Shown here in pieces: positions 1-64,000 of a stretch of DNA of 64,000 nucleotides; position 1 is the stretch's first letter, and every line of letters begins with the position of its first letter. The stretch lies in the NCBI GenBank assembly GCA_025558095.1, contig JAIVFI010000046.1, positions 120,332 to 184,331 on the forward strand, given 5' to 3'. The notes beneath the pieces are model-generated. The model worked only from the letters and a program-made list of their open reading frames with translations. It searched no databases and was not told the DNA's origin. Source of the DNA: Hyaloraphidium curvatum SAG 235-1. Its lineage: Eukaryota; Fungi; Monoblepharomycota. Position numbers and translations under genes: made by a program.

Positions 1-29
1 GGGAGACACCGTCTTACGCTCCCTCGCAG

Positions 30-1300
30 CACCGGCGGAGCTTCGGGACTTGGTTCAGCTACGGCTTTGGCATTTGCCCGCAACGGAGCCAGCGCAATCG
101 TGCTCACGGACCTGGTGAAGCAGAAGGATCTTGCGCACTCCGTCATCGAGACCCTGAAGAAGGAAGCTGGGAGCTCGCTGAAGACCCTGTTCCTGGAGCA
201 CGACGTGCGGAAGGAGCCCGAATGGATCCGAGTAATGGAGGAGTGCGTTTCCGTCTTCCGACCACATCGAGTGGTGCCTCACCGCATGTTCGCAGGACCC
301 ACAAGGCCATCGGGCCTCTCGACGTTATGCTCACCTCTGCCGGTAAGTCAAACAGGCAGATCTTTCTCTGACATGGCTCATAGCGGTGCTTGACGGCGGT
401 GCTTTGGTTGCGATGCTTTGATTGCGGTGCTGTCATTGCGCAGGCATCTCGGGGAACGGGGACCCGTGGAAGATCGAGGACCTTGACATGAACCGCTATC
501 AGCGCATGATCGACATAAACCTGTCTGGCTCTTCTGCGTTCTCCTCTTGTTCCGTCATCTGACTTATTGCTCTTCAGGACGGGCACGGTGCTCGGCCTCA
601 AGTACGGCATTCGCAGCATGAAGGAGAACAAGGCCAAGGAATCCAAATCCATCATTACGATATCTAGCATTGGTGCGTTTGCTGCGGAAGCTGTGCCCCT
701 TGCTCCTCATTGACTACATTGGTTTGGGGCAGAGGGCATCATTTCCGAGCCTCAGGCTCTGAGCTGTGAGAACGCACTGTGCCCCGTCCATGGCATGTGA
801 CTGATGATGAACGTGGTTGTCAGACGGAGCGTCCAAGGGCGGCGTTAGGATTGCGACGAAGGCTGCTGCTCTTTGTGAGCTGATCTTGAATCTTACCCCG
901 TCACCTTCTCATCTCGTCCCGGACAGACTGTGCCCAGCAGAAGTACAACATTCGAGTTAATTCGGCACACCCCGGCTACATCGCGACCCCGATGTTGGGC
1001 GAGATCTTCGACAGCGTCGACGCGGAAGCCCGCAAGGCTATGGAAGCCAGCGTGGTCGCGCGGCATCCGATCGGCAGGATGGGCGAGCCGAGGGAGATCG
1101 CGGACGGCATCCTGTTCCTTGCGTCTGAGGAGAGCTCCTTCGTGGGTGTCTGCCACTTGAGCTGCCAGACCTTTGGTGACGATCGCTCTTGTCTAGATGA
1201 CGGGATCTGAACTCGTGATTGATGGAGGTGAGGATCCGTGTTGAAGCCGATCGAATCCGATCCGGCTGACGCCGCTTCCGCAGGCTACACGGCGCAATAG
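30..1300 (+). CDS. Short-chain dehydrogenase/reductase (classical SDR), multi-exon, 5' end off-window
   Basis: The exon after the cag acceptor at 29 reads TGGASGLG (TGxxxGxG). YGASK (YxxxK) is split by an intron at ~766-823. Also IRVNSAHPGYIATPM, HPIGRMGEPREIADGILFLASEESSF and terminal GGYTAQ* with stop at 1298-1300. Confidence 0.9.
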
Positions 1301-1345
1301 GCTGTCTGGTCTGGTCTAGTCTCTTGTTCGTGGAATCACAGTTTG

Positions 1346-3700
1346 CTAGCCCCGCGCGCCTTGTCCTTGGCCCGCTGCGCCTCCGTGGCCTCCACTTCGG
1401 CGTACATCTTCGCAAAGTCGGCCGCGAATCGCTGCTTCAGCATCGGCCTCCGATTCTTGATGGTCGGCGTGAGCAGGTTGTTCTCGACGGTGAAAGGATC
1501 CGTGTGCAGCGTGATCGCCTTGCAGCCGCGGTCAGCTCCAACACCACCTCAAACGGACCTCAGAAACCCACCGCAACCTGCTCAAAGAACTGCAGGCCCG
1601 CCTCCGTTCCGATCTTGAGCATGTCGTCGAACACCTCCTTCACCACCCGCGGGTCCTTTGCAAGCTGCTCCTGCGACGTCGACGCCGGGATGCCGATCGA
1701 CTTGGCGAAGGCCGCGATCTGCTCCGGGTCGGGGACGACGACGGCAACCAGCGACGGCTGGTCCCGGTGGCCGTCGACGTAGATCTGCATGACGTATCTG
1801 GCGCGCGCGTGAGTGAGGAACTGGCAAAGAGCCCGCCAGGGAGCGACTTCACCTGCTGCGGATGTAGGTGACCTCGACCTTCTCCGGCACCACGAACTCC
1901 CCCCTCGACAGCTTGAACACGTTCTTGGCCCGGTCGATGACCTTGAGCGTCCCGTCGGGCATGATCTCGCATATGTCCCCCGTCAGCAGCCACCCGTCCG
2001 CGTCCAGCGCCTCGCGCGTCTTTTCCGGCTGCAGGTAGTAGCCCCTGAACACGACGTGCCCGCGGCAGGCGACCTCGCCCTTGGAGCCGATCCAGCGGCC
2101 GTCCCCGCGCACGACGCTGTAGCCCATTTCGGGGCGCGAGAGGAGGCGGAACTCGGACTGCCGGGTGGCGGTGCCGACGTGGCTGCCGTACGGGGTCCAG
2201 ACGTCGCCGAACTTGGTGGCCGTGAACGCCGACGTCTGTGGAACACGGAATCAATGACGCAGAAGAAGGAAGGCCAACAAAACCTACGGTTTCGGTCTGC
2301 CCGAAGCGTTCGAAGAGGTGGATGCCAAACACCACGCGGTGGAACTCGAGGTTGGCCGCCGGTGCCGGAGCCGCACCCGACGCCGAGAACCGGAATCGCC
2401 CGCCCATGTAGGCGCGCATGCCGGCCATGATGCCGAGCGAATCGTCCAGAGCGGGGTCGCGGGGGGGCTTTCCCGTCGTCAGCAGCACGCGGCGCTTGGC
2501 CGCGTACGAGGCCTCGAAGGCGGCCCGACGCTCCGGGGTCGTGAGGAACATCGCCTTGAGCGTCTGCACCAAACGATTGCCGATCCGCGGTACCAAGTAG
2601 CAGATAGTTGGCTTCAGAGCGCGCACGTCGTCGAAGAGGTGAGCAGGATCCCCGGACCAGAGGCCGATGGGAACGCCTCGGCACGTCAGGGCCCAGTAGA
2701 TGCAGCGCTCCGCCTGGTGCGCCAATGGCGAGTAGCTCATGAAGAGGTCCGAGGTGCTCATCTGCTCCGGTCCGGTTGGGCACATTTCGATCCAGACCGC
2801 GCTCTCTGCCAGCATGTTCTTGTGGCTGATCATGGCCCCCTTCGGCAACCCGGTGCTGCCCGAGGTAAAGCAAATGGTCACGATCTCGTCCGGGTGCGTG
2901 GCGGGGGTGACGGGCAGAGGCGTAACCTGCCCGAGAGCGACAAACTCGTCCCAATTCCAGACCTTCTGGACGGCATGATTGCGGCTCATGAAAGCGTCCC
3001 TCTCGCCACCCGTGAGGCGGCCGCTGCCGTCCCTGGCGGGCACCACGACGAGGAATCGGAGGTGCGGCGACTTGAGCGCCTCCACTTTAGCCAGCTGATC
3101 CTTAAGGCAGAAGCAAAGCCGAATCTTGCACAGCGAGAACATGTGCGCGACCCCCTCCGCGTCCGCGTTGGGGAACACCGGAACGCTGACTATGTTGTAG
3201 AACATGGCGGCCAGATCCGCCACGCGCCACTCCACGCAGTTCGGAGCATAAATGGCGATCTTGTCGCCCGTGGCGACTTCGACGGTTTCGTTCCTGCCAT
3301 CCCAGGGCACGCCGGGCACCTGGCCCTCGAGGCCGCACGCGAGCTTCATCGCCGATCCGCAGGCGATGGCCAGGTCGCGGACCTGGCCGAACGACAGCCA
3401 TGTGGAGTACGGGCCCGTCCTGTGCGGAGTCCGCACGCCGAGGCAGGGCTTGTCCGGTCCGTTCTCGCCGTTTGGTCCCGGGAGGCCCTCCCCGCGCTGC
3501 CACAGCTCGTACGACGTGGTAACGCCCGGAGCGGGCTGCCAGCCCAGCGGCGTGGAAAAGTCGCTGTACCACGACGCGGAGCGGAAGGTGCCCGAGGCCT
3601 CGTCCGACGCGGCCAAGTTGTCCACGATCGACTGGAAGCTCGACATGCGGTGCGCGGGGATCAGCGCATCGTGCGGAGGGGTCGAAGAGGCCGCCGCCAT
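1346..3700 (-). CDS. Long-chain fatty acyl-CoA synthetase (AMP-binding), multi-exon
   Basis: AMP-binding motif ICFTSGSTGLPKGAMISH; FGQTET; GWLLTGDI...IDRAKNVFKLSRGEFVVPEKVE; C-terminal PFTVENNLLTPTIK. Confidence 0.92.
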
Positions 3701-3858
3701 CGCGATGAGAACGACGGATCCGGCTGGAGGATGTCCCCGCGTAGTTCGCTTCAACACGGCGAAGAGATTTGTCTTCGGTGCCTCGTCGGGCCGCTTTCGC
3801 CGATCGGCGGGACGCGCCGTGCGGAAGTGATCGAACACCGAACTTGTCCCCCGCGGGC

Positions 3859-5972
3859 ATGGCGCTGACTGACCTCCTCCTCGGCGCCGCCGCGCTCGTG
3901 GCAGGCTTTTACGTTCTCAAATACCTGTTCTAGTGGGTGGAACCGCGGTTCGGCCGCCGCGAGGCCCGCAGAGTAACCCACGTTCAATCCGCGTCTTGGC
4001 CACCGCGACTCCACAGCCGCCTCTTCCTGGACTTTGGCGATGATATCAAGGCGTGTTCATGGTTCGTCTGGCGATGTTCCGGCGGTCACTGACGTCCCTC
4101 ATCCAGACCATCCCCATCATTCCGCTTATAAACTATCCGGAACCCAAGAAGATTCCGATATTCCATCGCGCCGGACTGGAGCGGATGAAGGAATGGGGTG
4201 CGGTCTTCCGGACGGTCAACGTCCTCAAGCCGTGGGACAGGAGTTTCTCGATCGCGGACCCCGTGGGTGCGGTTGCCCGGGACGCCTTGCCGGTCGACCG
4301 ACCAGGGCCTTCTCGCCCAGATGCTGCTCAAGGAAATCTTCGTGGGCAAGGACTGGGAGATGTGGCAACGCGGGAGCTACATCGGGAAGCCCCACTTCCC
4401 CTACACCGAGGGAACTATCAGCGATAAGAGTGGGTCATCGGCCAGAAACAGCGCTGTCCGGACGGGCTGATCACCTCGTGCCTCCCAGACAGCAAGCGGT
4501 GGCGGGACACCCGGGCCATGTTCGATAGGACATTCACGACGGTCTCGGTCCGCAAGTACACGCCGATCCTGCTCAACCTGCGCAACACGTTCCTCGAGGT
4601 CTTGGCCAAGCAGAACGCCGACCACCCCGAGGGATTCGACTTCTTCCCCAGGGCCCACAACTTGACGTTCGACGTGATCACTGTTGGTGCTTTGCTCGCC
4701 AGTTTCGGTCCGCGCTGACATCCCCTGGCAGCGACTCACTTTCGGCGCCGAGGTCAAGGCCCAGACGACCGACGTTGGCCGCGAATATTCGACCCGCTTC
4801 GACCGCTGGCTGTCGAACGCGTCCATCATGTCGCTGCTCATCCTCATGCTCGGCGAGTGGTCGCACTTCCTCATCCCCAAGGCCGTGAAGGAATGGAAGG
4901 AGGACGGGGACATGATGTTCGGTCTGCTCCGCGGCGAGGCCGAGCGGGCGAAGCGGGGCGAGGCGCCGCCCTCCATCCTTGCGGACGCGTACGCGATCTT
5001 CAACTCGGAGAAGATGCCCGAGACGATCGACGAGAAACACCTCCAGGCCGCTTTGGTGAGGCGGGAAGGCGCCCACGATTATTGGGTTCTTGTCCTTACA
5101 GTTCTTTCGTCGCCGCGCAGATGAGCATCCTTTTCGCTGGTTCGTGCTGGGCACGGCTGCCCTTCAAGCTTTACTCACCCGCCATCGCCTTCAGGACACG
5201 ACACGACGGCTGCCCTCCTCTCCTTCGCCGTGTACGAGCTCTCGCGGCGCCCGGATCTGCAGCGCGCCATCCGCGCCGAGGTCCTCGAGGCCGCCGGCGA
5301 GGGCGAGCTGTCGAACCTCGAGGTGCTGGAGAAGTGCAAGGTCCTCAACGCGTGCATCAAGGAGACCCTGCGCCGCTACCCGGCAGCGCCCCACGGCGGC
5401 GGGAGGGTGATGGACGAGGACTTTGAGTTCCGCTACACCGACGTTTATGGGCAGAACCGCAGGATCAGATTCATGAAGGGCGACAGGGTGAACCCGTTGG
5501 TGACTGCCGGCGTTGGAGACCAAACTATCAGCTGAACATTCCATGCCAGCTACATCTATGGGGCGCAGAACTACGCCGATTTCTGGGGCAAGAACCCCGA
5601 CGAGTGGTATCCCGAGCGTTTCTACACGGAAGCAAACGGCGATTCGAAGAACCTGTGGGCCTACGGTGGGCTTTCCGGTCGCCCCCGCTGCCAAGCGAGC
5701 TGCTCTGACATCGGAATCCGACCAAACAGCTCCATTCGGCAACGGGGCCCGCCGTTGCCTCGGCGAGCGGCTTGCCCTTGGGGAGGCGAGGCTCGTGCTC
5801 GCGTCCATGATCCGGAAGTGGGATATCGAGCACGTGCCGGGAACGCCGTTCAGCGAGAGTGAGTTGGTGTTCTCCGGCAGGCTGCCCACCGTCTGACGGG
5901 AATACAGTCTACGCTGGCACGATCAAGCCGAACAAGGTGATGATCCGGTTGAAGGAGGTAAAGGAGATGTAG
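3859..5972 (+). CDS. Cytochrome P450, multi-exon
   Basis: N-terminal anchor MALTDLLLGAAALVAGFYVLKYLF; I-helix AG|HDTT across an intron; KETLR (ExxR); PERF; heme motif PFGNGARRCLG. Confidence 0.92.
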
Positions 5973-5997
5973 TGTGCAGAACCGCCAATGATGATTC

Positions 5998-6589
5998 ATG
6001 TCCTCCGATAGCTTCACAGTCGTGAGAGCGCCGTCACGTCCTCTGCAGTCGTGGGGCGCCTCCGCGGTGTCACCACTATTACGCTCTCTATTCAACGGCC
6101 ACGTTTCGGCACGACGACCTCCTGCCCGCGCTCCTGCCGGAGCTCTTGGCGAACGTAGCTGCGTTCCTCCCGGACGCTGACGCGGCGCACCTGGTGCGAA
6201 CGTCGCGAGCCACGGCTTCTGCGCTGTGCGGCACGCTGCACGCCCGCCTCGCCAAACGGCACGCGAAGAACGCCCGCACGCTCAAAGTCCTGGAAGAGGC
6301 AGTCACGGAGAAGCAGATGCAGGGTTTCGATCTGGTCTGGTATGCGCGGAGCTCGTCGAGTCTCCACACGGTGGTCGCGGAGCGGGAGAAAGTGCGCGCG
6401 CGGTGGCCGAACCAGGTTCGGGAGCTCCACGGGGAATCGTCAGACTGGCATCACGGATTCAACTCGGGGCAGCTGGCCATGGCAAGACTCGTGAGCGGGA
6501 TTCTCTGGGCCGCACGAGAAGAGGACGAACACACAAGTCAGTTCCTCGTCGAGACGGCAATCCAAGAGTACCCCGAGCTCAGCAGCTGA
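5998..6589 (+). CDS. Small protein with an F-box-like N-terminal segment (start uncertain)
   Basis: LLPELLANVAAFLPDADAAHLVRTSR resembles an F-box. It is followed by a compact domain DLVWYAR...WHHGFNSGQLAMARL. Confidence 0.5.
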
Positions 6590-6700
6590 GAACTGCCGTA
6601 GACGCTTTTCTGTCTTTTCGTGTTCGTGTACAAAGGGACAGCACGTCGTCCCGCCCTCCAAAGGCGGAAGTGCAGCTCCGGCCGGCATACAACTTAACCG

Positions 6701-9441
6701 TCACTCGTCCTCATCTTCCTCCTCTTTCATGACCTTCTCACGAATGTCGTCATCGTCCACGACCTGCCCGTTCGCCATTGTCTCCTTGAGCATGGCACGA
6801 ACAGTGCCGGGCTTGATCTCGGCCATTGGATCCTCCTCAATGACGTCCATGGTCTCCAGGAGCAGGTTGTGAATGATCTCCTCGAGGGTTGCTCGTCGGC
6901 TGGGAAACGTCGCCATGACCGGCGGGAAACCCTTCATGGCGCGCACGAGGTTGCGGAAAGGCATGACGGTGGCCTTGGTGACGCCCCTGGTTACGGCCGC
7001 TCCGAGAGACACAACTGCATCGCCGGCCTTCGAGAGCATTTTCACAGGCAGCTTCGTGCTGCTTGCTCCCCAGCCAGCGAGGGCGTGAAGCCATCCTTCG
7101 ACCATTTCCGCCGCGTTCGCCGTTTTGCCGCCAGCCCCTTGCAGCAAAGCGGCCCACGCAGCGCCCTCGGCCTTGGAAAGCCTCTTGATGGTCGCCGCAA
7201 TGCCCTCGTCCGTGAGCGGCATCAGGTCGAAGTTGCAGTTGCGCGTTACTTTGAACGTGATCCGTTGCTCCTTGGCATCCTTGAACAGCTTATCCCAGAC
7301 GTGCGTGTCCAGTCCTTCCCCAACCTCTTCTTCGATAGCCTCCTGCGCATCCTCATCAAGATCTTCGAGTGCCTTCTTCCCCGTATCGACCGTGGTTTTG
7401 GCGGCCGTCTCCGCGGCCAAAATGGCCTTTTTGAGCAGCGAAGCCTCGGCGGGCTTGGCAGCGTCGCCCCCAGCGTGGAGGTAATTGGTCTTGACGCTGG
7501 CCCAAGCCCCGGCGAGTGCAGAGCCGATCTTGTCGGTAATCCCGGTGATGTCGGCAAAGACGAAGACGGCCTGCGCGTAAAGGGTCAGCGAAATGCAGTG
7601 CGGCGTTGTTGACGGAACTGGTAACCAACAGAGAACATGCTCTTGTAGACTTCAACCCGATCGATCCCCACGTCGAAGTAGGCGCACACCTTGAGCTCGC
7701 TCAGCAGGAACGACTTGGTGGACGGCTGGATGTCCTTGGCAGAAGCGATCTCCTTGCGGAGCTTATCGACGTGGAAAGGCAGGGCCGGATACGAAAGCGT
7801 CGCGAGCTTCATGAACTCGCTCATGGTCCCGGTGATGTGGAAGTCGCTGTCGCTGACGTCAATCCCCTCCTCCACCAACTTCTGCATGGAGGGTCCGTTT
7901 GGGTCGCTCAGAGCCCTCGTCGGGACCTCCCGAACTGGCCGGATCCCGAGTCCAAAGTCGCCGTAGTCGTACTTGACGGACTGGAACTCAACGTTGCGGC
8001 TCACAATCGGCGGACAATAGGTGAATCCGATCTGGCACCGTTCGCCGTCCTTGGGGCCAAAGCACTGCACGATGTCCTCCACCATGCCTGAAAGGAAGGG
8101 CCGGCGACGAGAAATGAGCAGCTGAAGCTTGGGCGAAGACAGGCCGGCGTTTCCCGGCCGAGCAGGAGGGATCGGGCACGACACCTGGATGTCTGCGAAC
8201 CAGCAACGTTAAGCAGACGACATGCGAAGCCGGTTCCGGAAGGGTACCGCTCAGGATCGGATCGCCGTTCTTGTTCCAAGAAGTCAGGAGACGATTGGCC
8301 TGATCGGCCTTGTTCGGGATGTGGTGGGAGCACCACGTGGGCTCCTTGGCATCAGGATGCTGTGGATGCGGCCGTGTTTGCCCTTGCCTTCGACGGGCGT
8401 CGGATGGCGAGACGTACCACCGCCATGAACACGAGCTCCTCTTCGATATCGTCAATGGATTGCTCGATGGCGGCGAGGGTGCTGGTCGCCAGCTTGCCCT
8501 TGCTCTCGACGAGGAAGTCCACGCCGCCGGCGCTGATGAACTGCTTGGCTGGAAGAGGGTGACCGTCGGCCCCTGTTCTTGCCGAGGGCTCATGCCTTTA
8601 AAGGAGGATAAGGTGAGCTTCTGGTCAAACGCGGAACAGCAACTCCGTACCAGAACGAAAGCGTGATCTTCAGGATGTTCTCCGGGCTCGATTCGCGGGG
8701 GAAACAGTTCTTGCTTGTGCCCATGAATGAGGCCGGCGGGGGCCTCTCGAAGGAATCGATCCTGAACACCGTGCGGGCAAGGATCATCCGCGCGAGGATA
8801 GTGGCGTCCGGGCCACCGATGGCCCTCGCTAGGCCCGCAAACGCGGGCTGGCCGGGGAACGAGCCCGGGACTTTCTTCCAGTGGAACTTGGCCTTGAGCT
8901 CCGGGTCCTTCTCGACCTTGGCCAGCGCGGCGAGCGCCTTCTTATGCATCGCGCGGACCTTGCCGACGGCGGCATCCTCGGCCCGCCGCTCCTTCAGGAA
9001 CAGGTCGAATATACCCATGGGAGGGCCCGTCTCGACCAGTCTGTCCTGCTTGGTGGGCTCGACGAATCCGCCCGCGTTGGACATGTACGCCTCTGTGCCG
9101 AGCGAATCAGAGCGGTCCGCGGCAGCTCTTCACGGGTACCCACCGATCGGATCCGAAATTGCATTGCCGGGTGCCTTCTTCTTGGTGTTTCCAATCGTCC
9201 CCTTGCCCTTTGCGCCACCCTTTGCCTTCTGCGCGCGGGGAAACACGTGTAGCTCGCCTTCCGGCGCATCCGAATCGACCACCGGTGTCACGTCGGCAGC
9301 AGCAAGAGGCGGATCCGGTACAACGGGGGCGGCGATGGCCGCCATCGCGGAGCAGAGGAGGAGGAGGAGGAGCGCCGCGCCGCTGGCCGACAGCGCTGCA
9401 TTCCGAGCCCTTGCGGACGCTGCGCCCCGGCGGCTCCGCAT
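6701..9441 (-). CDS. Large uncharacterised secreted protein, multi-exon
   Basis: Signal-like AALLLLLLCSAMAAIA after the Met at 9441 and a propeptide-like segment. Protein-like minus-strand ORFs 8590-9084, 7585-8184 and 6701-7420 are separated by intron-sized gaps. Acidic C-terminus. Confidence 0.6.
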
Positions 9442-9917
9442 TATCGTCGACGCGGACGATTCCGCGGCCTGACGGGCTGTCCGCTGTCCGGGATCCGGCG
9501 CGAAGCCGAGGTGACTCGGGTGACGTTGCTGGACCCAGAATCGAGGCACCGCGCGCAATCCCCGGGCGACAAGTGACGCTACATTCACCCTTCTCTTCCA
9601 AGCCCTCGTACCCAACATTGTGAAAGCTACTGCGTGAGCCTTCGATTTGGAATCTTTGCAAGCCTGGATGAAGATGGGGCGAGGTCGTTACTTCGTTCGT
9701 GACGGCCGAAGCCAGTGCACTCGCCAGATGAGGCGCCTTGGTCCATAAAGGCAAGCTGTAAAGTGCATCGTAGCTCTAGAAGGATTTCAGTGCCGTAAAG
9801 AACTGGAAGCGACTTGCCAGGACGCATGCGTACGCGTTTGTTACGGAGTTATCCTCAGACCCGACCAGAGCCCCAGCGATCGAGTTGATTCCAACTTCCG
9901 AACGCAAAACTGCAACC

Positions 9918-11447
9918 ATGTCCACCGCTCAGACCATCGAAATCCCGCCCGTGAGCGAGAAAGATGCCGACTTCCAGCCCGAGGAGTGGCTGGCTCTATT
10001 CCCCGCCCCATCTCCCCCTGTGCCGACCTTTGGCGACGAGCCGCAGAGCGCGTGCCCCGACGACGCGGCGCGCGCGGCGGACCCGCTGACGCCCGACGGT
10101 ATCCTGCGCGACTTTACCGGAATGGCGAGTGCCGCGGCGTGGCCCGCGTTGCGCGTGTGCGCCGCGCTGCCTCCTTGGATCCTTCCCACCGGTTTGGCCG
10201 TCTGCGGTGCTGCGAGCGTGGCACTCCTCGGGGTCTCTATCACGTTTGCTGGGGACCAGTTTGAGGCCGAGGATTATGCCCTGGGGATCGTTGGGGTGGC
10301 CTTTTTCTTCGGATGGGGCGCGGTCACCTTTGCTCTGGCCTCGGGGGGGCCTAGGAAGCAACATCCTCCGCAACGGTGTGCTCGATTTCTCGCCTCCGGC
10401 CGCCCTTTGCCGGTGGCTGCCGCTCGTTCGTCCGCGCAAAGCCCCGGATACCCTTTCCGCCTCGCCTGTCGTGCGGCACGTTCCGGGCGACATCTCGTGC
10501 CGGTGTGGGTCCTGCTGTCGCTGGGCCGGGCGCGGGTCGTGGCTCCTTTCCTTCCTTGATTTTGCCGTCAACACGGCCATCGCCTGGACTGCCTTCTTCT
10601 TCATCGGCTACACGCCCGTCGTGAGCTACCGCTCGTCCCTCTGGTCGACGTGGTACGGCATCCTCCTCGGGACCATCTGGGCCGCCTTGTTCCCCTTCTA
10701 CGCCATCCTCGCCTACGTCCGTGTCCTGCACATCGACAACGTGGCGCGCGCGGCGCTCGAGCGGCGGCTGCACTGCCGCGCGGTGGACATCGCCATGGGC
10801 GACCTGCTGGGCCGGTTCCGCCGCGCCGCAGCGGCAGGCGATCCCCCGCCGCGGACGGACTCGTGGCTGTACGTCAGGCTGCACTACCGGTTCGCCGCTC
10901 TGTGCCGGTTCAGGCGGCAGCAGGACTCCGTCGTCATCTCGCGTCTGTACGGCCTGATCTTCGTGCCGGGTCACGTCCTCTTCATTGCACTCTTCGTCGT
11001 GGGTGTTGCTGCTCGTTCGAGCGACGGATCTGGAGCTGACACATGCGTCCCGCGCAGGCCGTCGGACGCTGCATCGCGGCCTGGCAGCTGGCCCTCGTCG
11101 CCCACGCCGCCCTGTACTTCACCGTCAACGCCGTCGATCTCGCCTCGCGGAACCAGCTGATCGATGCCGTCGCTGCGGTGTACCGCGACGCCCAACGCGA
11201 ACTCCGCGCGCTCGCCCTGCGTGCGGGCCCGGGACCCCTGGCCGCCGAGCTGGAGCTGCACGACCGCGCGGTGGCGTCTTTCCTGGATGTGGCACACTAC
11301 CGCGCCCGCCTGTTCGGGTTCGTGGTCTCTTTCGGGACCGTGAGGACCATGCTCGTCACTGGGCTGACGGTCGCGGTGGCGCTGTGGAGCGTGCTGCGCG
11401 CGTTCGGCGTGACGGCGACGCTCGAGAGCTTCTGCCCTGCGGCATGA
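9918..11447 (+). CDS. Gustatory-receptor-like 7TM protein (7TMIC/GRL candidate), copy A, apparent +1 frameshift
   Basis: Seven hydrophobic segments and C-terminal ASFLDVAHYRARLFGFVVSFGTVRTMLVTGLTVAVALW. Intron at ~10999-11057. Removing one G from the G7 run at 10343-10349 restores SGGLGSNILRNG, which matches the paralog at 26780-28301. Confidence 0.65.
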
Positions 11448-11739
11448 TGTTGAGGGCAGAGTTGGGACAGTGTTCAAACCTCAATGGATATCAGGAGCCT
11501 TGACTTGAATCTTCGTGGTGGGACGAAGCGACTAGGAGACCGTGAAGTGGGACCTCAAGGCGGGCATGGGCCGTAGTCTCGGCGAAGAAGAGAGCATTCT
11601 AGTCGGAAAGAATATTGCAAATGTCCCCTTGCTTGGCAAACCTGGGAACCTGGGCCCCTCACATATGCTTCGGCGGGTCTATCGACCTCGCCACCGGCCG
11701 GCCCGTAAACAAAGATCCCTCGCTCTGACTCCTCCCGAA

Positions 11740-13218
11740 ATGGCGGCCATCTCACCGCTGCTGCTGCTCCGGGCGGCTCATCGCGCTCCGAACTGCACCG
11801 CCCGCGGCGTTGTGGAGGCGTCTTACGCCCGGCGGGGTCTGAGCGCGGCCAGCGAGACCACAGATTGCGATGTGGTCGTCCTTGGCGCTGGCGTCGCCGG
11901 CCTCTCCGCGGCACAGAGGCTCCGGACGACGATCTGCGCCGAGAAGGGCGCGCCCCGCGTCGCCGTGCTCGAGGCGCGGACCCGCGTGCTGGGCAGGCTG
12001 CTGTCGGCCGACGCCCCGTCGCACGCCGGCGGCGGGAAGGCGGCGCCGCCCCGGATCGACCTCGGTGCCCAGTGGCTGCGGGTGGACAAGGCCCGTCGGT
12101 CTGCGGTGGAGGACTGGCTCGGGTTTGCCGGCGTGGCCTTTAAGGAGTGGAAGAGCAGCGAGCGGGCAGTGGCGGGGTTCCAACCCAACGCCGAGACCGC
12201 CCACGACGGCTCCAATGAGCCCGTGCAGAAGCTGCGGACGGCATTGGCAGATCACTCGGTGACCAACATCCTGTTTCCCGGGGGCATGGCCGAGGCGTTC
12301 GCGCCCCTGGCCGAAGGTGTCGACGTGCGGTTCGGGGAGCACGTTTCGCGGATCGAACTGGCCGACGGGCGCCGGAGAAAGGGGGCGCGGAGGCTGCGCG
12401 TGGTATCGGACACGGGGAGCGTCTTTGCGGCCGACTGGGCGGTATGCTCCCTGCCCCTGCCCGTGCTCCGCGACGTCGCGTTCCACCCCAGTCTGCCCGC
12501 CGCTGTGCAGGAGGCTCTCTCCCCCTCCCTCCGTCCTTCCCGCTACCTTGACAAGCTCGTCGTCACCCTCCCCGGCTCCTCAAAACTCCTCGACCGCCTC
12601 TTCCAGGGTGCCGAAAGTGTGCGCGTCGCCACCCCCTCCTCTGGTGCCTTCACCCTCGTCGACCTCCGCGTGTGGGACCCCGCCGCCGAGGGCGTCGTCG
12701 CCTTTGTCACTGGTGAGACCGCGCTCCGCCTGGCAGACACAGACGCCGGCGACGTCTCCGAGTTTGCCCTCGCCGTCCTCTCGTCAGCCTTTGCCGCCTC
12801 CGGGTTGGGCGCACTGCCGCACATCGTCAGGATGGGCTCGTTGCGGACGCGGTGGTCCCGCGACCCTTTCGCCCGGGGATCGTTCACCGCCTTTGCCGGC
12901 CCCCCCGCATCCTACACCCCCATTCCGGACCTGCGCTCCCCTGACGGGGAGGCGTACCTGTTCTTTGCGGGTGAGCATACACCCCCGGCTTCCTTGGACG
13001 GACCTGCCGCGGATGCGGTGGGTGCCGGGGGCGACGGGAGCAAGCTCGTGGGGACGCTGCAAGGCGCGTGGGCGAGCGGGACGAGGGCAGCGGACGAGAT
13101 CGCGAGGGAGTGGGTATTCCGGCCGGGGAAGGCGGACGACGACGACGATTCCGGCGAGCCCAAGGCCAGGCTCGTGCGGCCGCAGGACGATGACGATGAT
13201 GATGATGACGGTGCCTGA
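11740..13218 (+). CDS. Flavin-containing amine oxidase family protein, possible mitochondrial presequence
   Basis: VVVLGAGVAGLSAA (GxGxxG), EARTRVLGR, DLGAQW, RWSRDPFARGSF, FFAGEHT, GTLQGAWASGTRAA. Confidence 0.85.
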   Translation: MAAISPLLLLRAAHRAPNCTARGVVEASYARRGLSAASETTDCDVVVLGAGVAGLSAAQRLRTTICAEKGAPRVAVLEARTRVLGRLLSADAPSHAGGGKAAPPRIDLGAQWLRVDKARRSAVEDWLGFAGVAFKEWKSSERAVAGFQPNAETAHDGSNEPVQKLRTALADHSVTNILFPGGMAEAFAPLAEGVDVRFGEHVSRIELADGRRRKGARRLRVVSDTGSVFAADWAVCSLPLPVLRDVAFHPSLPAAVQEALSPSLRPSRYLDKLVVTLPGSSKLLDRLFQGAESVRVATPSSGAFTLVDLRVWDPAAEGVVAFVTGETALRLADTDAGDVSEFALAVLSSAFAASGLGALPHIVRMGSLRTRWSRDPFARGSFTAFAGPPASYTPIPDLRSPDGEAYLFFAGEHTPPASLDGPAADAVGAGGDGSKLVGTLQGAWASGTRAADEIAREWVFRPGKADDDDDSGEPKARLVRPQDDDDDDDDGA

Positions 13219-13427
13219 GGCGGTCACTGTGGCGATCAATCGAAGTCGTGCATTTGCGGCCGAAATTGGATGGATCGGCTGGATGCTATAGCACTATGCG
13301 AGGTGGCTGAAAATGGCGCACGGTGCGGCGCCGGCGCGCTCGGCGAACGTTTGCCGCCCACTGCCCCCCAAGCCGATTCCGCGCCAGGCCCCGAATCCCC
13401 GTTCGGAACGCGTGAACCATTCACAAT

Positions 13428-14671
13428 ATGGCCTCGCAAGTTACGCGGCGTCTTGTGAACGCTTCGACGGGGAAAGGGCGCGTCTGCTTCATGTGGGGTT
13501 CGCCGCCGTTGCCGCGGGAGACAGGCCCTCACCTCCCCATTCAGCAACGGCGGCGCGTCCGGGATCGGCGCGTCGACTGCTCTGCAGTTTGCTCGCAACG
13601 GAGCCAGTGCGATCGTGCTCACGGACCTGGCGAAGCAGAAGGACTTGGGTCATTCCGTGATTGAGGAGCTGAAGAAGGAGGTCGGGAGCTCCTTGAAGAC
13701 CCTCTTCCTGCCTCAGGACGTGACGAAAGAGGCCGAATGGATCAAAGTGATGGAGGAGTGCGTCTTTTCCCTTCGGATACAGCACTGGGCATGCTGACTC
13801 TCTGTAGGACCCACAAGGCGGTCGGACCTCTGGACGTCCTCGTCAACTCGGCCGGTATTGGCCGGCACGACTTTGTTTTGGAGGATCTGGAGCTCAGCCG
13901 CTGGCAAGAGATGCTGGACATCAACCTGTTCCGTATCCCTCTCACTCATTCACAACCCTAAGACTGATGGCCCGACCACAGGACCGGAACCTTCCTCGGC
14001 GTCAAGTACGGCATCCGCTCGATGAAGGAGAACAAGGCCAAGGAATCAAAGTCCATCATCAACCTGTCGTCGATCGAGGGCATCGTCGCAGAACCTTTCA
14101 CGCACAGCTGTGAGAGCGCGCCTCCTTCCAGGCTCCTTCTGGCTCTGACGAACGCGCCTCGTCATTTCAGACAGCGCGTCCAAGGGCGGAGTTCGGCTGC
14201 TGACCAAGAGCGCCGCCCTCTGTAGGTCCCCCCAATGCTCCCATCCGGGCGGGTGGAGCTTCGCTGACCATCAGTGCCACAGACTGTGCCCAAGCCAAAT
14301 ACGGCATACGTGTGAACTCGATTCACGCACGTTGAGCTTTCCCCCCCGCGAACGTCGCTCGGGGATCGTCCGCTGACTCCTGCTCGCCGCAGCCCGGCTA
14401 CATCGCGACCGCCATGGTTTCAGGCGCCCTCAAGGCCGCCTTCCCCAATCCCGCCGAAGCCAAGGCCGTCGAAGACGCCCTGATCGCGCGGCACCCGATC
14501 GGCCGGCTCGGCGTGGCAAGGGAGATCGCCGACGGCGCGGTGTTCCTGGCTTCGGAGGAGAGCTCCTTCGTAAGTGCTACATCCGGCCGGATTGGACGCC
14601 ATCTGACTTGATGCGATCCGCAGATGACCGGCAGCGAGCTCGTCATCGACGGCGGCTACACCGCACAATAG
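13428..14671 (+). CDS. Short-chain dehydrogenase/reductase, paralog of 30-1300
   Basis: GGASGIG, LVNSAGI, INLSSIEG, intron-split YSASK, HPIGRLG...FLASEESSF, MTGSELVIDGGYTAQ*. Most intron positions are shared with the first copy. Confidence 0.9.
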
Positions 14672-14779
14672 TGGACGGCAAAACAGGCAGTAAAATCGTT
14701 GTCTTGTTCAGCAGAACAAAGCAATGTCACAGGATCAATCGAAAAGCTATCGGTACAGAGCCTCAGTGAATGGATATCG

Positions 14780-17127
14780 TCAAACAAGTCCCAGATCCCT
14801 TGCGCGAGCCCTTTCAGATCTTGACAGACCACTCGCAACGTCCCTCTGCGGTAGCGGGGTCAAGCCAGGGAAGCTGGACAATCGGAACGACCCACCTTCA
14901 AGCCCGGCCGCGATGTCGTCCAGCACCACCCTCCTCCTGGTTTCGCAGTACTTCTTCAGGTCCTGCACCTCCATGCGCTTCTTCTCCGCCTCGCCCTGGG
15001 AGATCTGAAGCCACTCGGTGCGCTCCAGGAGCCCGGAAAGCCTGGCGAGCGGGAACCGAAATCAGAAACGCCAAGCAACCACCGCACAGCGTCCCACCTC
15101 TCGACCGCCTGCTCCAAATCCGCCTGAATCCCCTCGAACAGCTCCAGCGTCGTCAGCTGGCCCTTGCTCTCCCTCGCCAGGTAGTACGCGTGCACGTAGG
15201 TGTTCTGCAGCGTCCTACGGCACGCGAGCGCCGTCACCGCGGCCGTGGACAGGAACTGCGCCGAGATCCACGAGAAGTGCGCGCCCGTGGGCGTGGTCGC
15301 CTCGGGGTCGGCCGGGGGAGGCGGAGGGGCCGCGTCGTCCTCGGCGTCCTCGTCCCGCACCACCACGCCCTGCATCTCGAGCATCTTGACCTCCACGCGC
15401 TTCATGAACTCGTCGCCGAGCTTGGCCGACTGGCGGTGGTTCTCGAAGCGGTCGAAGTAGTGCATGTATCTGAGAACGGGTTACGAGGGGTCAGATCCCT
15501 CCTTGGTAGAAAATAGGCGGCAGCTCACCGCTTGAGCTCCTTCCTGGCGTCCGAGATGGCGGATGCGCTCTTGGCGTCGACGTACGCGTTGCATCTGTGC
15601 TGGTAGCCTGGTAAAGAACGGTACAGGTCAGCGACAAAGCAAATGGGCAGATCCGGTGAAGCTCACCTCCGATCTTGTTCCAATCCCCGTGGCAGGACCA
15701 GCACCAATGGAACCCGCACTTGCTGCACGTCATGTGGTTGCACCCGCCGTTTTTCTGCCCCACACGAGCACCGCATCAGCGCGCCGGCCCGCCGAACACG
15801 GCCGTCGCACCCACCTCGATCGGGCTCGAGCACTTGATGCACTCCTTGGTGTTGACGATGAGCCAGTTCCCAGTCGCCGTCTCCTCGGCCTTCTTCTTGG
15901 TCCACAGCTTCCACAGCGCGCAGATGGCCGGCGAGTGCCCGCCCTCCTCGCCGCAGCCGAAGCAGAGCTCGGTGCCGCAGGCGCAGGCGGCGGTCGGGGG
16001 GACCACGAGGCGGATGAGGTGCGCGGGGGGGAGGGTGGCGACGGAGAGGATGTTGCCGCATTGGGGCGAGGGGCAGTATCGGAGGTGCGGGTTGGAGAAG
16101 ATGAAGGAGTCGAAGACGAGCGATTGGTACCTGCATCGGCAGAAGGGGGACAGAAAGGGTCAGAAGAGTGGCCTTTGATCTCGACCGGCCACAATGGGAC
16201 CCACCGCTCCCACACGTCGTCGTCCACCAGCGCCCTGACCACGTCCGCGTCCACGGCAACCTTGCACCCGACCTCCATGCACCTCAGCTTGCCGAGCTGC
16301 CCGTCCTCGGTCACGATCGACTTCACGAAGCTGCGGTAGCAGTCGACGCAGAACCGGTGCCCGCAGGCCAGGCGCACCGAGGGCTCGTTAGGACCCGAGG
16401 CGGCGTAGCAGACGTGGCACTCGAACAACGCGGGCGAGGGCGTGATGCAGGCGGGGGTGGCGGCCGAAGTGGGAGGAGTCGCAGGGGCGCCGTGCACGTG
16501 CACCGGCTCGGCGGGGGAGTTGGTTTCGGGGGTCGTTTCTTCCGTGGCTTCCGTGCCGATGTCCTCCAGATCACGTTCGTCCTCCGGTTCCGGCGCGGCG
16601 GCCTTGCCCCGGCGCGAAGACTTCCGCGTGGCCTTCTTCTTGGGCGCGGCCTTTTTCGCGGGGCGCTTCCGCTTCGTTGCAGGCGTGCTGGAGGATTCGT
16701 CGACGTCGGTGGCCACGGCGACGGGTGCGGCGTTCGCACCACCACCCACGTCCCCCCCGGCGACCGGCTCCTCTTCGACCGGCGGACCTTCCGGTAGCAG
16801 CCCCGCGGCGCGCAGCAGCTTCTCGTCGTCTGCGAGGAAGTCGTCGACCAGCTTCTCCTTGTCCCACGAGTGCGCGGCCAGCAGCGCCTGTGCGTGCGCG
16901 GTTGGGAGGCCGAGCAGCCCGGCGGTCTCGGCGACGGCGTCCGCCTGCGCTCTCAGCAGCTCCGCGCGCGACCGCACGACGCATTCGAGCAGCTCGCCGG
17001 CCGCGGGCGCGCTGTCCGCCGGCTGCGCGTGCACCGCGCCGAACACGCCAAAGTCGCCGTCCGACGCGCCGCCGTCCGAGAACGCGTCCGACCCGTCGGC
17101 CCACCCGCCATCGCCGTCGGAGGACAT
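14780..17127 (-). CDS. ARI1: Ariadne-family RBR E3 ubiquitin ligase
   Basis: Acidic N-terminus; UBA-like LLAAHSWDKEKLVDDF; RING1 CHVC...CGHRFCVDC; IBR CACGTELCFGC...H...C; WLIVNTKECIKC; RING2 KNGGCNHMTCSKCGFHWCWSC; Ariadne domain HYFDRFENH. Confidence 0.9.
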
Positions 17128-17449
17128 CGCGGAGGCAGCGGGCGCCGGCTGGCGCGGCACGGGAGGGGGATATGGGGGAGTTCGACCAGGCTCTGAGAGG
17201 GACGCACGAACCGGCCGATGCGGTAAGGCGCATACCCAGATCACCTCGTGCTTGCACATCAGGCTGTCGAGGGCATCATCCGCGATACCGAAACAGTCGG
17301 AGGAGGTGGGAAGGGCCTGATTTTTGTTGTTAATGGCACCTTGTCGCTCGCTCGCTCAAGCAACCCGTGCTGGCTGTTGCAACCCCTGCCTCGCATTCCA
17401 ATGCAGCTACAAAGCGAAGCAATCCAAAAACTAATGTTTCACCGGCTCA

Positions 17450-19106
17450 TCACCGGCTTTTCATCTTGTACTCGATGATCGCAGGCTCCGCCGGCCTCAT
17501 CACGCCCATGATCTGCTGCTCGTTCCCAGAGACGGGCTTCACCAGCTCGAACTTTTCGAACCTCTCGACCATGTTGACGATCTGCATCTTGATCACCTGT
17601 GTGGCCACCTTCTCCCCAATGCAGGCGTGGCGCCCCGCGCCAAAGACGAACAGTTTGCCCTGCCGCGCGAGCGACCTGTCGATCCCCCCTCCCGAAGCCA
17701 GATGCCTCTCCGGCCTGTACGCCCCGTCCGAGAAGAGGTGCTCGAGGCCGTGTAAATGGGAGGTCTTGAGAAGTAGGATCGAGCCCTTGGGCAGGTGCCG
17801 CCCGCCGAGCACCGCGTCGGACATGGCGCGGCGCACGCGGAGGCGTTGACCTTGACGCGCAGGTTCTCGCGGAGGCAGGCCTCGATGAAGACGAGCGAGT
17901 CGAGCAAGGAAGCGTTCATGGTCCCTTTGGCAGCGAGATCCGGATGCGCGAGGCGGGCTTCGGCGATCTCGGCCTTGGCTCGCGCCATGTGCTCCGGGTG
18001 GGACACGAGGTTGATCATCGTCCTTCACGCTGCCATCAGCACACAGCAAAGAGACTGCACTGTTTGTGGTTACTTACCAGCAAGCCGTCGCAAACGTATT
18101 GGAGTTGGCTGCAATGATGAGAGAGACAACCATGAAGGTCTGGTCGAGGCGGTCATCCGAAGCCACTCTCCAACAGCCGCAGGTGTGTCTCACCAGGTAC
18201 TCCGTATCCAGCACCGCTTTGTCGTCGTCCGCAACCAGCTCGTCCATGAGGTAGCGGAAAAAATCCCTCTCCCCGTCCTTCCCTGTTTGCGCTCGCGCCA
18301 TCCGCTTCTTCGCGACCTCGCTGACCATCGCAACCAGCCGCTCGTGTGCGGCCATGACGTTGCGCCCCTCCGCCGTCCAATGGAACAACCAGCGAGGGAG
18401 GAGGGGGATCCAGGGGCCACGCATGAGGCCTTCCTGCGGATCGACGATGCGGACGTCCTCGCTGAAGCGACGGAGGGCATCCGCGTCCAGGTCATCTTGT
18501 CCCATGATTGCCTGTATGGTATTTGTTTTCGTCAGCTCGTTGGCGACTGGTGCCCCCTCCGGCCAAACCACCTTTGCCAGAAGCTCCGTGGTTAGATGGT
18601 ACAAAGTCTCAAAGACGTCGAATTCCCCGCTCTCCGGCCACGAATCCATGTGCTTGTTGAGCTCCTCGAAGACCACGGCGATGAACCTGCCGTGCTTGTC
18701 CGGCGACACGGCGCGCGCCATCTGCACACATCCTCCTCGACTGCTCGTCCCCCGCCATCTCGCGATGGTTGAAGTTTCCGATGAGCAGCCGGATGCCCTC
18801 GAACATGCTGAGCTGCTTGCAGTTGATCAGCTCGGGTGTCGCCGCGTCGCCGACGGCGAAGTGCAGCCGCGGCAGGAGCGGGATCCGCGGCAGCGCGACG
18901 ATGCCCGCGGCGGCGATTTCCGGGTCCGCGCGCAGCTCGTCGAGCACGGCGTCGAAGTCGCCAGCGTGCTTTCGGAGGAGCCCGACGAGGCGGAACCGCC
19001 CGACGCGGGGGGCCGGCTTGGTCCCGGGCGGCGGCGGGGCCTCGCGTCCGAACACGAGCAGGGCGGCGATGCCGAGGACCAGGAGCGCCGTCGCATACTG
19101 GATCAT
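17450..19106 (-). CDS. Cytochrome P450 (CYP51/CYP7-like heme motif), apparent 1-nt deletion
   Basis: N-anchor MIQYATALLVLGIAALLVF; I-helix IIAANSNT; RENLR; YRPERH; FGAGRHACIGE. The frame breaks at ~17841 between ExxR and RRAMSD...LPKG, with no room for an intron. Confidence 0.82.
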
Positions 19107-19716
19107 CTTCGAGTTGAGTGACTTCACGGGCGAAAGTCGACGTCCAGATAGCAACTCGTGGCGCGGGTCCAGGAGGCCGAGATCAGGGTCCGAGAATGTT
19201 CCTGGAACGAGTCACATCTTCCTTTCCGTCGGTCATTGCGAGCCTCGAAATCGTGCTTGCCATATCTTCATTTCTCGTATCTCCCTCTCGCAAACCGTTT
19301 CCATGGCAAGAAAGGCACAAGGTTTCGCATTGGTTTGACTTGGGGCGACAGTTCCTTCGCCTCCGGACACCGACCGCATCGACGCAGAGTTCGCAAAAAT
19401 GCCCGTCGGTGAGACTGACTTGAAGTGACCTAATGTAGCATTAGTGAGGAACGTTGCTTTGCAGCGCGATTTGGGGGCGAGTGCTCGGGCGGCCGCGCCA
19501 GGCGGGAACCGCGGTCGCCCTTTTGCGGCCGCTTCAACCCACTTGAATCCCGGTTCCTGCGCCCGAACACCTGGCAAACGGAGACGCGTGCTATCGCGCC
19601 GCATCGGACCCGCATCGGCAGCCGCGTGTCTCTGAGGGGCCGGAGGATCGCGAGGCGCGGACCGACCGCCGTGGAGCTGCGGGCGCCGCGAGCGACGCCC
19701 CCCTATACCCTGGCCC

Positions 19717-21501
19717 ATGGACATTGCCGATTTGCTGCAGAGCCCTTCCCGCCTCGATGACGCGGACCAGGCGCTGCTGAAGCGCATGCTCGCGGACCCG
19801 GACATCGACCCCGACGAGGAGGACGAGCAGGGCGACACCCCGCTCGGACTCGCCTGCTACTTGGACCAGGTCGAGGCCGTCCGCCTTCTGCTGCAGAGCG
19901 GACGCGTCGACGTGAACCATGCCGGCGCCGGCGGGCACACGCCTCTGATGCAGGCGTGCTGGGCCGGGTGCTGGAGCGCCGTCGACGAGCTCCTCGACCG
20001 GGGGGCGGACGCCTGCGCGAGGAACGCCTACGGCCGCACGGCATTCTTCTACGCCGTCGCGGGAAACCAAATGGAGGTGCTCGACCGGCTGTTTGAGCAC
20101 GCCCGGAGCGGGACTCGGATCGAGTATACCCTGCCGGCACCGTCGGCGGAGTTGGACGGCAACGTGTCGTTCGTCGTCTTCCCATCGGAAGAGACGAAGC
20201 GATTGGTAAGCGAGCGTCTGCGCGAGCTCGGCGTCGATGTCGATAGCCTCGACTGGCTGAAGGAAACTCCGCCGCTCGACGGAGATGCGGAGGAGCTGCG
20301 GGCGGCGTGCCGGCAAGGAGATCTACAGCGCCTCGAAGAGCTTCTGGATGGCGAGATGCGGACCGACATCTCGGCGGGCGATGCCAACGGCGTGACGCCC
20401 TTGATGGAGGCCTGCGCTTACGGCCACGCCGAGGTCGCTATCGAGCTGCTCAATGCTGGCGCCGAACCGAATGCGGTGGACGCCTGGGGACGCACCGCGC
20501 TCTACTACGCGTGCGCCGAAGGACACGCTCGCGTCGTCACCAAGCTGGGCGGCGCCCGCTACTGCGGCGAGCTCTACCTGGTGGACTTTGAGCTGGCCGA
20601 TTGCGAGGGACGGAGCCCCAGGGAAGCCAACGTCGAGTGGCTCTACTGCGCCACGGAGGCCGTCGTTAGGGCCTACGACGGCGTCATCAACCGTCGAGCC
20701 GCGGAGATCAGGGCGGGCTCCTCTGTGCTCAAGATTGCCACGGGGAAGCTGGACCGAACCCAGCGGATCTGGATGCCCGCCAGAAAGAGGAAGCGGGACG
20801 ACGAAGACGGCTGGGAGTCTTTTCCCGAGGACGGCTCGGGGCACGACAGCGACGGGTGCAACGACGGGGATGCCGACTCGAGTCCTGAGCTGAAGCGCAA
20901 GAGGAAGAAGAACCAGGGCACGGCCAAGCGGCGAGGGAAGCGCGCGGCCTCGGAGAACAAGCTAACGCAAACCACGGACTCGGATCCGCAGGCGCTTGTC
21001 GTCGACAGCGGCCTCGCGATCACACCTCTGCCGTCGCTAAAAGCGGCGAAGTCGGCGCGATCGGGAGAGCATGCGGACGGCCGCGATTGGATGCTGCCGG
21101 AGATGGACCGGCTGCGGGCGAGCGAGCTGCACCTGATGTCCGCGGTGCATACCCTGGAGGTCGAGTTGCGGGAGGCGAGGAGGAACCTGGCTGCCGAGCA
21201 GGCTGCCGCCGCGAAGCTGCGCAAGGACTTGGAAAGATCGGCGTCGGATCTTTCGGTTTCGAAGACGGAATCCGCAACCGAGCGGGAGACGGCAGCCAAG
21301 CTCCGGGAGGCGGTTTTGAAGGGGGAAAAGGAGCTGTCGGCGGAGCAGGCCTCCTCGGCCAAGCTGCGCAACCAGCTGCGGACATCCGAGGCTGAGAAAG
21401 CCGAGCTGCGGGCTTGGTTTGCGGAGGGACGGGAGCGGACGGCAGCTCTGGCGGCACTCTTCGATCGGCCGCCGCCTGCGCGGACAGCCGAGGCGGACTA
21501 G
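19717..21501 (+). CDS. Ankyrin-repeat protein with basic NLS-like patches and a C-terminal coiled coil
   Basis: Ankyrin motifs GDTPLGLAC, GHTPLMQAC, GRTAFFYA, GVTPLMEAC, GRTALYYAC; basic patches RKRKR and KRKRKK; heptad-rich tail. Confidence 0.85.
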   Translation: MDIADLLQSPSRLDDADQALLKRMLADPDIDPDEEDEQGDTPLGLACYLDQVEAVRLLLQSGRVDVNHAGAGGHTPLMQACWAGCWSAVDELLDRGADACARNAYGRTAFFYAVAGNQMEVLDRLFEHARSGTRIEYTLPAPSAELDGNVSFVVFPSEETKRLVSERLRELGVDVDSLDWLKETPPLDGDAEELRAACRQGDLQRLEELLDGEMRTDISAGDANGVTPLMEACAYGHAEVAIELLNAGAEPNAVDAWGRTALYYACAEGHARVVTKLGGARYCGELYLVDFELADCEGRSPREANVEWLYCATEAVVRAYDGVINRRAAEIRAGSSVLKIATGKLDRTQRIWMPARKRKRDDEDGWESFPEDGSGHDSDGCNDGDADSSPELKRKRKKNQGTAKRRGKRAASENKLTQTTDSDPQALVVDSGLAITPLPSLKAAKSARSGEHADGRDWMLPEMDRLRASELHLMSAVHTLEVELREARRNLAAEQAAAAKLRKDLERSASDLSVSKTESATERETAAKLREAVLKGEKELSAEQASSAKLRNQLRTSEAEKAELRAWFAEGRERTAALAALFDRPPPARTAEAD

Positions 21502-21681
21502 TCTTGACCTGATTTTGTTGCTCATCTTTGATCGCTCTGCTTGCCCTCGGAAATGCGATCCGGAGGAATCTAGATTTGGCGATCCCCTGCTGCGGACGGC
21601 TTTTCGGGCGGGGTCGCTTCGCCCTCGATGGAAGGCTCGCAGCCCTTGGCTAAGCCACTCGGAAGAAGCTCCCCCACGACC

Positions 21682-21689
21682 TATTTAAA
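21682..21689 (+). promoter_or_regulatory. Putative TATA box
   Basis: TATTTAAA in a GC-rich context, 48 nt upstream of the ATG at 21730. Confidence 0.45.
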
Positions 21690-21729
21690 GAGCGGCCGCC
21701 GGGCCGGCCACCTCGCCAGAACCGCAACC

Positions 21730-23679
21730 ATGTTCAAGTCGACTTTCCTCCTCGTCTGTCTGCTCGCCGCGCGCTCTTCCGCCGCGCCCACGCTCCGGCC
21801 GCGGGCCGCGGCCTGTGTCGATGTCGGCGCCACGCCCGAATTCAACAACTCCCTCTCGGGCATGATCGGCCACCGCCTCGAGACGACGGTGTTCGGCGTC
21901 ACCAACGCGCAGTGCAACGCCATCTGCGAGGACTACCCCGCGCTCTGGGGCATCCAGTACTCTGCCGAGATCCAGTATGGGGGACAAAATGAATGTGTCT
22001 GTTTCGGCAACATGACGACGCCTTTGTCGTCGATGCCGACCTCGACGGCATGTGGGCCGTGCTCCAACCCGCCCGGCGCGAACGAGACGTGCGGACAGGC
22101 CAACGCCATGAACGGCTACATCCTCGGCGCGCCGCTCGAGCCGGTTGCCAACCCGCAGCCCCAAACGTGGGTCATTCCCTTGCTTCCCCGCCTTCTTCTC
22201 TCTAACGCTTTCTTGCTCCGCAGCACCTGCATGGGATTCGGCTCCACCGGTCCCACGGGCGTCGACAACACCTGGGGCGGCCGCCTCCAGATCAACACTG
22301 GCAACCCCTCCATCAACGACGCCCGCTCCTGCAATGCCTTCTGCTCCCAGACCTCGGGCAACACGCACTCGTCGATGGTGCAGATCGGCGGGCAGCTCGG
22401 CTGCGTTTGCGCCAAGCTGAACTCGACCGACCTGGCCTCGATGACCGCGTCCTCGGCATGCGCCGCCTGCGAGGTCATTCCGCCCAGGATCCCTGCCCCC
22501 GTGCTCGGTTTGTCTCCCGATTGTATCTTTGGCGGACTGTTCCTGATGCCCCCTTTCGCAGGCACCTGCGGCATGGAGAACGCCATGAACGGCGCAATCT
22601 CGGCGCTCGCGCTCGTCCCCGTGAACGGCAGCGCCCCGATCACCCCTGTTTCGGGCTGCTTCGATGTCGGCGCCACCCCCGAATTCAACAACTCCCTCTC
22701 GGGCATGATCGGCCACCGCCTCGAGACGACCGTCTTTGGCGTCGGCAGCGCGCAGTGCAACGCCATCTGCGAGGACTACCCCGCGCTCTGGGGCATCCAG
22801 TACTCGGCCGAGATCCAGTACGGCGGGCAGAACGAGTGCGTCTGCTTCGGCAACATGACGACGCCCCTGTCGAGCATTCCGGCCTCGACGGCGTGCGGGC
22901 CTTGCTCCAACCCTCCCGGCGCCAACGAGACGTGCGGCCAGGCCAACGCCATGAACGGATACATCATCGGCGCGCCGCTCGAGCCCGTCGCCAACACGCA
23001 GCCCGCAACGTGGGACATTCTTTGCTTCCTCGCCTTCTTTTCTCTTACGCCTGCTTATCCTGCAGCACCTGCATGGGCTTCGGCTCCACCGGCCCCACGG
23101 GCGTGGACAACACCTGGGGCGGCCGCCTCCAGATCAACACGGGCAACCCCTCGATCAACGACGCCCGCTCCTGCAACGCCTTCTGCTCCCAGACCTCGGG
23201 CAACACGCACTCGTCGATGGTGCAGATCGGCGGGCAGCTCGGCTGCGTCTGCGCCAAGCTCAACTCGACGGACCTTTCTTCGATGACCGCGTCCTCGGCC
23301 TGCGCCGCATGCGAGGTCATTCCCCCCAGGATCCCTGCCCCCGTTCTCGGTAAGCCTACCGACCTTGCCTCTGGTCGATCGTCTCTGATCTCCCCCCTCA
23401 ACAGGCACCTGCGGCATGGAGAACGCGCAGAACGGCGCCATCTCGGCCCTCGCCCTCGTCCCCGTGAGCGGCACCTCCCCCAGCCCCATCGTCCCCACCC
23501 CGACGGCCACCTCGACCGGCTCGGTCGGGCAGACCTCGGCCGCCACCACGGCGTCGGCGTCCGCGACGGCGACCACGTCGGCGCCCGCGCAGTCGACAAC
23601 GTCGAGGCCCAACGGCGCGGGGAGGACGGCGGCGGGGATGGGGGCCGCTGTTGCCCTTGTCTTTGCGGCGCTGCTCTGA
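21730..23679 (+). CDS. Secreted, probably GPI-anchored protein with four WSC-like Cys-rich domains
   Basis: Signal MFKSTFLLVCLLAARSSA. Domains follow CxxxC...QYGGQNECVCFGN...C..C....ETCG. Ser/Thr stalk and hydrophobic C-terminal GAAVALVFAALL. Confidence 0.8.
21814..23467 (+). repeat. Internal tandem duplication (two ~810-bp units, period ~843 bp) including introns
   Basis: 21814-22624 and 22657-23467 encode near-identical domain pairs, with introns at equivalent positions. Confidence 0.85.
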
Positions 23680-23868
23680 GCGAAAGACGAAGGAGTGATG
23701 GTCAGGAACAAGGCAGTTACCCTCCATTAATACCTGTAACGTGACTATTTCGACTGAACATGACTGTGTGAGACGGACCTCGGAAGCCATTGAGTCAAGA
23801 AGAATGGAATCCATTTTTCGTTCACGTTACAGACAGAGTCTTCCCAGCGCTTGGACCAGCTTTGGCGC

Positions 23869-24669
23869 TCAGGCCTTGCCGACGGCCTGGGCAACGAGCG
23901 CACGGACCTGCAAGGCCAGTCAGTCGCGGTGCCGAGGCGCTGATCGCTTCCCCGCCTCACCTGCGCGACGATCTCCTTGCCGGTGGGGGTGAGCTCGAGG
24001 TCCTTGAGGTGGGCGACCACCTCCTGGATCATTTTCTGGCCCTCGGGCGTGGCGGCCTTGGCCTTGATGTCCGCGACCACGGCCTGGATCTGCTTCTTCC
24101 CCTCCGGGTCGTTCCACTTGTCCTTGAGCGCCAGCAGCCTGTCCGCGATCTCCTTGGCCGCGGCCTTGTCCGCCTCGACGTTGGCCTTGATGATGGCGAT
24201 CACCTCCTGGCCCTCGGGGGTCGCGGCAACCTCCTTGAGCTTGGCGGCGGCGGCCTCGAGCTTGGCCTTGCCCTCGGGGGTCGCGGCCTGCCAAGGGGCG
24301 TGATCAGTGAGACGGACGAGCGGGAGCGCAGCAGGGGGAGCGCACCAGCTCCTTGATCTTGGACTTGAGCGCCTCGGCCTTCTTGGGGTCCTGCTTGAGG
24401 GCGTAGATGGCGTCCGTGATCATGTTGGCGATGTCGGTGGTGTCGGCCTGCGGGGAGTGGGCGGTGAGATCATGCCAGGTGCCTCCCGCGGGAACGAGAA
24501 CGAGGCGCCAGATCGCCTTGGCCTGCTCCGGAAGGCCTGGTGGTGGCAGGGGAGCCCGGCAGGCACGGCGGGGTGCCGCCGCCGCGGCGGAGCGAAGACG
24601 CCGACGGGGCACAATCGCGGGCTGCGGCGCGCGGCAAACGACCGCTCCGATGTCCGCGGCACGCACCAT
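23869..24669 (-). CDS. Small Ala/Lys/Glu-rich helical protein with repeated (A)TPEG motifs (5' exons uncertain)
   Basis: Exons read AATPEGKAKLEAAAAKLKEVAATPEGQEV...NDPEGKK...AATPEGQK...LTPTGK. The last exon is VRALVAQAVGKA*. Confidence 0.6.
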
Positions 24670-25138
24670 GGCTGCGGAGCGGGAATGAATTCGCGGCGGG
24701 GCAGATGAGGAGTGGCCGAAGGTTCAGGATATGGGGTCCCGTCCTAGGAAGGGACCCTTTACCCGAGCGGCGTCGGCCCCAGGGTCCTTCTGGGGTGGCC
24801 GACGAAACGTGCACCCAGCGTGACCTTCGGTGGTCGCGAACAAATGATAGGACGGCCATTCCCCTGATGGATTAGTGGGGGCCCCGAACCAATCGTCCAT
24901 CCAACGAAGCGCAGATCACCACCGGCAGTCGACGGACGCTCCCGCGATGGGCGGGCCAAGCCGAATCCCGCCTGAAACTCAGCAATCGTGGTGTATTCAT
25001 TTCATTCTGTCTCCGAACTGGTACCCTACATGATCATTGTCGCTGGTTGCCGTTCGCCGAAAGGATGGGGACGATGATCCGCAGTTGACCCGCACCCCAT
25101 CCGCGAACCTCCGCTCCCACTGTCGCCCACCCCGCACA

Positions 25139-26656
25139 ATGCCCTCCGAAGCGTCCGACGCGGCGCAGCCCGATGCCACCGCGCCACCCTCGGCCCAGCC
25201 GTCGCGGCTGCTGCTCCTCGTCGGCGGCTACACGTGGGCCACGCACCTGTCCGCGGTTCACCACACCGCGGCGATCGACGGCTCGCTGTTCCTGCCCGCC
25301 GCCGACGCCCTGCACGCGTTTGTAATGGACACGAGCACGGGGAGGGTGGAACGCGTGGAGCTGCGGGCGGGGACAAAGCCGGACCCCGACGACGCGTTCC
25401 GCGGGATGCTCGCGAGCCCGTCCTTCCTCGCTCTCTTTTCCTGCAGCGGCCGAGTTTACGCCGCGTGCGTGGAGGAACTGGACCACCTGACGCCCAAGGA
25501 GCTGTTTGCCGGGCAGGATGGTGCGGGGGAGCCGTTCCCCGGGTGGGACGCGCTCCGGAACAAGGCGCAGACGGGCGGCGGGATCAGCCTCCTGCGGCTG
25601 GACCCCGAGGACGGCGGCACGGCCGCGGAGCTGACGCACCTATGGCGGCTTCCGTCGCACGGCCGCAGCCCGTGCCACGTGCTCGCACACGGCCCGCCGG
25701 AATCGGTCGACGGGCGGACAACCCTCTTCGTGTCCAACTACGTCGACGGCACCCTCGCGTGGTTCCCGCTCTCCACCGATGGCCCGGACCCGGAGCCCGT
25801 GACGGCCAACCTGCACCAGCACTCGGGCCAGACGGGCCCCGATTCCGCGCGGCAGGAAGGCCCGCACGCGCACATGTGCGCGTGGCTTCCCCCCCACGCC
25901 CGCGCGGAATCCACGCTCGCCGACGCCCTGCTGTGCGCCGATCTGGGCTTGGACCAGCTCGTGCGGTACTCCGTGTTCCCGGGTCTCACGTACCCCCAGC
26001 CTCGGGCGCCGATCGCGGTGCCGGGGGGCCCGAGGCACGTCGCGTTCCATCCTTCGCTGGCGGCCATCTACGTCCTGTGCGAGCTTGAATCCAGCGTCGC
26101 GGTGCTGGTTCCCGACACTGCCGCCGGCACCTTCAAGGAAATCCAGCGCGTGTCGACCCTCCCCTCTCCCTCTGGCCTCCCCCGCACCTCGGCCCCGACC
26201 GCCCCAATCGACTCGATCTCCGACCCCACCCGCCGCGGCATGCACAACACCCCCGCCCCCATCCTCGTCGCCCCGCTCGGCCCGGACTCGCAGAGCTACG
26301 CGCTGTACGTCGGCAACCGCGGGCACGACTCGGTCTTCGTCTGCCCGATCGACCCGCAGACGGGGACGCTCCCGGCGCCCTCCCTCGGCGGCGGCGGGTC
26401 GGTGCCCCCGGGGGCGGATGGGTGCGCGTGGATCCCGTCGGGGGGACGGGATCCCCGCGGGATGGGGCTGGCGGCGGGGCGGTTCCTCGTGGTGCTGAAC
26501 CAGACCACCCCGCCTGCGGACGGCGGCACGGGGCACGGGCCGGGGAACATGGTGGTGAGGGACCTGTGGAGGGACATGGGGAGGGGGGAGCCGGTGCAGG
26601 TCGTGGAGGGGCTGGGGGTGCCGACGGCGGTGGATTTCGCGGGGTGGGAGGGTTGA
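25139..26656 (+). CDS. Lactonase, 7-bladed beta-propeller (6-phosphogluconolactonase/cycloisomerase family)
   Basis: LLVGGYT, SPCHV, FVSNYVDGT, RQEGPHAH, ADLGLD, GPRHVAFHP, YVGNRGHDS, GGRDPRG. Confidence 0.88.
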   Translation: MPSEASDAAQPDATAPPSAQPSRLLLLVGGYTWATHLSAVHHTAAIDGSLFLPAADALHAFVMDTSTGRVERVELRAGTKPDPDDAFRGMLASPSFLALFSCSGRVYAACVEELDHLTPKELFAGQDGAGEPFPGWDALRNKAQTGGGISLLRLDPEDGGTAAELTHLWRLPSHGRSPCHVLAHGPPESVDGRTTLFVSNYVDGTLAWFPLSTDGPDPEPVTANLHQHSGQTGPDSARQEGPHAHMCAWLPPHARAESTLADALLCADLGLDQLVRYSVFPGLTYPQPRAPIAVPGGPRHVAFHPSLAAIYVLCELESSVAVLVPDTAAGTFKEIQRVSTLPSPSGLPRTSAPTAPIDSISDPTRRGMHNTPAPILVAPLGPDSQSYALYVGNRGHDSVFVCPIDPQTGTLPAPSLGGGGSVPPGADGCAWIPSGGRDPRGMGLAAGRFLVVLNQTTPPADGGTGHGPGNMVVRDLWRDMGRGEPVQVVEGLGVPTAVDFAGWEG

Positions 26657-26779
26657 TCGGGCTGGGGGCGGCAAAAACGGGGGTGTATGCGACGCGCCTG
26701 GCGGGGCATCCAACAGGCAGCCGGCCAGGAATGTAATGAGAACGGTACATACGTGCGCTTCACCGTCACATCTTGTCCA

Positions 26780-28301
26780 TCAGGGGGCCGGACAGAAGCT
26801 CTCGAGCGTCGCGCTGACGCCGAACGCGCGCAGCACGCTCCACAGCGCCACGGCGACCGTCAGCCCCGTGACGAGCATCGTCCTCACCGTCCCGAACGAC
26901 ACCACGAACCCGAACAGGCGGGCGCGGTAGTGCGCAACGTCCAGGAAAGACGCCACCGCGCGGTCGTGCAGCTCCAGCTCCGTTGCCAGCGGTCCCGGGC
27001 CGACGCGGAGGGCCAGCGCGCGGAGCTCCCGCTGCGCGTCGCGGTACACCGCCGCGACGGCGTCGATCAGCTGGTTCCGCGAGGCCAGGTTGACGGCGTT
27101 GACGGTGAAGTACACCGCGGCGTGGGCGAAGAGGGCCAGCTGCCACGCGGTGATGCAGCGGCCGACGGCCTGGAAGGGGCGCATCGGTCAGCTAGGGGTC
27201 GACCGCTCGTCCAGCAGCTGCAACGCTCACCGCGCCCAACGCCGCAAACAGGACGACGCCCGGGAAAAGGACGAGGCCGTAGAGGCGCGAGACGACGACC
27301 CAGTCCTGCTGCCGCCGGAACCGGCACAGGGCGGCGAACCGGTAGTGCAGCCTGACGTACAGCCACGAGTCCATCCGTGGCGGGGGATCACCCGCCGCTG
27401 CGGCGCGGCGGAACCGGCCCAGCAGGTCGCCCATGGCGGTGTCGACGGCGCGGCAGTGCAGCCGCCGCTCGAGGGCCGAGTGTGCCACGGTGTCGATGTG
27501 CAGGAAGCGGCCGAGGCCGACGAGGACTTGCAAGGGGAACCACGACGCCCACAAGATGGTAAGGAGAATGCCGTACCACGTCGACCAGAGGGACGCGCGG
27601 TAGCTGACGACAGGCGTGTAGACCATGAAGACGAGCATGGCCAGCGAGATGCCCGTGTTGGCAGCGTAATCGAGGAAAGAAAGCAGCGCCGACAGGCTCT
27701 CGATCCAACGGCAGCACGACGCGCACGGACAGGAGGCGTCCCCTTGCACGTGGCGCACGAGTGCCGGGGGCGCGGATGATTCCCGGGCGCCGGGCCCGCG
27801 AAAGAGCCGCATCCACCGGCAAAGCGCGGCCGGGGCCGAGAAGTCGGCGACGCCGCTGCGCAAGACGTTGGACCCGAAGGTGACCGCGCCCAACGCGAAG
27901 GTGAAGGCGGCGCCGAAGATGAAGTAGGCGACCCCGGCGGCGCCGAGCGCGATGTCCTCCGCGGCAAAACGGCCCTCGACGAACGTGGCGGAGACGCCGA
28001 GGAGCGCCACGCTCGCGGCACCGCCGACGGCCAGACCGGCGGGAAACACCCACGCCGGCAGCGCCGTGTGCACGCGCAGTGCGGGCCACGCGACCGCCCT
28101 CGCCGCACCGCTCAAAATGCTCAACATGCCGCCGGGCGTCAGCGGGTCCGCCGCACGCGCTGCGTCGTCGGGGCACGCGGCCTGCGCCTCGTCGCCAAAG
28201 GTCGGCACGGGGGGAGACGGGGCGGGGAACAGCGCGAGCCACTCCTCGGGCTGGAAGTCGGCATCCTTCTCGTTCGCGGGCGGGAGTTCGATGGCTTCCA
28301 T
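26780..28301 (-). CDS. Gustatory-receptor-like 7TM protein (7TMIC/GRL candidate), copy B, intact
   Basis: Inverted paralog of 9918-11447. Seven TM-like segments, one intron near 27170-27230, and an almost identical C-terminal TM6-TM7 region. Confidence 0.7.
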
Positions 28302-28970
28302 CGTTGCGTTTGCGGCGTACGAATAGTCCGGAATGTTCGCGAGGATGCCAAGGTTACGCTGGGGGACAGCTCGCACTCTTCTGGCGGCCCATCCCTCAGC
28401 CCATCGTGCCCGATCCTGCGCCGGTTGGTTTCGGGGACTACTCTGGATGGGAGTTTTGCTGCATCTGCCGATGGCGTTGGTTTCCACGGGCCTCGAGGGG
28501 ATTAGGGTGGCGGGCTCGGGGGGGACGTGGGACGGGCGTTTGACGCACCGCGGCTTCCAGCAGACCAGGTGAAGGATGCATTGCAGTACATTCCGGAGGC
28601 ATTTGATCGATCAATCGGATTTTCGGCAATCCTCCACGTCTCCCAGTATTGCTTGATGGAGCACAGCCCGGAGCGCCGACACTCGGGCCGCAAGGGGCAA
28701 ACAGCGGACATGCTGCCCCCATGCTGCGACCGAATCGCCCACTTTTGAGCGGCAGGTGCGGCGCGAACCCGGCGACCCCGTGTAAAACGTTTAGGCGGAA
28801 GGGCATTTGCCATTTGCCACCAGAGTGCGGGCAAGGCGGGTGAACAACCGAGCTTGGCGGCTGACGGGGGCCGGTGGTTCCCGCAGGGACTCTCGCGCGG
28901 CCGCACCGGGTCGGACCGGCGGCGCCATCCTCTCCGGCGGGCGCTGAGAGCGGAGTGATTCGGGTGGGCG

Positions 28971-30836
28971 ATGCTGCTCGTGGAGGGCGCGGGGCCGGCG
29001 GCGCCCCCGCCGCTGTCCCCGCTGTCCCCGTCGACGCCCTCGTCGGACGACGGCGACGACGATGACGCGGCGGTGCGCGAGTGGGCGGTGCTGTCTCAGC
29101 GCGCCGCCGAGTGGAACGCGGACCGCGAGGCGCGGGGCCGCTTCGGATCCCTCGAGCTGGGCACCGGGCCGACCATGGTCGACTTCCTCTTTTCCTCCCT
29201 CCCGCGCGCCGAGTCCGAGTCGATCGTGGCGGCGATCAGGCCGAAGATCAGCGCCGGCCCGTTCTCGGCGCTGCCCGGCCCCGCCGGCATGCTGCAGACC
29301 GCCGTGGAGGCGTTCTTCCGCCGCGGCTACGAGTTCCCCTGCATCCACCAGCCGACCTTCGAGGCGGCGCTCAAGGGCGACGCCGGCAAGCGCACAAGCG
29401 TGTACCGCACGCCGCCGCTGGCCCTGCTCTACGCGCTGGGCGCCGCATCGGGCCGCGCGCTGCCCAATTACTCGCTGCCCCTGCGGATCGCCTTCACCCG
29501 CGCGTGCCTCGAGCGCTCGCGCGACCTGCTGCTGGCAAAGGGCGCCGACGACCTCGAGTCGGCGCAGGCGCTGCAGTACGTGCTGGTGGCGCTGTTCCTG
29601 GCCGGCACCCCCGGCCGCATGTTCCCCCTGCTGAGAAGGTGCGCGGCGACGGCGCAGGCGCTCGTCGACGCGCTGCCCCCGGGGCTGCCGCCCACGCCGG
29701 ACGACTGGGTATTCAAGGAGATGGTGCTCCGCCTGCGGCTCAACATCTGCGGCATGGAGGTGGCCTCGGCCGCGCACGGCGGATCGCCCATCCTGGGGAA
29801 CTATTTCCACCCGCACGAGGCCGAGCTGCCGTGCCCCGAGGCGTACTTCATCCACGAGCACCCGAAGGAGGCCCACGAGATGCTGATCAAGCGCGGGTAC
29901 GTCCCGCTGCGGGCGCGGTACGGCGGCAGAACGTGGCAGGATGCCGCGCAGACGTGCGCAACTTTGATCCGGGCCCCCTTCGAGGGCGGCTCCTCGCTGG
30001 CCGTGTGGGGCGCCTTCAACTATATCCGATACCTGAAGCTCCGCCCACCCGAGGCGACCGCCGCCCCGGCCTCGGCGAGCGCCGCGGTCGCCGCGGGCCT
30101 CTGCGCCGTGTACGAGGCCGGCCTGCGCTCCCTCCCGCCGCACCCCTTCGCCGTCTTTTCCCGCGGCGACGCCTCCCCCCTCCTCCTCTCCTGGCCGGAC
30201 CACTTCCCCCACCCCTCCCTGGCCCGCGGCATGGTGCAGCTCGCGGCCTGCCTGGAGGAGGAGCTCGCCACGGCCCTGTCCGCCGCGGGCTTCCGCAACG
30301 CCGCCGCCGTGCGCGCCCTCCGCTCCGCATCGCTGCTCGCCGCGCTCCGCGACCCGGGGGCCGCCAAAGGCCCCGCGGTATCGCACCTCGTCGCCGGCCC
30401 GGCGTTCCGCGCGGGGATGCTCCTCGTGCGGCACGCGGCGTGCCCCGAGCCCGGGGACCCGGTGGTCAAGGCCGTCGGCAAGCGCGGGCTCGAGCGGGCC
30501 GTGGGCGCCGTGGCGGGGGTGCTGGCCGACGTCGCGGCGTGGTACGGGCTGCAGGCCGGCGGGCTCGCGCGGGAGTTTGCCCGCGCGGCGGCGGCGCAGG
30601 GGGTCGAGGTGCGCAGGCAGGGGGAGGTGGAGGAGGATGCGGAGGGATTGGCGATTCCGGACGAGCATGGGGGCGGGGGGAGGGCGGTGTATTTCCCGGA
30701 CCTGCTGTTTGCGGCGGAGAGGAGCGACAGGATGCCGAGGGGGAGGGGGTGGAACGAGCCGCGGCAGCCCGAGGGGGGGTTGGGGCCGGACGGAACGGTG
30801 CCGGCCGCGGCGGAGGGGAGGAGCAGTTCGTGGTGA
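28971..30836 (+). CDS. Fungal-specific transcription factor domain (Fungal_trans-like) protein
   Basis: VEAFFRRGYEFPCIHQPTFE...PLALLYALGA, LESAQAL, KEMVLRL, ELPCPEAYF resemble the middle-homology region of Zn2Cys6 TFs. Confidence 0.65.
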   Translation: MLLVEGAGPAAPPPLSPLSPSTPSSDDGDDDDAAVREWAVLSQRAAEWNADREARGRFGSLELGTGPTMVDFLFSSLPRAESESIVAAIRPKISAGPFSALPGPAGMLQTAVEAFFRRGYEFPCIHQPTFEAALKGDAGKRTSVYRTPPLALLYALGAASGRALPNYSLPLRIAFTRACLERSRDLLLAKGADDLESAQALQYVLVALFLAGTPGRMFPLLRRCAATAQALVDALPPGLPPTPDDWVFKEMVLRLRLNICGMEVASAAHGGSPILGNYFHPHEAELPCPEAYFIHEHPKEAHEMLIKRGYVPLRARYGGRTWQDAAQTCATLIRAPFEGGSSLAVWGAFNYIRYLKLRPPEATAAPASASAAVAAGLCAVYEAGLRSLPPHPFAVFSRGDASPLLLSWPDHFPHPSLARGMVQLAACLEEELATALSAAGFRNAAAVRALRSASLLAALRDPGAAKGPAVSHLVAGPAFRAGMLLVRHAACPEPGDPVVKAVGKRGLERAVGAVAGVLADVAAWYGLQAGGLAREFARAAAAQGVEVRRQGEVEEDAEGLAIPDEHGGGGRAVYFPDLLFAAERSDRMPRGRGWNEPRQPEGGLGPDGTVPAAAEGRSSSW

Positions 30837-31113
30837 GGTCCGGGAGGAGGCGGCCGGCTGCTGGGTTGGCTTCTCGCCCGGTGAGGCGGTGTACAGTCAG
30901 TGGCATCAGGGCAATGCCACGCGTAAACCGCACTTTGCGCCCCCCAGACTCGATCAGAATGAGCGGAACCTCACTTGCTGACGTGCGCTCGAACCCCAGG
31001 CGGCGTCCAGACTGGGGCTCAGTTGCCTGCCGAGCGGCGGACCAAGCCCTTGGCGGCCACTCATTGGACTAGACCACCTTGCCTTCGAGACCACCAGACC
31101 AGAACACGCCGCG

Positions 31114-32448
31114 ATGGCCCTCCAATCCGTCCTCTCCTCGCCCTGGCGGATCGCGCTCGCCGGGAGCGCGGCGCTCTACCTCGGCTACCGCGCCATCTCG
31201 GCGCTCCGCCCGTCGCCGCTCCCGCCCGCCGGCGCCGTCGTTCTCGTCACGGGCTGCGACTCCGGGATCGGCAACGCCACGGCGAAACTGCTCGCGTCCC
31301 GGGAGGATGGCGGCGTGAAGCGGTACAAGGTGCTCGCGGGGTGCTTCACCGAGGCCGGGGTGGAGGAGCTCGGCGCGCTGGGCCCGAACGTGGTGCCGTT
31401 CAGGCTGGACGTGGCGAGCGACGAGAGCGTGGCGGAGATGCGGAAGATTGCGGAGCGCGAGTGCGGCGAACAGGGGCTCTTTGGTGGGCCGGGCGGGCTC
31501 GCCCTCGCGACCGGGTGCTGATTGCTCGCCCACGCGTCGCCCGTTTCCCAGCGGTCTTCAACATCGCGGGCATCTTCTCCGGCACGTACAACGACCTCAC
31601 GCCCGTTAGCGAGTGGAAACGCGTGTTTGACGTGAACGTGTTCGGCAGTGGGTTTTCTGTGAGGGGTTGCAGCTCGTCCCCATCTGATCGGTCCCGCATC
31701 GCTCGCTGCAGTGATCCGCGTCACCCAGGCCGTCTACCACCTCGTACACCTCGCCGCGCGCCACGCCCGCCTCTCCGCCGCCCGTGGCGCCCCGGTCCTC
31801 CGCCCCCGCATCGTCTGCGTAACCTCCGTCGCCTCGGAGATATCCACCGCCGGCACCCTGCTCCCCGCCTCGGGCGCCTACTCGGCCTCCAAGCACGCCG
31901 CGAGGTCGTTCGCGAGCTCGCTGCGGTGCGAGGCGGTGCAGTTCGGGATCGACGTGGTGGACGTGCGGCCCTTCTTCACGGGGACGAACCTGTTCCCCGA
32001 CGAGCAGGGCGCCGAGAAGGCGCTGCGCGGGCCGATCACCAAGGGCTTCGGCGAACCGGAACCCGACGGATGGAAGACCGATCCCACCGGCGCGCGGCAC
32101 CCGGCGCACCGATACAGGGGCGGCCTCGACGGGCTCGCGGAGAACGGCACGCGGCTGTACCGCGGGGTCCTCGGCAGCGCCTTCAAGCCCGCCGCCGAGG
32201 TCGCCGCGCGGATGGTCGCCGAGGCCGAGAGTGCGCGTCCCGCGCGATCGATCGTGACCCTGAGCACGCTGCGCGAACGGGTGATCTACTACGTGAACAA
32301 GTACGCGCCCGAGACGGCCATGGCGCTGTTCGAGGCGGGGGCGGGGGCGCACATGGCGCCGCTGCTGCCCGAGAAAAAGGAGCTCGAGGGGGGTCTGGGG
32401 GTGAGGGTGGGGCAGGCCGCGGGGGAGAGGGAGATGGTGGCCGCGTGA
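31114..32448 (+). CDS. SDR of RDH/17beta-HSD/BDH type, multi-exon
   Basis: N-terminal anchor; VLVTGCDSGIG; LDVASDESV; NIAGI; VFDVNVFG; YSASKHA. Confidence 0.88.
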
Positions 32449-32750
32449 TATGTATGGACGCGACGCAGGGCTCGATTGTATTGGATGCTGTGTATCTGCA
32501 GACTTGGTTGACCTTGACGCCTCGATCGACACCTTTCGGGCGGACAGCTGTGCAGAAAGCAAAGCATCGCTACAAGCACCATCACTAGCTGTCCATTCGA
32601 GAAGACGACGTGCGAGTTCCGGCCGATCGGCGTCGTGGCTGTGCAAGGGTCATCGCGAGTGATTTGATAATCTTCCGCATGGGACATTTTATCATCTGCA
32701 GCTGCCGGCCGAGCGTTGGTGACCGCAAGGAACTCTTCGACTGCTCTACG

Positions 32751-33776
32751 ATGGCCATGGCGCAGCGCGCCGTCACGCTGACCGCGTTCGGCGGCCCCGA
32801 GAAGCTCGCCGTGCGCGACGGCCCCGTGCCCGAGCCAGGCCCCGGCCAGGCGCGCGTACGCGTGCTCGCCAGCACCGTCAACTTCACCGACACGCTCATA
32901 CGCCGCGGCAAGTACCCCGACCTGAGGGAGAAACCCCCGCTCGTCACGGGGTACGACCTCGTGGGGGAAGTGGACGCCGTCGGGCCCGGCGTGACCTCCG
33001 TCAAGGCCGGCCAGCGCGTCGCCGATTTGACCATGATTGGGAGCCACGCCCGCTACACCCTCCGTCCCGCGGACGGCCTCGTTCCCGTGCCGGACGACCT
33101 CGATCCCACGCAGATCGTCCCCTTGGTGTTGTCGGGCATGACGGCCTACCAGCTTCTCTTCCGCGACGGCGGGGTGAACCCAAGCCAAACCGTCCTCGTG
33201 CACGGCGGCAACGGCGCCGTCGGCCGCGCGGCGATCCAGCTGGCCCGCGACCGCGGCATCAGGGTGATCACCACCGCCCGCCCCGAGTTCCACGACGCCC
33301 TGCGCGCCCTGGGCGCGGAGCCGCTGGATTACGCCGACGCCGAGTGGCCGGAGAAGGCGAGGAAGCTAACGGGGGGCGAGGGATGCGACGTCGTCCTGGA
33401 CCACGCCGGCGCGGACGGCTGGGCTCCTTCGCGCCGCGCCGCGCGCGACCGCGGGAAGCTGGTGCTCTTCGGCCTTTCGGAGATGGTGCGAAAGGGGGAT
33501 TCGATGCTGTCGATCCTTTACTCGCTGGTCAGGGCGATGGTGCTCTGGAACGTGCTGCCCTGGGGGCCTTATGTGAGCTTCTACAGCATCATGGCCCGCC
33601 GTGCCAAGCTGCCCGGGGACTTCCGCGAGGATCTGGGGCAGCTGATCGATGCAGTACGCCGTGGCGTGCTGACGGTGCAAGTGGAGCGAAAGATTGGGTT
33701 TGACGAGGTGACCGAGGCGCACCGCGAAATCGACGCCGGAGGAACCAAGGGTTGGCGGGTGCTCGTGCCGAGCTGA
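32751..33776 (+). CDS. Medium-chain dehydrogenase/reductase (quinone-oxidoreductase-like), intronless
   Basis: FGGPEKL, PEPGPGQARVRV, GYDLVGEVDAVG, TAYQLL, VLVHGGNGAVG, EAHREID...G. No Zn-binding Cys cluster. Confidence 0.9.
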   Translation: MAMAQRAVTLTAFGGPEKLAVRDGPVPEPGPGQARVRVLASTVNFTDTLIRRGKYPDLREKPPLVTGYDLVGEVDAVGPGVTSVKAGQRVADLTMIGSHARYTLRPADGLVPVPDDLDPTQIVPLVLSGMTAYQLLFRDGGVNPSQTVLVHGGNGAVGRAAIQLARDRGIRVITTARPEFHDALRALGAEPLDYADAEWPEKARKLTGGEGCDVVLDHAGADGWAPSRRAARDRGKLVLFGLSEMVRKGDSMLSILYSLVRAMVLWNVLPWGPYVSFYSIMARRAKLPGDFREDLGQLIDAVRRGVLTVQVERKIGFDEVTEAHREIDAGGTKGWRVLVPS

Positions 33777-33911
33777 ATCTGCATCCGAGCCGATCGGCCA
33801 GCATCCACGAGCTTTCCCTTTCGTGTCTACATTTGTAACCGGAACTATCGTAATGCATTGCGTTTCAATGAGACATGCACCAGATCACGGAAACCGAATG
33901 CTCCCCGAGGT

Positions 33912-36540
33912 TCACTGGTCCCCGTTCCTGCCGTTTCTCCCTGTGCCGCCTCCGTTGCGCCCGCCGCCCGTCCCGCCGGACCCCTTCGCGTTCGCCCTGT
34001 TCCTGTTCTTCTCCGCCTCCACCGGCGGCGTGTCCACCGGCTCGTTGTCGCCCTCCTGGGCATCGACGGTCCACCTGTTGTTCCCGCCGTTGTTTCTGTT
34101 GTTGGAGCCTCCCCCATTGTTCCGGTTGGTGGTAGGTCCGTTGTTCCGGTTGTTGTTGGAATTGTTCGGTCCGGTGCTGCCCGAGTTCCTGCCTCCGCTC
34201 GGCTTCGGCAGAGGGATGACATCGTCCGGCGAACCGAACCCGTCGTCCTGCTCCCCGCCCTCTCCGCCCTCGTCCCCCTCCCCCTCGTATCCCTCGTCGC
34301 CGCCCTCGCCACCCTCGCCGACGGCGTTGAGCGCCTCCATCACCTTGCTGTCCCTGATCCTGATCGCCTCCTGGGGCATCCGCTGGCTCCACGTGCGCGT
34401 CCGGGGCACCATCGTCCCCTTCTCCGCCTCCCTCTCGATCTCCACCAGCGGCCCGTCCGCGTCCCCGTCGAGGCTGATCTGGTCCACGGCCCACAGCGTC
34501 GTGTCCTTCAGGAGGTCGTCCAGCTGGTTGAGCAGGTCCAGCAGCGGCGGCGCGGGGAAGCCGTTGCGGCGCTGGACCGGCTGCGCGGTGGTGGTCAGCG
34601 AGGAGGGGAGCTCCGTGTTGTCGTACTTGGCCGAGGCGATGCCGGCCTTGATGACGGTATCGAAGGTGATGCCGGCGGAGGAGAAGAAGCGGTGCGCGAG
34701 GAGGGTCTGCACGCCCGTGACGCGGTCGCGCTGGCTCTTGGCGAGCATCTTGCTAAGCAGGTCGACGAAGTCGTTCTCGACCTGGTCGCTGGTGCCCATG
34801 ATCTGCAGGACGGAACGCAGGTAGCTGAAGTCGAGCTCCTTGTCAAAGTCCGGGATGTAGGAGCGGCCGGCTCGATCGCTCAGCGGGTAGGGACCCTTCA
34901 ACTTGGAGGCGCAGGCGTAGCCCGATGCCATTCTGTCGGGTGGAGAAAGGGGTTGGCGGCGCATGTGTCAGGCCGGGATCAGGAGCAACACAACAAAAGT
35001 AACGCGCACTCGTAGAAGGTCATAGCGAGCGCGTATACGTCCACGCCTTTCCCGTAGACGAAGCTCTCTCCAAGCCTGTTCAGGAATTGATCCTGCAGCT
35101 TTTTGAGCACCGGCGCCGCCTCGAGCTTGGTCTCCTCCAGGAGCTTGTCGATCTCGGGGTTGGTGAGCCGCTCCGGGTCGCCGAGCCTCTCCTTCTGCTT
35201 GCCCGTCGCAGCCGCCGACGCCGCTCGCTTCTTGGCCTTTAGTGCCTCGACCTTCTTCTCGTAGATGGCCGTAACAATATCGCTTTGGATTGTCGAGATC
35301 TGGCCCTGTGGGTTGCACGCGACGCGTGAGCTCCCAAATCGTGCACCAGCGGTGAAAGCGGGAAAGGCGTACCGCTTCATGCAGCTCCGGCGCCCTGTAC
35401 TGCAGGTTCTGCAGCATCATGTGGATGCCCGCGCCCTCGAGGAGCATCTCGTCGCGCTTGAACCCGGTGGGCTTGCGGAGGAAGATGGAGCTGGTGCTCT
35501 TCATCATGTCGGTGAAGATGACCTTGGGGTCGTTGCGGATCGCCAGGCCGAAGTCCGTGAGGCCTGGGAAGGAGGGCGGGGGAACGGGAAAGGGGGGGTG
35601 GGTTGGGGGTGGTCAGCTGCTTCTGCGAGTGCGCTCAGGGCGGGTTCGCAAGGAGACCCCCACGGACGTGCCCGTCGTTGCCGATGAGGAATTGCTCCAT
35701 CTGCCGGAAAAGTCAGGCACACGGCATCTCATGGTCCCTCCTCCTTCTCACCTTGATGTCGCGGTGGAGGAAACCCTTGTTGTGCAGTATGCCGACGGCC
35801 ATCAGCATCTCGGCCATGAGCTTCCGCACGTTCACGTCGTCGAGCGAGAAGGGCGCAAACTCCTCCTCGTCTTTGACGCTAATCTTCATCATGTTCTCGA
35901 TGGACCCAGCCTGGGCGTTGGACAGGAAGATCTTGATGTCGAGCGGGGCTACCTTGGAGCCGAGGTAGCGGACCATGAAGGGCAACCCGTTGACCTCCTT
36001 CATGACTGGACGAGGAGCAATGGGTTAGCAGGCACAGGTACGGGGTGCGGCGGATCCCACCCTCGATCTCGTACTTGAGCGCCTCGAAAGAGGCGTCGTC
36101 TTCCTTCTTCATGTCCTCGTCGTGGTGGAACTGTGGGCGGGGGCAAGTTCGGTTCCAGGCTGGGGGCAGTCGGACTACGAGGAGAGGCGGCAGACCTTTG
36201 CGTCCTTGAGCACCACCACGGGCTGCTTCCTCACGCCCATGCCGGCCACGCGGCCTTTGAACGGCCCGCGCTGGATGAAGGCCTGCCCGCTGGTGGCCAG
36301 CAGCTTGAAGTCCCACTTGGTCAGGTCCAGGTTCTCCTCCTTGAGCACGCGCACGGCGTTGGGCTCGATGAACTGGGCCGTGTACTTCTGCACCGTCGCG
36401 GCGAAGCGGTCCACGTTGGGCTTGGGCCGGCGGCCGGGCCGGCGCTCCATGGCGAGCGCGGAGGGGAGGAGGAGCAGCGCGAGCAGCGCGGCGAGGAGCA
36501 GCGCATCGCGGCGGACGCGCCCGCTCGAGGCGCGGATCAT
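33912..36540 (-). CDS. Protein kinase-fold protein with an N-terminal signal peptide, multi-exon
   Basis: Signal DALLLAALLALLLLPSALA; VVVLK; spliced catalytic loop FLHRDIK|MEQFLI; HVR|LTDFGLA; YRAPE; DVYALAMTFYE; acidic and Asn/Gly-rich tail. Confidence 0.8.
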
Positions 36541-36987
36541 CGGGAGCGGCGCGGCGCGGGCACTCGGGCGGGCCCCGGGGCCGGAGGGAGGGGACAGATG
36601 GCGGAAAACGCGTCCGTCGGCAGTTTCGCGGGTCCGGCGGCGTGGCGGCGCCCCGGGGCTGGGCGGGCCCTGACCGGCCAACCGGGGCGCTCCCGAAATC
36701 GACATCCGCGAATCCGCCTTCGAGGACTTGAACAGACCCACAGGAAGCTTATTTATCACATCCGGACGTCGAAGCACGGATGGTTGCGGGACTGGTCGGC
36801 CGTTGCCCCGTCTCCCGACCTCGATCTCTCGACACGGCCACCTCAGATCGTTCGGCCACGCGACCTCGACCGCGGCCGCGGCAGCTGTCCAGTTCACAAC
36901 ATGGCGTCCGCAGTGGAAAGTTCGAGTCATGGCACGATGGCCGATCGGCGCCTCACGAGTCTTCTTCCATCACATCAGACTCTTGCC

Positions 36988-39050
36988 TCAGTACTCGAAC
37001 GACTCCCAGTGCACGTCGAATATCCCGTCCGCGTTGCTGAGCTCCCTCCCCGCGCAGAGGTTCCTGGTCTCGCGGATCATCATCGCCGGCCCGCACACGG
37101 CCACCGCCACGTCCCCCTGCGGGTGAGCCTCCCTCACCCCCTTCATCACCGCGGCCTGCGGTTCCATCGCGAACCGGATCGCCTCGCGCTCGTCCTCCGA
37201 GTATCCCAGCGCAGCGAGGTCCGCTTCGGGCTCGTGGGTGACGAACACCCGGATGTGGAGCCCGTTGCCCAGCTCCGCCGCCCTCCTCGCCAGCCCCATC
37301 ATCCTCCCCAGCTCCCCGCGCAGCCACCCGTACTCGGCCAGCGACTTGGTCCACCACACGAAATACACATCCCGCGCCGCCATCGCCAGCGTCGGCACCG
37401 CGCGGCCGTCGGCCCTGGGCACGCGCAGCGGCATGCACATCCTGTGGCCCATGTCCAGGCCGATGGCGACCATGGGGGTGATCCCGATGCCGCCGCCGAG
37501 GAGCACGCAGGCGGCGTGGTCGCAGAAGTCGACGAGGGAGGCGCCGTAGAACCCGTCGACGGACCAGAGCTGCAGGTCCCGCGGGATCGGGGGGGATGCG
37601 CCGCCGTCGGCTCCCTTGCCGGCGGGGACGGCGAGCTCGAGGTCGGTTTGCGCGGCGCCGGCCTTGGCGGTTCCGCTTGCGGCGGCGTCGAAGAGCGACC
37701 CCGTGAAGCCGCCAAACACCTTGATGGCAAAAGAGACGACCGTGCCGTCCGGGACGGATCCGTCGGGGAGGAGGCACGGTGCCGTGAAGTTGTCCTCGAG
37801 CAGGTGCGCCATCCCGGAGCTTCCGACGAGGTCGGGGGCCGCCATGGCGGTGATTGGGTGGTAGTTTAGGTACGTGGATATACGCGGCACGCTGAGGAAG
37901 GCATCTGGAGCAACGGCGGGAACGTGAACGTCAGCGCCCGATCCCACGGCCCCGCGGAACGATGTACGTACAGTGCCCAGCCTCAAAGTGTCTCGGCTTC
38001 CCGTGTCCGACCTTGAGCGTCACCTTGACCGCCGCGCTCTTGCCCTCGGCCCGGAGGGGCACCAGGTCCAGCACCTCGACGCGCTGCCTGCTCCGCCAGA
38101 ACCGCACCGCCCTGTCGACCAGCCACAGCCCCGCGCCGAGGCCTATGAACCACGCCATGGCGGGCACGTGCAGGCAGCCGAAGATCACGAAGAGAATGAA
38201 GAGGAAGTGCGTGAATTTGAACAGTTGGTAGATCCTGCGGCGCACCGCGGGGAAGCTGAACCCCACGAGCACGAGCAAGGCAGACCAGCCGACGGCGCCG
38301 TAGACGTTGGTCTTGACGGCCATCTGCTGCACCAGGACGCCGAACTGGGAGAAGTAGACGAAGTGCAGGATGGCGTGGAGGGTGATCTGGAGTCCGATCA
38401 GGTAGCCGAACCAGCGGTGGTAGAGCAGGTTGCGCTCGAAGGGCAGGCCGATGAGCGGGGTGAGGATCGAGGTGCGCGTGGCGGCTGCCAATGGGCGGTA
38501 AGGCTACACGGTAAGGCGGATCCGGACGCCGAGGCCCACTGATCATGATGAAGAAGGCGTTCCCCAGGCCGACCCAGCCGATGCGGTTGGCCACCGCCGC
38601 AAGGTCCCACGCCGAATCGCCGTCCTCGGGCCATTCCACGGGCAGGACCATGAGCAGCGCGTTGAGGACCAGCAGCGCCACGAGCTGGACCAGCTCGATG
38701 GTGCCGAACGAGGTGCCGAAATCCGAGGGCGGAGGCATGGGGGCGTGGTCCATGCGCAGGCGGTGGTACTTCAGGAACAGCTCCGGGTGCTGGGCCGTGC
38801 AGCAAAAAGGGAGCACGGGTCAAGCACCGGATTTGCTGTTCGGGAACGCGCATAGCACCTTGGGGGCCGTGCTCGCCGCCGCGTCGGCGGTGGCGGCGGC
38901 CAGGTGGTTCTTCTTGCGCTCGAGGCGCCACACGTCGCGCAGCCGCTCGATCAGCGACTGCACGGCCAGCACGCCGGTCAGCACGAGCACGTAGACCGCG
39001 CCGTTGGCCAGGGCCGGGCTGTCGGCGAGGCTGCTGAAGTTGGAGGCCAT
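36988..39050 (-). CDS. Ferric reductase / NADPH-oxidase-like transmembrane flavocytochrome (FRE family)
   Basis: Heme His pairs YHRWFG...LHAILH and FTHFL...CLHV; FAD motif YHPIT; VDGFYG; NADPH motif GGGIGITP; VCGP; terminal HWESFEY. Confidence 0.9.
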
Positions 39051-39255
39051 GCCGCGGCGGGGATGCACGGGGCGCGCCGGGCGGGCGGGGAACGCGTCCA
39101 CACGGTGGCACGCGGGTCTCCGGTGGCGCGCGACCGGCGACGGATGGAGAAAGGCGGTGGGGGATCGGCAATGCGGAGCTTCGCTTCGGCGCCTCGCTTC
39201 GGCGACGGCCGCCGCCCGCAGGACCCCACGTGCCTTCCCCGCGGACCGCTCCGAA

Positions 39256-40155
39256 ATGCCGCGGCTCTGTGCGGTTCCCGCCCTGCTTGCGCTGCTCTCC
39301 GCCGTCGTCGCGCCGGCATCCTGCTTCCGCACGAACGCCGGCGGCATCTGCGATGCCTCCCCCGCCTCCCTCGAGCGCATGGTGTCGACGCGCCACGGCC
39401 CCGGCTCCGGGCTGCAGGGCGCCTTCGTCCTCTCCGCCTACTCACCCACGGGGGCCGAGGTCACGGTCGCGCTCGGTGGGGTTCCCTACCGCGGCCTGGT
39501 GCTCGCGGCGAGGGATGCGGGCGGGGCACGCGTGGGGGCTTTCGCGGGGTATCCGGGCTACCTGGAGCCGCAGGAGCGGTGCGAGGGGGCGCCGGGGTCG
39601 GTATTGCAGCACAACGTGGGACCGTCCGGGAACCAGGAGCGTCCTCGTGTGGCCGCCTGATCCCCTTTCGGCCCGCAGAACCCCGACCTGAAGAGCCCCT
39701 CGCTGACCGTCACCTGGCGCGGATCGGGAATCCAGCCAAACACGACAATCACCTTCGAGGTGGGCGGCTGCCGCGCCGTCTGGACAGAACTCTGACCGAC
39801 CACCCTCCTTTCCCCTCCCAACCTCGATCAACCGCAGGCCATCGTCGTCGTCACCACCCGGGACTGGTACGTCCCCCTCCCCGTCTCCATCCCCTACGGC
39901 ACCGCCACGACGCCCCCCACCCAACTCCCCCCGCGCCCGACCGTCACCCCCCCGCCGGAACCGGACCCCCCCGCGCGCTCGTTCGTGAACTTTGCCAAAT
40001 CCCCCTGGTTCTTCCTGATGATCTGGGGCGTGTTCGGGGTGCTGCTCCTGCTGGCGGCGGCGACGAGGGCGCAGGAGGCCAGGCTGGAGAGGGACAGCCT
40101 GAGGCAGGCGGTGGAGGTGCTGTGGGTCAAGCAGCAGGCGGGGAAGGTGCAGTGA
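39256..40155 (+). CDS. Reeler-domain membrane protein
   Basis: Signal peptide; C...M...HG; YRGLVLAARDAGGARVGAF; C....LQHN; LTVTW; Pro-rich stalk; TM WFFLMIWGVFGVLLLLAAA. Confidence 0.7.
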
Positions 40156-40693
40156 GGCCGGTGTCGGGTGCCTCCATCGAAGATTTATCGGTCGCGACCT
40201 GCGTTCGTTCCGGCGGTCCCTTTTTCCTTCGAGATGCTCGTGGGCGGGCTTGCGGGGGCTTCGCCGCCGCCAGCCGAGGCGTTTGTGCCGCTTTTCCTCC
40301 TCCGCACGACGAGCTGCGGGTTCCGGGGCGGCGGATCTTCTGTTCCGGCTGTTACGCCGTTCTAATTTCCGGACGCTTCGCCACGGTCCGCTTTCGCAAA
40401 CTGGCATTGCAGACGTTGCGGCAAGTTGATTTGGCCGCGAGATACACCACACCGAGCCAGGGCTTGGGCCGGCCGCAGGGCCACGAGCGTTGGCTCCATA
40501 TATTTTCCACCCTCACGGATGCTTTAGTGCCCGCTCTATGCATCTGCGAGCTGGCCGGCGGGCCGGGCGGGAGGGACCTTATGGCTGGTGGGGCGGGCTC
40601 CGCCCCGCGGCCGTGCGTTTGAGTGCGCTGGACCCGGTCATCACCCGCGAGCTACCCGCAGCACATCGAACCTGCCCGCGACCGCCGATCGCG

Positions 40694-42176
40694 ATGCGGG
40701 CTTCTGCGGTGTTTTTCGCCGCGGCGGCGCTCCTCCTGGCGTTGCGGGCGCCGGCCGCCGCGACGGTGCCGGCCTTCCGCGCCGCGCCGCTGTGCTGCCG
40801 CGGCTGCGTCTACGCGGCGCCGTGCTGCTGCGGGCACCGCCGCACCGTGCTGCGAACGCGCACAAAGACCGTCGTGCGGACGCGCACGGTGACGGCGACG
40901 CGGCGGGCCGCGCGGGCCGCCGCCGATGCGCCGTCGGCAGCCGATCCGCCGGCCGACGATCGCGCCATCGGCGACGGGAAGGGCTCCGATGGGCGGGGAA
41001 CCTTTGACGTCGAGTTCCCCGCCGCCGGCAGCCTGTTTGCCCGCAACCTGTGCCCCGCGTGCCCCGCCGGCGTCGTCCCGCGGCAGAACGCCCCCGGCAA
41101 CGCCGCCTTCTGCTGCCCCGGGCCCGTCCTCCGCCTCCGCACCGTCACCCGCACCCGCACCGCCACGCGGACCGTGCTCAGACAGGTCCCCGGCCGGCCC
41201 GCGACCACCGCCGCCCCGGTGTGTCGATCTACGTGTGCTCCCGCCGTCATTCGGCCGTGCTGATCCTCACCCCCTCCCGACGTCTCAATGTCACCGTCAG
41301 CGGCCGCCTCTTCCGGGACCTCGACGGCTCCGGCACCTTCTCCCAACCCCCCGACCTCCCCTCCCCCTCCGTCCCCCTCTCCGTCGTCACCCTCGCCCGC
41401 GCCGCCGGCGCCGCGGGGGACTACTCCACCGGCCCCGACGGCCGCTTCGTCATCAGCTTCCGGCTGCCGGGGGAGGGCACGAGGATGGCGATCGCGGGGC
41501 CGAACGGGACGCTGGGGACGTTCGTGATCCAGGGGCGCAGGCCCGTGCCGTCGACGTTCGAGCTGGCGCAGCGGGCGGGGGAGACGACGGCGGCGGCGGG
41601 CGGCACGACGACTGTCGCCCTGGGCGGTGTGACGTCGGTTGCGGCATCCAGCCAGAGCTTGACCGCAACGACCAGCGAGACGCAGAGTTTGACTGCGACG
41701 ACCATCGAAAGCCAGAGCTTGACCGCAGCGACCAGCGAGTCGCAGAGCTTGACTGCAACGACTTCGGAGTCGCAGAGCCTGACGGCGACGACCAGCGAAT
41801 CTGCTTCCGCAACGGCAACGACCTCCGAGTCCCTCATCTCGTCGACCTCTGTCACCGTTTCGCTCACGACGGAAACGCAGGTTCGTACAGTCCTTCCTTG
41901 CCGTTTGGAGAAAGGGTGCTGAGCAGAAAGGATGCCCGCAGACCACCGAGACCGCCACTTCGAGCACGACCTCCGAGTCCTCCACGCCATCGACGGTACG
42001 TTGCACGTTGCCCGGCTGCGAGCCCGTGGCAGCGCTGATGCTTTCGGGGCCCCAGACGTCCGAGTCGGCAACGCCGAGCTCGACGTCGGAGACGCTCACC
42101 ACGGAAACGCCGAGCTCCACCTCGGAAGACTCTCTCCACCACGTCGAAGACGCTCTCCAGCACGGACGCCGGTTAA
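40694..42176 (+). CDS. Secreted Cys-rich / Ser-Thr mucin-like surface protein with an SdrD-B-like segment (3' end disturbed)
   Basis: Signal MRASAVFFAAAALLLAL; Cys motifs CCRGC...CCC and CPAC...CCP; SGRLFRDLDGSGTFS; Thr/Ser repeats. It ends abruptly near TAA at 42174-42176. Confidence 0.65.
41650..41799 (+). repeat. Coding minisatellite, 5 x 30 bp (SQSLTATTSE)
   Basis: Five consecutive units such as agccagagcttgaccgcaacgaccagcgag. Confidence 0.9.
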
Positions 42177-45100
42177 TGAGGAGGGGAAGGTGGTCGTCCT
42201 GCCCGCGGAAGTGGGCGAGGGTGCCGGCCGCGGCCGACACCCAGCTACGCTCCCTCAAGGCGGCGTCCTGCATCGCGGGGAGGGGGTAGACGCCGCGCAG
42301 GCGCGCGATCGCGTTGTCGATAGTCGCGCGCCAAGTCAATGCGGATGCGGGGGCGGGCGTGGGCGCGCCAGCGGGAGGTGGCACGGGTGCCGGCAGCGAC
42401 GGGGAGGGCGACGCCGTCGACGGGATCGTGGCCGCGGAGGCAGGTGCAGGTGCAGCGGGGGCATGCGCAAGGGCGGGGCCAGCAGCGGGTGTAGCAGTGG
42501 GCCCCGCTATAGGGTCACGCGGCTTGGGCCTGGGAGGTTCCAGCAAGCGCTGACGGATGGCCGACTCGTCCAGGTAGAGACGCACGAGGTCGGCAAGCCG
42601 GAGCCGGGCTGCCTCGACGAGCTGCGGCTCCAATGCTGCGTGGGCCCAGAGGCCCTTCCACATGTCGGGGTCGTCGAGCTTGTCGGCACCATCGCGGGCG
42701 ACCAGAGCGGCGAACGCGAGGTGGAACACGGATCCCTTATCCTCGCAGAAGCGCCCGATCCGCCTCGAGCGCCCGAACGCGGTCGCGAAGCGCTCCTTCT
42801 CGTCGCACGCCCTTTTCCGCCCGGCGCTTGCACCGTCAGCAAAGGTGCCCGTGCCTGCAATAGGGTGGCGCCATCAGCTCGACCGGAACCGCGACCACGG
42901 CGTTGTCAGTCTCCCACAGGCATTCATCTCCGGACTCCACAGCCCCACCGCCTTCAGGTAGCGGTAGATGACGTCCGCCACCCCCATGCGGTTCGTGATC
43001 TTCTCCTTGCCCTTGAGGGCATTCTGCAGCTCTGCCATCCCCTTGCGGGTGAGGGCCCCGTCTTGTTTGGCCTGGTAGGCCTGCTCCCAGGTGTGGAAGC
43101 CCCGCGTGAATCCGAGGAAGATGTCGCTCTCGATCATGCCCGTCAATCCCGACGCCACGACCAGGCGCGGGATTAGCGCGAGTAGATGGTTCCGCGCCGC
43201 AATGCTCTCGGCGCGAACCGCAGCGAGCAGCGCCTCGGCCTCCCCCTTGGCCATCTTGAAAAGCGGGGAGCCGGAGGACCGCAAGGTCGGGCCGCCGGGC
43301 GCGGAGCCTTCCGAGGAGGCATCGTCGTCCAAATCCATGGCGTCCTCGTCGACATCCATGGGGTCGAACTCGCACTCCTCGTCGCTGCGTTCGCTCTCCG
43401 AGTCCGCGCGGTCGGCGGCGTTGCTTTCAGGGCCCAAGCCCGGCGGCCACTCGATGTCCTCCTCGTACTCGCCGTCGTCCTCGTCCGCGGGGCGCGCGCG
43501 GCTCCCCTCCAGCTCGGCAGCGGGGATCAGGGGCGCGTCGGGGGCGCCAGGCCACGCCTTGATCCGCAGCTCCACCGCGTCGAAGACGTCCGTCTCCGTG
43601 CTGCGGAGCGACCAAGCTGCCGCCCATTCATCCTTCAGGCGGCTCTCCACGGCATTTAAAAGAGCCGAAAGGAACGCGCGCCCGGCTGCGGCCCAGGCGG
43701 GGTCGCGGAGCAGCGCATCCGTCGGGGGAGGGACGCGCGTGGCGGCGGGGCCGGGAGCCTTGGGCCGCCGGGGCCTGCCGTGGCTGGGTTTCGGCGGAGC
43801 GGGGTTGGTGCCGTCGCTCTGTGCCGCCTTGCGCTGCTTCTTCGCCCTTTCGGACTTTCGGTGAGGGTGGTCGGCGGGGGAGGGGTGGGGGAGCTTGTCG
43901 GCTGCGGTCTGGCTGACGGTGAGTCCCCAACCCGACCCTCAAAACGACTCAAGCCCACCTGCAGCTTCCGCTTGGTCGGCACCGTGCCGCCGCCACCGCC
44001 ACCATCCCCCTCGCCGTTGGCTCCCTCGCCACCCTCCCCGCCGGCGTCCTCGCCCTCCGCGCCGTCCGCGGCCGGCCCGGAAGCGGCACGGCGAGCGGCG
44101 TCCTGCTCTGCGCGGCGGGCCTCCACCTCGTCCTCGAACGCCTTCTCCGCGGCCCTGACGGCGGCTGTAAGAGAGTGGATGGAGGCGTCCGACTCGGAGA
44201 CGAAGTCCGCGTTGTGCAGGAGGGCGAACTTGACGATGTCGGCGTCGCCGACCTTCTTGAGCTCGAAACGCTTCAGCGCCTGCGTCCCCGTGAAAGTCAC
44301 GCGGAACAGGTCGAGCAGCCGCTGGAGCCGCCTGTCGGCGCGCTCGACCTTGATCTCGCCGTTCTCCGTGTAGACCATCCCCGTGTCGGACGTGGTCTTG
44401 GGCGGGGGCTGGCCGATGCCCTCGGCCTCGACCGCCTCGGTGGACGCGGCCTCGTACTCGTCGCGGCCGGCTGCCAGGTCGACGTCAGCGCGCGGAGGAC
44501 GACGATTTCGCGGGATAGCTCACCGTTCTTGAACGCCGCCTCGTGCTTCTTCTTGGCCTTCTCGGCCACCTCCACAGTTGTCACCCGATCAACGTTCGCG
44601 TACGTCACGCGATGCACGCGCACGAAGGCGTCCTTGGGTCGGCGTACGCTGCCCGTCGCGTAGACCACCTCTGGCGGCTGCCTGATGAGGGGGATGTCTG
44701 GCCGGAGCGCGGGGAGGGTGGGCTGCGCCGCCGCCAGGCTGTCGGGGGCTGCAGATGCCAGAGCAGGATCGGGCGTCTCCGCGTGCTCAACTGCATGCCC
44801 GGGCGCGGGTCCGAGGGCTGAGGCGGCGTCCTGCTCCTCGGCGGGAGTGGGCGTGGGATCGGGTGAGGGCAGAGGCAGCGGGGTCTCGCCGGTCGTCGCC
44901 GTCGCGTGCGTTGCCGGGATCCCGGCCCCGGCGGCGGAACCGGCATCGTCCTCCGCAGCCGGATCGATGTCCTCGGGGTCTTCCGGGTCCTCGGTAAGCG
45001 GGGGGTTCGCAGGGATGGGCTGGTCCCAGGGCATGAGCTTGCCCATCTTGGCGAGCGTCCAAAGCAGCTTGGGGATGCATCCGTCGGTCATACGATTGAC

Positions 45101-46171
45101 CCTTCTTCCGAGCGAGCGAGAACTCACCGGGGGGTTGCTCGGGCCATCTGAACTCGCACCAAACTGGGCGGATGCCGCCGCCAACAGCGCCGCCAACGCT
45201 GCACCATGCATCCAGCCGACACCCGCAGTAGCCTGCTGCGAGTCCGTGGCGGCCGTGGGCAGGGGGAAGAGGGCGAGGAGAGCCAGCAACATTGCGAGGA
45301 GAGGCATGGGGGCTACGGCGCTGCGGCGGGGGAGTCGTGGCGTCGGCCCCCGAGGCCGGTCCACGGGCGGCGTGTGAGCCAGGGCTTTCACGACGCACAG
45401 GCGCAACCTTTGGGCCGCTGATGCCCGAGCCCGCGACAGCCATTCCACCACAGCCGCGGCAATACGCCACAGCACGGGCGCCCGGATCTTGGTTGTCGCG
45501 AGACGCGGCGCTCCGCCGGCTTTCACCCGTACCGTCGGCGTCAACGGGCTGCAACGCGGACGGCAGCGCGGGCGGGGGGTCATGCGCCGACGAGGCGAGC
45601 GGCGGCGGCGGCCCAGCAACGGTCCACTGGCACGGCGCCGCGCGAGGCGGACGAGCCCGGCGGCAGACAGAGGTGACAGGATACATGAGACTGCAAGGAA
45701 TGCAAGCGCCGCGGAGGCGAGCAACGGGGTGCAGACGATCGTGGGGAAAAGCGCGGCGGCGGCGAGGGGGATCACAACTCGCAGGGCGGCGATGAAGGCG
45801 AGCGCCGCGACCGTACGGGGCCAAAAGAAGAGTATGTCGATATGTGCGCCGAGGAGGGTGGTGTCCGTCGGCCGGAAAAGAGGCGAAGTGTCTGCGGAGG
45901 TAACGAACGGGGTCGCGGAGAAACACGGGTCCGGGACCCGCGCGATGCCAATCCCGGTCGCTTCGAAGCACGCCAGCGCGACGGAAGCACCGTAACCGGC
46001 GCAGTCGGGATGCGCGATACCAGGCCGCGCCCGGGCGGTCTGCCATGGTTGGATTGCCTGGATCAGCCGATGGTCGAAGACTACGGCCACGAGGAGGACG
46101 AAGAACGGCGAGACGGCCGCGACGAAGAGGCGGGCCAATCGCCGACGATCTCCAGGGGTCGCCGAGCCCAT
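42177..46171 (-). CDS. Large orphan multi-exon gene, apparently 3'-truncated; possibly mobile-element cargo
   Basis: Protein-like ORFs 44297-46171, 43656-44378, 42874-43650 and up to 42729 are linked by intron-like gaps. The last frame runs with no stop into the antisense of the mucin-like gene at ~42175. Confidence 0.5.
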
Positions 46172-46228
46172 GGCGGTTCGGTTGGGGCGGTGGTTGGTGG
46201 TGCCTGAAGATCAGGGTCTAGAGGTGGG

Positions 46229-46289
46229 GCCCCCGGGGGCGCGGTCCTTTTGAGCCGTCCACGGGGGTCGGTCCTTTTGAGCCGTCCAC
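46229..46289. repeat. 12-bp palindrome plus 2 x 21-bp direct repeat
   Basis: gcccccgggggc at 46229-46240; cggtccttttgagccgtccac at 46242-46262 and 46269-46289. Confidence 0.85.
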
Positions 46290-47999
46290 CTTTTCGCCAC
46301 CACAACCTCCACCTCTCAACCCACTGTCCGGCGCTCGATCGGGGACCATGCTCGCCGTGCTGCCACCATGGTTTTGCAGTCTACCGCTTCCCGACCCATT
46401 CCGCCTATCTACCGCCGGGCGCTCGGCGTCCCGCGCGCTGTCTCACATACCACGCCGCAGAGCCGCAGATCCTGGCGGCGGCCCGTATCCCGATGCAGGT
46501 TTCTGCCTGAGGGCCGCCGCCCCGGCCGGGTGCAGTCTCGGGCCACCGCAGCGTTCCGCGCCCGAGCCGACCGTGGTGATCTCCGAGGTCACCCCCCTCG
46601 CGGCCCAAATCACAGCTCGCAGCAGCGCATCCGCGTTCATATCCAATATCCCGACGCCGCTTCGTGTCCGAATTACTAGGACGGGTCCGATGGGCCGCTA
46701 CATACGGTGCTTTTCTGGGCGGTTTGGGCCCCCGCGACTCAGCATGTCGCGGCACGTCGCACGGCCCCATCCACGCCACGCACCCGAGCTCCCGGCTTAA
46801 TATCCCGAAGATCCACCACCGTCCAGCTCGCAGAGCACGCGGTTGGCCCGCAGCGGCCTCTTACCGGGGCCCCACCAACCCCGCCCCGGAGCGGCGATTT
46901 TTGTTTTTGATTACCTGGAGATTGAAAAATCTATTAAGGAAAATAATGTTTACTGACCCGAATCCGGAGCCCGTTTCCACGCCATTTTGCGCGATTCTGG
47001 CCCATTCCCGGCTCTCCTGGCGCGTCTCGAGACCTCCCGATTGCCTCCCTGGTGCTCGATGTGGAGTTCTGCGGCGCCGGGGTCCAGGACATGGTGCTCT
47101 TCCCGGACCTTGCGCGGAGTCGCCTCGCGGGCTGCAGTCCTCCTGGAAACACGGTTATCCGATGATTTTATCTTTTCTATGGAGCAGTTGGCCAGTGGAA
47201 CCTGAAGCAACGCGTTTCCGGACTCTTGGGGCACGGAAAACCATGCACATCTCCTCGCTGTGACGCGACGCGGGTGCCTTCGAGCACCGCGCGCCGAGAG
47301 CACTTTTGGGAACCTTTAGAAACCTCAGGCACGGGCGGAATGGGCCGCGTCGCTCGTGTGCTGCAGGATTTGGCCGGCTCGAAGTTTGTCGCGCTCGCCC
47401 TTCGAATGTGCTCATTTCTTGGCTCTTCGCTCCGTCGGATGTTCGTTGGAGGGAGCTCTTTCAGCGTGTCACGTGGATCTTATGGCGGGCTCGCTGCTCA
47501 CGGACTGTCGACGCTCGAGACGCGCTGCGCGCCGTTGGCGCGATCTACCTGTTGGAATCAAGCGCAACGGGTTCTTTGGTGAAGAGAGCAAATGTCGTTT
47601 TTGATTGCTCTTGTTTGGGGCTTCACGCGAGGGACGCTTGGTCCCCTGGTCACCTCAGATGTGGCCAACTTTTCGCCCACACTTCAGAACCCCTCCCGAG
47701 AAGCGGCTGGTTGCCGAAGATGGAGAACACAACATGCAGGATTGCCGATGCCATGTCGACGAGCAGCTCCGTGGCCGATGGTGACCTGTCTGCCTCCTCG
47801 TGTACGTTTCCGGCAAGACCATCTAGATTTCGCGGGCTTGGCATCAAAGACGGAATCAAATGAATGGAAATGACTGCTTGAAACACAGATAAGGATGCAG
47901 TAATGTCGAGGAAAGGATTACAAGAGGATATGGTCTATCTTGGCATCTGCCCCGTCCTCCGCGCCTCCCCACCCCTGGCACAGATCGTGAACGCCCCGT

Positions 48000-49053
48000 T
48001 CACGTTTCCAGTCTTGCCATTTGCTCCGCAACCGCCGCTTCGAAGCTACCGCCGTCCCTGGAGGAGAAGAACTTGATCGACTTGATCGTCGCCTTGACCA
48101 AGTTCCCGTTGGTTCTCAGCTTTCCTGGGTTCCGATGATTGACGTTCACGGAGTGCTTGGAAAGCAGATCCGCGTACTCCCGCGGCTCCCGTTTCTGGCC
48201 TTTCCGAAGAGCTGACAGGTGGAAGGCGGCAAGCAAGAGGAACTGCTCTCTCTCAGCCGGATGGTCCACGATATTCAACGGTGAAGCTTTCCCGTTCGAA
48301 CGGGCGCGTCCGACGAGGTCACTGGAGCTGAACGAAAGGCGTCGCGTGCCGTCAGGCATGGTCGCCTCGAACTGCGTCCCGAACGGGGAGTGGAGCGAGA
48401 CACCGATGCCGCGGCGCACTCGCTGAGCAACGGATGTCTTGGTCCGTTCGCGAACCTAAAATGAACAATGATTAGAGGTGCTACGCCTTCAAAAGACGGG
48501 GAAAGCTCGCCTGTTCGCGCTCAAACTGTGCCATGAGCGAGTTCATTGCGAGTGACAGCCACGAAGTAGCCGACGGCGCCGAGCCGCTCCAGAAGAAGGT
48601 CAGCTCGGGCTGGTTGACGCAAACGAAGGATTTTCGGGCCTGGGTGAGCTCCTGAATGTAGCTGTGGGTCGCAACCATGTCGCGAGACAACCGGTCCAGC
48701 CGGACGACGACCAGGCCGGCGTAGTCGTTCGAGGCGAGCAAGGAGACGAATGCAGCATGCAATTCCTTCCGTTCGAACGCCCCAGGCCCCTTGGGCAGTG
48801 CCCCGCTGGCCAGTTCTTCGTGCACCGCGACGACAATGTCCCCGCGCGCGGTTGCCCAGTCCCGGATGATCCCGATCTGATCCACGAGCGACAGATTGTC
48901 GCTCCCGTCGTCCAGCGACTTTCTGACGTAGGCAATCCAGCGCAGGCCTCGCCCAGATCCGAGCTGGGCCGCCGAGGCATAGGTTCCGAACTTTCCAACG
49001 AGCGAAACGAGGTGGGACACGTCCAGCGCGCTGGAAGCATGCTGGGGCTCCAT
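48000..49053 (-). CDS. Serine recombinase (resolvase catalytic domain + recombinase-domain-like extension), two exons
   Basis: IAYVRKS (YxRxS, Ser codon 48916-48918), SLVDQ, EELASG, ERKEL, VVVRLDRLSRD, MAQFEREQ|VRERT, G...SPFG. A 55-nt GC-AG intron at 48456-48510 joins ORFs 48481-49071 and 48000-48419 in frame, giving ~332 aa. Confidence 0.88.
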
Positions 49054-49622
49054 CTCCGCCCAGAAGGACAATCAGCGGCCCGCAATGAAGCAGGAGAGGG
49101 CCAAATGCAAGCTCGATCGGGATGAGGAGGCGGTGGCGGGTCGGTTTCGGTCCCTGAAGCGCGACAGACGTTCCGCCGAGAGACAGGGGTACCAGAGCGT
49201 CACACACACGAACTGAGCCCGCAACCGGCTTGAACATGAGCGCGAGCGACCATAGACGGGCCGGAAAGTGAGGAGGAAGGGGTTCAAAGACGTCAGACAA
49301 GGGTGTCGAAAAGGAGCTTCGCGGCACCTACATCGCGAGGCCCCCAAGCACTGTACAGCCGTTGGCTGCCCCAACGGAGGCACCGAGGATCTTTTTCCGG
49401 TCCAGATAGGAGCGAGAATGGGGGAGAACACGGCCGTTGGTCAGGATTCGTGCCACGAAACGGCGGAGCACGAACCGAGGGGGAAGGAATGTTCCGATGC
49501 GCCGCCGTCCAGAGGCAGTAGGAAGCAGACGACAAGGCCGCTGGACGTCCGGCTTGGTGCTCTCTCGTGGCAACCGGTCGGGTCTCCAGCCATCGCTATC
49601 GGAAACCGAGCGGAGTTCGGGG

Positions 49623-49654
49623 GAGTCTATCCAAGGGCTCCCTTGGATAGACTC
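49623..49654. other. Perfect 15-2-15 inverted repeat; candidate recombinase crossover (att/res-like) site
   Basis: GAGTCTATCCAAGGG-CT-CCCTTGGATAGACTC. The arms are exact reverse complements around a 2-nt centre. Confidence 0.6.
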
Positions 49655-50872
49655 TCTGAGACCCGCCGCCGAACCGCGATCTTGGAACTTCACTACACGC
49701 TATGCTAGTGCTCGGTTCTCCTCCCCGAGACCAACTAGGATAGAAGAGATGTTGTACTTCCCTCCCTGGGGAACTCAAGGCCAGTCATTGCTATTCAGGT
49801 CGCAGGACCGCCGAATGTGAGCGAGCGTCCCGAATTCACGTCCCGTCGAGCCTGGTGGGGAAGGGACGATATGGAGGAAACGCCTAAATCCCGACAAGAG
49901 CTAATCACATTTACATGCGTGGTTTGGGAGCGCAAGAAGAGCTCCGCAGGTCTTATTCACTCTGGGCCGGGCTTGACAGCTGCACACTTGAATGGACGTC
50001 CGGCATCTCGTCAATGCCGAGCAGCAAGATGCTCGAGCGTTCTAATGTACCATACATGGTTCAATAAAGTCATTCCGATGGATGATGCTTTCTTCCATCC
50101 TCTACTGGTCAGCGAGCGCTCCCAGAGCTCCATGCACGGCATGCTCAAGTTTGGGACCTCGCGGAGCCCCGCATGAGGACGTGAAGTTGTCCACAGCTAT
50201 GAGGCGTTAGAAATGCATATAAATACGCGATTTGTCGAAAAGCCGCGTCGATTGAATCGCCTGTGCGTGAACGCGGGCGGTCGGCGCGGACCCATTTTGG
50301 CCGATTTTGAGCCGTTCCGGAGCCATCCCGCTCACAAAAACGCAATGCAGCACTGCGAGGCGTGCCGATTCCTCAAGTAGTAGTATGAAAGCGTCGAATT
50401 CGGCCTGCATCTCAATTTAGGTCCGCAGCACCTCGGGGACCCAGACCCCCCCCCTCGTCAGTGGAAATTGACGCCGATGGCGCGCAACCACGCACCAAAC
50501 CCGGTCTGCTCCGCGCAATACGCTGACTCGATGTAAATAAGTGCGCAGAAGCTAGAACGGCTACCGGCCATCGATTTTCGCTTGGTGTAGGTGGTCCAGC
50601 AGGTCAAGACTAGCAGGTCCGACGCCCTCCCCCGATGTAGTGCCACTTTGCGCCGGTGTGTCGAGCTCCTCAATCCTGTCATCAAGCACATGCCTTTCTG
50701 TGCATCGCATTACCTCTCTACCATGGCCGCTGGAGCCGATTCAATCACTTCTATGGCCGCATCCGAGCACATACGATCGCCTTCCGGGTCCGTGTTCACC
50801 AGGACGGTCAATGGGGACTTCAGATGAGTTGCCCTGCTTGAATTCCACAATGATATACATGAAACCGATCTA

Positions 50873-53800
50873 CTACTTCGGGAATTCCGTCACAAGAACC
50901 ACCTTCAACGCCTCGTAGGCCGTCAGACGGGGGCCACGCAGCGTGGCATCCTTGGCATCAAGGAGGTCGAGAAACTCTCCCTCCAGGTAGGCCCAGTCGG
51001 GACCTCCATCTTCCGCGCGGCGCGTGCCGTAAGCGGGGATGGTAATCTTGCGCTGCGTGTCGTCGCTACGGCGAAATCCATCATCGCAAAGGCCCAGCCG
51101 ATGGACATGAGCAGCCCGGGATGTCTCCTCCTTGAGCTGCCCGCAGCGCCGACATAGCTGAGCTTCATCCTTTGGGGCATGCCCTCGCACCTTGGGCTTC
51201 GCGGGTTCCATGGCCGAAACAGCAACTTCCGGCAGGGTCAACGAAGGAGCGACCTGTCGGTCCAACTGACGTTAAACCACCAGCGCGACGGCAGAGAGAA
51301 GCCGGTATGCCGCTCACCGACACAGTCGAAGCACCTTGGACGAGCTTCTGGGCCACATGAGCGAAGGCAGCGAGGAGGGCCTCGGCCCAAGCCTCTTTCG
51401 AGATCTCGGGCGGCAAGTGCAGGGGCCTCGGCACGTGCTCGAGCAAAGCGGGCCCAGCTGCCAATGTGGAAGCATCGGGTAGAGCCAGAGACGATGTTGT
51501 CCCAGGCGCCGGCGGCATGGCCCGCTTCTTAGCCGCCGGAACCGACGTCGAGGCCGGCCGCGGTGCCGCCGGCGAATCTGCCCGTCCCTGAACCGAATCC
51601 TCACGTTTCCGCTTGCCGCTCAAGGCCATTGCACCGCTTGACGGCTGAAAGGCGACGGGCAAGGGCGCCGGCGTCCTGCAAAAGACGAGGGATGAGCCCA
51701 GAAGCCGAGATCCGAAAATGGCGTCCACCCACTCCAATACAGGCTCCACAGGCCGGTTTAGAGCCTGCACGGGCGCGGAAGAGAGAGAAGGAACGACGGG
51801 AACCTCCAGCGTGTCTTCCTCCATAGGAAACGAAAGAGGCTGGCTTGCAGCGGCAGTAGAGGCAGCCTTCGGCGACATTTGGCTCGAAGGCCCGGTTGGA
51901 GACGAAATGACCGGCGAGAACAAGCCTGAGGTGGCTACAACGGCGGACCCGAGCTAATGAACGCAGACATGTTGAGTAGACCATGAATCCACTCCATCGC
52001 AATCATTTACCTGGGCCACAGTGCGCTGAAACTCGGCCTTGATGCCGTAGTTCGGCGCGGCTCTACCACGAGCTTTCGGAGACGGCGACGGCTTGTGCGA
52101 AGGACGACTTTTCGGAGTGAATCCGCGAGGCGAGGCGGGCCGCGCCTTCGGGACAGCCGGATCCTTTTCCCTTTCGGCGACGTGGGCCTGCTGGTCCCGG
52201 ATCGCCTTCCCGGCTTGCCGTGCTTCCGCCGAGGTGACGGCACGAATCTCAAAACACTCGTGATCCTCCAGAAGCGGGTTGCATTGTGCAGGGTGACCAT
52301 TCTGGCGAGCCAAGCGGTTCCGAGCTTCCAGCACCTGGCAAAGAGCCGGATTCCTGCCCAACTGCTGGGCGCAAAAGTCGCCGAATTTGATGCGCAACAC
52401 GGTCAGCATGTAATCGAGATCGAAATGGTCAATCTCCTGCAGGATGGTGTCCTCGAGTTTCGCGTGGCGGCCGAGCCAGTCCTGCAGAAGCCGAAAATAG
52501 CCCTCGAGACGATTGCTTCCCCTAGCAACCATCACTGAGCCGTCTGCCGCGATGTAGAACAAAATCTCTGGATCGTCCAAACACCCCTTTTCCAGGTGCA
52601 CTCGAGCGTTTGCCCAGTTCTTCTCAAACACCTCGACCTTCTTTGGAGGAAGACCGCCGTGGTACCGAAGAGCTTCGTTCTTAGCGGCGTCGAAGGCCTT
52701 GATGGCTTCCTCGCGTGGCAGCATCGGCTGCGGCGTCTTCTCCCGCTGGGGAGCTCAACTCCCGGGAACTGAATGGAACTCCAAACGATGCCGATGATCT
52801 TGTCCTTGACAAAATCCGTGACCCCGACGTCCTCGCAAATCCGTTGCACCCAGTGGAAATGGTCGAGACGTACGACCTCGAGATCGCCAAACACAGCCTT
52901 CACGAGTGGGGCTAAAGAGCCCGGCGAGCCACAGCACCGGTCCACTTGGAGCACGATGACCGAGTCCCCGGCTCCTCAAAGGCGCCGACAGATTTCCCCG
53001 AATCAAGCTTCTTTCCGTCGATTCCACGGCCCGCAGCTTTCTGAGCCCGCAAAGAGTTACGAAGAACCTCTAGGCCGTGCTTGGCTGCGTCGTCACCCTT
53101 GTTCCGGGCCATGTACTGCGAACGTCGTCAGAAGCTCCGCTGCATGGGCAGCGCGGAGCGGCTCACCGCGCCAAGAGGAGTACCAGTCACGGTGATGTAC
53201 TTGATCAGCTGAGGTTTGCTGCTCATGGACTCGGCCGCCACGCGGCCGCCGTTCACCTTTGCAGCCGCATCCTTCTCGGCATCCGCGGCAGCACCGCCGT
53301 CAGCATGCTTGCTGGAGTTGAGGGCCTTGTGGCCCCCATTCTCCTCGTCGTGCACGTAAGCTTGGTGCAGTGCGGTCTTTTCCAGTCCGTCCTGCGCAAT
53401 GTTCCGGCCTGCGCGGCGGAGATGAGCCAATTAGCGAAACCAAATCCGTTCCGCCAGAACCCACAGTCAGCCTGGTACTGATATGAGTGGAAAAGATGGT
53501 CGCCGTATCGGTTCCAAACTGCGTCGTGTAGACGAGTCACAAAAGCAGCGTCGATCACATCCCCGGCCATTCTGACGCCAAGTCAACACACAGGCGAAGG
53601 CTCAGCCCGAATCGCGGCCCAACTCACGAGAATTCGTCCTCCATTGACTCCTGGATCGACTGCGGCTTCTTCCTCGCTCTGCCGGAAGAGGCCGGCGAAC
53701 GTCGGTACGGTCGTGCCGTCGGAGGGCCCCGCCTGAGAAGGTGCCGAGTCGTTTTCAGCCGAGTCTGATCTCACGACAAAGGAATCTATGCTCGTTTGCT

Positions 53801-54888
53801 TGGATCCCGAAGAGTCTATGGGAACGGAGTCACAGCGTGTCCTCACGATGCCACACAAAAGGTTACCTGAAGAGAAGAATGCGCTGGTCGTCTCCGCATC
53901 CGGCATGGGGCCATGCTTCCCGTGGTGTTGAAGGTGCAGCGCGACGACGTGATGTTCGGCCTCCAGGTCGGCTGGAACCGAGATGTCACGAAAGGGCAAG
54001 AACCAGTTCAGAAAGAGCCGTACCGTTCAGGATCTTGGCCGCCATGCCCGGCCCGCACTCGTTCACCAGGTTGTAGACCTTCGAGAGGAACGACATGTGC
54101 ACGTACGAGTGGCCGACCCGTTCGTAAGGGAACACTGCCGACGAATGATTAGCAAGGTCGACAAGATCGATCAGGGAGCGGTTCCTACCGACGTAGCGCA
54201 GGTCCGCGGGAATTCTGTCGAGCAGGTTGTGGGCACCAATCTGGAAGGTGCACTTCCCCGCCTTGGCTTCCCCAAAGTTCTCGCAAACGTATCGCCGGGG
54301 GCAAAGAAGTTCCAACTCTCCATGGGGCCCACGCATGAGGAAGAGATCTTGAACCCAAGCACTGGGCTTCAGCTTCAATCCGCACGTCGGACAAATGAGC
54401 CGCGCCAAGTCCGGGTAGCCCTCCCAGGGAGAAAGGATGAAGGTCGGCCGAAGCGTCACGAGAGAATCCATTTCCGGGGTTCCCGGCCCGTTGAGGACCT
54501 TGAAAATCGGATCCCCTCCATCCCGGAGGACGAAGCGCTCCGGATGACGTCGTAGATCGAAGGGAAAAGGCTGGAGACCATGGGTGAACGGGGTAACCTT
54601 CTTCCCCGGCAACCTCCTCTTTTGGGCGGCCGAGAACTCGAGCTGGAAGGCCGTTCCGTGCTGAGGACGCCCTTCTGGAGGTGCCTCGCCCGCCGAAGCT
54701 TGTGGCTGCTGTCCGGCGGGCTCCCCTCCGCTTTCCGGCTGCCCGGCCGGCGGCGCTGCGGTCTTTGGCGGGCGACCGCGCTTCTTCGTCTGCTTTGGTG
54801 CGTCCGAAGCCTTCATCGCGGGGACCTTAGCCTTCTTCACGCCGCCAGAGACCTTCTTCGCGCCGCCCGTGTTCCGGTTCCGACCCAT
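50873..54888 (-). CDS. Zisupton/KDZ-superfamily DDE transposase, multi-exon
   Basis: AT-hook KRGRPPK; DUF6729-like CPTC...W...RRYVC...C...LLDRIP; spliced IAQDGLEK; VDRCC...VRLDHFHWVQR; HLEKGCLDDP...ARGSNRLEGYF; C-terminal CRRCGQLK...H...C finger. Confidence 0.75.
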
Positions 54889-55206
54889 GCCTCCGCTGGC
54901 CCGAGAAGTCGCGTCGAGACGCGACGGTTCGGATCAGTTGGCCTCGTCTTCGGCGCCAGAGTCCTTCCTAGAGCTCAGACTGCCCTGCTTGCAGTCATTC
55001 CCGTCCAGAATGTCCCCAGGGGATGCTTCAACAGAGGCCTCGTCTCCTCCCGGGGAGAGGAAGCTATAAACCGTCGCGACACGCGGGAAGGCGAGGCTCC
55101 TCGCGACAGTAGCGTTGATTCGAGGGCAGAGAAGGCTACGCCGACGCGCGTCTGGGACGGGGCCGGCGCGCAGGTGGCCTCTCAGGGGGTTTGGCCCGGT
55201 GGGGGA

Positions 55207-55272
55207 GGGTTGGGGAGGGTTGAAAGAGGGTTGAAGAGGGTTGAAGGAGGGTTGAACCGGGTTGAAGGGTTT
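55207..55272 (+). repeat. Array of GGGTTG(AA) motifs at ~10.4-bp period
   Basis: The motif starts at 55207, 55217, 55228, 55238, 55249 and 55259, with a degenerate copy at 55267. Confidence 0.85.
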
Positions 55273-55608
55273 GGTCTAGTAAACAGATCTATATCACGCC
55301 GCCCACGCCTATCAAAGCCTGTCATCTCCTCGGGCATCCCCCGCCCAAACTACCGGCGCCTGCGGCACGGGTTAGTTTCCTCCCGCCTTTTTGCGACAGG
55401 CGCCACCACTTCCCGCGGCGGCCGTTGTTGCCGGAAGGGCACACGGCCGGGAGGTCGTGACGCCTATCGCGACGCCACTCTGTCCTCCCCACGCTTCAAC
55501 CTCTCACACATATCTGTGCTGCTGCCCAATCAGGTCCCGTGCTGCCGTCGGCCATCCCTACCATCACCGGCTGCTTCGTAACCCGATCCGGGTGAGGACG
55601 CCGCCGCG

Positions 55609-58600
55609 ATGGCGTCCATATTTCGGAGCGAGGACATGAGGTCGGTGCCTGCCGCTAGAGCGTGCCGCTCCCGACCGCCATCTGTGGTCATACGACTGAC
55701 ATTCTTGCGCACTTCTTCAGCCTCGTGCAGGTCTACATCCCGTCCGAAATCGCCCAGGCCACGGTGGCGGGTGGGTCTTCGATACCAGGGCCCGTCCCTC
55801 GCAAACGATTCGATGAATCTGACGCTTCCCCCGCCATGCAGAGCTCGGCGAGACGGGCCTGATGCAGTTCAAGGACGTGGGTGGTCGACGGGGATTCCCG
55901 GGTCGATGTGGCGCTGACCGTTTCGCCTGCAGCTCAATGGCGACGAGAACGCGTTCAACAGGGCTTTCGTCGGCGAGATCCGCCGTCTCGAGGAAATGGA
56001 GAGGAAGCTCCGTGAGTTGCGCGGCGCTTGCAAGGCTTTGGGAGTGTGCCTGACCCTTTTCCTCGTACCAGGGTTCCTCGAGTCGCAGGTGGACAAGGAA
56101 AAGCTGGACAAGAAGCCGAACGACGATTCGGTTCCGTACGGCCGTGTCCGCTCGCAGCAGATGGTCGACGAGCTCGAGGCCACCGTCAACGACTACGACG
56201 CCCGCATCAACCAGATGAACACGTACCAGGAGGGGCTGAACAAGCGCATGCTCGAGCTCACGGAGCTGCGCCACGTCCTCAAGGAGGCCAGCGGATTTTT
56301 TGCCGACGTGAGTTTACATCGCCAGAAGGATGTTGCGGAGGCCGCTTGCTCATCGCTTTTTCCCAGGCCGAGGCGAACCCGGACCTGATCGAGGCGCAAA
56401 CCCAGGCCAACGCCGCGCTCGCTGCCGGCGGCGCCGGGATCGTTCCGCTCCGCTCCGAAACTTCGGTCAACCCGCTGCTGTCCGCCGAGGAGGCCGGCGC
56501 CGCCGCCGAGTCGAGCAAGCTCGAGTTCGTCGCCGGCGTCATCCCCTCGGCAAAGATGGGCGTGTTCGAGCGCATCCTGTGGCGTGTGCTCCGCGGCAAC
56601 CTGTACATGAACTCGGCGCCGATCGAGGAGCAGATCCGCGACCCCGTCACGGACGAGCTGGTGCAGAAGAACGTCTTCGTCATCTTCGCGCACGGCAAGG
56701 AGGTGCTCACCAAGATCCGCAAGATCTCGGAGTCGCTCGGCGCCACGCTGTACCCGGTTGACGAGAACGCCGCCAAGCGCCGCGAGGACGCCCTCGAGTG
56801 CCAGGCCAGGATCGACGATCTCAACAGCGTGCGTATTCGATCCGCTGCCCCTGTTTTGTACTGGCACGTGCTCACGCGCTGCTGCTCCAGGTCCTGTACA
56901 ACACCAACCAGACCAGGCGCGCGGAGCTCCTCAAGCTCGCCGACAACATCCAGACCTGGAACACGATGGTCAAGAAGGAGAAGGCGATCTACGCGGCCAT
57001 GAACACCTTCAACTACGACGGAAACCGCAAGACCCTCATCGCCGAGGGCTGGGTGCCCGACTACGGCATCCCGGTGCTGCAGCAGTCGCTCCGCGACGTC
57101 GCCGAGCGCACCACGGCGACCGTCCCGCCCTTCCTCTCGGTCATCGAGACCTCGGAGCGCCCGCCGACGCACTTCCGGCTCAACAAGTTCACCAAGGGCT
57201 TCCACCAGATCATCGCCGCCTACGGCATCGCGCGCTACAAGGAAGTCAACCCCGGCCTCTTCACCATCATCACCTTCCCCTTCCTCTTCGCGATCATGTT
57301 CGGCGATATCGGCCACGGCATCTTCATGGCCCTCATCGCCGTGCTCATCTGCTGGTACGAGAAGCCGCTCAAGAAGTACGCCGCGGACGAGATGTTCGGC
57401 ATGATCTACGCGGGTCGGTACATCATCCTCCTCATGGCCTTCTTCTCCATCTACGTCGGCATGGTCTACAACGATATCCTCTCCCTCGGCCTCGAGTTCT
57501 ACGGCTCGGGCTGGGAGTTTTGGCCGCCGTACCCGCCGGAGCACAACGCCACCGAGACCCGCCGCCTGTTTGCCCGCGCCGAAACCAACTACCCGCAGCG
57601 CGGCTTCCAGGTACGAACGTTTACGCTGCCCTGCCTTCGCGGTTTCTAACGCCGTCGCTCTTGACAGACCAAGGTGTACCCGTTCGGTGTCGACCCCGCC
57701 TGGGTGTGGGCCTCGAACAAGCTGCTCTTCCTCAACTCGTACAAGATGAAGCAGGCCATCCTGCTCGGCGTCATCCACATGTCGTTCGGCACGTGCCTGC
57801 AGGTCGCGAACCACATCAAGTTCAAGAACTGGGTCTCGATCGTCTTCGAGTTCATCCCGCAGATCCTCTTCTTCTGGCTCATCTTCGGCTACCTCGGCTT
57901 CATGATCGTCTACAAGTGGTGCACGGACTGGTACTCGCAGGGCCTGCCCCCGCCCAACCTGCTCAACACCCTGATCTACATGTTCCTGTCGCCCGGCCGC
58001 GTGGACGAGCCTCTGTACGCCCAGGGGGTGCGTTGCAGATCTCGTCGTTGTATCCAACTGTCGCGCTGACTGCCATTTCGCAGACCAAGCTCCAGTCGAC
58101 CCTGCAGGTCGCCTTCCTCATCATCGCCCTTGTCTCGGTGCCCATCATGCTTCTGCCCAAGCCCTTCATCCTCAAGGCCCAGCACGACAGGAAGGTCAAG
58201 GCCGCCAAGGCCGCGGGCGGTGCCGCCCACGCGCCCGTGTCGATCGAGGACGGCAACGGCGCCGTCGCCGAGGCCGCGCAGGACGTCGACGCCGTCACGC
58301 AGGCGCACCCGACGGTCGACGCTGCCGCGCCCCCGCTCAACGAGGTCGTGGTCAACGGCGAGTCGTCGACCAAGGACGCCCTGGCCAAGGCGGAGCCGCC
58401 GCGCCTGTCCAAGGACCTCACGGGCGTCAAGGCTGCGCCGACGGACACGGAGCTCATGGAGAACTCGGAGACGGCGCTGGTCCAGGCGCACCACGAGGAC
58501 CACGTGGACCACTTCGACTTTGGCGAGGTCATGATCTACCAGGTCATCCACACGATCGAGTACTGCCTGGGATGCGTGTCCAACACCGCATCGTACCTGC

Positions 58601-59048
58601 GTCTCTGGGCTCTGTCGCTCGCCCACGCCCGTACGTTGCTTTCGTCGCATGCGGTGCAGCCGTTCGCTCACTCGCCTGTCCTCCGCAGAGCTTTCCGAAG
58701 TGCTGTACAACATGACGCTGCAGACCATGTTCAAGCTGGACCCTGGCTTCCTGCAGGTCATCGCCATCTTTGGCGGGTTCGTCGCCTGGTTCACGCTCAC
58801 CATCGGCATCCTGCTCATCATGGAGGGCCTGTCGGCCTTCCTGCACGCGCTGCGTCTGCACTGGGTCGAGTTCAACAACAAATGTGGGTATACCGCGGCT
58901 ATGCAAACGGCGATGGATGCTGACCTTGGGGCACGCAGTCTACGAGGGCAGCGGCCGCGAATTCATCCCCTTCGCCTTCTCTCGCATCAACAAGATGGAC
59001 GACATCGTCGTGCCCGACACCCCGGGCTTCGCCATCGGCGGGCACTAG
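55609..59048 (+). CDS. VPH1: V-type ATPase V0 subunit a, multi-exon
   Basis: [10 protein letters not shown]; [12 protein letters not shown]; [11 protein letters not shown]; YKEVNPG; [11 protein letters not shown]; YPFGVDPAW; NSYKMK; [27 protein letters not shown]; [18 protein letters not shown]. Confidence 0.97.
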
Positions 59049-59411
59049 ATGCGCCGGATGCGCAGTTCGATTGGATTTTCGACAATAGAGTTCCCATGTG
59101 CGGACATGACTCATCTCCGATCCGAAGTAGCTGAATGGCCGCGGTTCCGGACAGCAACTGCGTGTGTTTCATTCTGTGACGGGGATTGATTTTGCTCGCA
59201 GAAGAGGCGATGTATTTGTCAGCGCTGGAGGAAGAAAGGCTGGGGCCCAGGCCTGGCCGGCGGCGGCGGGGCCGGTGGCGGGCGCGCGGGAGCGGAGACC
59301 ACCGAGTGTCTCGCGAAACTCCTTGCCCCGCCGTGCAGACACCCCCGGCCGCGACATCGGCCGGCTCATCCGCCCGCCGAGTGGCCGAGCACTGTTTGGC
59401 GGCGTCGCGCG

Positions 59412-60884
59412 ATGTCGGACAGCGAGGCGAAGGGCCGCAAGCGCGCCCCCGGCCGCAAGGCCTCCGCGGCCGACCCCGCCGAGCGCAAGCAGCGGCGCAA
59501 GGAGCAGAACCGCCGCGCGCAGGTCGCATTCCGCCAGCGCCAGGAGGACCACCTGCGCGGGCTGGAGAACGCCGCCGCCGCCAACAAGCAGGTCGGCGTC
59601 GAGAACTCGCGGCGCCTCCGCGAGCACGCGACCTACCTCCGAGGCGTCGTGGCCACGCTGCTCGACGACAACCGCGTGCTGCTCGAGGCGCTGCGCCGCC
59701 ACCCCGGGGTGCGCGTGGACGACTTGAACCGAATCATCAATGGCGAGCACCTGCTGGCCGCAGGCTTGGCGCCTGAGCCCGAGCTGCTGGACTATCCGCC
59801 GCCGGTCGAGCCCGTGCATGCAAGCAAGTCGGTCGCACGGTCGTCGCCGTACCCCGAGTCGCCGCCGGCCAGTGACGGCACCTCGCCGCCGATGGGCAAC
59901 GGGTCCGTGGTCAAGACCGAGAACATCTTCGGCAATGGCTACGGCGGCTATCCGAGCGCGCAGCCCCCGGCCATGCAGCAGTTGCCGTTTGCTGCCGCCC
60001 CCCAGACCTCGTACATGCAGCCGCTGGCCGACGCGGCGTCGATGGCCAGCCTGCACAGCGGCCAGTCGGTGCAGGGCTACAGCGTGCCCGCCCAGCCCTT
60101 TGCCGGCAGCCCCGGCCCCTACTTCACCCAGCAACTGCAACCCCAGGGCCAGAATGTCATGTTTGGTGGTGCGGTCGGCGGCCTCCAGGATTCCGGCAGC
60201 CTGATGAACTTCGGCCTCAAGGGCATGAACGGCCTGAGCAATTTGGGCGTCCAGCAAGACGTACTCGGCGCTCCCGCCCTCGATGCTGCCTACGTCGATG
60301 ACCCCATCTTCCTGAACTTCCCAGAGAATGACCCGTTGTTTGGCTCGCTGATGAATGTGCCGGTGCCGGACGACGAGGCCCCGCAGGGTGTCGCGCCCTC
60401 GATCGAGCGCCCCCCCGCCGCTGTCTTCAAGGAGTTTGCCGACCGCCTGCTCGCCAGCTACGGCATCTTCCTCGACGCCGGCACGGACGCCGACGGCAAC
60501 CCGACGCTGGACCTGAACGAGCTGCGCATCAACCAGTCCGAGCTCCCCATGATGCCTGTCGTCAACGTACCCTCCCCGGTCCAATCGAACCCCTCGCCCC
60601 CGCAGACCGGCGCCCCCGAAGTCTGCGTCGTGGACCCCCTGGCGCAGGTCGTCGACGACGACAAGCTCTCGCGGTGCATCCAGGCGCTGCCGAACCTCAC
60701 CATGCGGGAAAAGATCAAGGCCCTCCGCCGCAGCGGCTTCGTCAACGTCGACAAGCTGTGCGAGGACGTGCGCGGGCTGGCGAGGTGCCACGGGAACCCG
60801 AAGGACATCAGGGACTGGAGCCTGCCCAGCGGGTTCTTCGACAGGTGGCCGGTGCTGCGGGGGATCCCTATTCGGGTGCGGTGA
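59412..60884 (+). CDS. bZIP transcription factor (Yap-like basic region) with a DUF3425-like C-terminus
   Basis: RRKEQNRRAQVAFRQR plus a zipper; C-terminal LCEDV...CHGNPKDIRDWSLPSGFFDRWP. Confidence 0.85.
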   Translation: MSDSEAKGRKRAPGRKASAADPAERKQRRKEQNRRAQVAFRQRQEDHLRGLENAAAANKQVGVENSRRLREHATYLRGVVATLLDDNRVLLEALRRHPGVRVDDLNRIINGEHLLAAGLAPEPELLDYPPPVEPVHASKSVARSSPYPESPPASDGTSPPMGNGSVVKTENIFGNGYGGYPSAQPPAMQQLPFAAAPQTSYMQPLADAASMASLHSGQSVQGYSVPAQPFAGSPGPYFTQQLQPQGQNVMFGGAVGGLQDSGSLMNFGLKGMNGLSNLGVQQDVLGAPALDAAYVDDPIFLNFPENDPLFGSLMNVPVPDDEAPQGVAPSIERPPAAVFKEFADRLLASYGIFLDAGTDADGNPTLDLNELRINQSELPMMPVVNVPSPVQSNPSPPQTGAPEVCVVDPLAQVVDDDKLSRCIQALPNLTMREKIKALRRSGFVNVDKLCEDVRGLARCHGNPKDIRDWSLPSGFFDRWPVLRGIPIRVR

Positions 60885-60975
60885 GGACTCTTTGTGCGGA
60901 AGAAAATGTTGTTTGTCGTCGGTTGGCTTTGTCTTGTTCATGTGGGTATCGGACAAAAGTGAAATCTGTACAATG

Positions 60976-63950
60976 CTACCGGTTGGTCACCCGGGTGAAG
61001 ATGGACGACATCCTGCTTCCCGCGTCCTTCGTGGGAGAGTCGCCCGCGACCTCCCGCCTGAGCCGCTCCAGGAGCTGGTCCAGGTTGCGCCGCTTCTGCT
61101 CCTGCTGCGCGTCCTTGCGCTTGAACATGCCCGAGTCGGGCGGTTGCAATCTGCGCGCGCTGTCAGCCGCGAATCCACGCTTCGGCAGAGCATGATACCC
61201 ACTTTTCGAAGAGCGAAATGGCGTCCGTGACCCGCACCCGCGGATACGACTTGGACCGGCCCTGGGGCGTCGCAAAATCCTCGGGCTTCTCCGACTGTGC
61301 GAGGTTGATGAGCTGTCGCACCTCGGCGAAGCATTCCACCACGTTGGCGTCGCCGAGCGTCGCGAGGAAGCCTTCGACGTACGAGACGTCGGCGTTGAGG
61401 GTTTCGACAAAGGCGGGGGTGATTTGGAAGATGTTGGGGTCGAGGAGGATTTTCTGGGCGAGCATGCGATGCGTCAGGTTAGGAGCGAGCACCGCAGTCA
61501 AGTCCACGCACCTTAAAGTTGTTGTTGAGGTGGTCGAAGATGTCAAAGTACACGAAGGACTTCATCCCCGCGGGCAGCGCCGACAGCGTCGACGAGATGG
61601 TGGTCGACAGCCAACCGACCATGTCCTGCAGCCACGCGCTCGGCCGCTGTGCCGCATAGGGCGCCACGAAATCGTAGTCCACGAGCTCCATGAAGTTGTC
61701 CAGCTTGTCGTTGATGATCTGGAATATCCGCTTCTCGGCCGTCTTGTGCGTGTCGCGGAAGGTCTGCACCGCGTGCAGCGTGACCTTGCCGCTGCGGTAG
61801 GCCGCGCGCTGCTCCTGCACCAGGCGCTCGAACTCGCCGCACGCGAGCTCGTAGTACGTCAGGTTGGTCACGATCTGGACGACCTGGGTCAGGTTGTTGC
61901 CCTTGAGCCGCTGGAGCAGGGCGCCGTTGACGTTGCGCGACAGCAGCGCCTCGAGCGCCTTCTTGAAGATGTCGTCCATCTCGCCGTACTGCTGCGAGAA
62001 CCCCTCGGTGAACTTGTAGAAGCCCGTAATGAAACGCTTGATGGTCGTGCAGGTCTGCGGGAAACCGCGCGAGAAGGGGAGCGTCCGAGGGAAGCCCTTG
62101 GCGGCCGTTTCCATGTCCTCCTCGATGTTGAAGGCCTTTTGGACCCCGTGGAACTCGTCCTGGCTTCGGACGGTCATGGGCGTGTAATCGTCGTCGTCCA
62201 AGATCTGTAAAGGCGGCATGTGAGCAACAACCTGGAATGGAAAGGCGCGGCGGCCCACCTTTTGGACCTTTTCTCCGGCGGTCAGTCGGAGCAGGTCCGA
62301 GTAGCGGTTGAAGAGGGAAAGAAGGAGCTCGTACAGGCGAGTGACGGGGTAGTCGTACGTCTCCATGGTGTGGATGAAGACAACAACGAGCACCTTGATC
62401 TCGAGGAAGATCTCGGGATCGTAGCAATTCAGCAGGCTGTCCCCAACGATCTTGAGGATCTTCTCGACGGCAATGTCCCACAGCGTTTCCGCGGCCGCGC
62501 GGGTCCGCAGGTTCTCGGTGGTATCGCACACCACGGATTCGATGACGAAGAAACCGACAATATCCTGGAGGTAGGTGGCAAAGGTGCCGATCTGCGCCCG
62601 GCTCGCGAGGTGGAAGGCCCCGGTGAGGACGAGGTTCAGCTGCGCCTTGCGGTTCTCGTCGTACTGCTTCTTGAACTCGTCGTCCCGCCCGAGTGTGGTA
62701 TAGATATGATGGGCCTGGTATAGGGGAATAAAGTCGACCTTGAGCTGGTCGTTGTCCACGACGTTGACTGCATGATGCGGTTCCTCAGTAAGCTATGCGC
62801 AACGCAGCGAAACGCTCGCTCACAGTCGTTCTCCTCATTCAGGGCCAGCTCCACGCTGAGGCTCATTTGCGCGAGCTGGGCCTCTCCTCCGGGTTCCGCC
62901 GCCCGTGCCCGACATGTTGACCGCGCCCTTGGGAGCCAACCCGGCCGAGGCTGATCACTGAGCCGGCACGCCGCCGCAGGTTCTCGAACTTGGACTTCTG
63001 GCGCGCCAGGGTCGCGTCCATCGCGAGTTTGCCGACCTTCCGGTGCATTTCGCGGATTTGGAACAGCCAGGTCTTCATCTGGCCGTCCACGTCGGCCATG
63101 ACCTTGCTCCGCAGTGCCGGAAAGCTCTCCTTCATGTGCTTGGCCCATTCGTAGTGGATAACATCGGGGAGGTAGTTCGTTTCCAGGTCCTCAAGCAGCT
63201 GGTAAATGGGCAATCAAGCACCGTACCCAAGAAGGCAAGCCGCCGGATGTACCTTAAGCGCGCTGTAGTACTTTTTGGCCTCCACCTGTGTGTACATCCG
63301 GTTTGATAACCGGAGCACCTCCAGGCACGTGTTGACGCCGTCCATGGTGGTTTCCAAGTTCTCCAGCACTTTTCGCTGCTTGAGGAGCTCCCGTTTCTTT
63401 CCGTGCCCGTCAGTCTAACAGTTTCAAAAATCCTTCCAGCGCGATGGTCACCTTGTTCAAGAGTCGCTGTCCTGAAGCTTGTCTCTCCTCGTTCAGCCGA
63501 ACAACGCGGTTCTTCAAGTCCGCGGCCGTCTGCCGGACCCTCAGCATCTGGTCCACCGCCTGCACGAACTCCTAGACGATATCCCGTGGTATGAGCAGTC
63601 CACACACGCGACGAATTGCGTCGGAACGCGCCTGGTAGTTATAGCTGCAGAGGCGTTCGATCTCCTCTTGCTTCGCCCTGGCAAACTTGCCCAGCTCCTC
63701 CGCGAACGACCGCTGACGCCCCGTCCGAAAGATATTCTTCAGAGTAGGAATCATGGCCTCAAACTCCGCGTCCGTCGACCCCCGAAAGTCTCCAGTGCGG
63801 TCCTGGTCAACTGTCGTTGACAGCAGCTGCGACACGAGGCCCTTCATTTCCGCGGATAGCGCCTCGGCCGCGCCCTGGGAGCCGGCCGAGATCTCGCCCT
63901 TGACGCGTTCCAAAAGGCCCAATGTCAATCGATCATCGCCGTTTCCGCTC
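60976..63950 (-). CDS. SEC15: Exocyst complex component Sec15/EXOC6, multi-exon, 5' end off-window
   Basis: EIERLCSYNYQ; VDFIPLYQAHHIYTTLG...YDENRKAQ; DIVGFFVIE; PRTLPFS; QIVTNLTYYELAC; KLDNFMELVDYD; FAEVRQLINL. Confidence 0.92.
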
Positions 63951-64000
63951 GCTCGAGACGACCGTCAGGGACTGGCCGCGGCGGGCGATCGCGCGCGATC

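Follow-up and report, generated by a model that had tools for sequence, protein, structure and literature searches.

A serine recombinase gene and a large gene for a putative DDE transposase were found to form, together with a palindrome between them, one mobile unit in the aquatic fungus Hyaloraphidium curvatum (Monoblepharidomycetes). The window, which is the whole 64,000-nt stretch of DNA that was analysed, is the end of contig JAIVFI010000046.1, and the element occupies positions 46893-55300 on its minus strand (8408 bp), the sense strand of both genes; its junctions were examined at single-base level. The ends of the family are fixed, and its insertion duplicates 7 bp of the target site. 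The best overall explanation, which we hold to be moderately probable as a whole, is a DNA transposon with a putative DDE transposase and an accessory resolving recombinase, the window carrying one copy of a recently active 8.4-kb H. curvatum family.

The element was present in at least four unrelated assembly contexts, as three full copies and one truncated at a telomere. Copies on contigs 4, 9, 34 and 37 and in the window end at the same bases, and those on contigs 4, 9 and 34 share the internal order and spacing of the window copy within unrelated flanks. The match of the contig-4 copy (L004) to the window was confined to 55300-50044 and 49766-46886, the matches of L006 and L007 begin at 55300/55305, and that of the contig-9 copy (L002) stops at 46893. 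Perfect 7-bp target-site duplications of different sequence were found around two independent copies, CGTGGGC in L002 and GGTCCGG in L004. No duplication was detected at the ends of L007 or of the window copy; in the latter the heptamer outside the 3' end (46886-46892, GCTCCGG on the minus strand) is unduplicated and positions 55301-55307 read CGTGGGC. Over 8.1 kb, only 3 substitutions distinguish the contig-4 copy from the contig-34 copy. Divergence between subfamilies was 1.8% in coding versus 3.2% in non-coding sequence.

The window copy combines the contig-9 and contig-34 copies into a mosaic that has flanks identical to theirs and private 1-bp indels, and the switch point lies at 53799-53913. 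Both contig 34 and contig 46 stop soon after the element. The mosaic is most likely an assembly artefact, and these observations would also suit the view that there is no transposon and that the copies arose by segmental duplication or from redundancy of the assembly. However, the flanks are unrelated on one or both sides of the copies on contigs 4, 9, 34 and 37, all copies share the same two breakpoints to the base, and two copies have perfect duplications. We therefore consider segmental duplication or redundancy extremely improbable as an explanation of the family.

The 5' terminus (55279-55300, minus strand) starts with GGCGTGATAT, which occurs once and at the same place in L002, L004, L006 and L007 with 0-1 mismatch, and outside position 55300 the flanks of the copies diverge at once. 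The 3' terminus (46893-46915, minus strand) ends with AAAATCGCC. The terminal inverted repeat is perfect only over GGCG (GGCG..CGCC), and 13 of the first 22 positions match as judged by eye. A subterminal tandem array of five to six 10-11-nt units with the core TTCAACCC (minus strand) was detected by TRF at 55205-55267, 33-95 nt from the end at 55300, with its motif at element positions 35-77. This array is found at the 5' end only, no inverted counterpart being present at the other element end, and it is a candidate transposase-binding site. The first-pass annotation had described a block of lower G+C content bracketed by repeat arrays, with its left boundary at 46215. The G+C content is indeed lower (0.597 vs 0.696 in the left and 0.632 in the right flank) and both arrays exist, but only the right one belongs to the element. 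The left array (46234-46289) is some 600 bp beyond the actual element end at 46893, and the boundary had been misplaced by about 680 bp. Within the element a 277-bp segment (49767-50043) is dispensable, being missing from the contig-4 copy; it spans most of a 154-aa opposite-strand ORF that is annotated in L002 only.

The serine recombinase gene, correctly placed by the first-pass annotation at 48000-49053 (minus strand), coincides with the NCBI gene model (1054 nt, 332 aa, one 55-nt intron). Exon 1 (48511-49053) encodes a 38-aa leader followed by the catalytic domain and the first part of the E helix. The intron (48456-48510, GC-AG) joins FEREQ to VRERTK in frame and is the same in the NCBI models of all copies, and exon 2 (48000-48455, stop codon included) encodes the remaining E helix and a C-terminal domain of about 130 aa. 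The PF00239 model matched residues 40-197 over model positions 2-143 of 145 with 63.8 bits against a gathering cut-off of 23.3; the E value was 2.9e-13 for exon 1 and 2.5e-17 for the database protein P0010. Residues R44, S46, D120, R121 and R124, taken as the equivalents of R8, S10, D67, R68 and R71, were invariant in four sequences with identity down to 58%, the nucleophile Ser46 being encoded at 48916-48918. The motifs YVRKS and LDRLSR were likewise invariant in homologues at 58-60% identity, and YVRKS falls on YARVS in an alignment to ISC1926 TnpA. The sequence thus confirmed the 332-aa protein as a serine recombinase with intact catalytic residues. For residues 182-332 no Pfam or NCBIfam match and no HTH_7-type helix-turn-helix domain was found, and no DNA-binding family could be recognised in the C-terminal domain.

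At 49623-49654, where an inverted-repeat site had already been noticed, two perfectly inverted 15-nt arms flank a 2-nt centre that is not itself palindromic (AG on the minus strand). This palindrome lies between the genes, 1.2 kb downstream of the stop codon of the putative transposase and 570 bp upstream of the start codon (ATG) of the recombinase. The window contains no longer perfect inverted repeat and no second one of this kind. Such a length far exceeds chance, as 40 Markov-simulated sequences of 64 kb reached no more than 12. All full copies have kept the palindrome, with the outermost arm base differing in L002 and the right arm triplicated in L004. In its plan, 15-2-15 around an asymmetric centre, the palindrome corresponds to what is general for crossover sites of serine recombinases, and it is a candidate site at which the recombinase might bind and act as a resolvase. 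No accessory half-sites above chance were detected near it, leaving one perfect dimer-type site, and the search gave no three-subsite res of the Tn3 type.

The large gene had been annotated as a co-oriented DDE transposase at 50873-54888. Gene, strand and coordinates were upheld (minus strand; coordinates of NCBI model P0006, with exon mapping and models P0003, P0005 and P0006), but the DDE label found no profile support. In intact copies the 10 exons, separated by 9 introns of 51-64 nt, code for 1171-1172 aa, and the introns of both element genes are short and of host type. Two 1-bp deletions that are private to the window copy, at 52962 and 52743, shift the reading frame of the gene there. 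Between subfamilies 31 synonymous and 39 non-synonymous codon differences were counted; in both element genes non-synonymous changes are below the neutral prediction. The protein had no Pfam or NCBIfam match even at E<=10 and no PDB match, and no sequence, profile or structure search placed it in any transposase family. It is almost without homologues among 1.8 billion proteins, P0004 (38-42% identity) being the sole distant one. AlphaFold models were unusable (pLDDT 34 and 40).

Pointing to a putative DDE-type enzyme are only the duplications and a D...DxFH...SNxxEG signature in the translation, of the kind that may be seen in ISL3/MULE-type enzymes. A candidate second catalytic Asp with a DxFH block (VDRCC ... 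LDHFH) lies at 52853-52942 and a candidate catalytic Glu motif (SNRLEG), kept in P0004 with N and E invariant, at 52500-52519, both on the minus strand; no position could be fixed for the first catalytic Asp. The combined pattern, which was picked post hoc, occurred in 174 of 100000 shuffles. Order and spacing of the D ... DxFH block and the SNxxEG helix motif resemble those of ISL3, IS256 and Mutator-type transposases, and in hhalign against 7 ISL3 transposases the best local alignment, though non-significant (P=0.11), placed the DxFH block on the invariant D224/D245/F247/H248. In contrast, the protein has 1172 aa versus about 430 in those families, and none of their Pfam or NCBIfam models matched.

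Zisupton/KDZ membership, which the first-pass annotation had proposed, would make the element a divergent Kyakuja, Dileera or Zisupton relative with a serine recombinase as cargo. It shares with KDZ elements its size as a large fungal DNA transposon, a long multi-exon transposase-like gene, a Cys-rich N-terminal region (CPTC ... CPRRYVC ... C) and the presence of a possible cargo gene (PMC12730594). The 7-bp duplication is also that of Kyakuja, which has CA..TG termini and no inverted repeats (PMC12730594). However, the termini here are GGCG..CGCC, and the duplications of Zisupton and Dileera are 8 bp long (PMC12730594), leaving no KDZ group that fits both features. Neither the KDZ transposase profile (PF18758) nor a CxC profile matched P0003, P0005 or their segments at E<=10, and a library-wide phmmer search with residues 607-852 brought up a single fragment of 97 aa and none of the fungal KDZ proteins. 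The reported KDZ cargo, moreover, is TET/JBP and not a serine recombinase. We regard KDZ membership as improbable.

When the genomic copies of the two genes were compared, both were found in every copy with enough DNA, in fixed order and strand with the palindrome between them, and the four resolvase genes of the genome annotation are all inside the element, 1.6-1.8 kb downstream of the large gene. These results support a single composite mobile unit, as originally suggested; the alignment of copies bore this out through common ends, order and spacing, unrelated flanks and the two perfect duplications.

The palindrome and recombinase could nevertheless be a passenger: a formerly independent element, or a gene that was captured, which now travels inside a cut-and-paste transposon and plays no part in its movement. 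Cargo capture is known for fungal DNA transposons (PMC12730594), and the two element proteins have quite different homologue distributions. In addition, a recombinase homologue in another organism (L001), in which residues 254-304 are 46% conserved, is flanked by a multicopper-oxidase fragment and an UNC-93 gene, with no large gene or other transposase within -1.5/+4 kb and no palindrome nearby upstream. On the other hand, the module showed no separate boundaries, duplications or solo copies in the loci read, no annotated resolvase gene of the genome stands outside the element, and the palindrome is kept in every copy. The catalytic residues of the recombinase are intact as well, and its codon differences between subfamilies are 5 synonymous and 2 non-synonymous. 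We consider a passenger origin rather unlikely.

Another reading is that the recombinase acts as the transposase, in the manner of IS607 or Tn4451/Tn5397, the large protein being accessory or unrelated. The IS607-like elements of eukaryotes and giant viruses (TnpA with Fanzor2/TnpB) are the only mobile elements encoding a serine recombinase that we found reported in eukaryotes (PMC3627910, PMC3673617). No transposase domain is recognisable in the large protein, and the best matches of the catalytic domain, all weak, were IS607-family TnpA in the structural database (PDB 6dgc, E 0.011), XisF and CcrA. The XisF match in NCBIfam (E 1.7e-6, far below the cut-off) and that of CcrA reach past the catalytic core into the E helix, a likeness to XisF, CcrA, Tn4451 TnpX and Tn5397 TndX, and a PFG motif, seen by eye at the start of the C-terminal domain, is shared with large serine recombinases. 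Unlike these, the protein has 332 aa only and no Recombinase (PF07508) or zinc-ribbon match. The IS607 enzyme carries an N-terminal MerR-type domain, whereas a 38-aa leader without family match is found here, and the IS607 model reached 16.6 bits against a cut-off of 110; a TnpB/Fanzor gene was also sought in the element, with no OrfB/TnpB match. IS607 has neither inverted repeats nor target duplications, and Tn4451 and Tn5397 also integrate without duplications, whereas two copies here have 7-bp direct duplications. As these vary in sequence, they indicate a staggered cut and not an exchange at a fixed 2-bp core. The palindrome, finally, is internal and the element ends are unlike it. We consider it very unlikely that the recombinase moves the element.

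In the preferred explanation, that of a DNA transposon with an accessory resolving recombinase, the large protein would be the transposase, an RNase-H-like DDE enzyme without family assignment, and would make the staggered cut that yields the 7-bp duplication. The element-encoded serine recombinase would be an accessory enzyme that attaches to the palindrome as a dimer, with strand exchange at the two central nucleotides of this site. The enzyme may thereby resolve joined element copies, as TnpR does at res in Tn3, the joined products being cointegrate-like or translocation-like from copy-and-paste transposition, or dimers. The only inter-copy mosaic seen, that of the window copy, switches outside the palindrome, and no direct sign of replicative transposition was detected.

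The arrangement resembles that of the Tn3-family transposons of bacteria (TnpA, TnpR and res), with a large putative transposase gene, a serine recombinase gene and short target duplications in one unit and an inverted-repeat recombination-type site just upstream of the recombinase gene. The differences are that the H. curvatum element is eukaryotic and nuclear with spliceosomal introns in both genes, that its duplications have 7 bp versus 5 bp in Tn3, and that its clean terminal repeat has 4 bp versus about 38 bp. Furthermore, one palindrome was found instead of a three-subsite res, and no helix-turn-helix domain can be recognised at the C-terminus of the recombinase. No Pfam or NCBIfam match to Tn3 TnpA (DDE_Tnp_Tn3) was obtained for the large protein, and tblastn of its residues 485-760 against 72,556 plasmids gave no Tn3 transposase at E<=10. 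In the literature we found no eukaryotic report of such a layout, in which a large transposase-like gene, a palindrome and a bacterial-type serine recombinase are combined. Only tentatively, the element might represent, as founding member, a new eukaryotic superfamily of DNA transposons that move by a copy-and-paste (cointegrate-type) route with their own serine resolvase and crossover site. If so, it would be a eukaryotic counterpart of Tn3, built from a transposase that has no relatives we could detect and a recombinase whose lineage is not otherwise known from elements of eukaryotes.

The proteins encoded by the large gene of the element form a cluster of five members on five contigs of assembly GCA_025558095.1, all of them listed at NCBI as hypothetical proteins from Hyaloraphidium curvatum, and all five loci were compared. 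The locus on contig 46 (JAIVFI010000046.1) was 100% identical to window 40873-64000, and this contig ends at window base 64000. The window accordingly represents nuclear DNA of a fungus (Monoblepharidomycetes). The contig 4 copy (locus L004) matched the window at 99%, the match being limited to 55300-50044 and 49766-46886 with unrelated flanks. On contigs 37 and 34 the match to the window began at 55300/55305, and on contig 9 it ended at 46893. When the junctions were inspected per base, all copies were found to start with GGCGTGATAT and to end with ...AAAA(A/G)TCGCC. From these common ends the element was delimited as window 46893-55300 on the minus strand, a length of 8408 bp. The boundaries in the first-pass annotation had therefore to be moved: its right end (55279) fell 21 nt short and its left end (46215) lay about 680 bp too far out. 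Segmental duplication as the origin of the copies is contradicted by the exact common ends within unrelated flanks.

Perfect 7-bp duplications were found on either side of the copies on contig 9 (locus L002, CGTGGGC) and contig 4 (GGTCCGG). These two duplications are independent and differ in sequence, which is the mark of staggered-cut insertion. The contig 34 copy (locus L007) showed no duplication, its two sides reading GTTGGGG and GCTCCGG.

Wherever a locus offered sufficient sequence, it contained a resolvase gene co-oriented with the large gene and 1.6-1.8 kb downstream of it. Resolvase proteins occurred in the collection as two variants (P0009 and P0010), which represent four genes, and 4/4 of these adjoin a large gene. 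The sole copy without a resolvase gene is that of contig 37 (locus L006), which breaks off within the large gene and is capped by a (TTAGG)n repeat where the contig ends. The earlier proposal of one linked unit was thus borne out, as the pair was adjacent wherever it could be followed and shared common ends; separate boundaries or unlinked genes, which would have refuted it, were not seen in any comparison of the copies. We conclude that the two genes travel together in the element, a genuine composite transposon with recent activity.

At the end of contig JAIVFI010000037.1 (L006:12091-12283), the copy breaks at the equivalent of window 52798 and is followed by (TTAGG)n-type repeats over about 190 nt. 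The arrangement suggests that a telomere has healed onto a broken copy of the transposon.

The element occupies a lower-GC block as first described, with 59.7% G+C compared to 69.6% in the left flank and 63.2% in the right flank (65% for the window). Both of the tandem arrays said to bracket it exist, the left one (46234-46289) lying about 600 bp outside the element. That array consists of two copies of a 27-mer and immediately precedes the start codon (ATG at 46171) of a minus-strand ORF of 624 aa, which has no gene annotation in the assembly and no record by exact look-up. Genes in the window are interrupted by short introns, for example the V-ATPase subunit-a gene, whose parts lie in several ORFs between about 56.0 and 58.9 kb.

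The coordinates proposed for the large gene, 50873-54888 on the minus strand, equal those of the NCBI model. In intact copies the gene is divided into 10 exons by nine introns of 51-64 nt and encodes 1171-1172 aa; the nine introns begin mostly with GT. A library-wide phmmer search with one ORF piece of the gene retrieved a protein of 1171 aa that was 96% identical. When the 266-aa piece 51957-52754 was used as query against 1.84 billion proteins, phmmer returned only the species' own copies and one 97-aa fragment (about 40% identity), and a word-indexed search with the database protein P0003 returned only that protein itself. No match to Pfam or NCBIfam was obtained at E up to 10 for the whole protein, its segments or any ORF piece. 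Sequence search of the PDB gave no match and no transposase, and three scans of viral contigs and two of metagenomes found no relatives. AlphaFold modelling of residues 100-780 alone gave a pLDDT of 34, too low to be of use.

Reading of the large protein revealed a signature of VDRCC, 24 residues, LDHFH, about 115 residues and SNRLEG. The N and E of SNRLEG were invariant in the distant 97-aa fragment. In seven ISL3 transposases from plasmids the residues D224, D245-x-F247-H248 and N387...E391 were invariant and in the same order as in the large protein. When these transposases were compared by hhalign, the D...DxFH block gave the best local alignment, with a non-significant P of 0.11. The combined signature occurred in 174/100000 shuffles of the large protein, the pattern having been picked after the sequence was seen. 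Based on the signature together with the 7-bp duplications, the large protein is best read as a putative DDE-type transposase. The more specific label of a Zisupton/KDZ transposase was not sustained, since neither a PF18758 nor a CxC match was present in the large protein and both the duplication length and the termini of the element are at odds with published KDZ groups (PMC12730594). With almost no detectable relatives, the protein may represent an undescribed transposase lineage. In a separate plasmid tblastn search with the putative catalytic region, an ISL3 transposase at E=0.9 was discarded, as the match fell in the ISL3 N-terminal region, outside the catalytic motifs.

The serine recombinase gene was correctly placed at 48000-49053, exactly as in the NCBI models, and its identity was confirmed by PF00239. 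The ORF 48481-49071 (-) contained the PF00239 Resolvase catalytic domain with an E value of 2.9e-13, and the full database protein P0010 scored 63.8 bits over model positions 2-143 of 145. In every copy the NCBI recombinase model has two exons and spans 1054 nt, encoding 332 aa. The 55-nt intron (48456-48510, minus strand) is of the GC-AG type with a GC donor and joins FEREQ to VRERTK in frame. The catalytic residues R44, S46, D120, R121 and R124 did not vary among homologues (58-60% identity) obtained from two other sources. The C-terminal domain of roughly 130 aa matched no family, and AlphaFold modelling with 5 sequences gave a pLDDT of 40. Identity of bacterial plasmid recombinases to residues 30-210 was no more than 32%, and PDB sequence searches gave marginal matches only. 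The best named matches, also marginal, were the catalytic domain of an IS607-family TnpA (PDB 6dgc, E 0.011 with a profile) and the XisF and CcrA models, the latter two far below their cut-offs. Identity as an IS607 TnpA was rejected because the domain order is wrong, no MerR-type leader is present and the element makes duplications. The protein belongs to an undescribed subgroup of true serine recombinases.

A homologue of the recombinase with 46-49% identity, C-terminal domain included, was found at positions 1503-2247 of L001, one of those two sources and a 6-kb Logan contig from another organism (SRR26194948, 52% G+C). The C-terminal part, residues 254-304, was conserved at 46%, and the H. 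curvatum recombinase had about 55 residues without a counterpart, reflecting either an intron or a deletion. The neighbours of this homologue were a multicopper-oxidase fragment on one side and an UNC-93 gene on the other. No relative of the large protein was detected within -1.5/+4 kb of it, and no palindrome was present upstream.

Between the large gene and the recombinase gene of the element, 570 bp upstream of the recombinase ATG, lies the inverted repeat at 49623-49654, confirmed here as having perfect 15-nt arms and a 2-nt centre. It is the longest perfect inverted repeat of the window; in 40 first-order Markov simulations of 64 kb the length never rose above 12. The palindrome was retained in all full copies, with one arm differing at its outermost base on contig 9 and the right arm occurring three times in tandem on contig 4 (L004:14958-15018). 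The contig 4 copy also carried a 277-bp deletion (window 49767-50043) located 113 bp from the palindrome, with no microhomology at the junction. Rfam gave nothing except the hairpin itself. Crossover sites of serine recombinases generally consist of two inverted half-sites flanking an asymmetric central dinucleotide, and we infer that the palindrome is a candidate site used by the recombinase of the element. Additional half-sites near the palindrome did not exceed chance, and thus no evidence for a Tn3-type three-subsite res was obtained.

The Tn3-like logic suggested in the first-pass annotation can be framed as follows. The large protein would cut and join the element ends with a 7-bp stagger, as the duplications indirectly suggest. 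The recombinase would then act at the palindrome on products joining two copies, and this action would restore the parental molecules as in Tn3. A resolvase function of the recombinase is a plausible hypothesis. The main rival, that the recombinase module is captured cargo, appears rather unlikely to us. That the recombinase itself is the transposase is contradicted by the variable 7-bp duplications.

The copies fell into two subfamilies, one comprising those on contigs 4 and 34 and the other those on contigs 9 and 37. The contig 4 and contig 34 copies differed by 3 substitutions over 8.1 kb, and 198 substitutions separated the subfamilies (1.8% in coding and 3.2% in non-coding sequence). Between subfamilies, 31 synonymous and 39 non-synonymous codon differences were counted in the large gene and 5 synonymous and 2 non-synonymous in the recombinase gene; in both genes non-synonymous changes are below the neutral expectation, with small counts.

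The copy in the window was a mosaic. From 53913 rightwards to about 62 kb, a range that takes in the V-ATPase flank, it was identical to contig 9, and from 53799 leftwards, past the left flank to 43986, it showed zero substitutions compared to contig 34. Private 1-bp indels were present at 53675, 52962, 52743, 50718-50719, 50340 and 49573, those at 52962 and 52743 disrupting the large ORF. Contigs 34 and 46 each stop soon past the element. The contig 46 end is probably redundant or chimeric, assembled across the 8.4-kb repeat; the alternative is a real recombinant between copies. A switch at the palindrome, which would suggest site-specific exchange, was rejected, since the switch is located at 53799-53913.

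The flanks showed some further features. A 159-nt stretch just outside the 3' end of the element (window 46727-46882) shared 73% identity, in the same orientation, with sequence lying 287-445 nt beyond the 5' end of the contig 34 copy (L007:9144-9302). Both carry GGGATAT(T/G) motifs recalling the 5' terminus of the element, and these stretches may be the remains of an older relative. In addition, GCTCCGG or a near copy accompanied three different 3' junctions, lying either at the junction or no more than 9 nt from it: it abuts the 3' end in the window (46886-46892) and in the contig 34 copy, it lies 2 nt past the duplication on contig 9 (L002:17998-18013), and as GGTCCGG it is the duplication itself on contig 4 (L004:17748-17754). 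This recurrence may reflect either a preferred target or coincidence in DNA rich in G+C. Two 150-aa flank ORFs on contigs 37 and 34 were considered as marks of longer inverted ends and rejected, the ORFs being unrelated.

According to two surveys, serine recombinases of eukaryotic elements are confined to the IS607-type TnpA (PMC3627910, PMC3673617). In the literature searched, nothing was found on transposons of H. curvatum, nor any eukaryotic element with both a staggered-cut transposase and a serine recombinase, a limited search that is not proof of novelty. If the proposed reading is true, the combination of a staggered-cut transposase with a crossover-type site and a catalytically intact serine recombinase whose gene contains an intron would be a new architecture in the classification of eukaryotic transposons. 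It would also point to possible replicative DNA transposition aided by a resolvase on the linear chromosomes of the nucleus, and would provide a eukaryote-adapted serine recombinase/site pair as a possible genome-engineering tool. With two copies only 3 substitutions apart, the family may still be active and accessible to experiment.

Follow-up and report, generated by a model that had tools for sequence, protein, structure and literature searches.

Transposons of the Tn3 family combine a DDE transposase, TnpA, with a serine recombinase, TnpR, and its res site; they generate 5-bp target site duplications (TSDs) and end in 38-bp inverted repeats. The Tn3 resolvase carries a small C-terminal helix-turn-helix (HTH), and res contains accessory sites. 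Cointegrate resolution is taught as a bacterial device, and eukaryotic DDE transposons as cut-and-paste elements. Dada elements, which insert in tRNA or snRNA genes, have been described without a resolvase (Kojima and Jurka, 2013; PMC3706591). Among zebrafish Dada-tL copies, 8 of 12 are flanked by mismatched sequences, a finding that the authors explained by one-ended transposition (PMC3706591). In the ISAzba1 group of prokaryotic Mutator-like elements, which have 18–39-bp inverted repeats and 8–9-bp direct repeats, a C/DxxH transposase is accompanied by a serine recombinase that has been proposed to resolve cointegrates (PMC3942029). Serine recombinases of the IS607 type (TnpA) are found in eukaryotes, in Fanzor2 elements (PMC3627910) and in Saccharomyces kluyveri (PMC2715888); they are themselves the transposase and have an N-terminal DNA-binding domain, and Fanzor2 elements lack TSDs (PMC3627910). 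Finally, large serine recombinases (LSRs) and enzymes of ~230–340 aa with a catalytic and a recombinase domain occur in bacteria, phages and giant viruses.

Here we analysed a 64-kb stretch of DNA (the window), the last 64 kb of contig JAIVFI010000046.1 of the monoblepharid fungus Hyaloraphidium curvatum. The best explanation of the sequence comparisons, to which we give a probability of roughly 0.6, is that a spliced serine recombinase encoded there would be the resolvase of a Dada-related transposon of zoosporic fungi. The gene is composed as follows.

48511–49053, minus strand: recombinase exon 1, catalytic domain with Ser46 (Pfam PF00239, E = 6e-13; Ser conserved across the clade)
48456–48510, minus strand: 55-nt phase-0 GC-AG intron in helix E (GC donor, CTAAT branch, TTTAG acceptor)
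48000–48455, minus strand: recombinase exon 2, with the remainder of helix E, the SPFG arm and a clade-specific putative DNA-binding domain (alignment to the clade; AlphaFold model)

Exon 1 (181 aa) contains, on the minus strand, the full catalytic set that the earlier note had read from the letters: YVRKS (aa 42–46), SLVDQ (55), ELASG (80), RKEL (95), RLDRLSR (118) and FEREQ (177), with the codon of the nucleophile Ser46 at 48916–48918. Its score of 49.5 bits against Pfam Resolvase (PF00239), well above the cut-off of 23.3, bears out the assignment. With its Y-x-R-x-S and D-R-x-x-R motifs, the window protein belongs to the serine recombinase superfamily, and the catalytic Ser and Arg residues are kept throughout the clade alignment. 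The gene shows purifying selection (nonsynonymous changes, 4 of 13; p = 0.0009), and a homologue search returned a matching record named Hyaloraphidium curvatum resolvase. For the window recombinase, each exon was taken on its own in scans, searches, alignment and folding, and full-length homologues from other genomes, led by P0008, were used for alignment, searches and folding; the full-length structure model is that of the intronless P0008, not of the window protein. Phmmer of exon 1 against the PDB returned no match; a fold match was obtained for P0008. P0001 and P0003, the latter being the database record of the window gene plus two sister copies, served for exact-identity look-ups.

Homology suggests that the intron would be removed from the recombinase transcript. 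Joining of the exons gives a product of 332 aa (181 + 151 aa), and the NCBI gene models are of 332 aa over a 1054-bp span in all four H. curvatum copies. The exon split was mapped at the same junction in the sister copy L001, whose protein (P0001, two residues different) was placed piecewise on its locus. Moreover, the ER-x5-RTK register made by splicing is that of the intronless relatives, and in the second recombinase family of H. curvatum (L008) the intron at this codon has a GT donor. Exon 2, for its part, aligns with the C-terminal half of the clade's recombinases (hhalign 98.2%, E = 3e-14). The earlier reading of a phase-0 intron whose removal restores a continuous protein of ~332 aa is thus consistent with both the gene models and the intronless relatives.

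The segment after helix E had been likened to the start of the LSR recombinase domain. That likeness stands only in part: it is weak and confined to the helix E-PYG-L.V..E start, and the C-terminal domain has no PF07508 match by Pfam or Foldseek. In the direct comparison, hhalign gave 1.5%, rising to 55% with a larger profile and to 88% after post hoc removal of an insert, over the first ~50 aa only. LSRs and the shorter two-domain enzymes provide the best sequence and fold matches to the fungal recombinase (TP901-1 catalytic domain, E = 1e-15; serine integrases among the fold matches) and share helix E, followed by G-x4-PYG and an L.V...E helix. In contrast to them, the fungal enzyme has a ~30-aa insert after PYG, a single symmetric site instead of attP/attB, and 332 aa compared with the more than 400 aa of LSRs; it has no coiled coil, and conserved Cys residues are absent from the C-terminal alignment, indicating that there is no zinc ribbon. 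Folding of exon 2 with its relatives gave a confident AlphaFold model (pLDDT 80), whereas the C-terminal domain alone had no PDB match by sequence or by fold (Foldseek). Exon 2 had no Pfam match, and no HTH was found in the 150-aa domain by Pfam or Foldseek.

We also considered IS607 TnpA/Fanzor identity and rejected it. The NCBIfam IS607 model NF033518 gave 18 bits against a cut-off of 110, with a match that begins at model position 55, after the HTH; the enzyme has a DDE transposase as partner, TSDs are present, and no RuvC gene was found nearby. The descriptions of the protein as lacking an N-terminal HTH and an LSR zinc ribbon, and as not being of IS607/Fanzor type, are therefore upheld. 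Like the eukaryotic IS607-type enzymes, the fungal recombinase is eukaryotic, multicopy and under selection; unlike them, it accompanies a DDE enzyme and has its extra domain at the C terminus. It is best treated as its own subfamily.

The element that contains the gene was delimited by comparison of copies.

46893–55300, minus strand: whole transposon, 8408 bp, ends GGCG...CGCC, no long terminal inverted repeats (common to four loci with different flanks)
50873–54888, minus strand: intron-containing Dada-related DDE transposase gene (gene calls; motifs judged by eye against the published Dada alignment, PMC3706591)
55205–55267, unstranded: three 21-bp sub-terminal tandem repeats near the left end (repeat family D5)
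55301–55307, minus strand: left flank 7-mer CGTGGGC, the same as the L001 target duplication (flank comparison)
46886–46892, minus strand: right flank 7-mer GCTCCGG, unlike the left flank and the same as the L003 flank (flank comparison)
53799–53913, unstranded: interval in which the window copy switches from L001-type to L003-type sequence (diagnostic differences)

That the recombinase gene is transposon-borne is almost certain. Four copies of 8.2–8.4 kb are assembled and annotated in H. curvatum (L001, L002, L003 and L004, the window copy), which answers the question of copy number; 7-bp TSDs flank L001 and L002 and are absent from L003 and the window copy. All four sit on large fungal contigs amid spliced host genes, at unrelated loci with no conserved host synteny around them. 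Targeting of small-RNA genes was rejected, as no Rfam or tRNA match was found at the insertion sites of any locus scanned. The 21-bp repeats are possible transposase-binding sites.

The window copy is a hybrid. Its left flank and first 1.39 kb are those of L001 and the remainder is that of L003, with 40 diagnostic differences before the switch and 165 after it; its flanks are 100% identical to L001 and 99.99% identical to L003. Identical versions of both flanks exist elsewhere, and 8.7 kb remain from there to the end of the contig; the junction therefore reflects either joining during assembly or recent homologous recombination, and the window copy is possibly an assembly chimera. Formation of this hybrid at the palindrome described below was ruled out, since the switch sits inside the transposase gene, 4 kb from the site. 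The proposed linkage of the recombinase to VPH1 holds for the contig 9 copy L001, with its intact TSD; in the window, the copy has the hybrid junction.

Several other features of the surrounding DNA were recorded. The right flank of the window copy (46750–46892) is 75% similar to L003 3309–3436, 320 bp left of the L003 copy. GC-rich ORFs at 42877–46171 had no convincing Pfam match and may be another repeat. Inverted paralogous membrane-protein-like genes of 1.5 kb, 80% identical, lie at ~9934–11449 and ~26778–28294, and an 825-bp tandem duplication lies at ~21818–23480.

The transposase, ~1170 aa in the sister copies, has the order N-terminal CCCC finger, D, D, DxxH, E, C-terminal CCH-C finger. 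In the window, a candidate for the first Asp lies at ~53468, followed by D (VDRCC) at ~52942, DxxH at ~52864 and E (GSNRLE) at ~52505. Single-base indels unique to the window copy (e.g. ~53675, 52962, 52743) shift its frame and are probably consensus errors. The finger patterns were read from translations, the automatic alignment of the C-terminal finger being poor. The window transposase had no Pfam or NCBIfam match; its relatives match DUF6729 (E = 1e-6) and DDE_Tnp_ISL3 (E = 1e-4), and the Hyaloraphidium and aphelid cores align with each other (E = 1e-7). A homologue search with the transposase core returned no match under a length filter that leaves out full-length kin.

Likeness to Dada, judged by eye against the published alignment (PMC3706591), includes the DDE triad with DxxH and the motifs VDRxCC, VRLDxxH, H..C..DP and ARGS..LE, N-terminal CCCC and C-terminal CCHC-type fingers, introns and a length of 7–8 kb. 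It extends to the 7-bp TSD (6–7 bp in Dada), the lack of terminal inverted repeats (TIRs), mismatched flanks and tandem copies (PMC3706591). The fungal elements differ in that they do not lie in tRNA or snRNA genes and that they carry a serine recombinase and a site, unreported for Dada. As no small-RNA gene is present at the insertion sites, we use the name Dada-related and do not place the element within Dada. The pairing of a Mutator-like transposase with a serine recombinase is shared with ISAzba1, although the latter is prokaryotic and has inverted repeats.

An exhaustive homologue search showed that close relatives of the recombinase occur in Phlyctochytrium, Chytridium, Obelidium, Rhizoclosmatium, Quaeritorhiza, Amoeboaphelidium and metagenomes. 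In a quick tree of 19 rows, the recombinases formed one eukaryotic branch (SH-aLRT 97); the tree does not single out a donor lineage. A transposase lies beside the recombinase in Obelidium (two copies), Rhizoclosmatium, Chytridium (two loci), Amoeboaphelidium and the metagenome contig SRR22752035, in tandem or convergent order depending on the species. Transposase motifs adjoin the recombinase in L005, L006, L007, L010, L011 and L013, whereas L012 has an N-terminal DUF6729 piece near the recombinase, and tandem element copies. Elements of the same make-up bounded by target duplications were found in Obelidium (two copies) and Rhizoclosmatium, with 7 or 8 bp in L005, L006 and L011, and the elements of these two genera have a similar terminal AAATTCGC motif.

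These data bear on two rival readings. In the first, which we regard as very improbable, the recombinase would be an IS607- or Tn4451-like serine transposase or integrase, mobilising a cassette of its own and nesting within Dada elements. The orientation of the cassette relative to the transposase does differ between species, and L008 has two head-to-head recombinase copies with no transposase found nearby; however, the IS607 model score is far below its cut-off and its match begins after the HTH, the element ends and TSDs enclose both genes, and no cassette boundaries or empty-site version were seen. The second, a domesticated host recombinase for programmed genome rearrangement, draws on the introns, the purifying selection, the eukaryotic clade and the L008 family, which may have lost its transposase. 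It is already largely refuted for the window family and exceedingly unlikely, as all well-assembled copies lie within a TSD-bounded or multicopy element, at unrelated loci and without host synteny. The idea of a eukaryotic site-specific recombination system, put forward in the earlier note, consequently stands in altered form: a candidate crossover site is near, but the gene belongs to a DDE transposon present in several copies, and its clade extends over chytrids and an aphelid, so that the recombinase serves the transposon's system, not the host's.

The ancestry of the recombinase is prokaryotic or viral, and the gene is now nuclear and spliced, as had been proposed. Serine recombinases of Edafosvirus and Bodo saltans virus were among the top structural matches, at 11–17% identity, and the left–right junction in the window may be an assembly chimera. 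These two points would be in line with a contaminant, a chimeric contig or an endogenous giant-virus relic, the probability of which is nonetheless close to negligible given four large fungal contigs, spliced host genes alongside, a spliceosomal intron and relatives in several genera. Scans for matching loci in metagenomes, viruses, prokaryotic genomes and phages gave no match, these pattern scans being insensitive enough to miss the metagenome loci too. An endogenous giant-virus gene was rejected, the flanks being host genes, with no viral loci in these insensitive scans and only distant fold matches.

The second H. curvatum family (L008 7462–12118, contig 9; 38% identity) forms a 4.6-kb palindrome and has a different palindromic motif near both outer ends; a duplicated HgmA fragment lies close by (4150–4523 and 18214–18592). 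It may be a foldback element or a domesticated pair. The Obelidium element at L005 lies within one TIR of another TIR transposon (L005 11450–15997 plus left flank), which has an 879-aa gene and a PHD-like ORF with no Pfam match, and the L006 copy is inserted in a ~1.87-kb tandem gene array. At L007 (3369–8732) there is a 5.4-kb element with perfect 37-bp TIRs, whose ORFs resemble, by eye, a Tc1/IS630-type transposase and a Ulp1-like protease, with no such match in Pfam. A hAT-like transposase, also recognised by eye, lies downstream of the Phlyctochytrium element (L009 5826–9624).

Upstream of the recombinase gene lies the candidate site.

49623–49654, unstranded: predicted crossover site (res site I-like), perfect 15+2+15 palindrome (core recurrence, window scan)

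The palindrome, centred on 49638–49639 (AG on the minus strand), lies 585 bp upstream of the recombinase ATG, and it is the sole perfect palindrome in the 64 kb with arms of at least 10 bp round a 2-bp centre. The core CAAGGG-NN-CCCTTG was exact in five independent loci, namely in Hyaloraphidium, Chytridium (two loci, different elements), Phlyctochytrium and SRR22752035, at 108–585 bp upstream of the recombinase gene and with the centres AG, AT, GT, TA and GA. Between species the outer arms vary; complementarity is complete in three of these loci and partial in the other two. Serine-recombinase crossover sites are built in this way, with constant arms on either side of a free dinucleotide. The proposal of a crossover site next to the gene has thus gained ground, and we consider it likely that crossover would take place at the palindrome. 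Weaker variants were found in Amoeboaphelidium and Obelidium (one imperfect in Obelidium) and none in Rhizoclosmatium or L008. Inspection by eye revealed no further conserved half-sites within 75 bp that could represent accessory sites II/III. In L002, a 277-bp deletion lies about 110 bp left of the site (L002 9260), and the right arm occurs three times over (9389–9432), starting exactly past the central dinucleotide; this may be a cleavage scar or slippage. The Phlyctochytrium site (L009 422–487) is a perfect palindrome of 66 bp whose TA centre is symmetric, the form expected of a left–left join. Contig starts (L009, L010, L013, L014) or a contig end (L012) lie 90–450 bp from the palindrome.

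As an independent test of the site, divergence between paralogous copies was followed along the element, the Obelidium site having been picked beforehand. Between the two Obelidium copies (6.7-kb element), divergence drops from 20% on the left of the site to 0.8% on the right, and the final left-side difference is 27 bp from the site centre. Selection does not explain this step, because non-coding DNA shows it too (13.8% versus 0–2%). For L001 and L003 of Hyaloraphidium, the corresponding values to the left and right of the site are 3.1% and 1.1% (non-coding, 4.4% versus 1.4%; Fisher p = 7e-8), with a loosely placed change point (−399 to +394 bp) whose range takes in the site. The steps are footprints of past arm exchange at or next to the site, and they leave the enzyme responsible unproven.

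An identical divergence step would result if a hairpin-prone palindrome broke and was then mended by homologous repair. The palindrome could accordingly be an operator for autoregulation or a fragile hairpin, with arm exchange by homologous repair and the recombinase as passenger or regulator. Its constant position upstream of the recombinase gene, the local duplication of the right arm in L002 and the exchange (or assembly joining) away from the site in the window copy would suit this. We judge it improbable: the catalytic Ser and Arg are conserved across the clade, the arms are fixed and the 2-bp centre is free, as in a crossover site, and the Obelidium step falls at most 27 bp from the centre in an element of 6.7 kb.

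Compared with Tn3, the fungal element likewise unites a DDE transposase and a serine recombinase, has a crossover-type palindrome with a 2-bp centre just upstream of the recombinase, and shows hybrids formed at the site. It differs from Tn3 in being eukaryotic and spliced, in its Mutator/Dada-type transposase in place of TnpA, in its TSD of 7–8 bp and lack of 38-bp inverted repeats, in a C-terminal domain of ~150 aa in place of the small HTH, and in having no accessory sites that we could see. The element is Tn3-like in logic, not a member of Tn3.

On the resolvase reading, for which the transposase and recombinase travelling as one mobile unit, the 7(–8)-bp TSDs and the conserved palindrome just upstream of the recombinase form the basis, the DDE transposase would nick and strand-transfer without excision, and replication would then produce a cointegrate. 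On linear chromosomes, this would be a reciprocal translocation or an inversion with one element at each junction. A recombinase dimer would bind the two arms of the palindrome, two sites would synapse, and Ser46 would make a 2-nt staggered cut at the central dinucleotide; subunit rotation would then recombine two element copies, so that the left half of each, with the transposase, is joined to the right half of the other, with the recombinase. Recombination between the two sites would restore the chromosomes and leave a simple insertion. A single site lacking accessory sites, and with them the topological filter of the Tn3 type, would suit copies on different linear molecules. Cointegrate resolution is, in our estimate, the probable purpose, and we lean slightly towards an unrecognised class of eukaryotic transposon in which replicative cointegrates are formed and a spliced serine resolvase with a single simple site would undo the translocations.

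As context for the resolvase reading we count the unmatched flanks of L003, which are compatible with a cointegrate intermediate and are not proof of one, and the tandem copies in L012; by analogy, the mismatched flanks of Dada-tL could also fit unresolved cointegrates, and the transposase–recombinase pairing of ISAzba1 elements offers a prokaryotic parallel. Against it stand the window-copy crossover 4 kb from the site, the loose Hyaloraphidium change point, the imperfect Obelidium site, the missing sites in Rhizoclosmatium and L008, the lack of Tn3 res-like accessory sites, and the description of Dada elements without a resolvase (PMC3706591). No cointegrate pair, with both reciprocal junctions, was seen. 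In addition, prokaryotic Mutator-like elements have been reported with circular intermediates, which leads to the main rival: recombination at the palindrome would have another job, namely monomerising tandem arrays or dimeric circles or making circles, with transposition by cut-and-paste or copy-out-paste-in. The site evidence (core and divergence steps) serves this equally, tandem copies occur both in L012 and in zebrafish Dada-U1 (PMC3706591), and circular intermediates have been proposed as general for Mutator-like transposases. It is nevertheless rather unlikely, since a single site per element has no use unless a second copy is there, and that is the situation in a cointegrate, and since the unmatched flanks of L003 and Dada-tL would fit replicative fusion better.

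In the open-access literature that we searched, we found no description of a eukaryotic transposon with its own serine resolvase and site. We propose that these elements are a family of eukaryotic transposons whose resolvase and site are Tn3-like; the family is Dada-related without the targeting of Dada, and distinct from IS607. An element with its own resolvase and site makes replicative movement of a nuclear DDE transposon directly testable. If the resolvase reading is true, Dada-type transposition in general would be replicative, the mismatched flanks of animal Dada copies would be explained, and the element would also give rise to translocations in early-diverging fungi. The clade moreover offers compact serine recombinases (310–370 aa) evolved on chromatin, each with a ~30-bp site that can be predicted and, it seems, no accessory sites, as candidate genome-engineering enzymes.

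A further observation concerns the conserved right terminus of the element (window 46893–46901, L005 11449, L011 11464, L012 12997), which reads GCGA(A/T) on the opposite strand. The same sequence appears in the GCGAAT, GCGAAA and GCGCAA strings that were named TSDs in the Dada paper (PMC3706591). Such Dada "TSD" strings may in part be element ends, which would explain the "replaced" TSD of Dada-tA.
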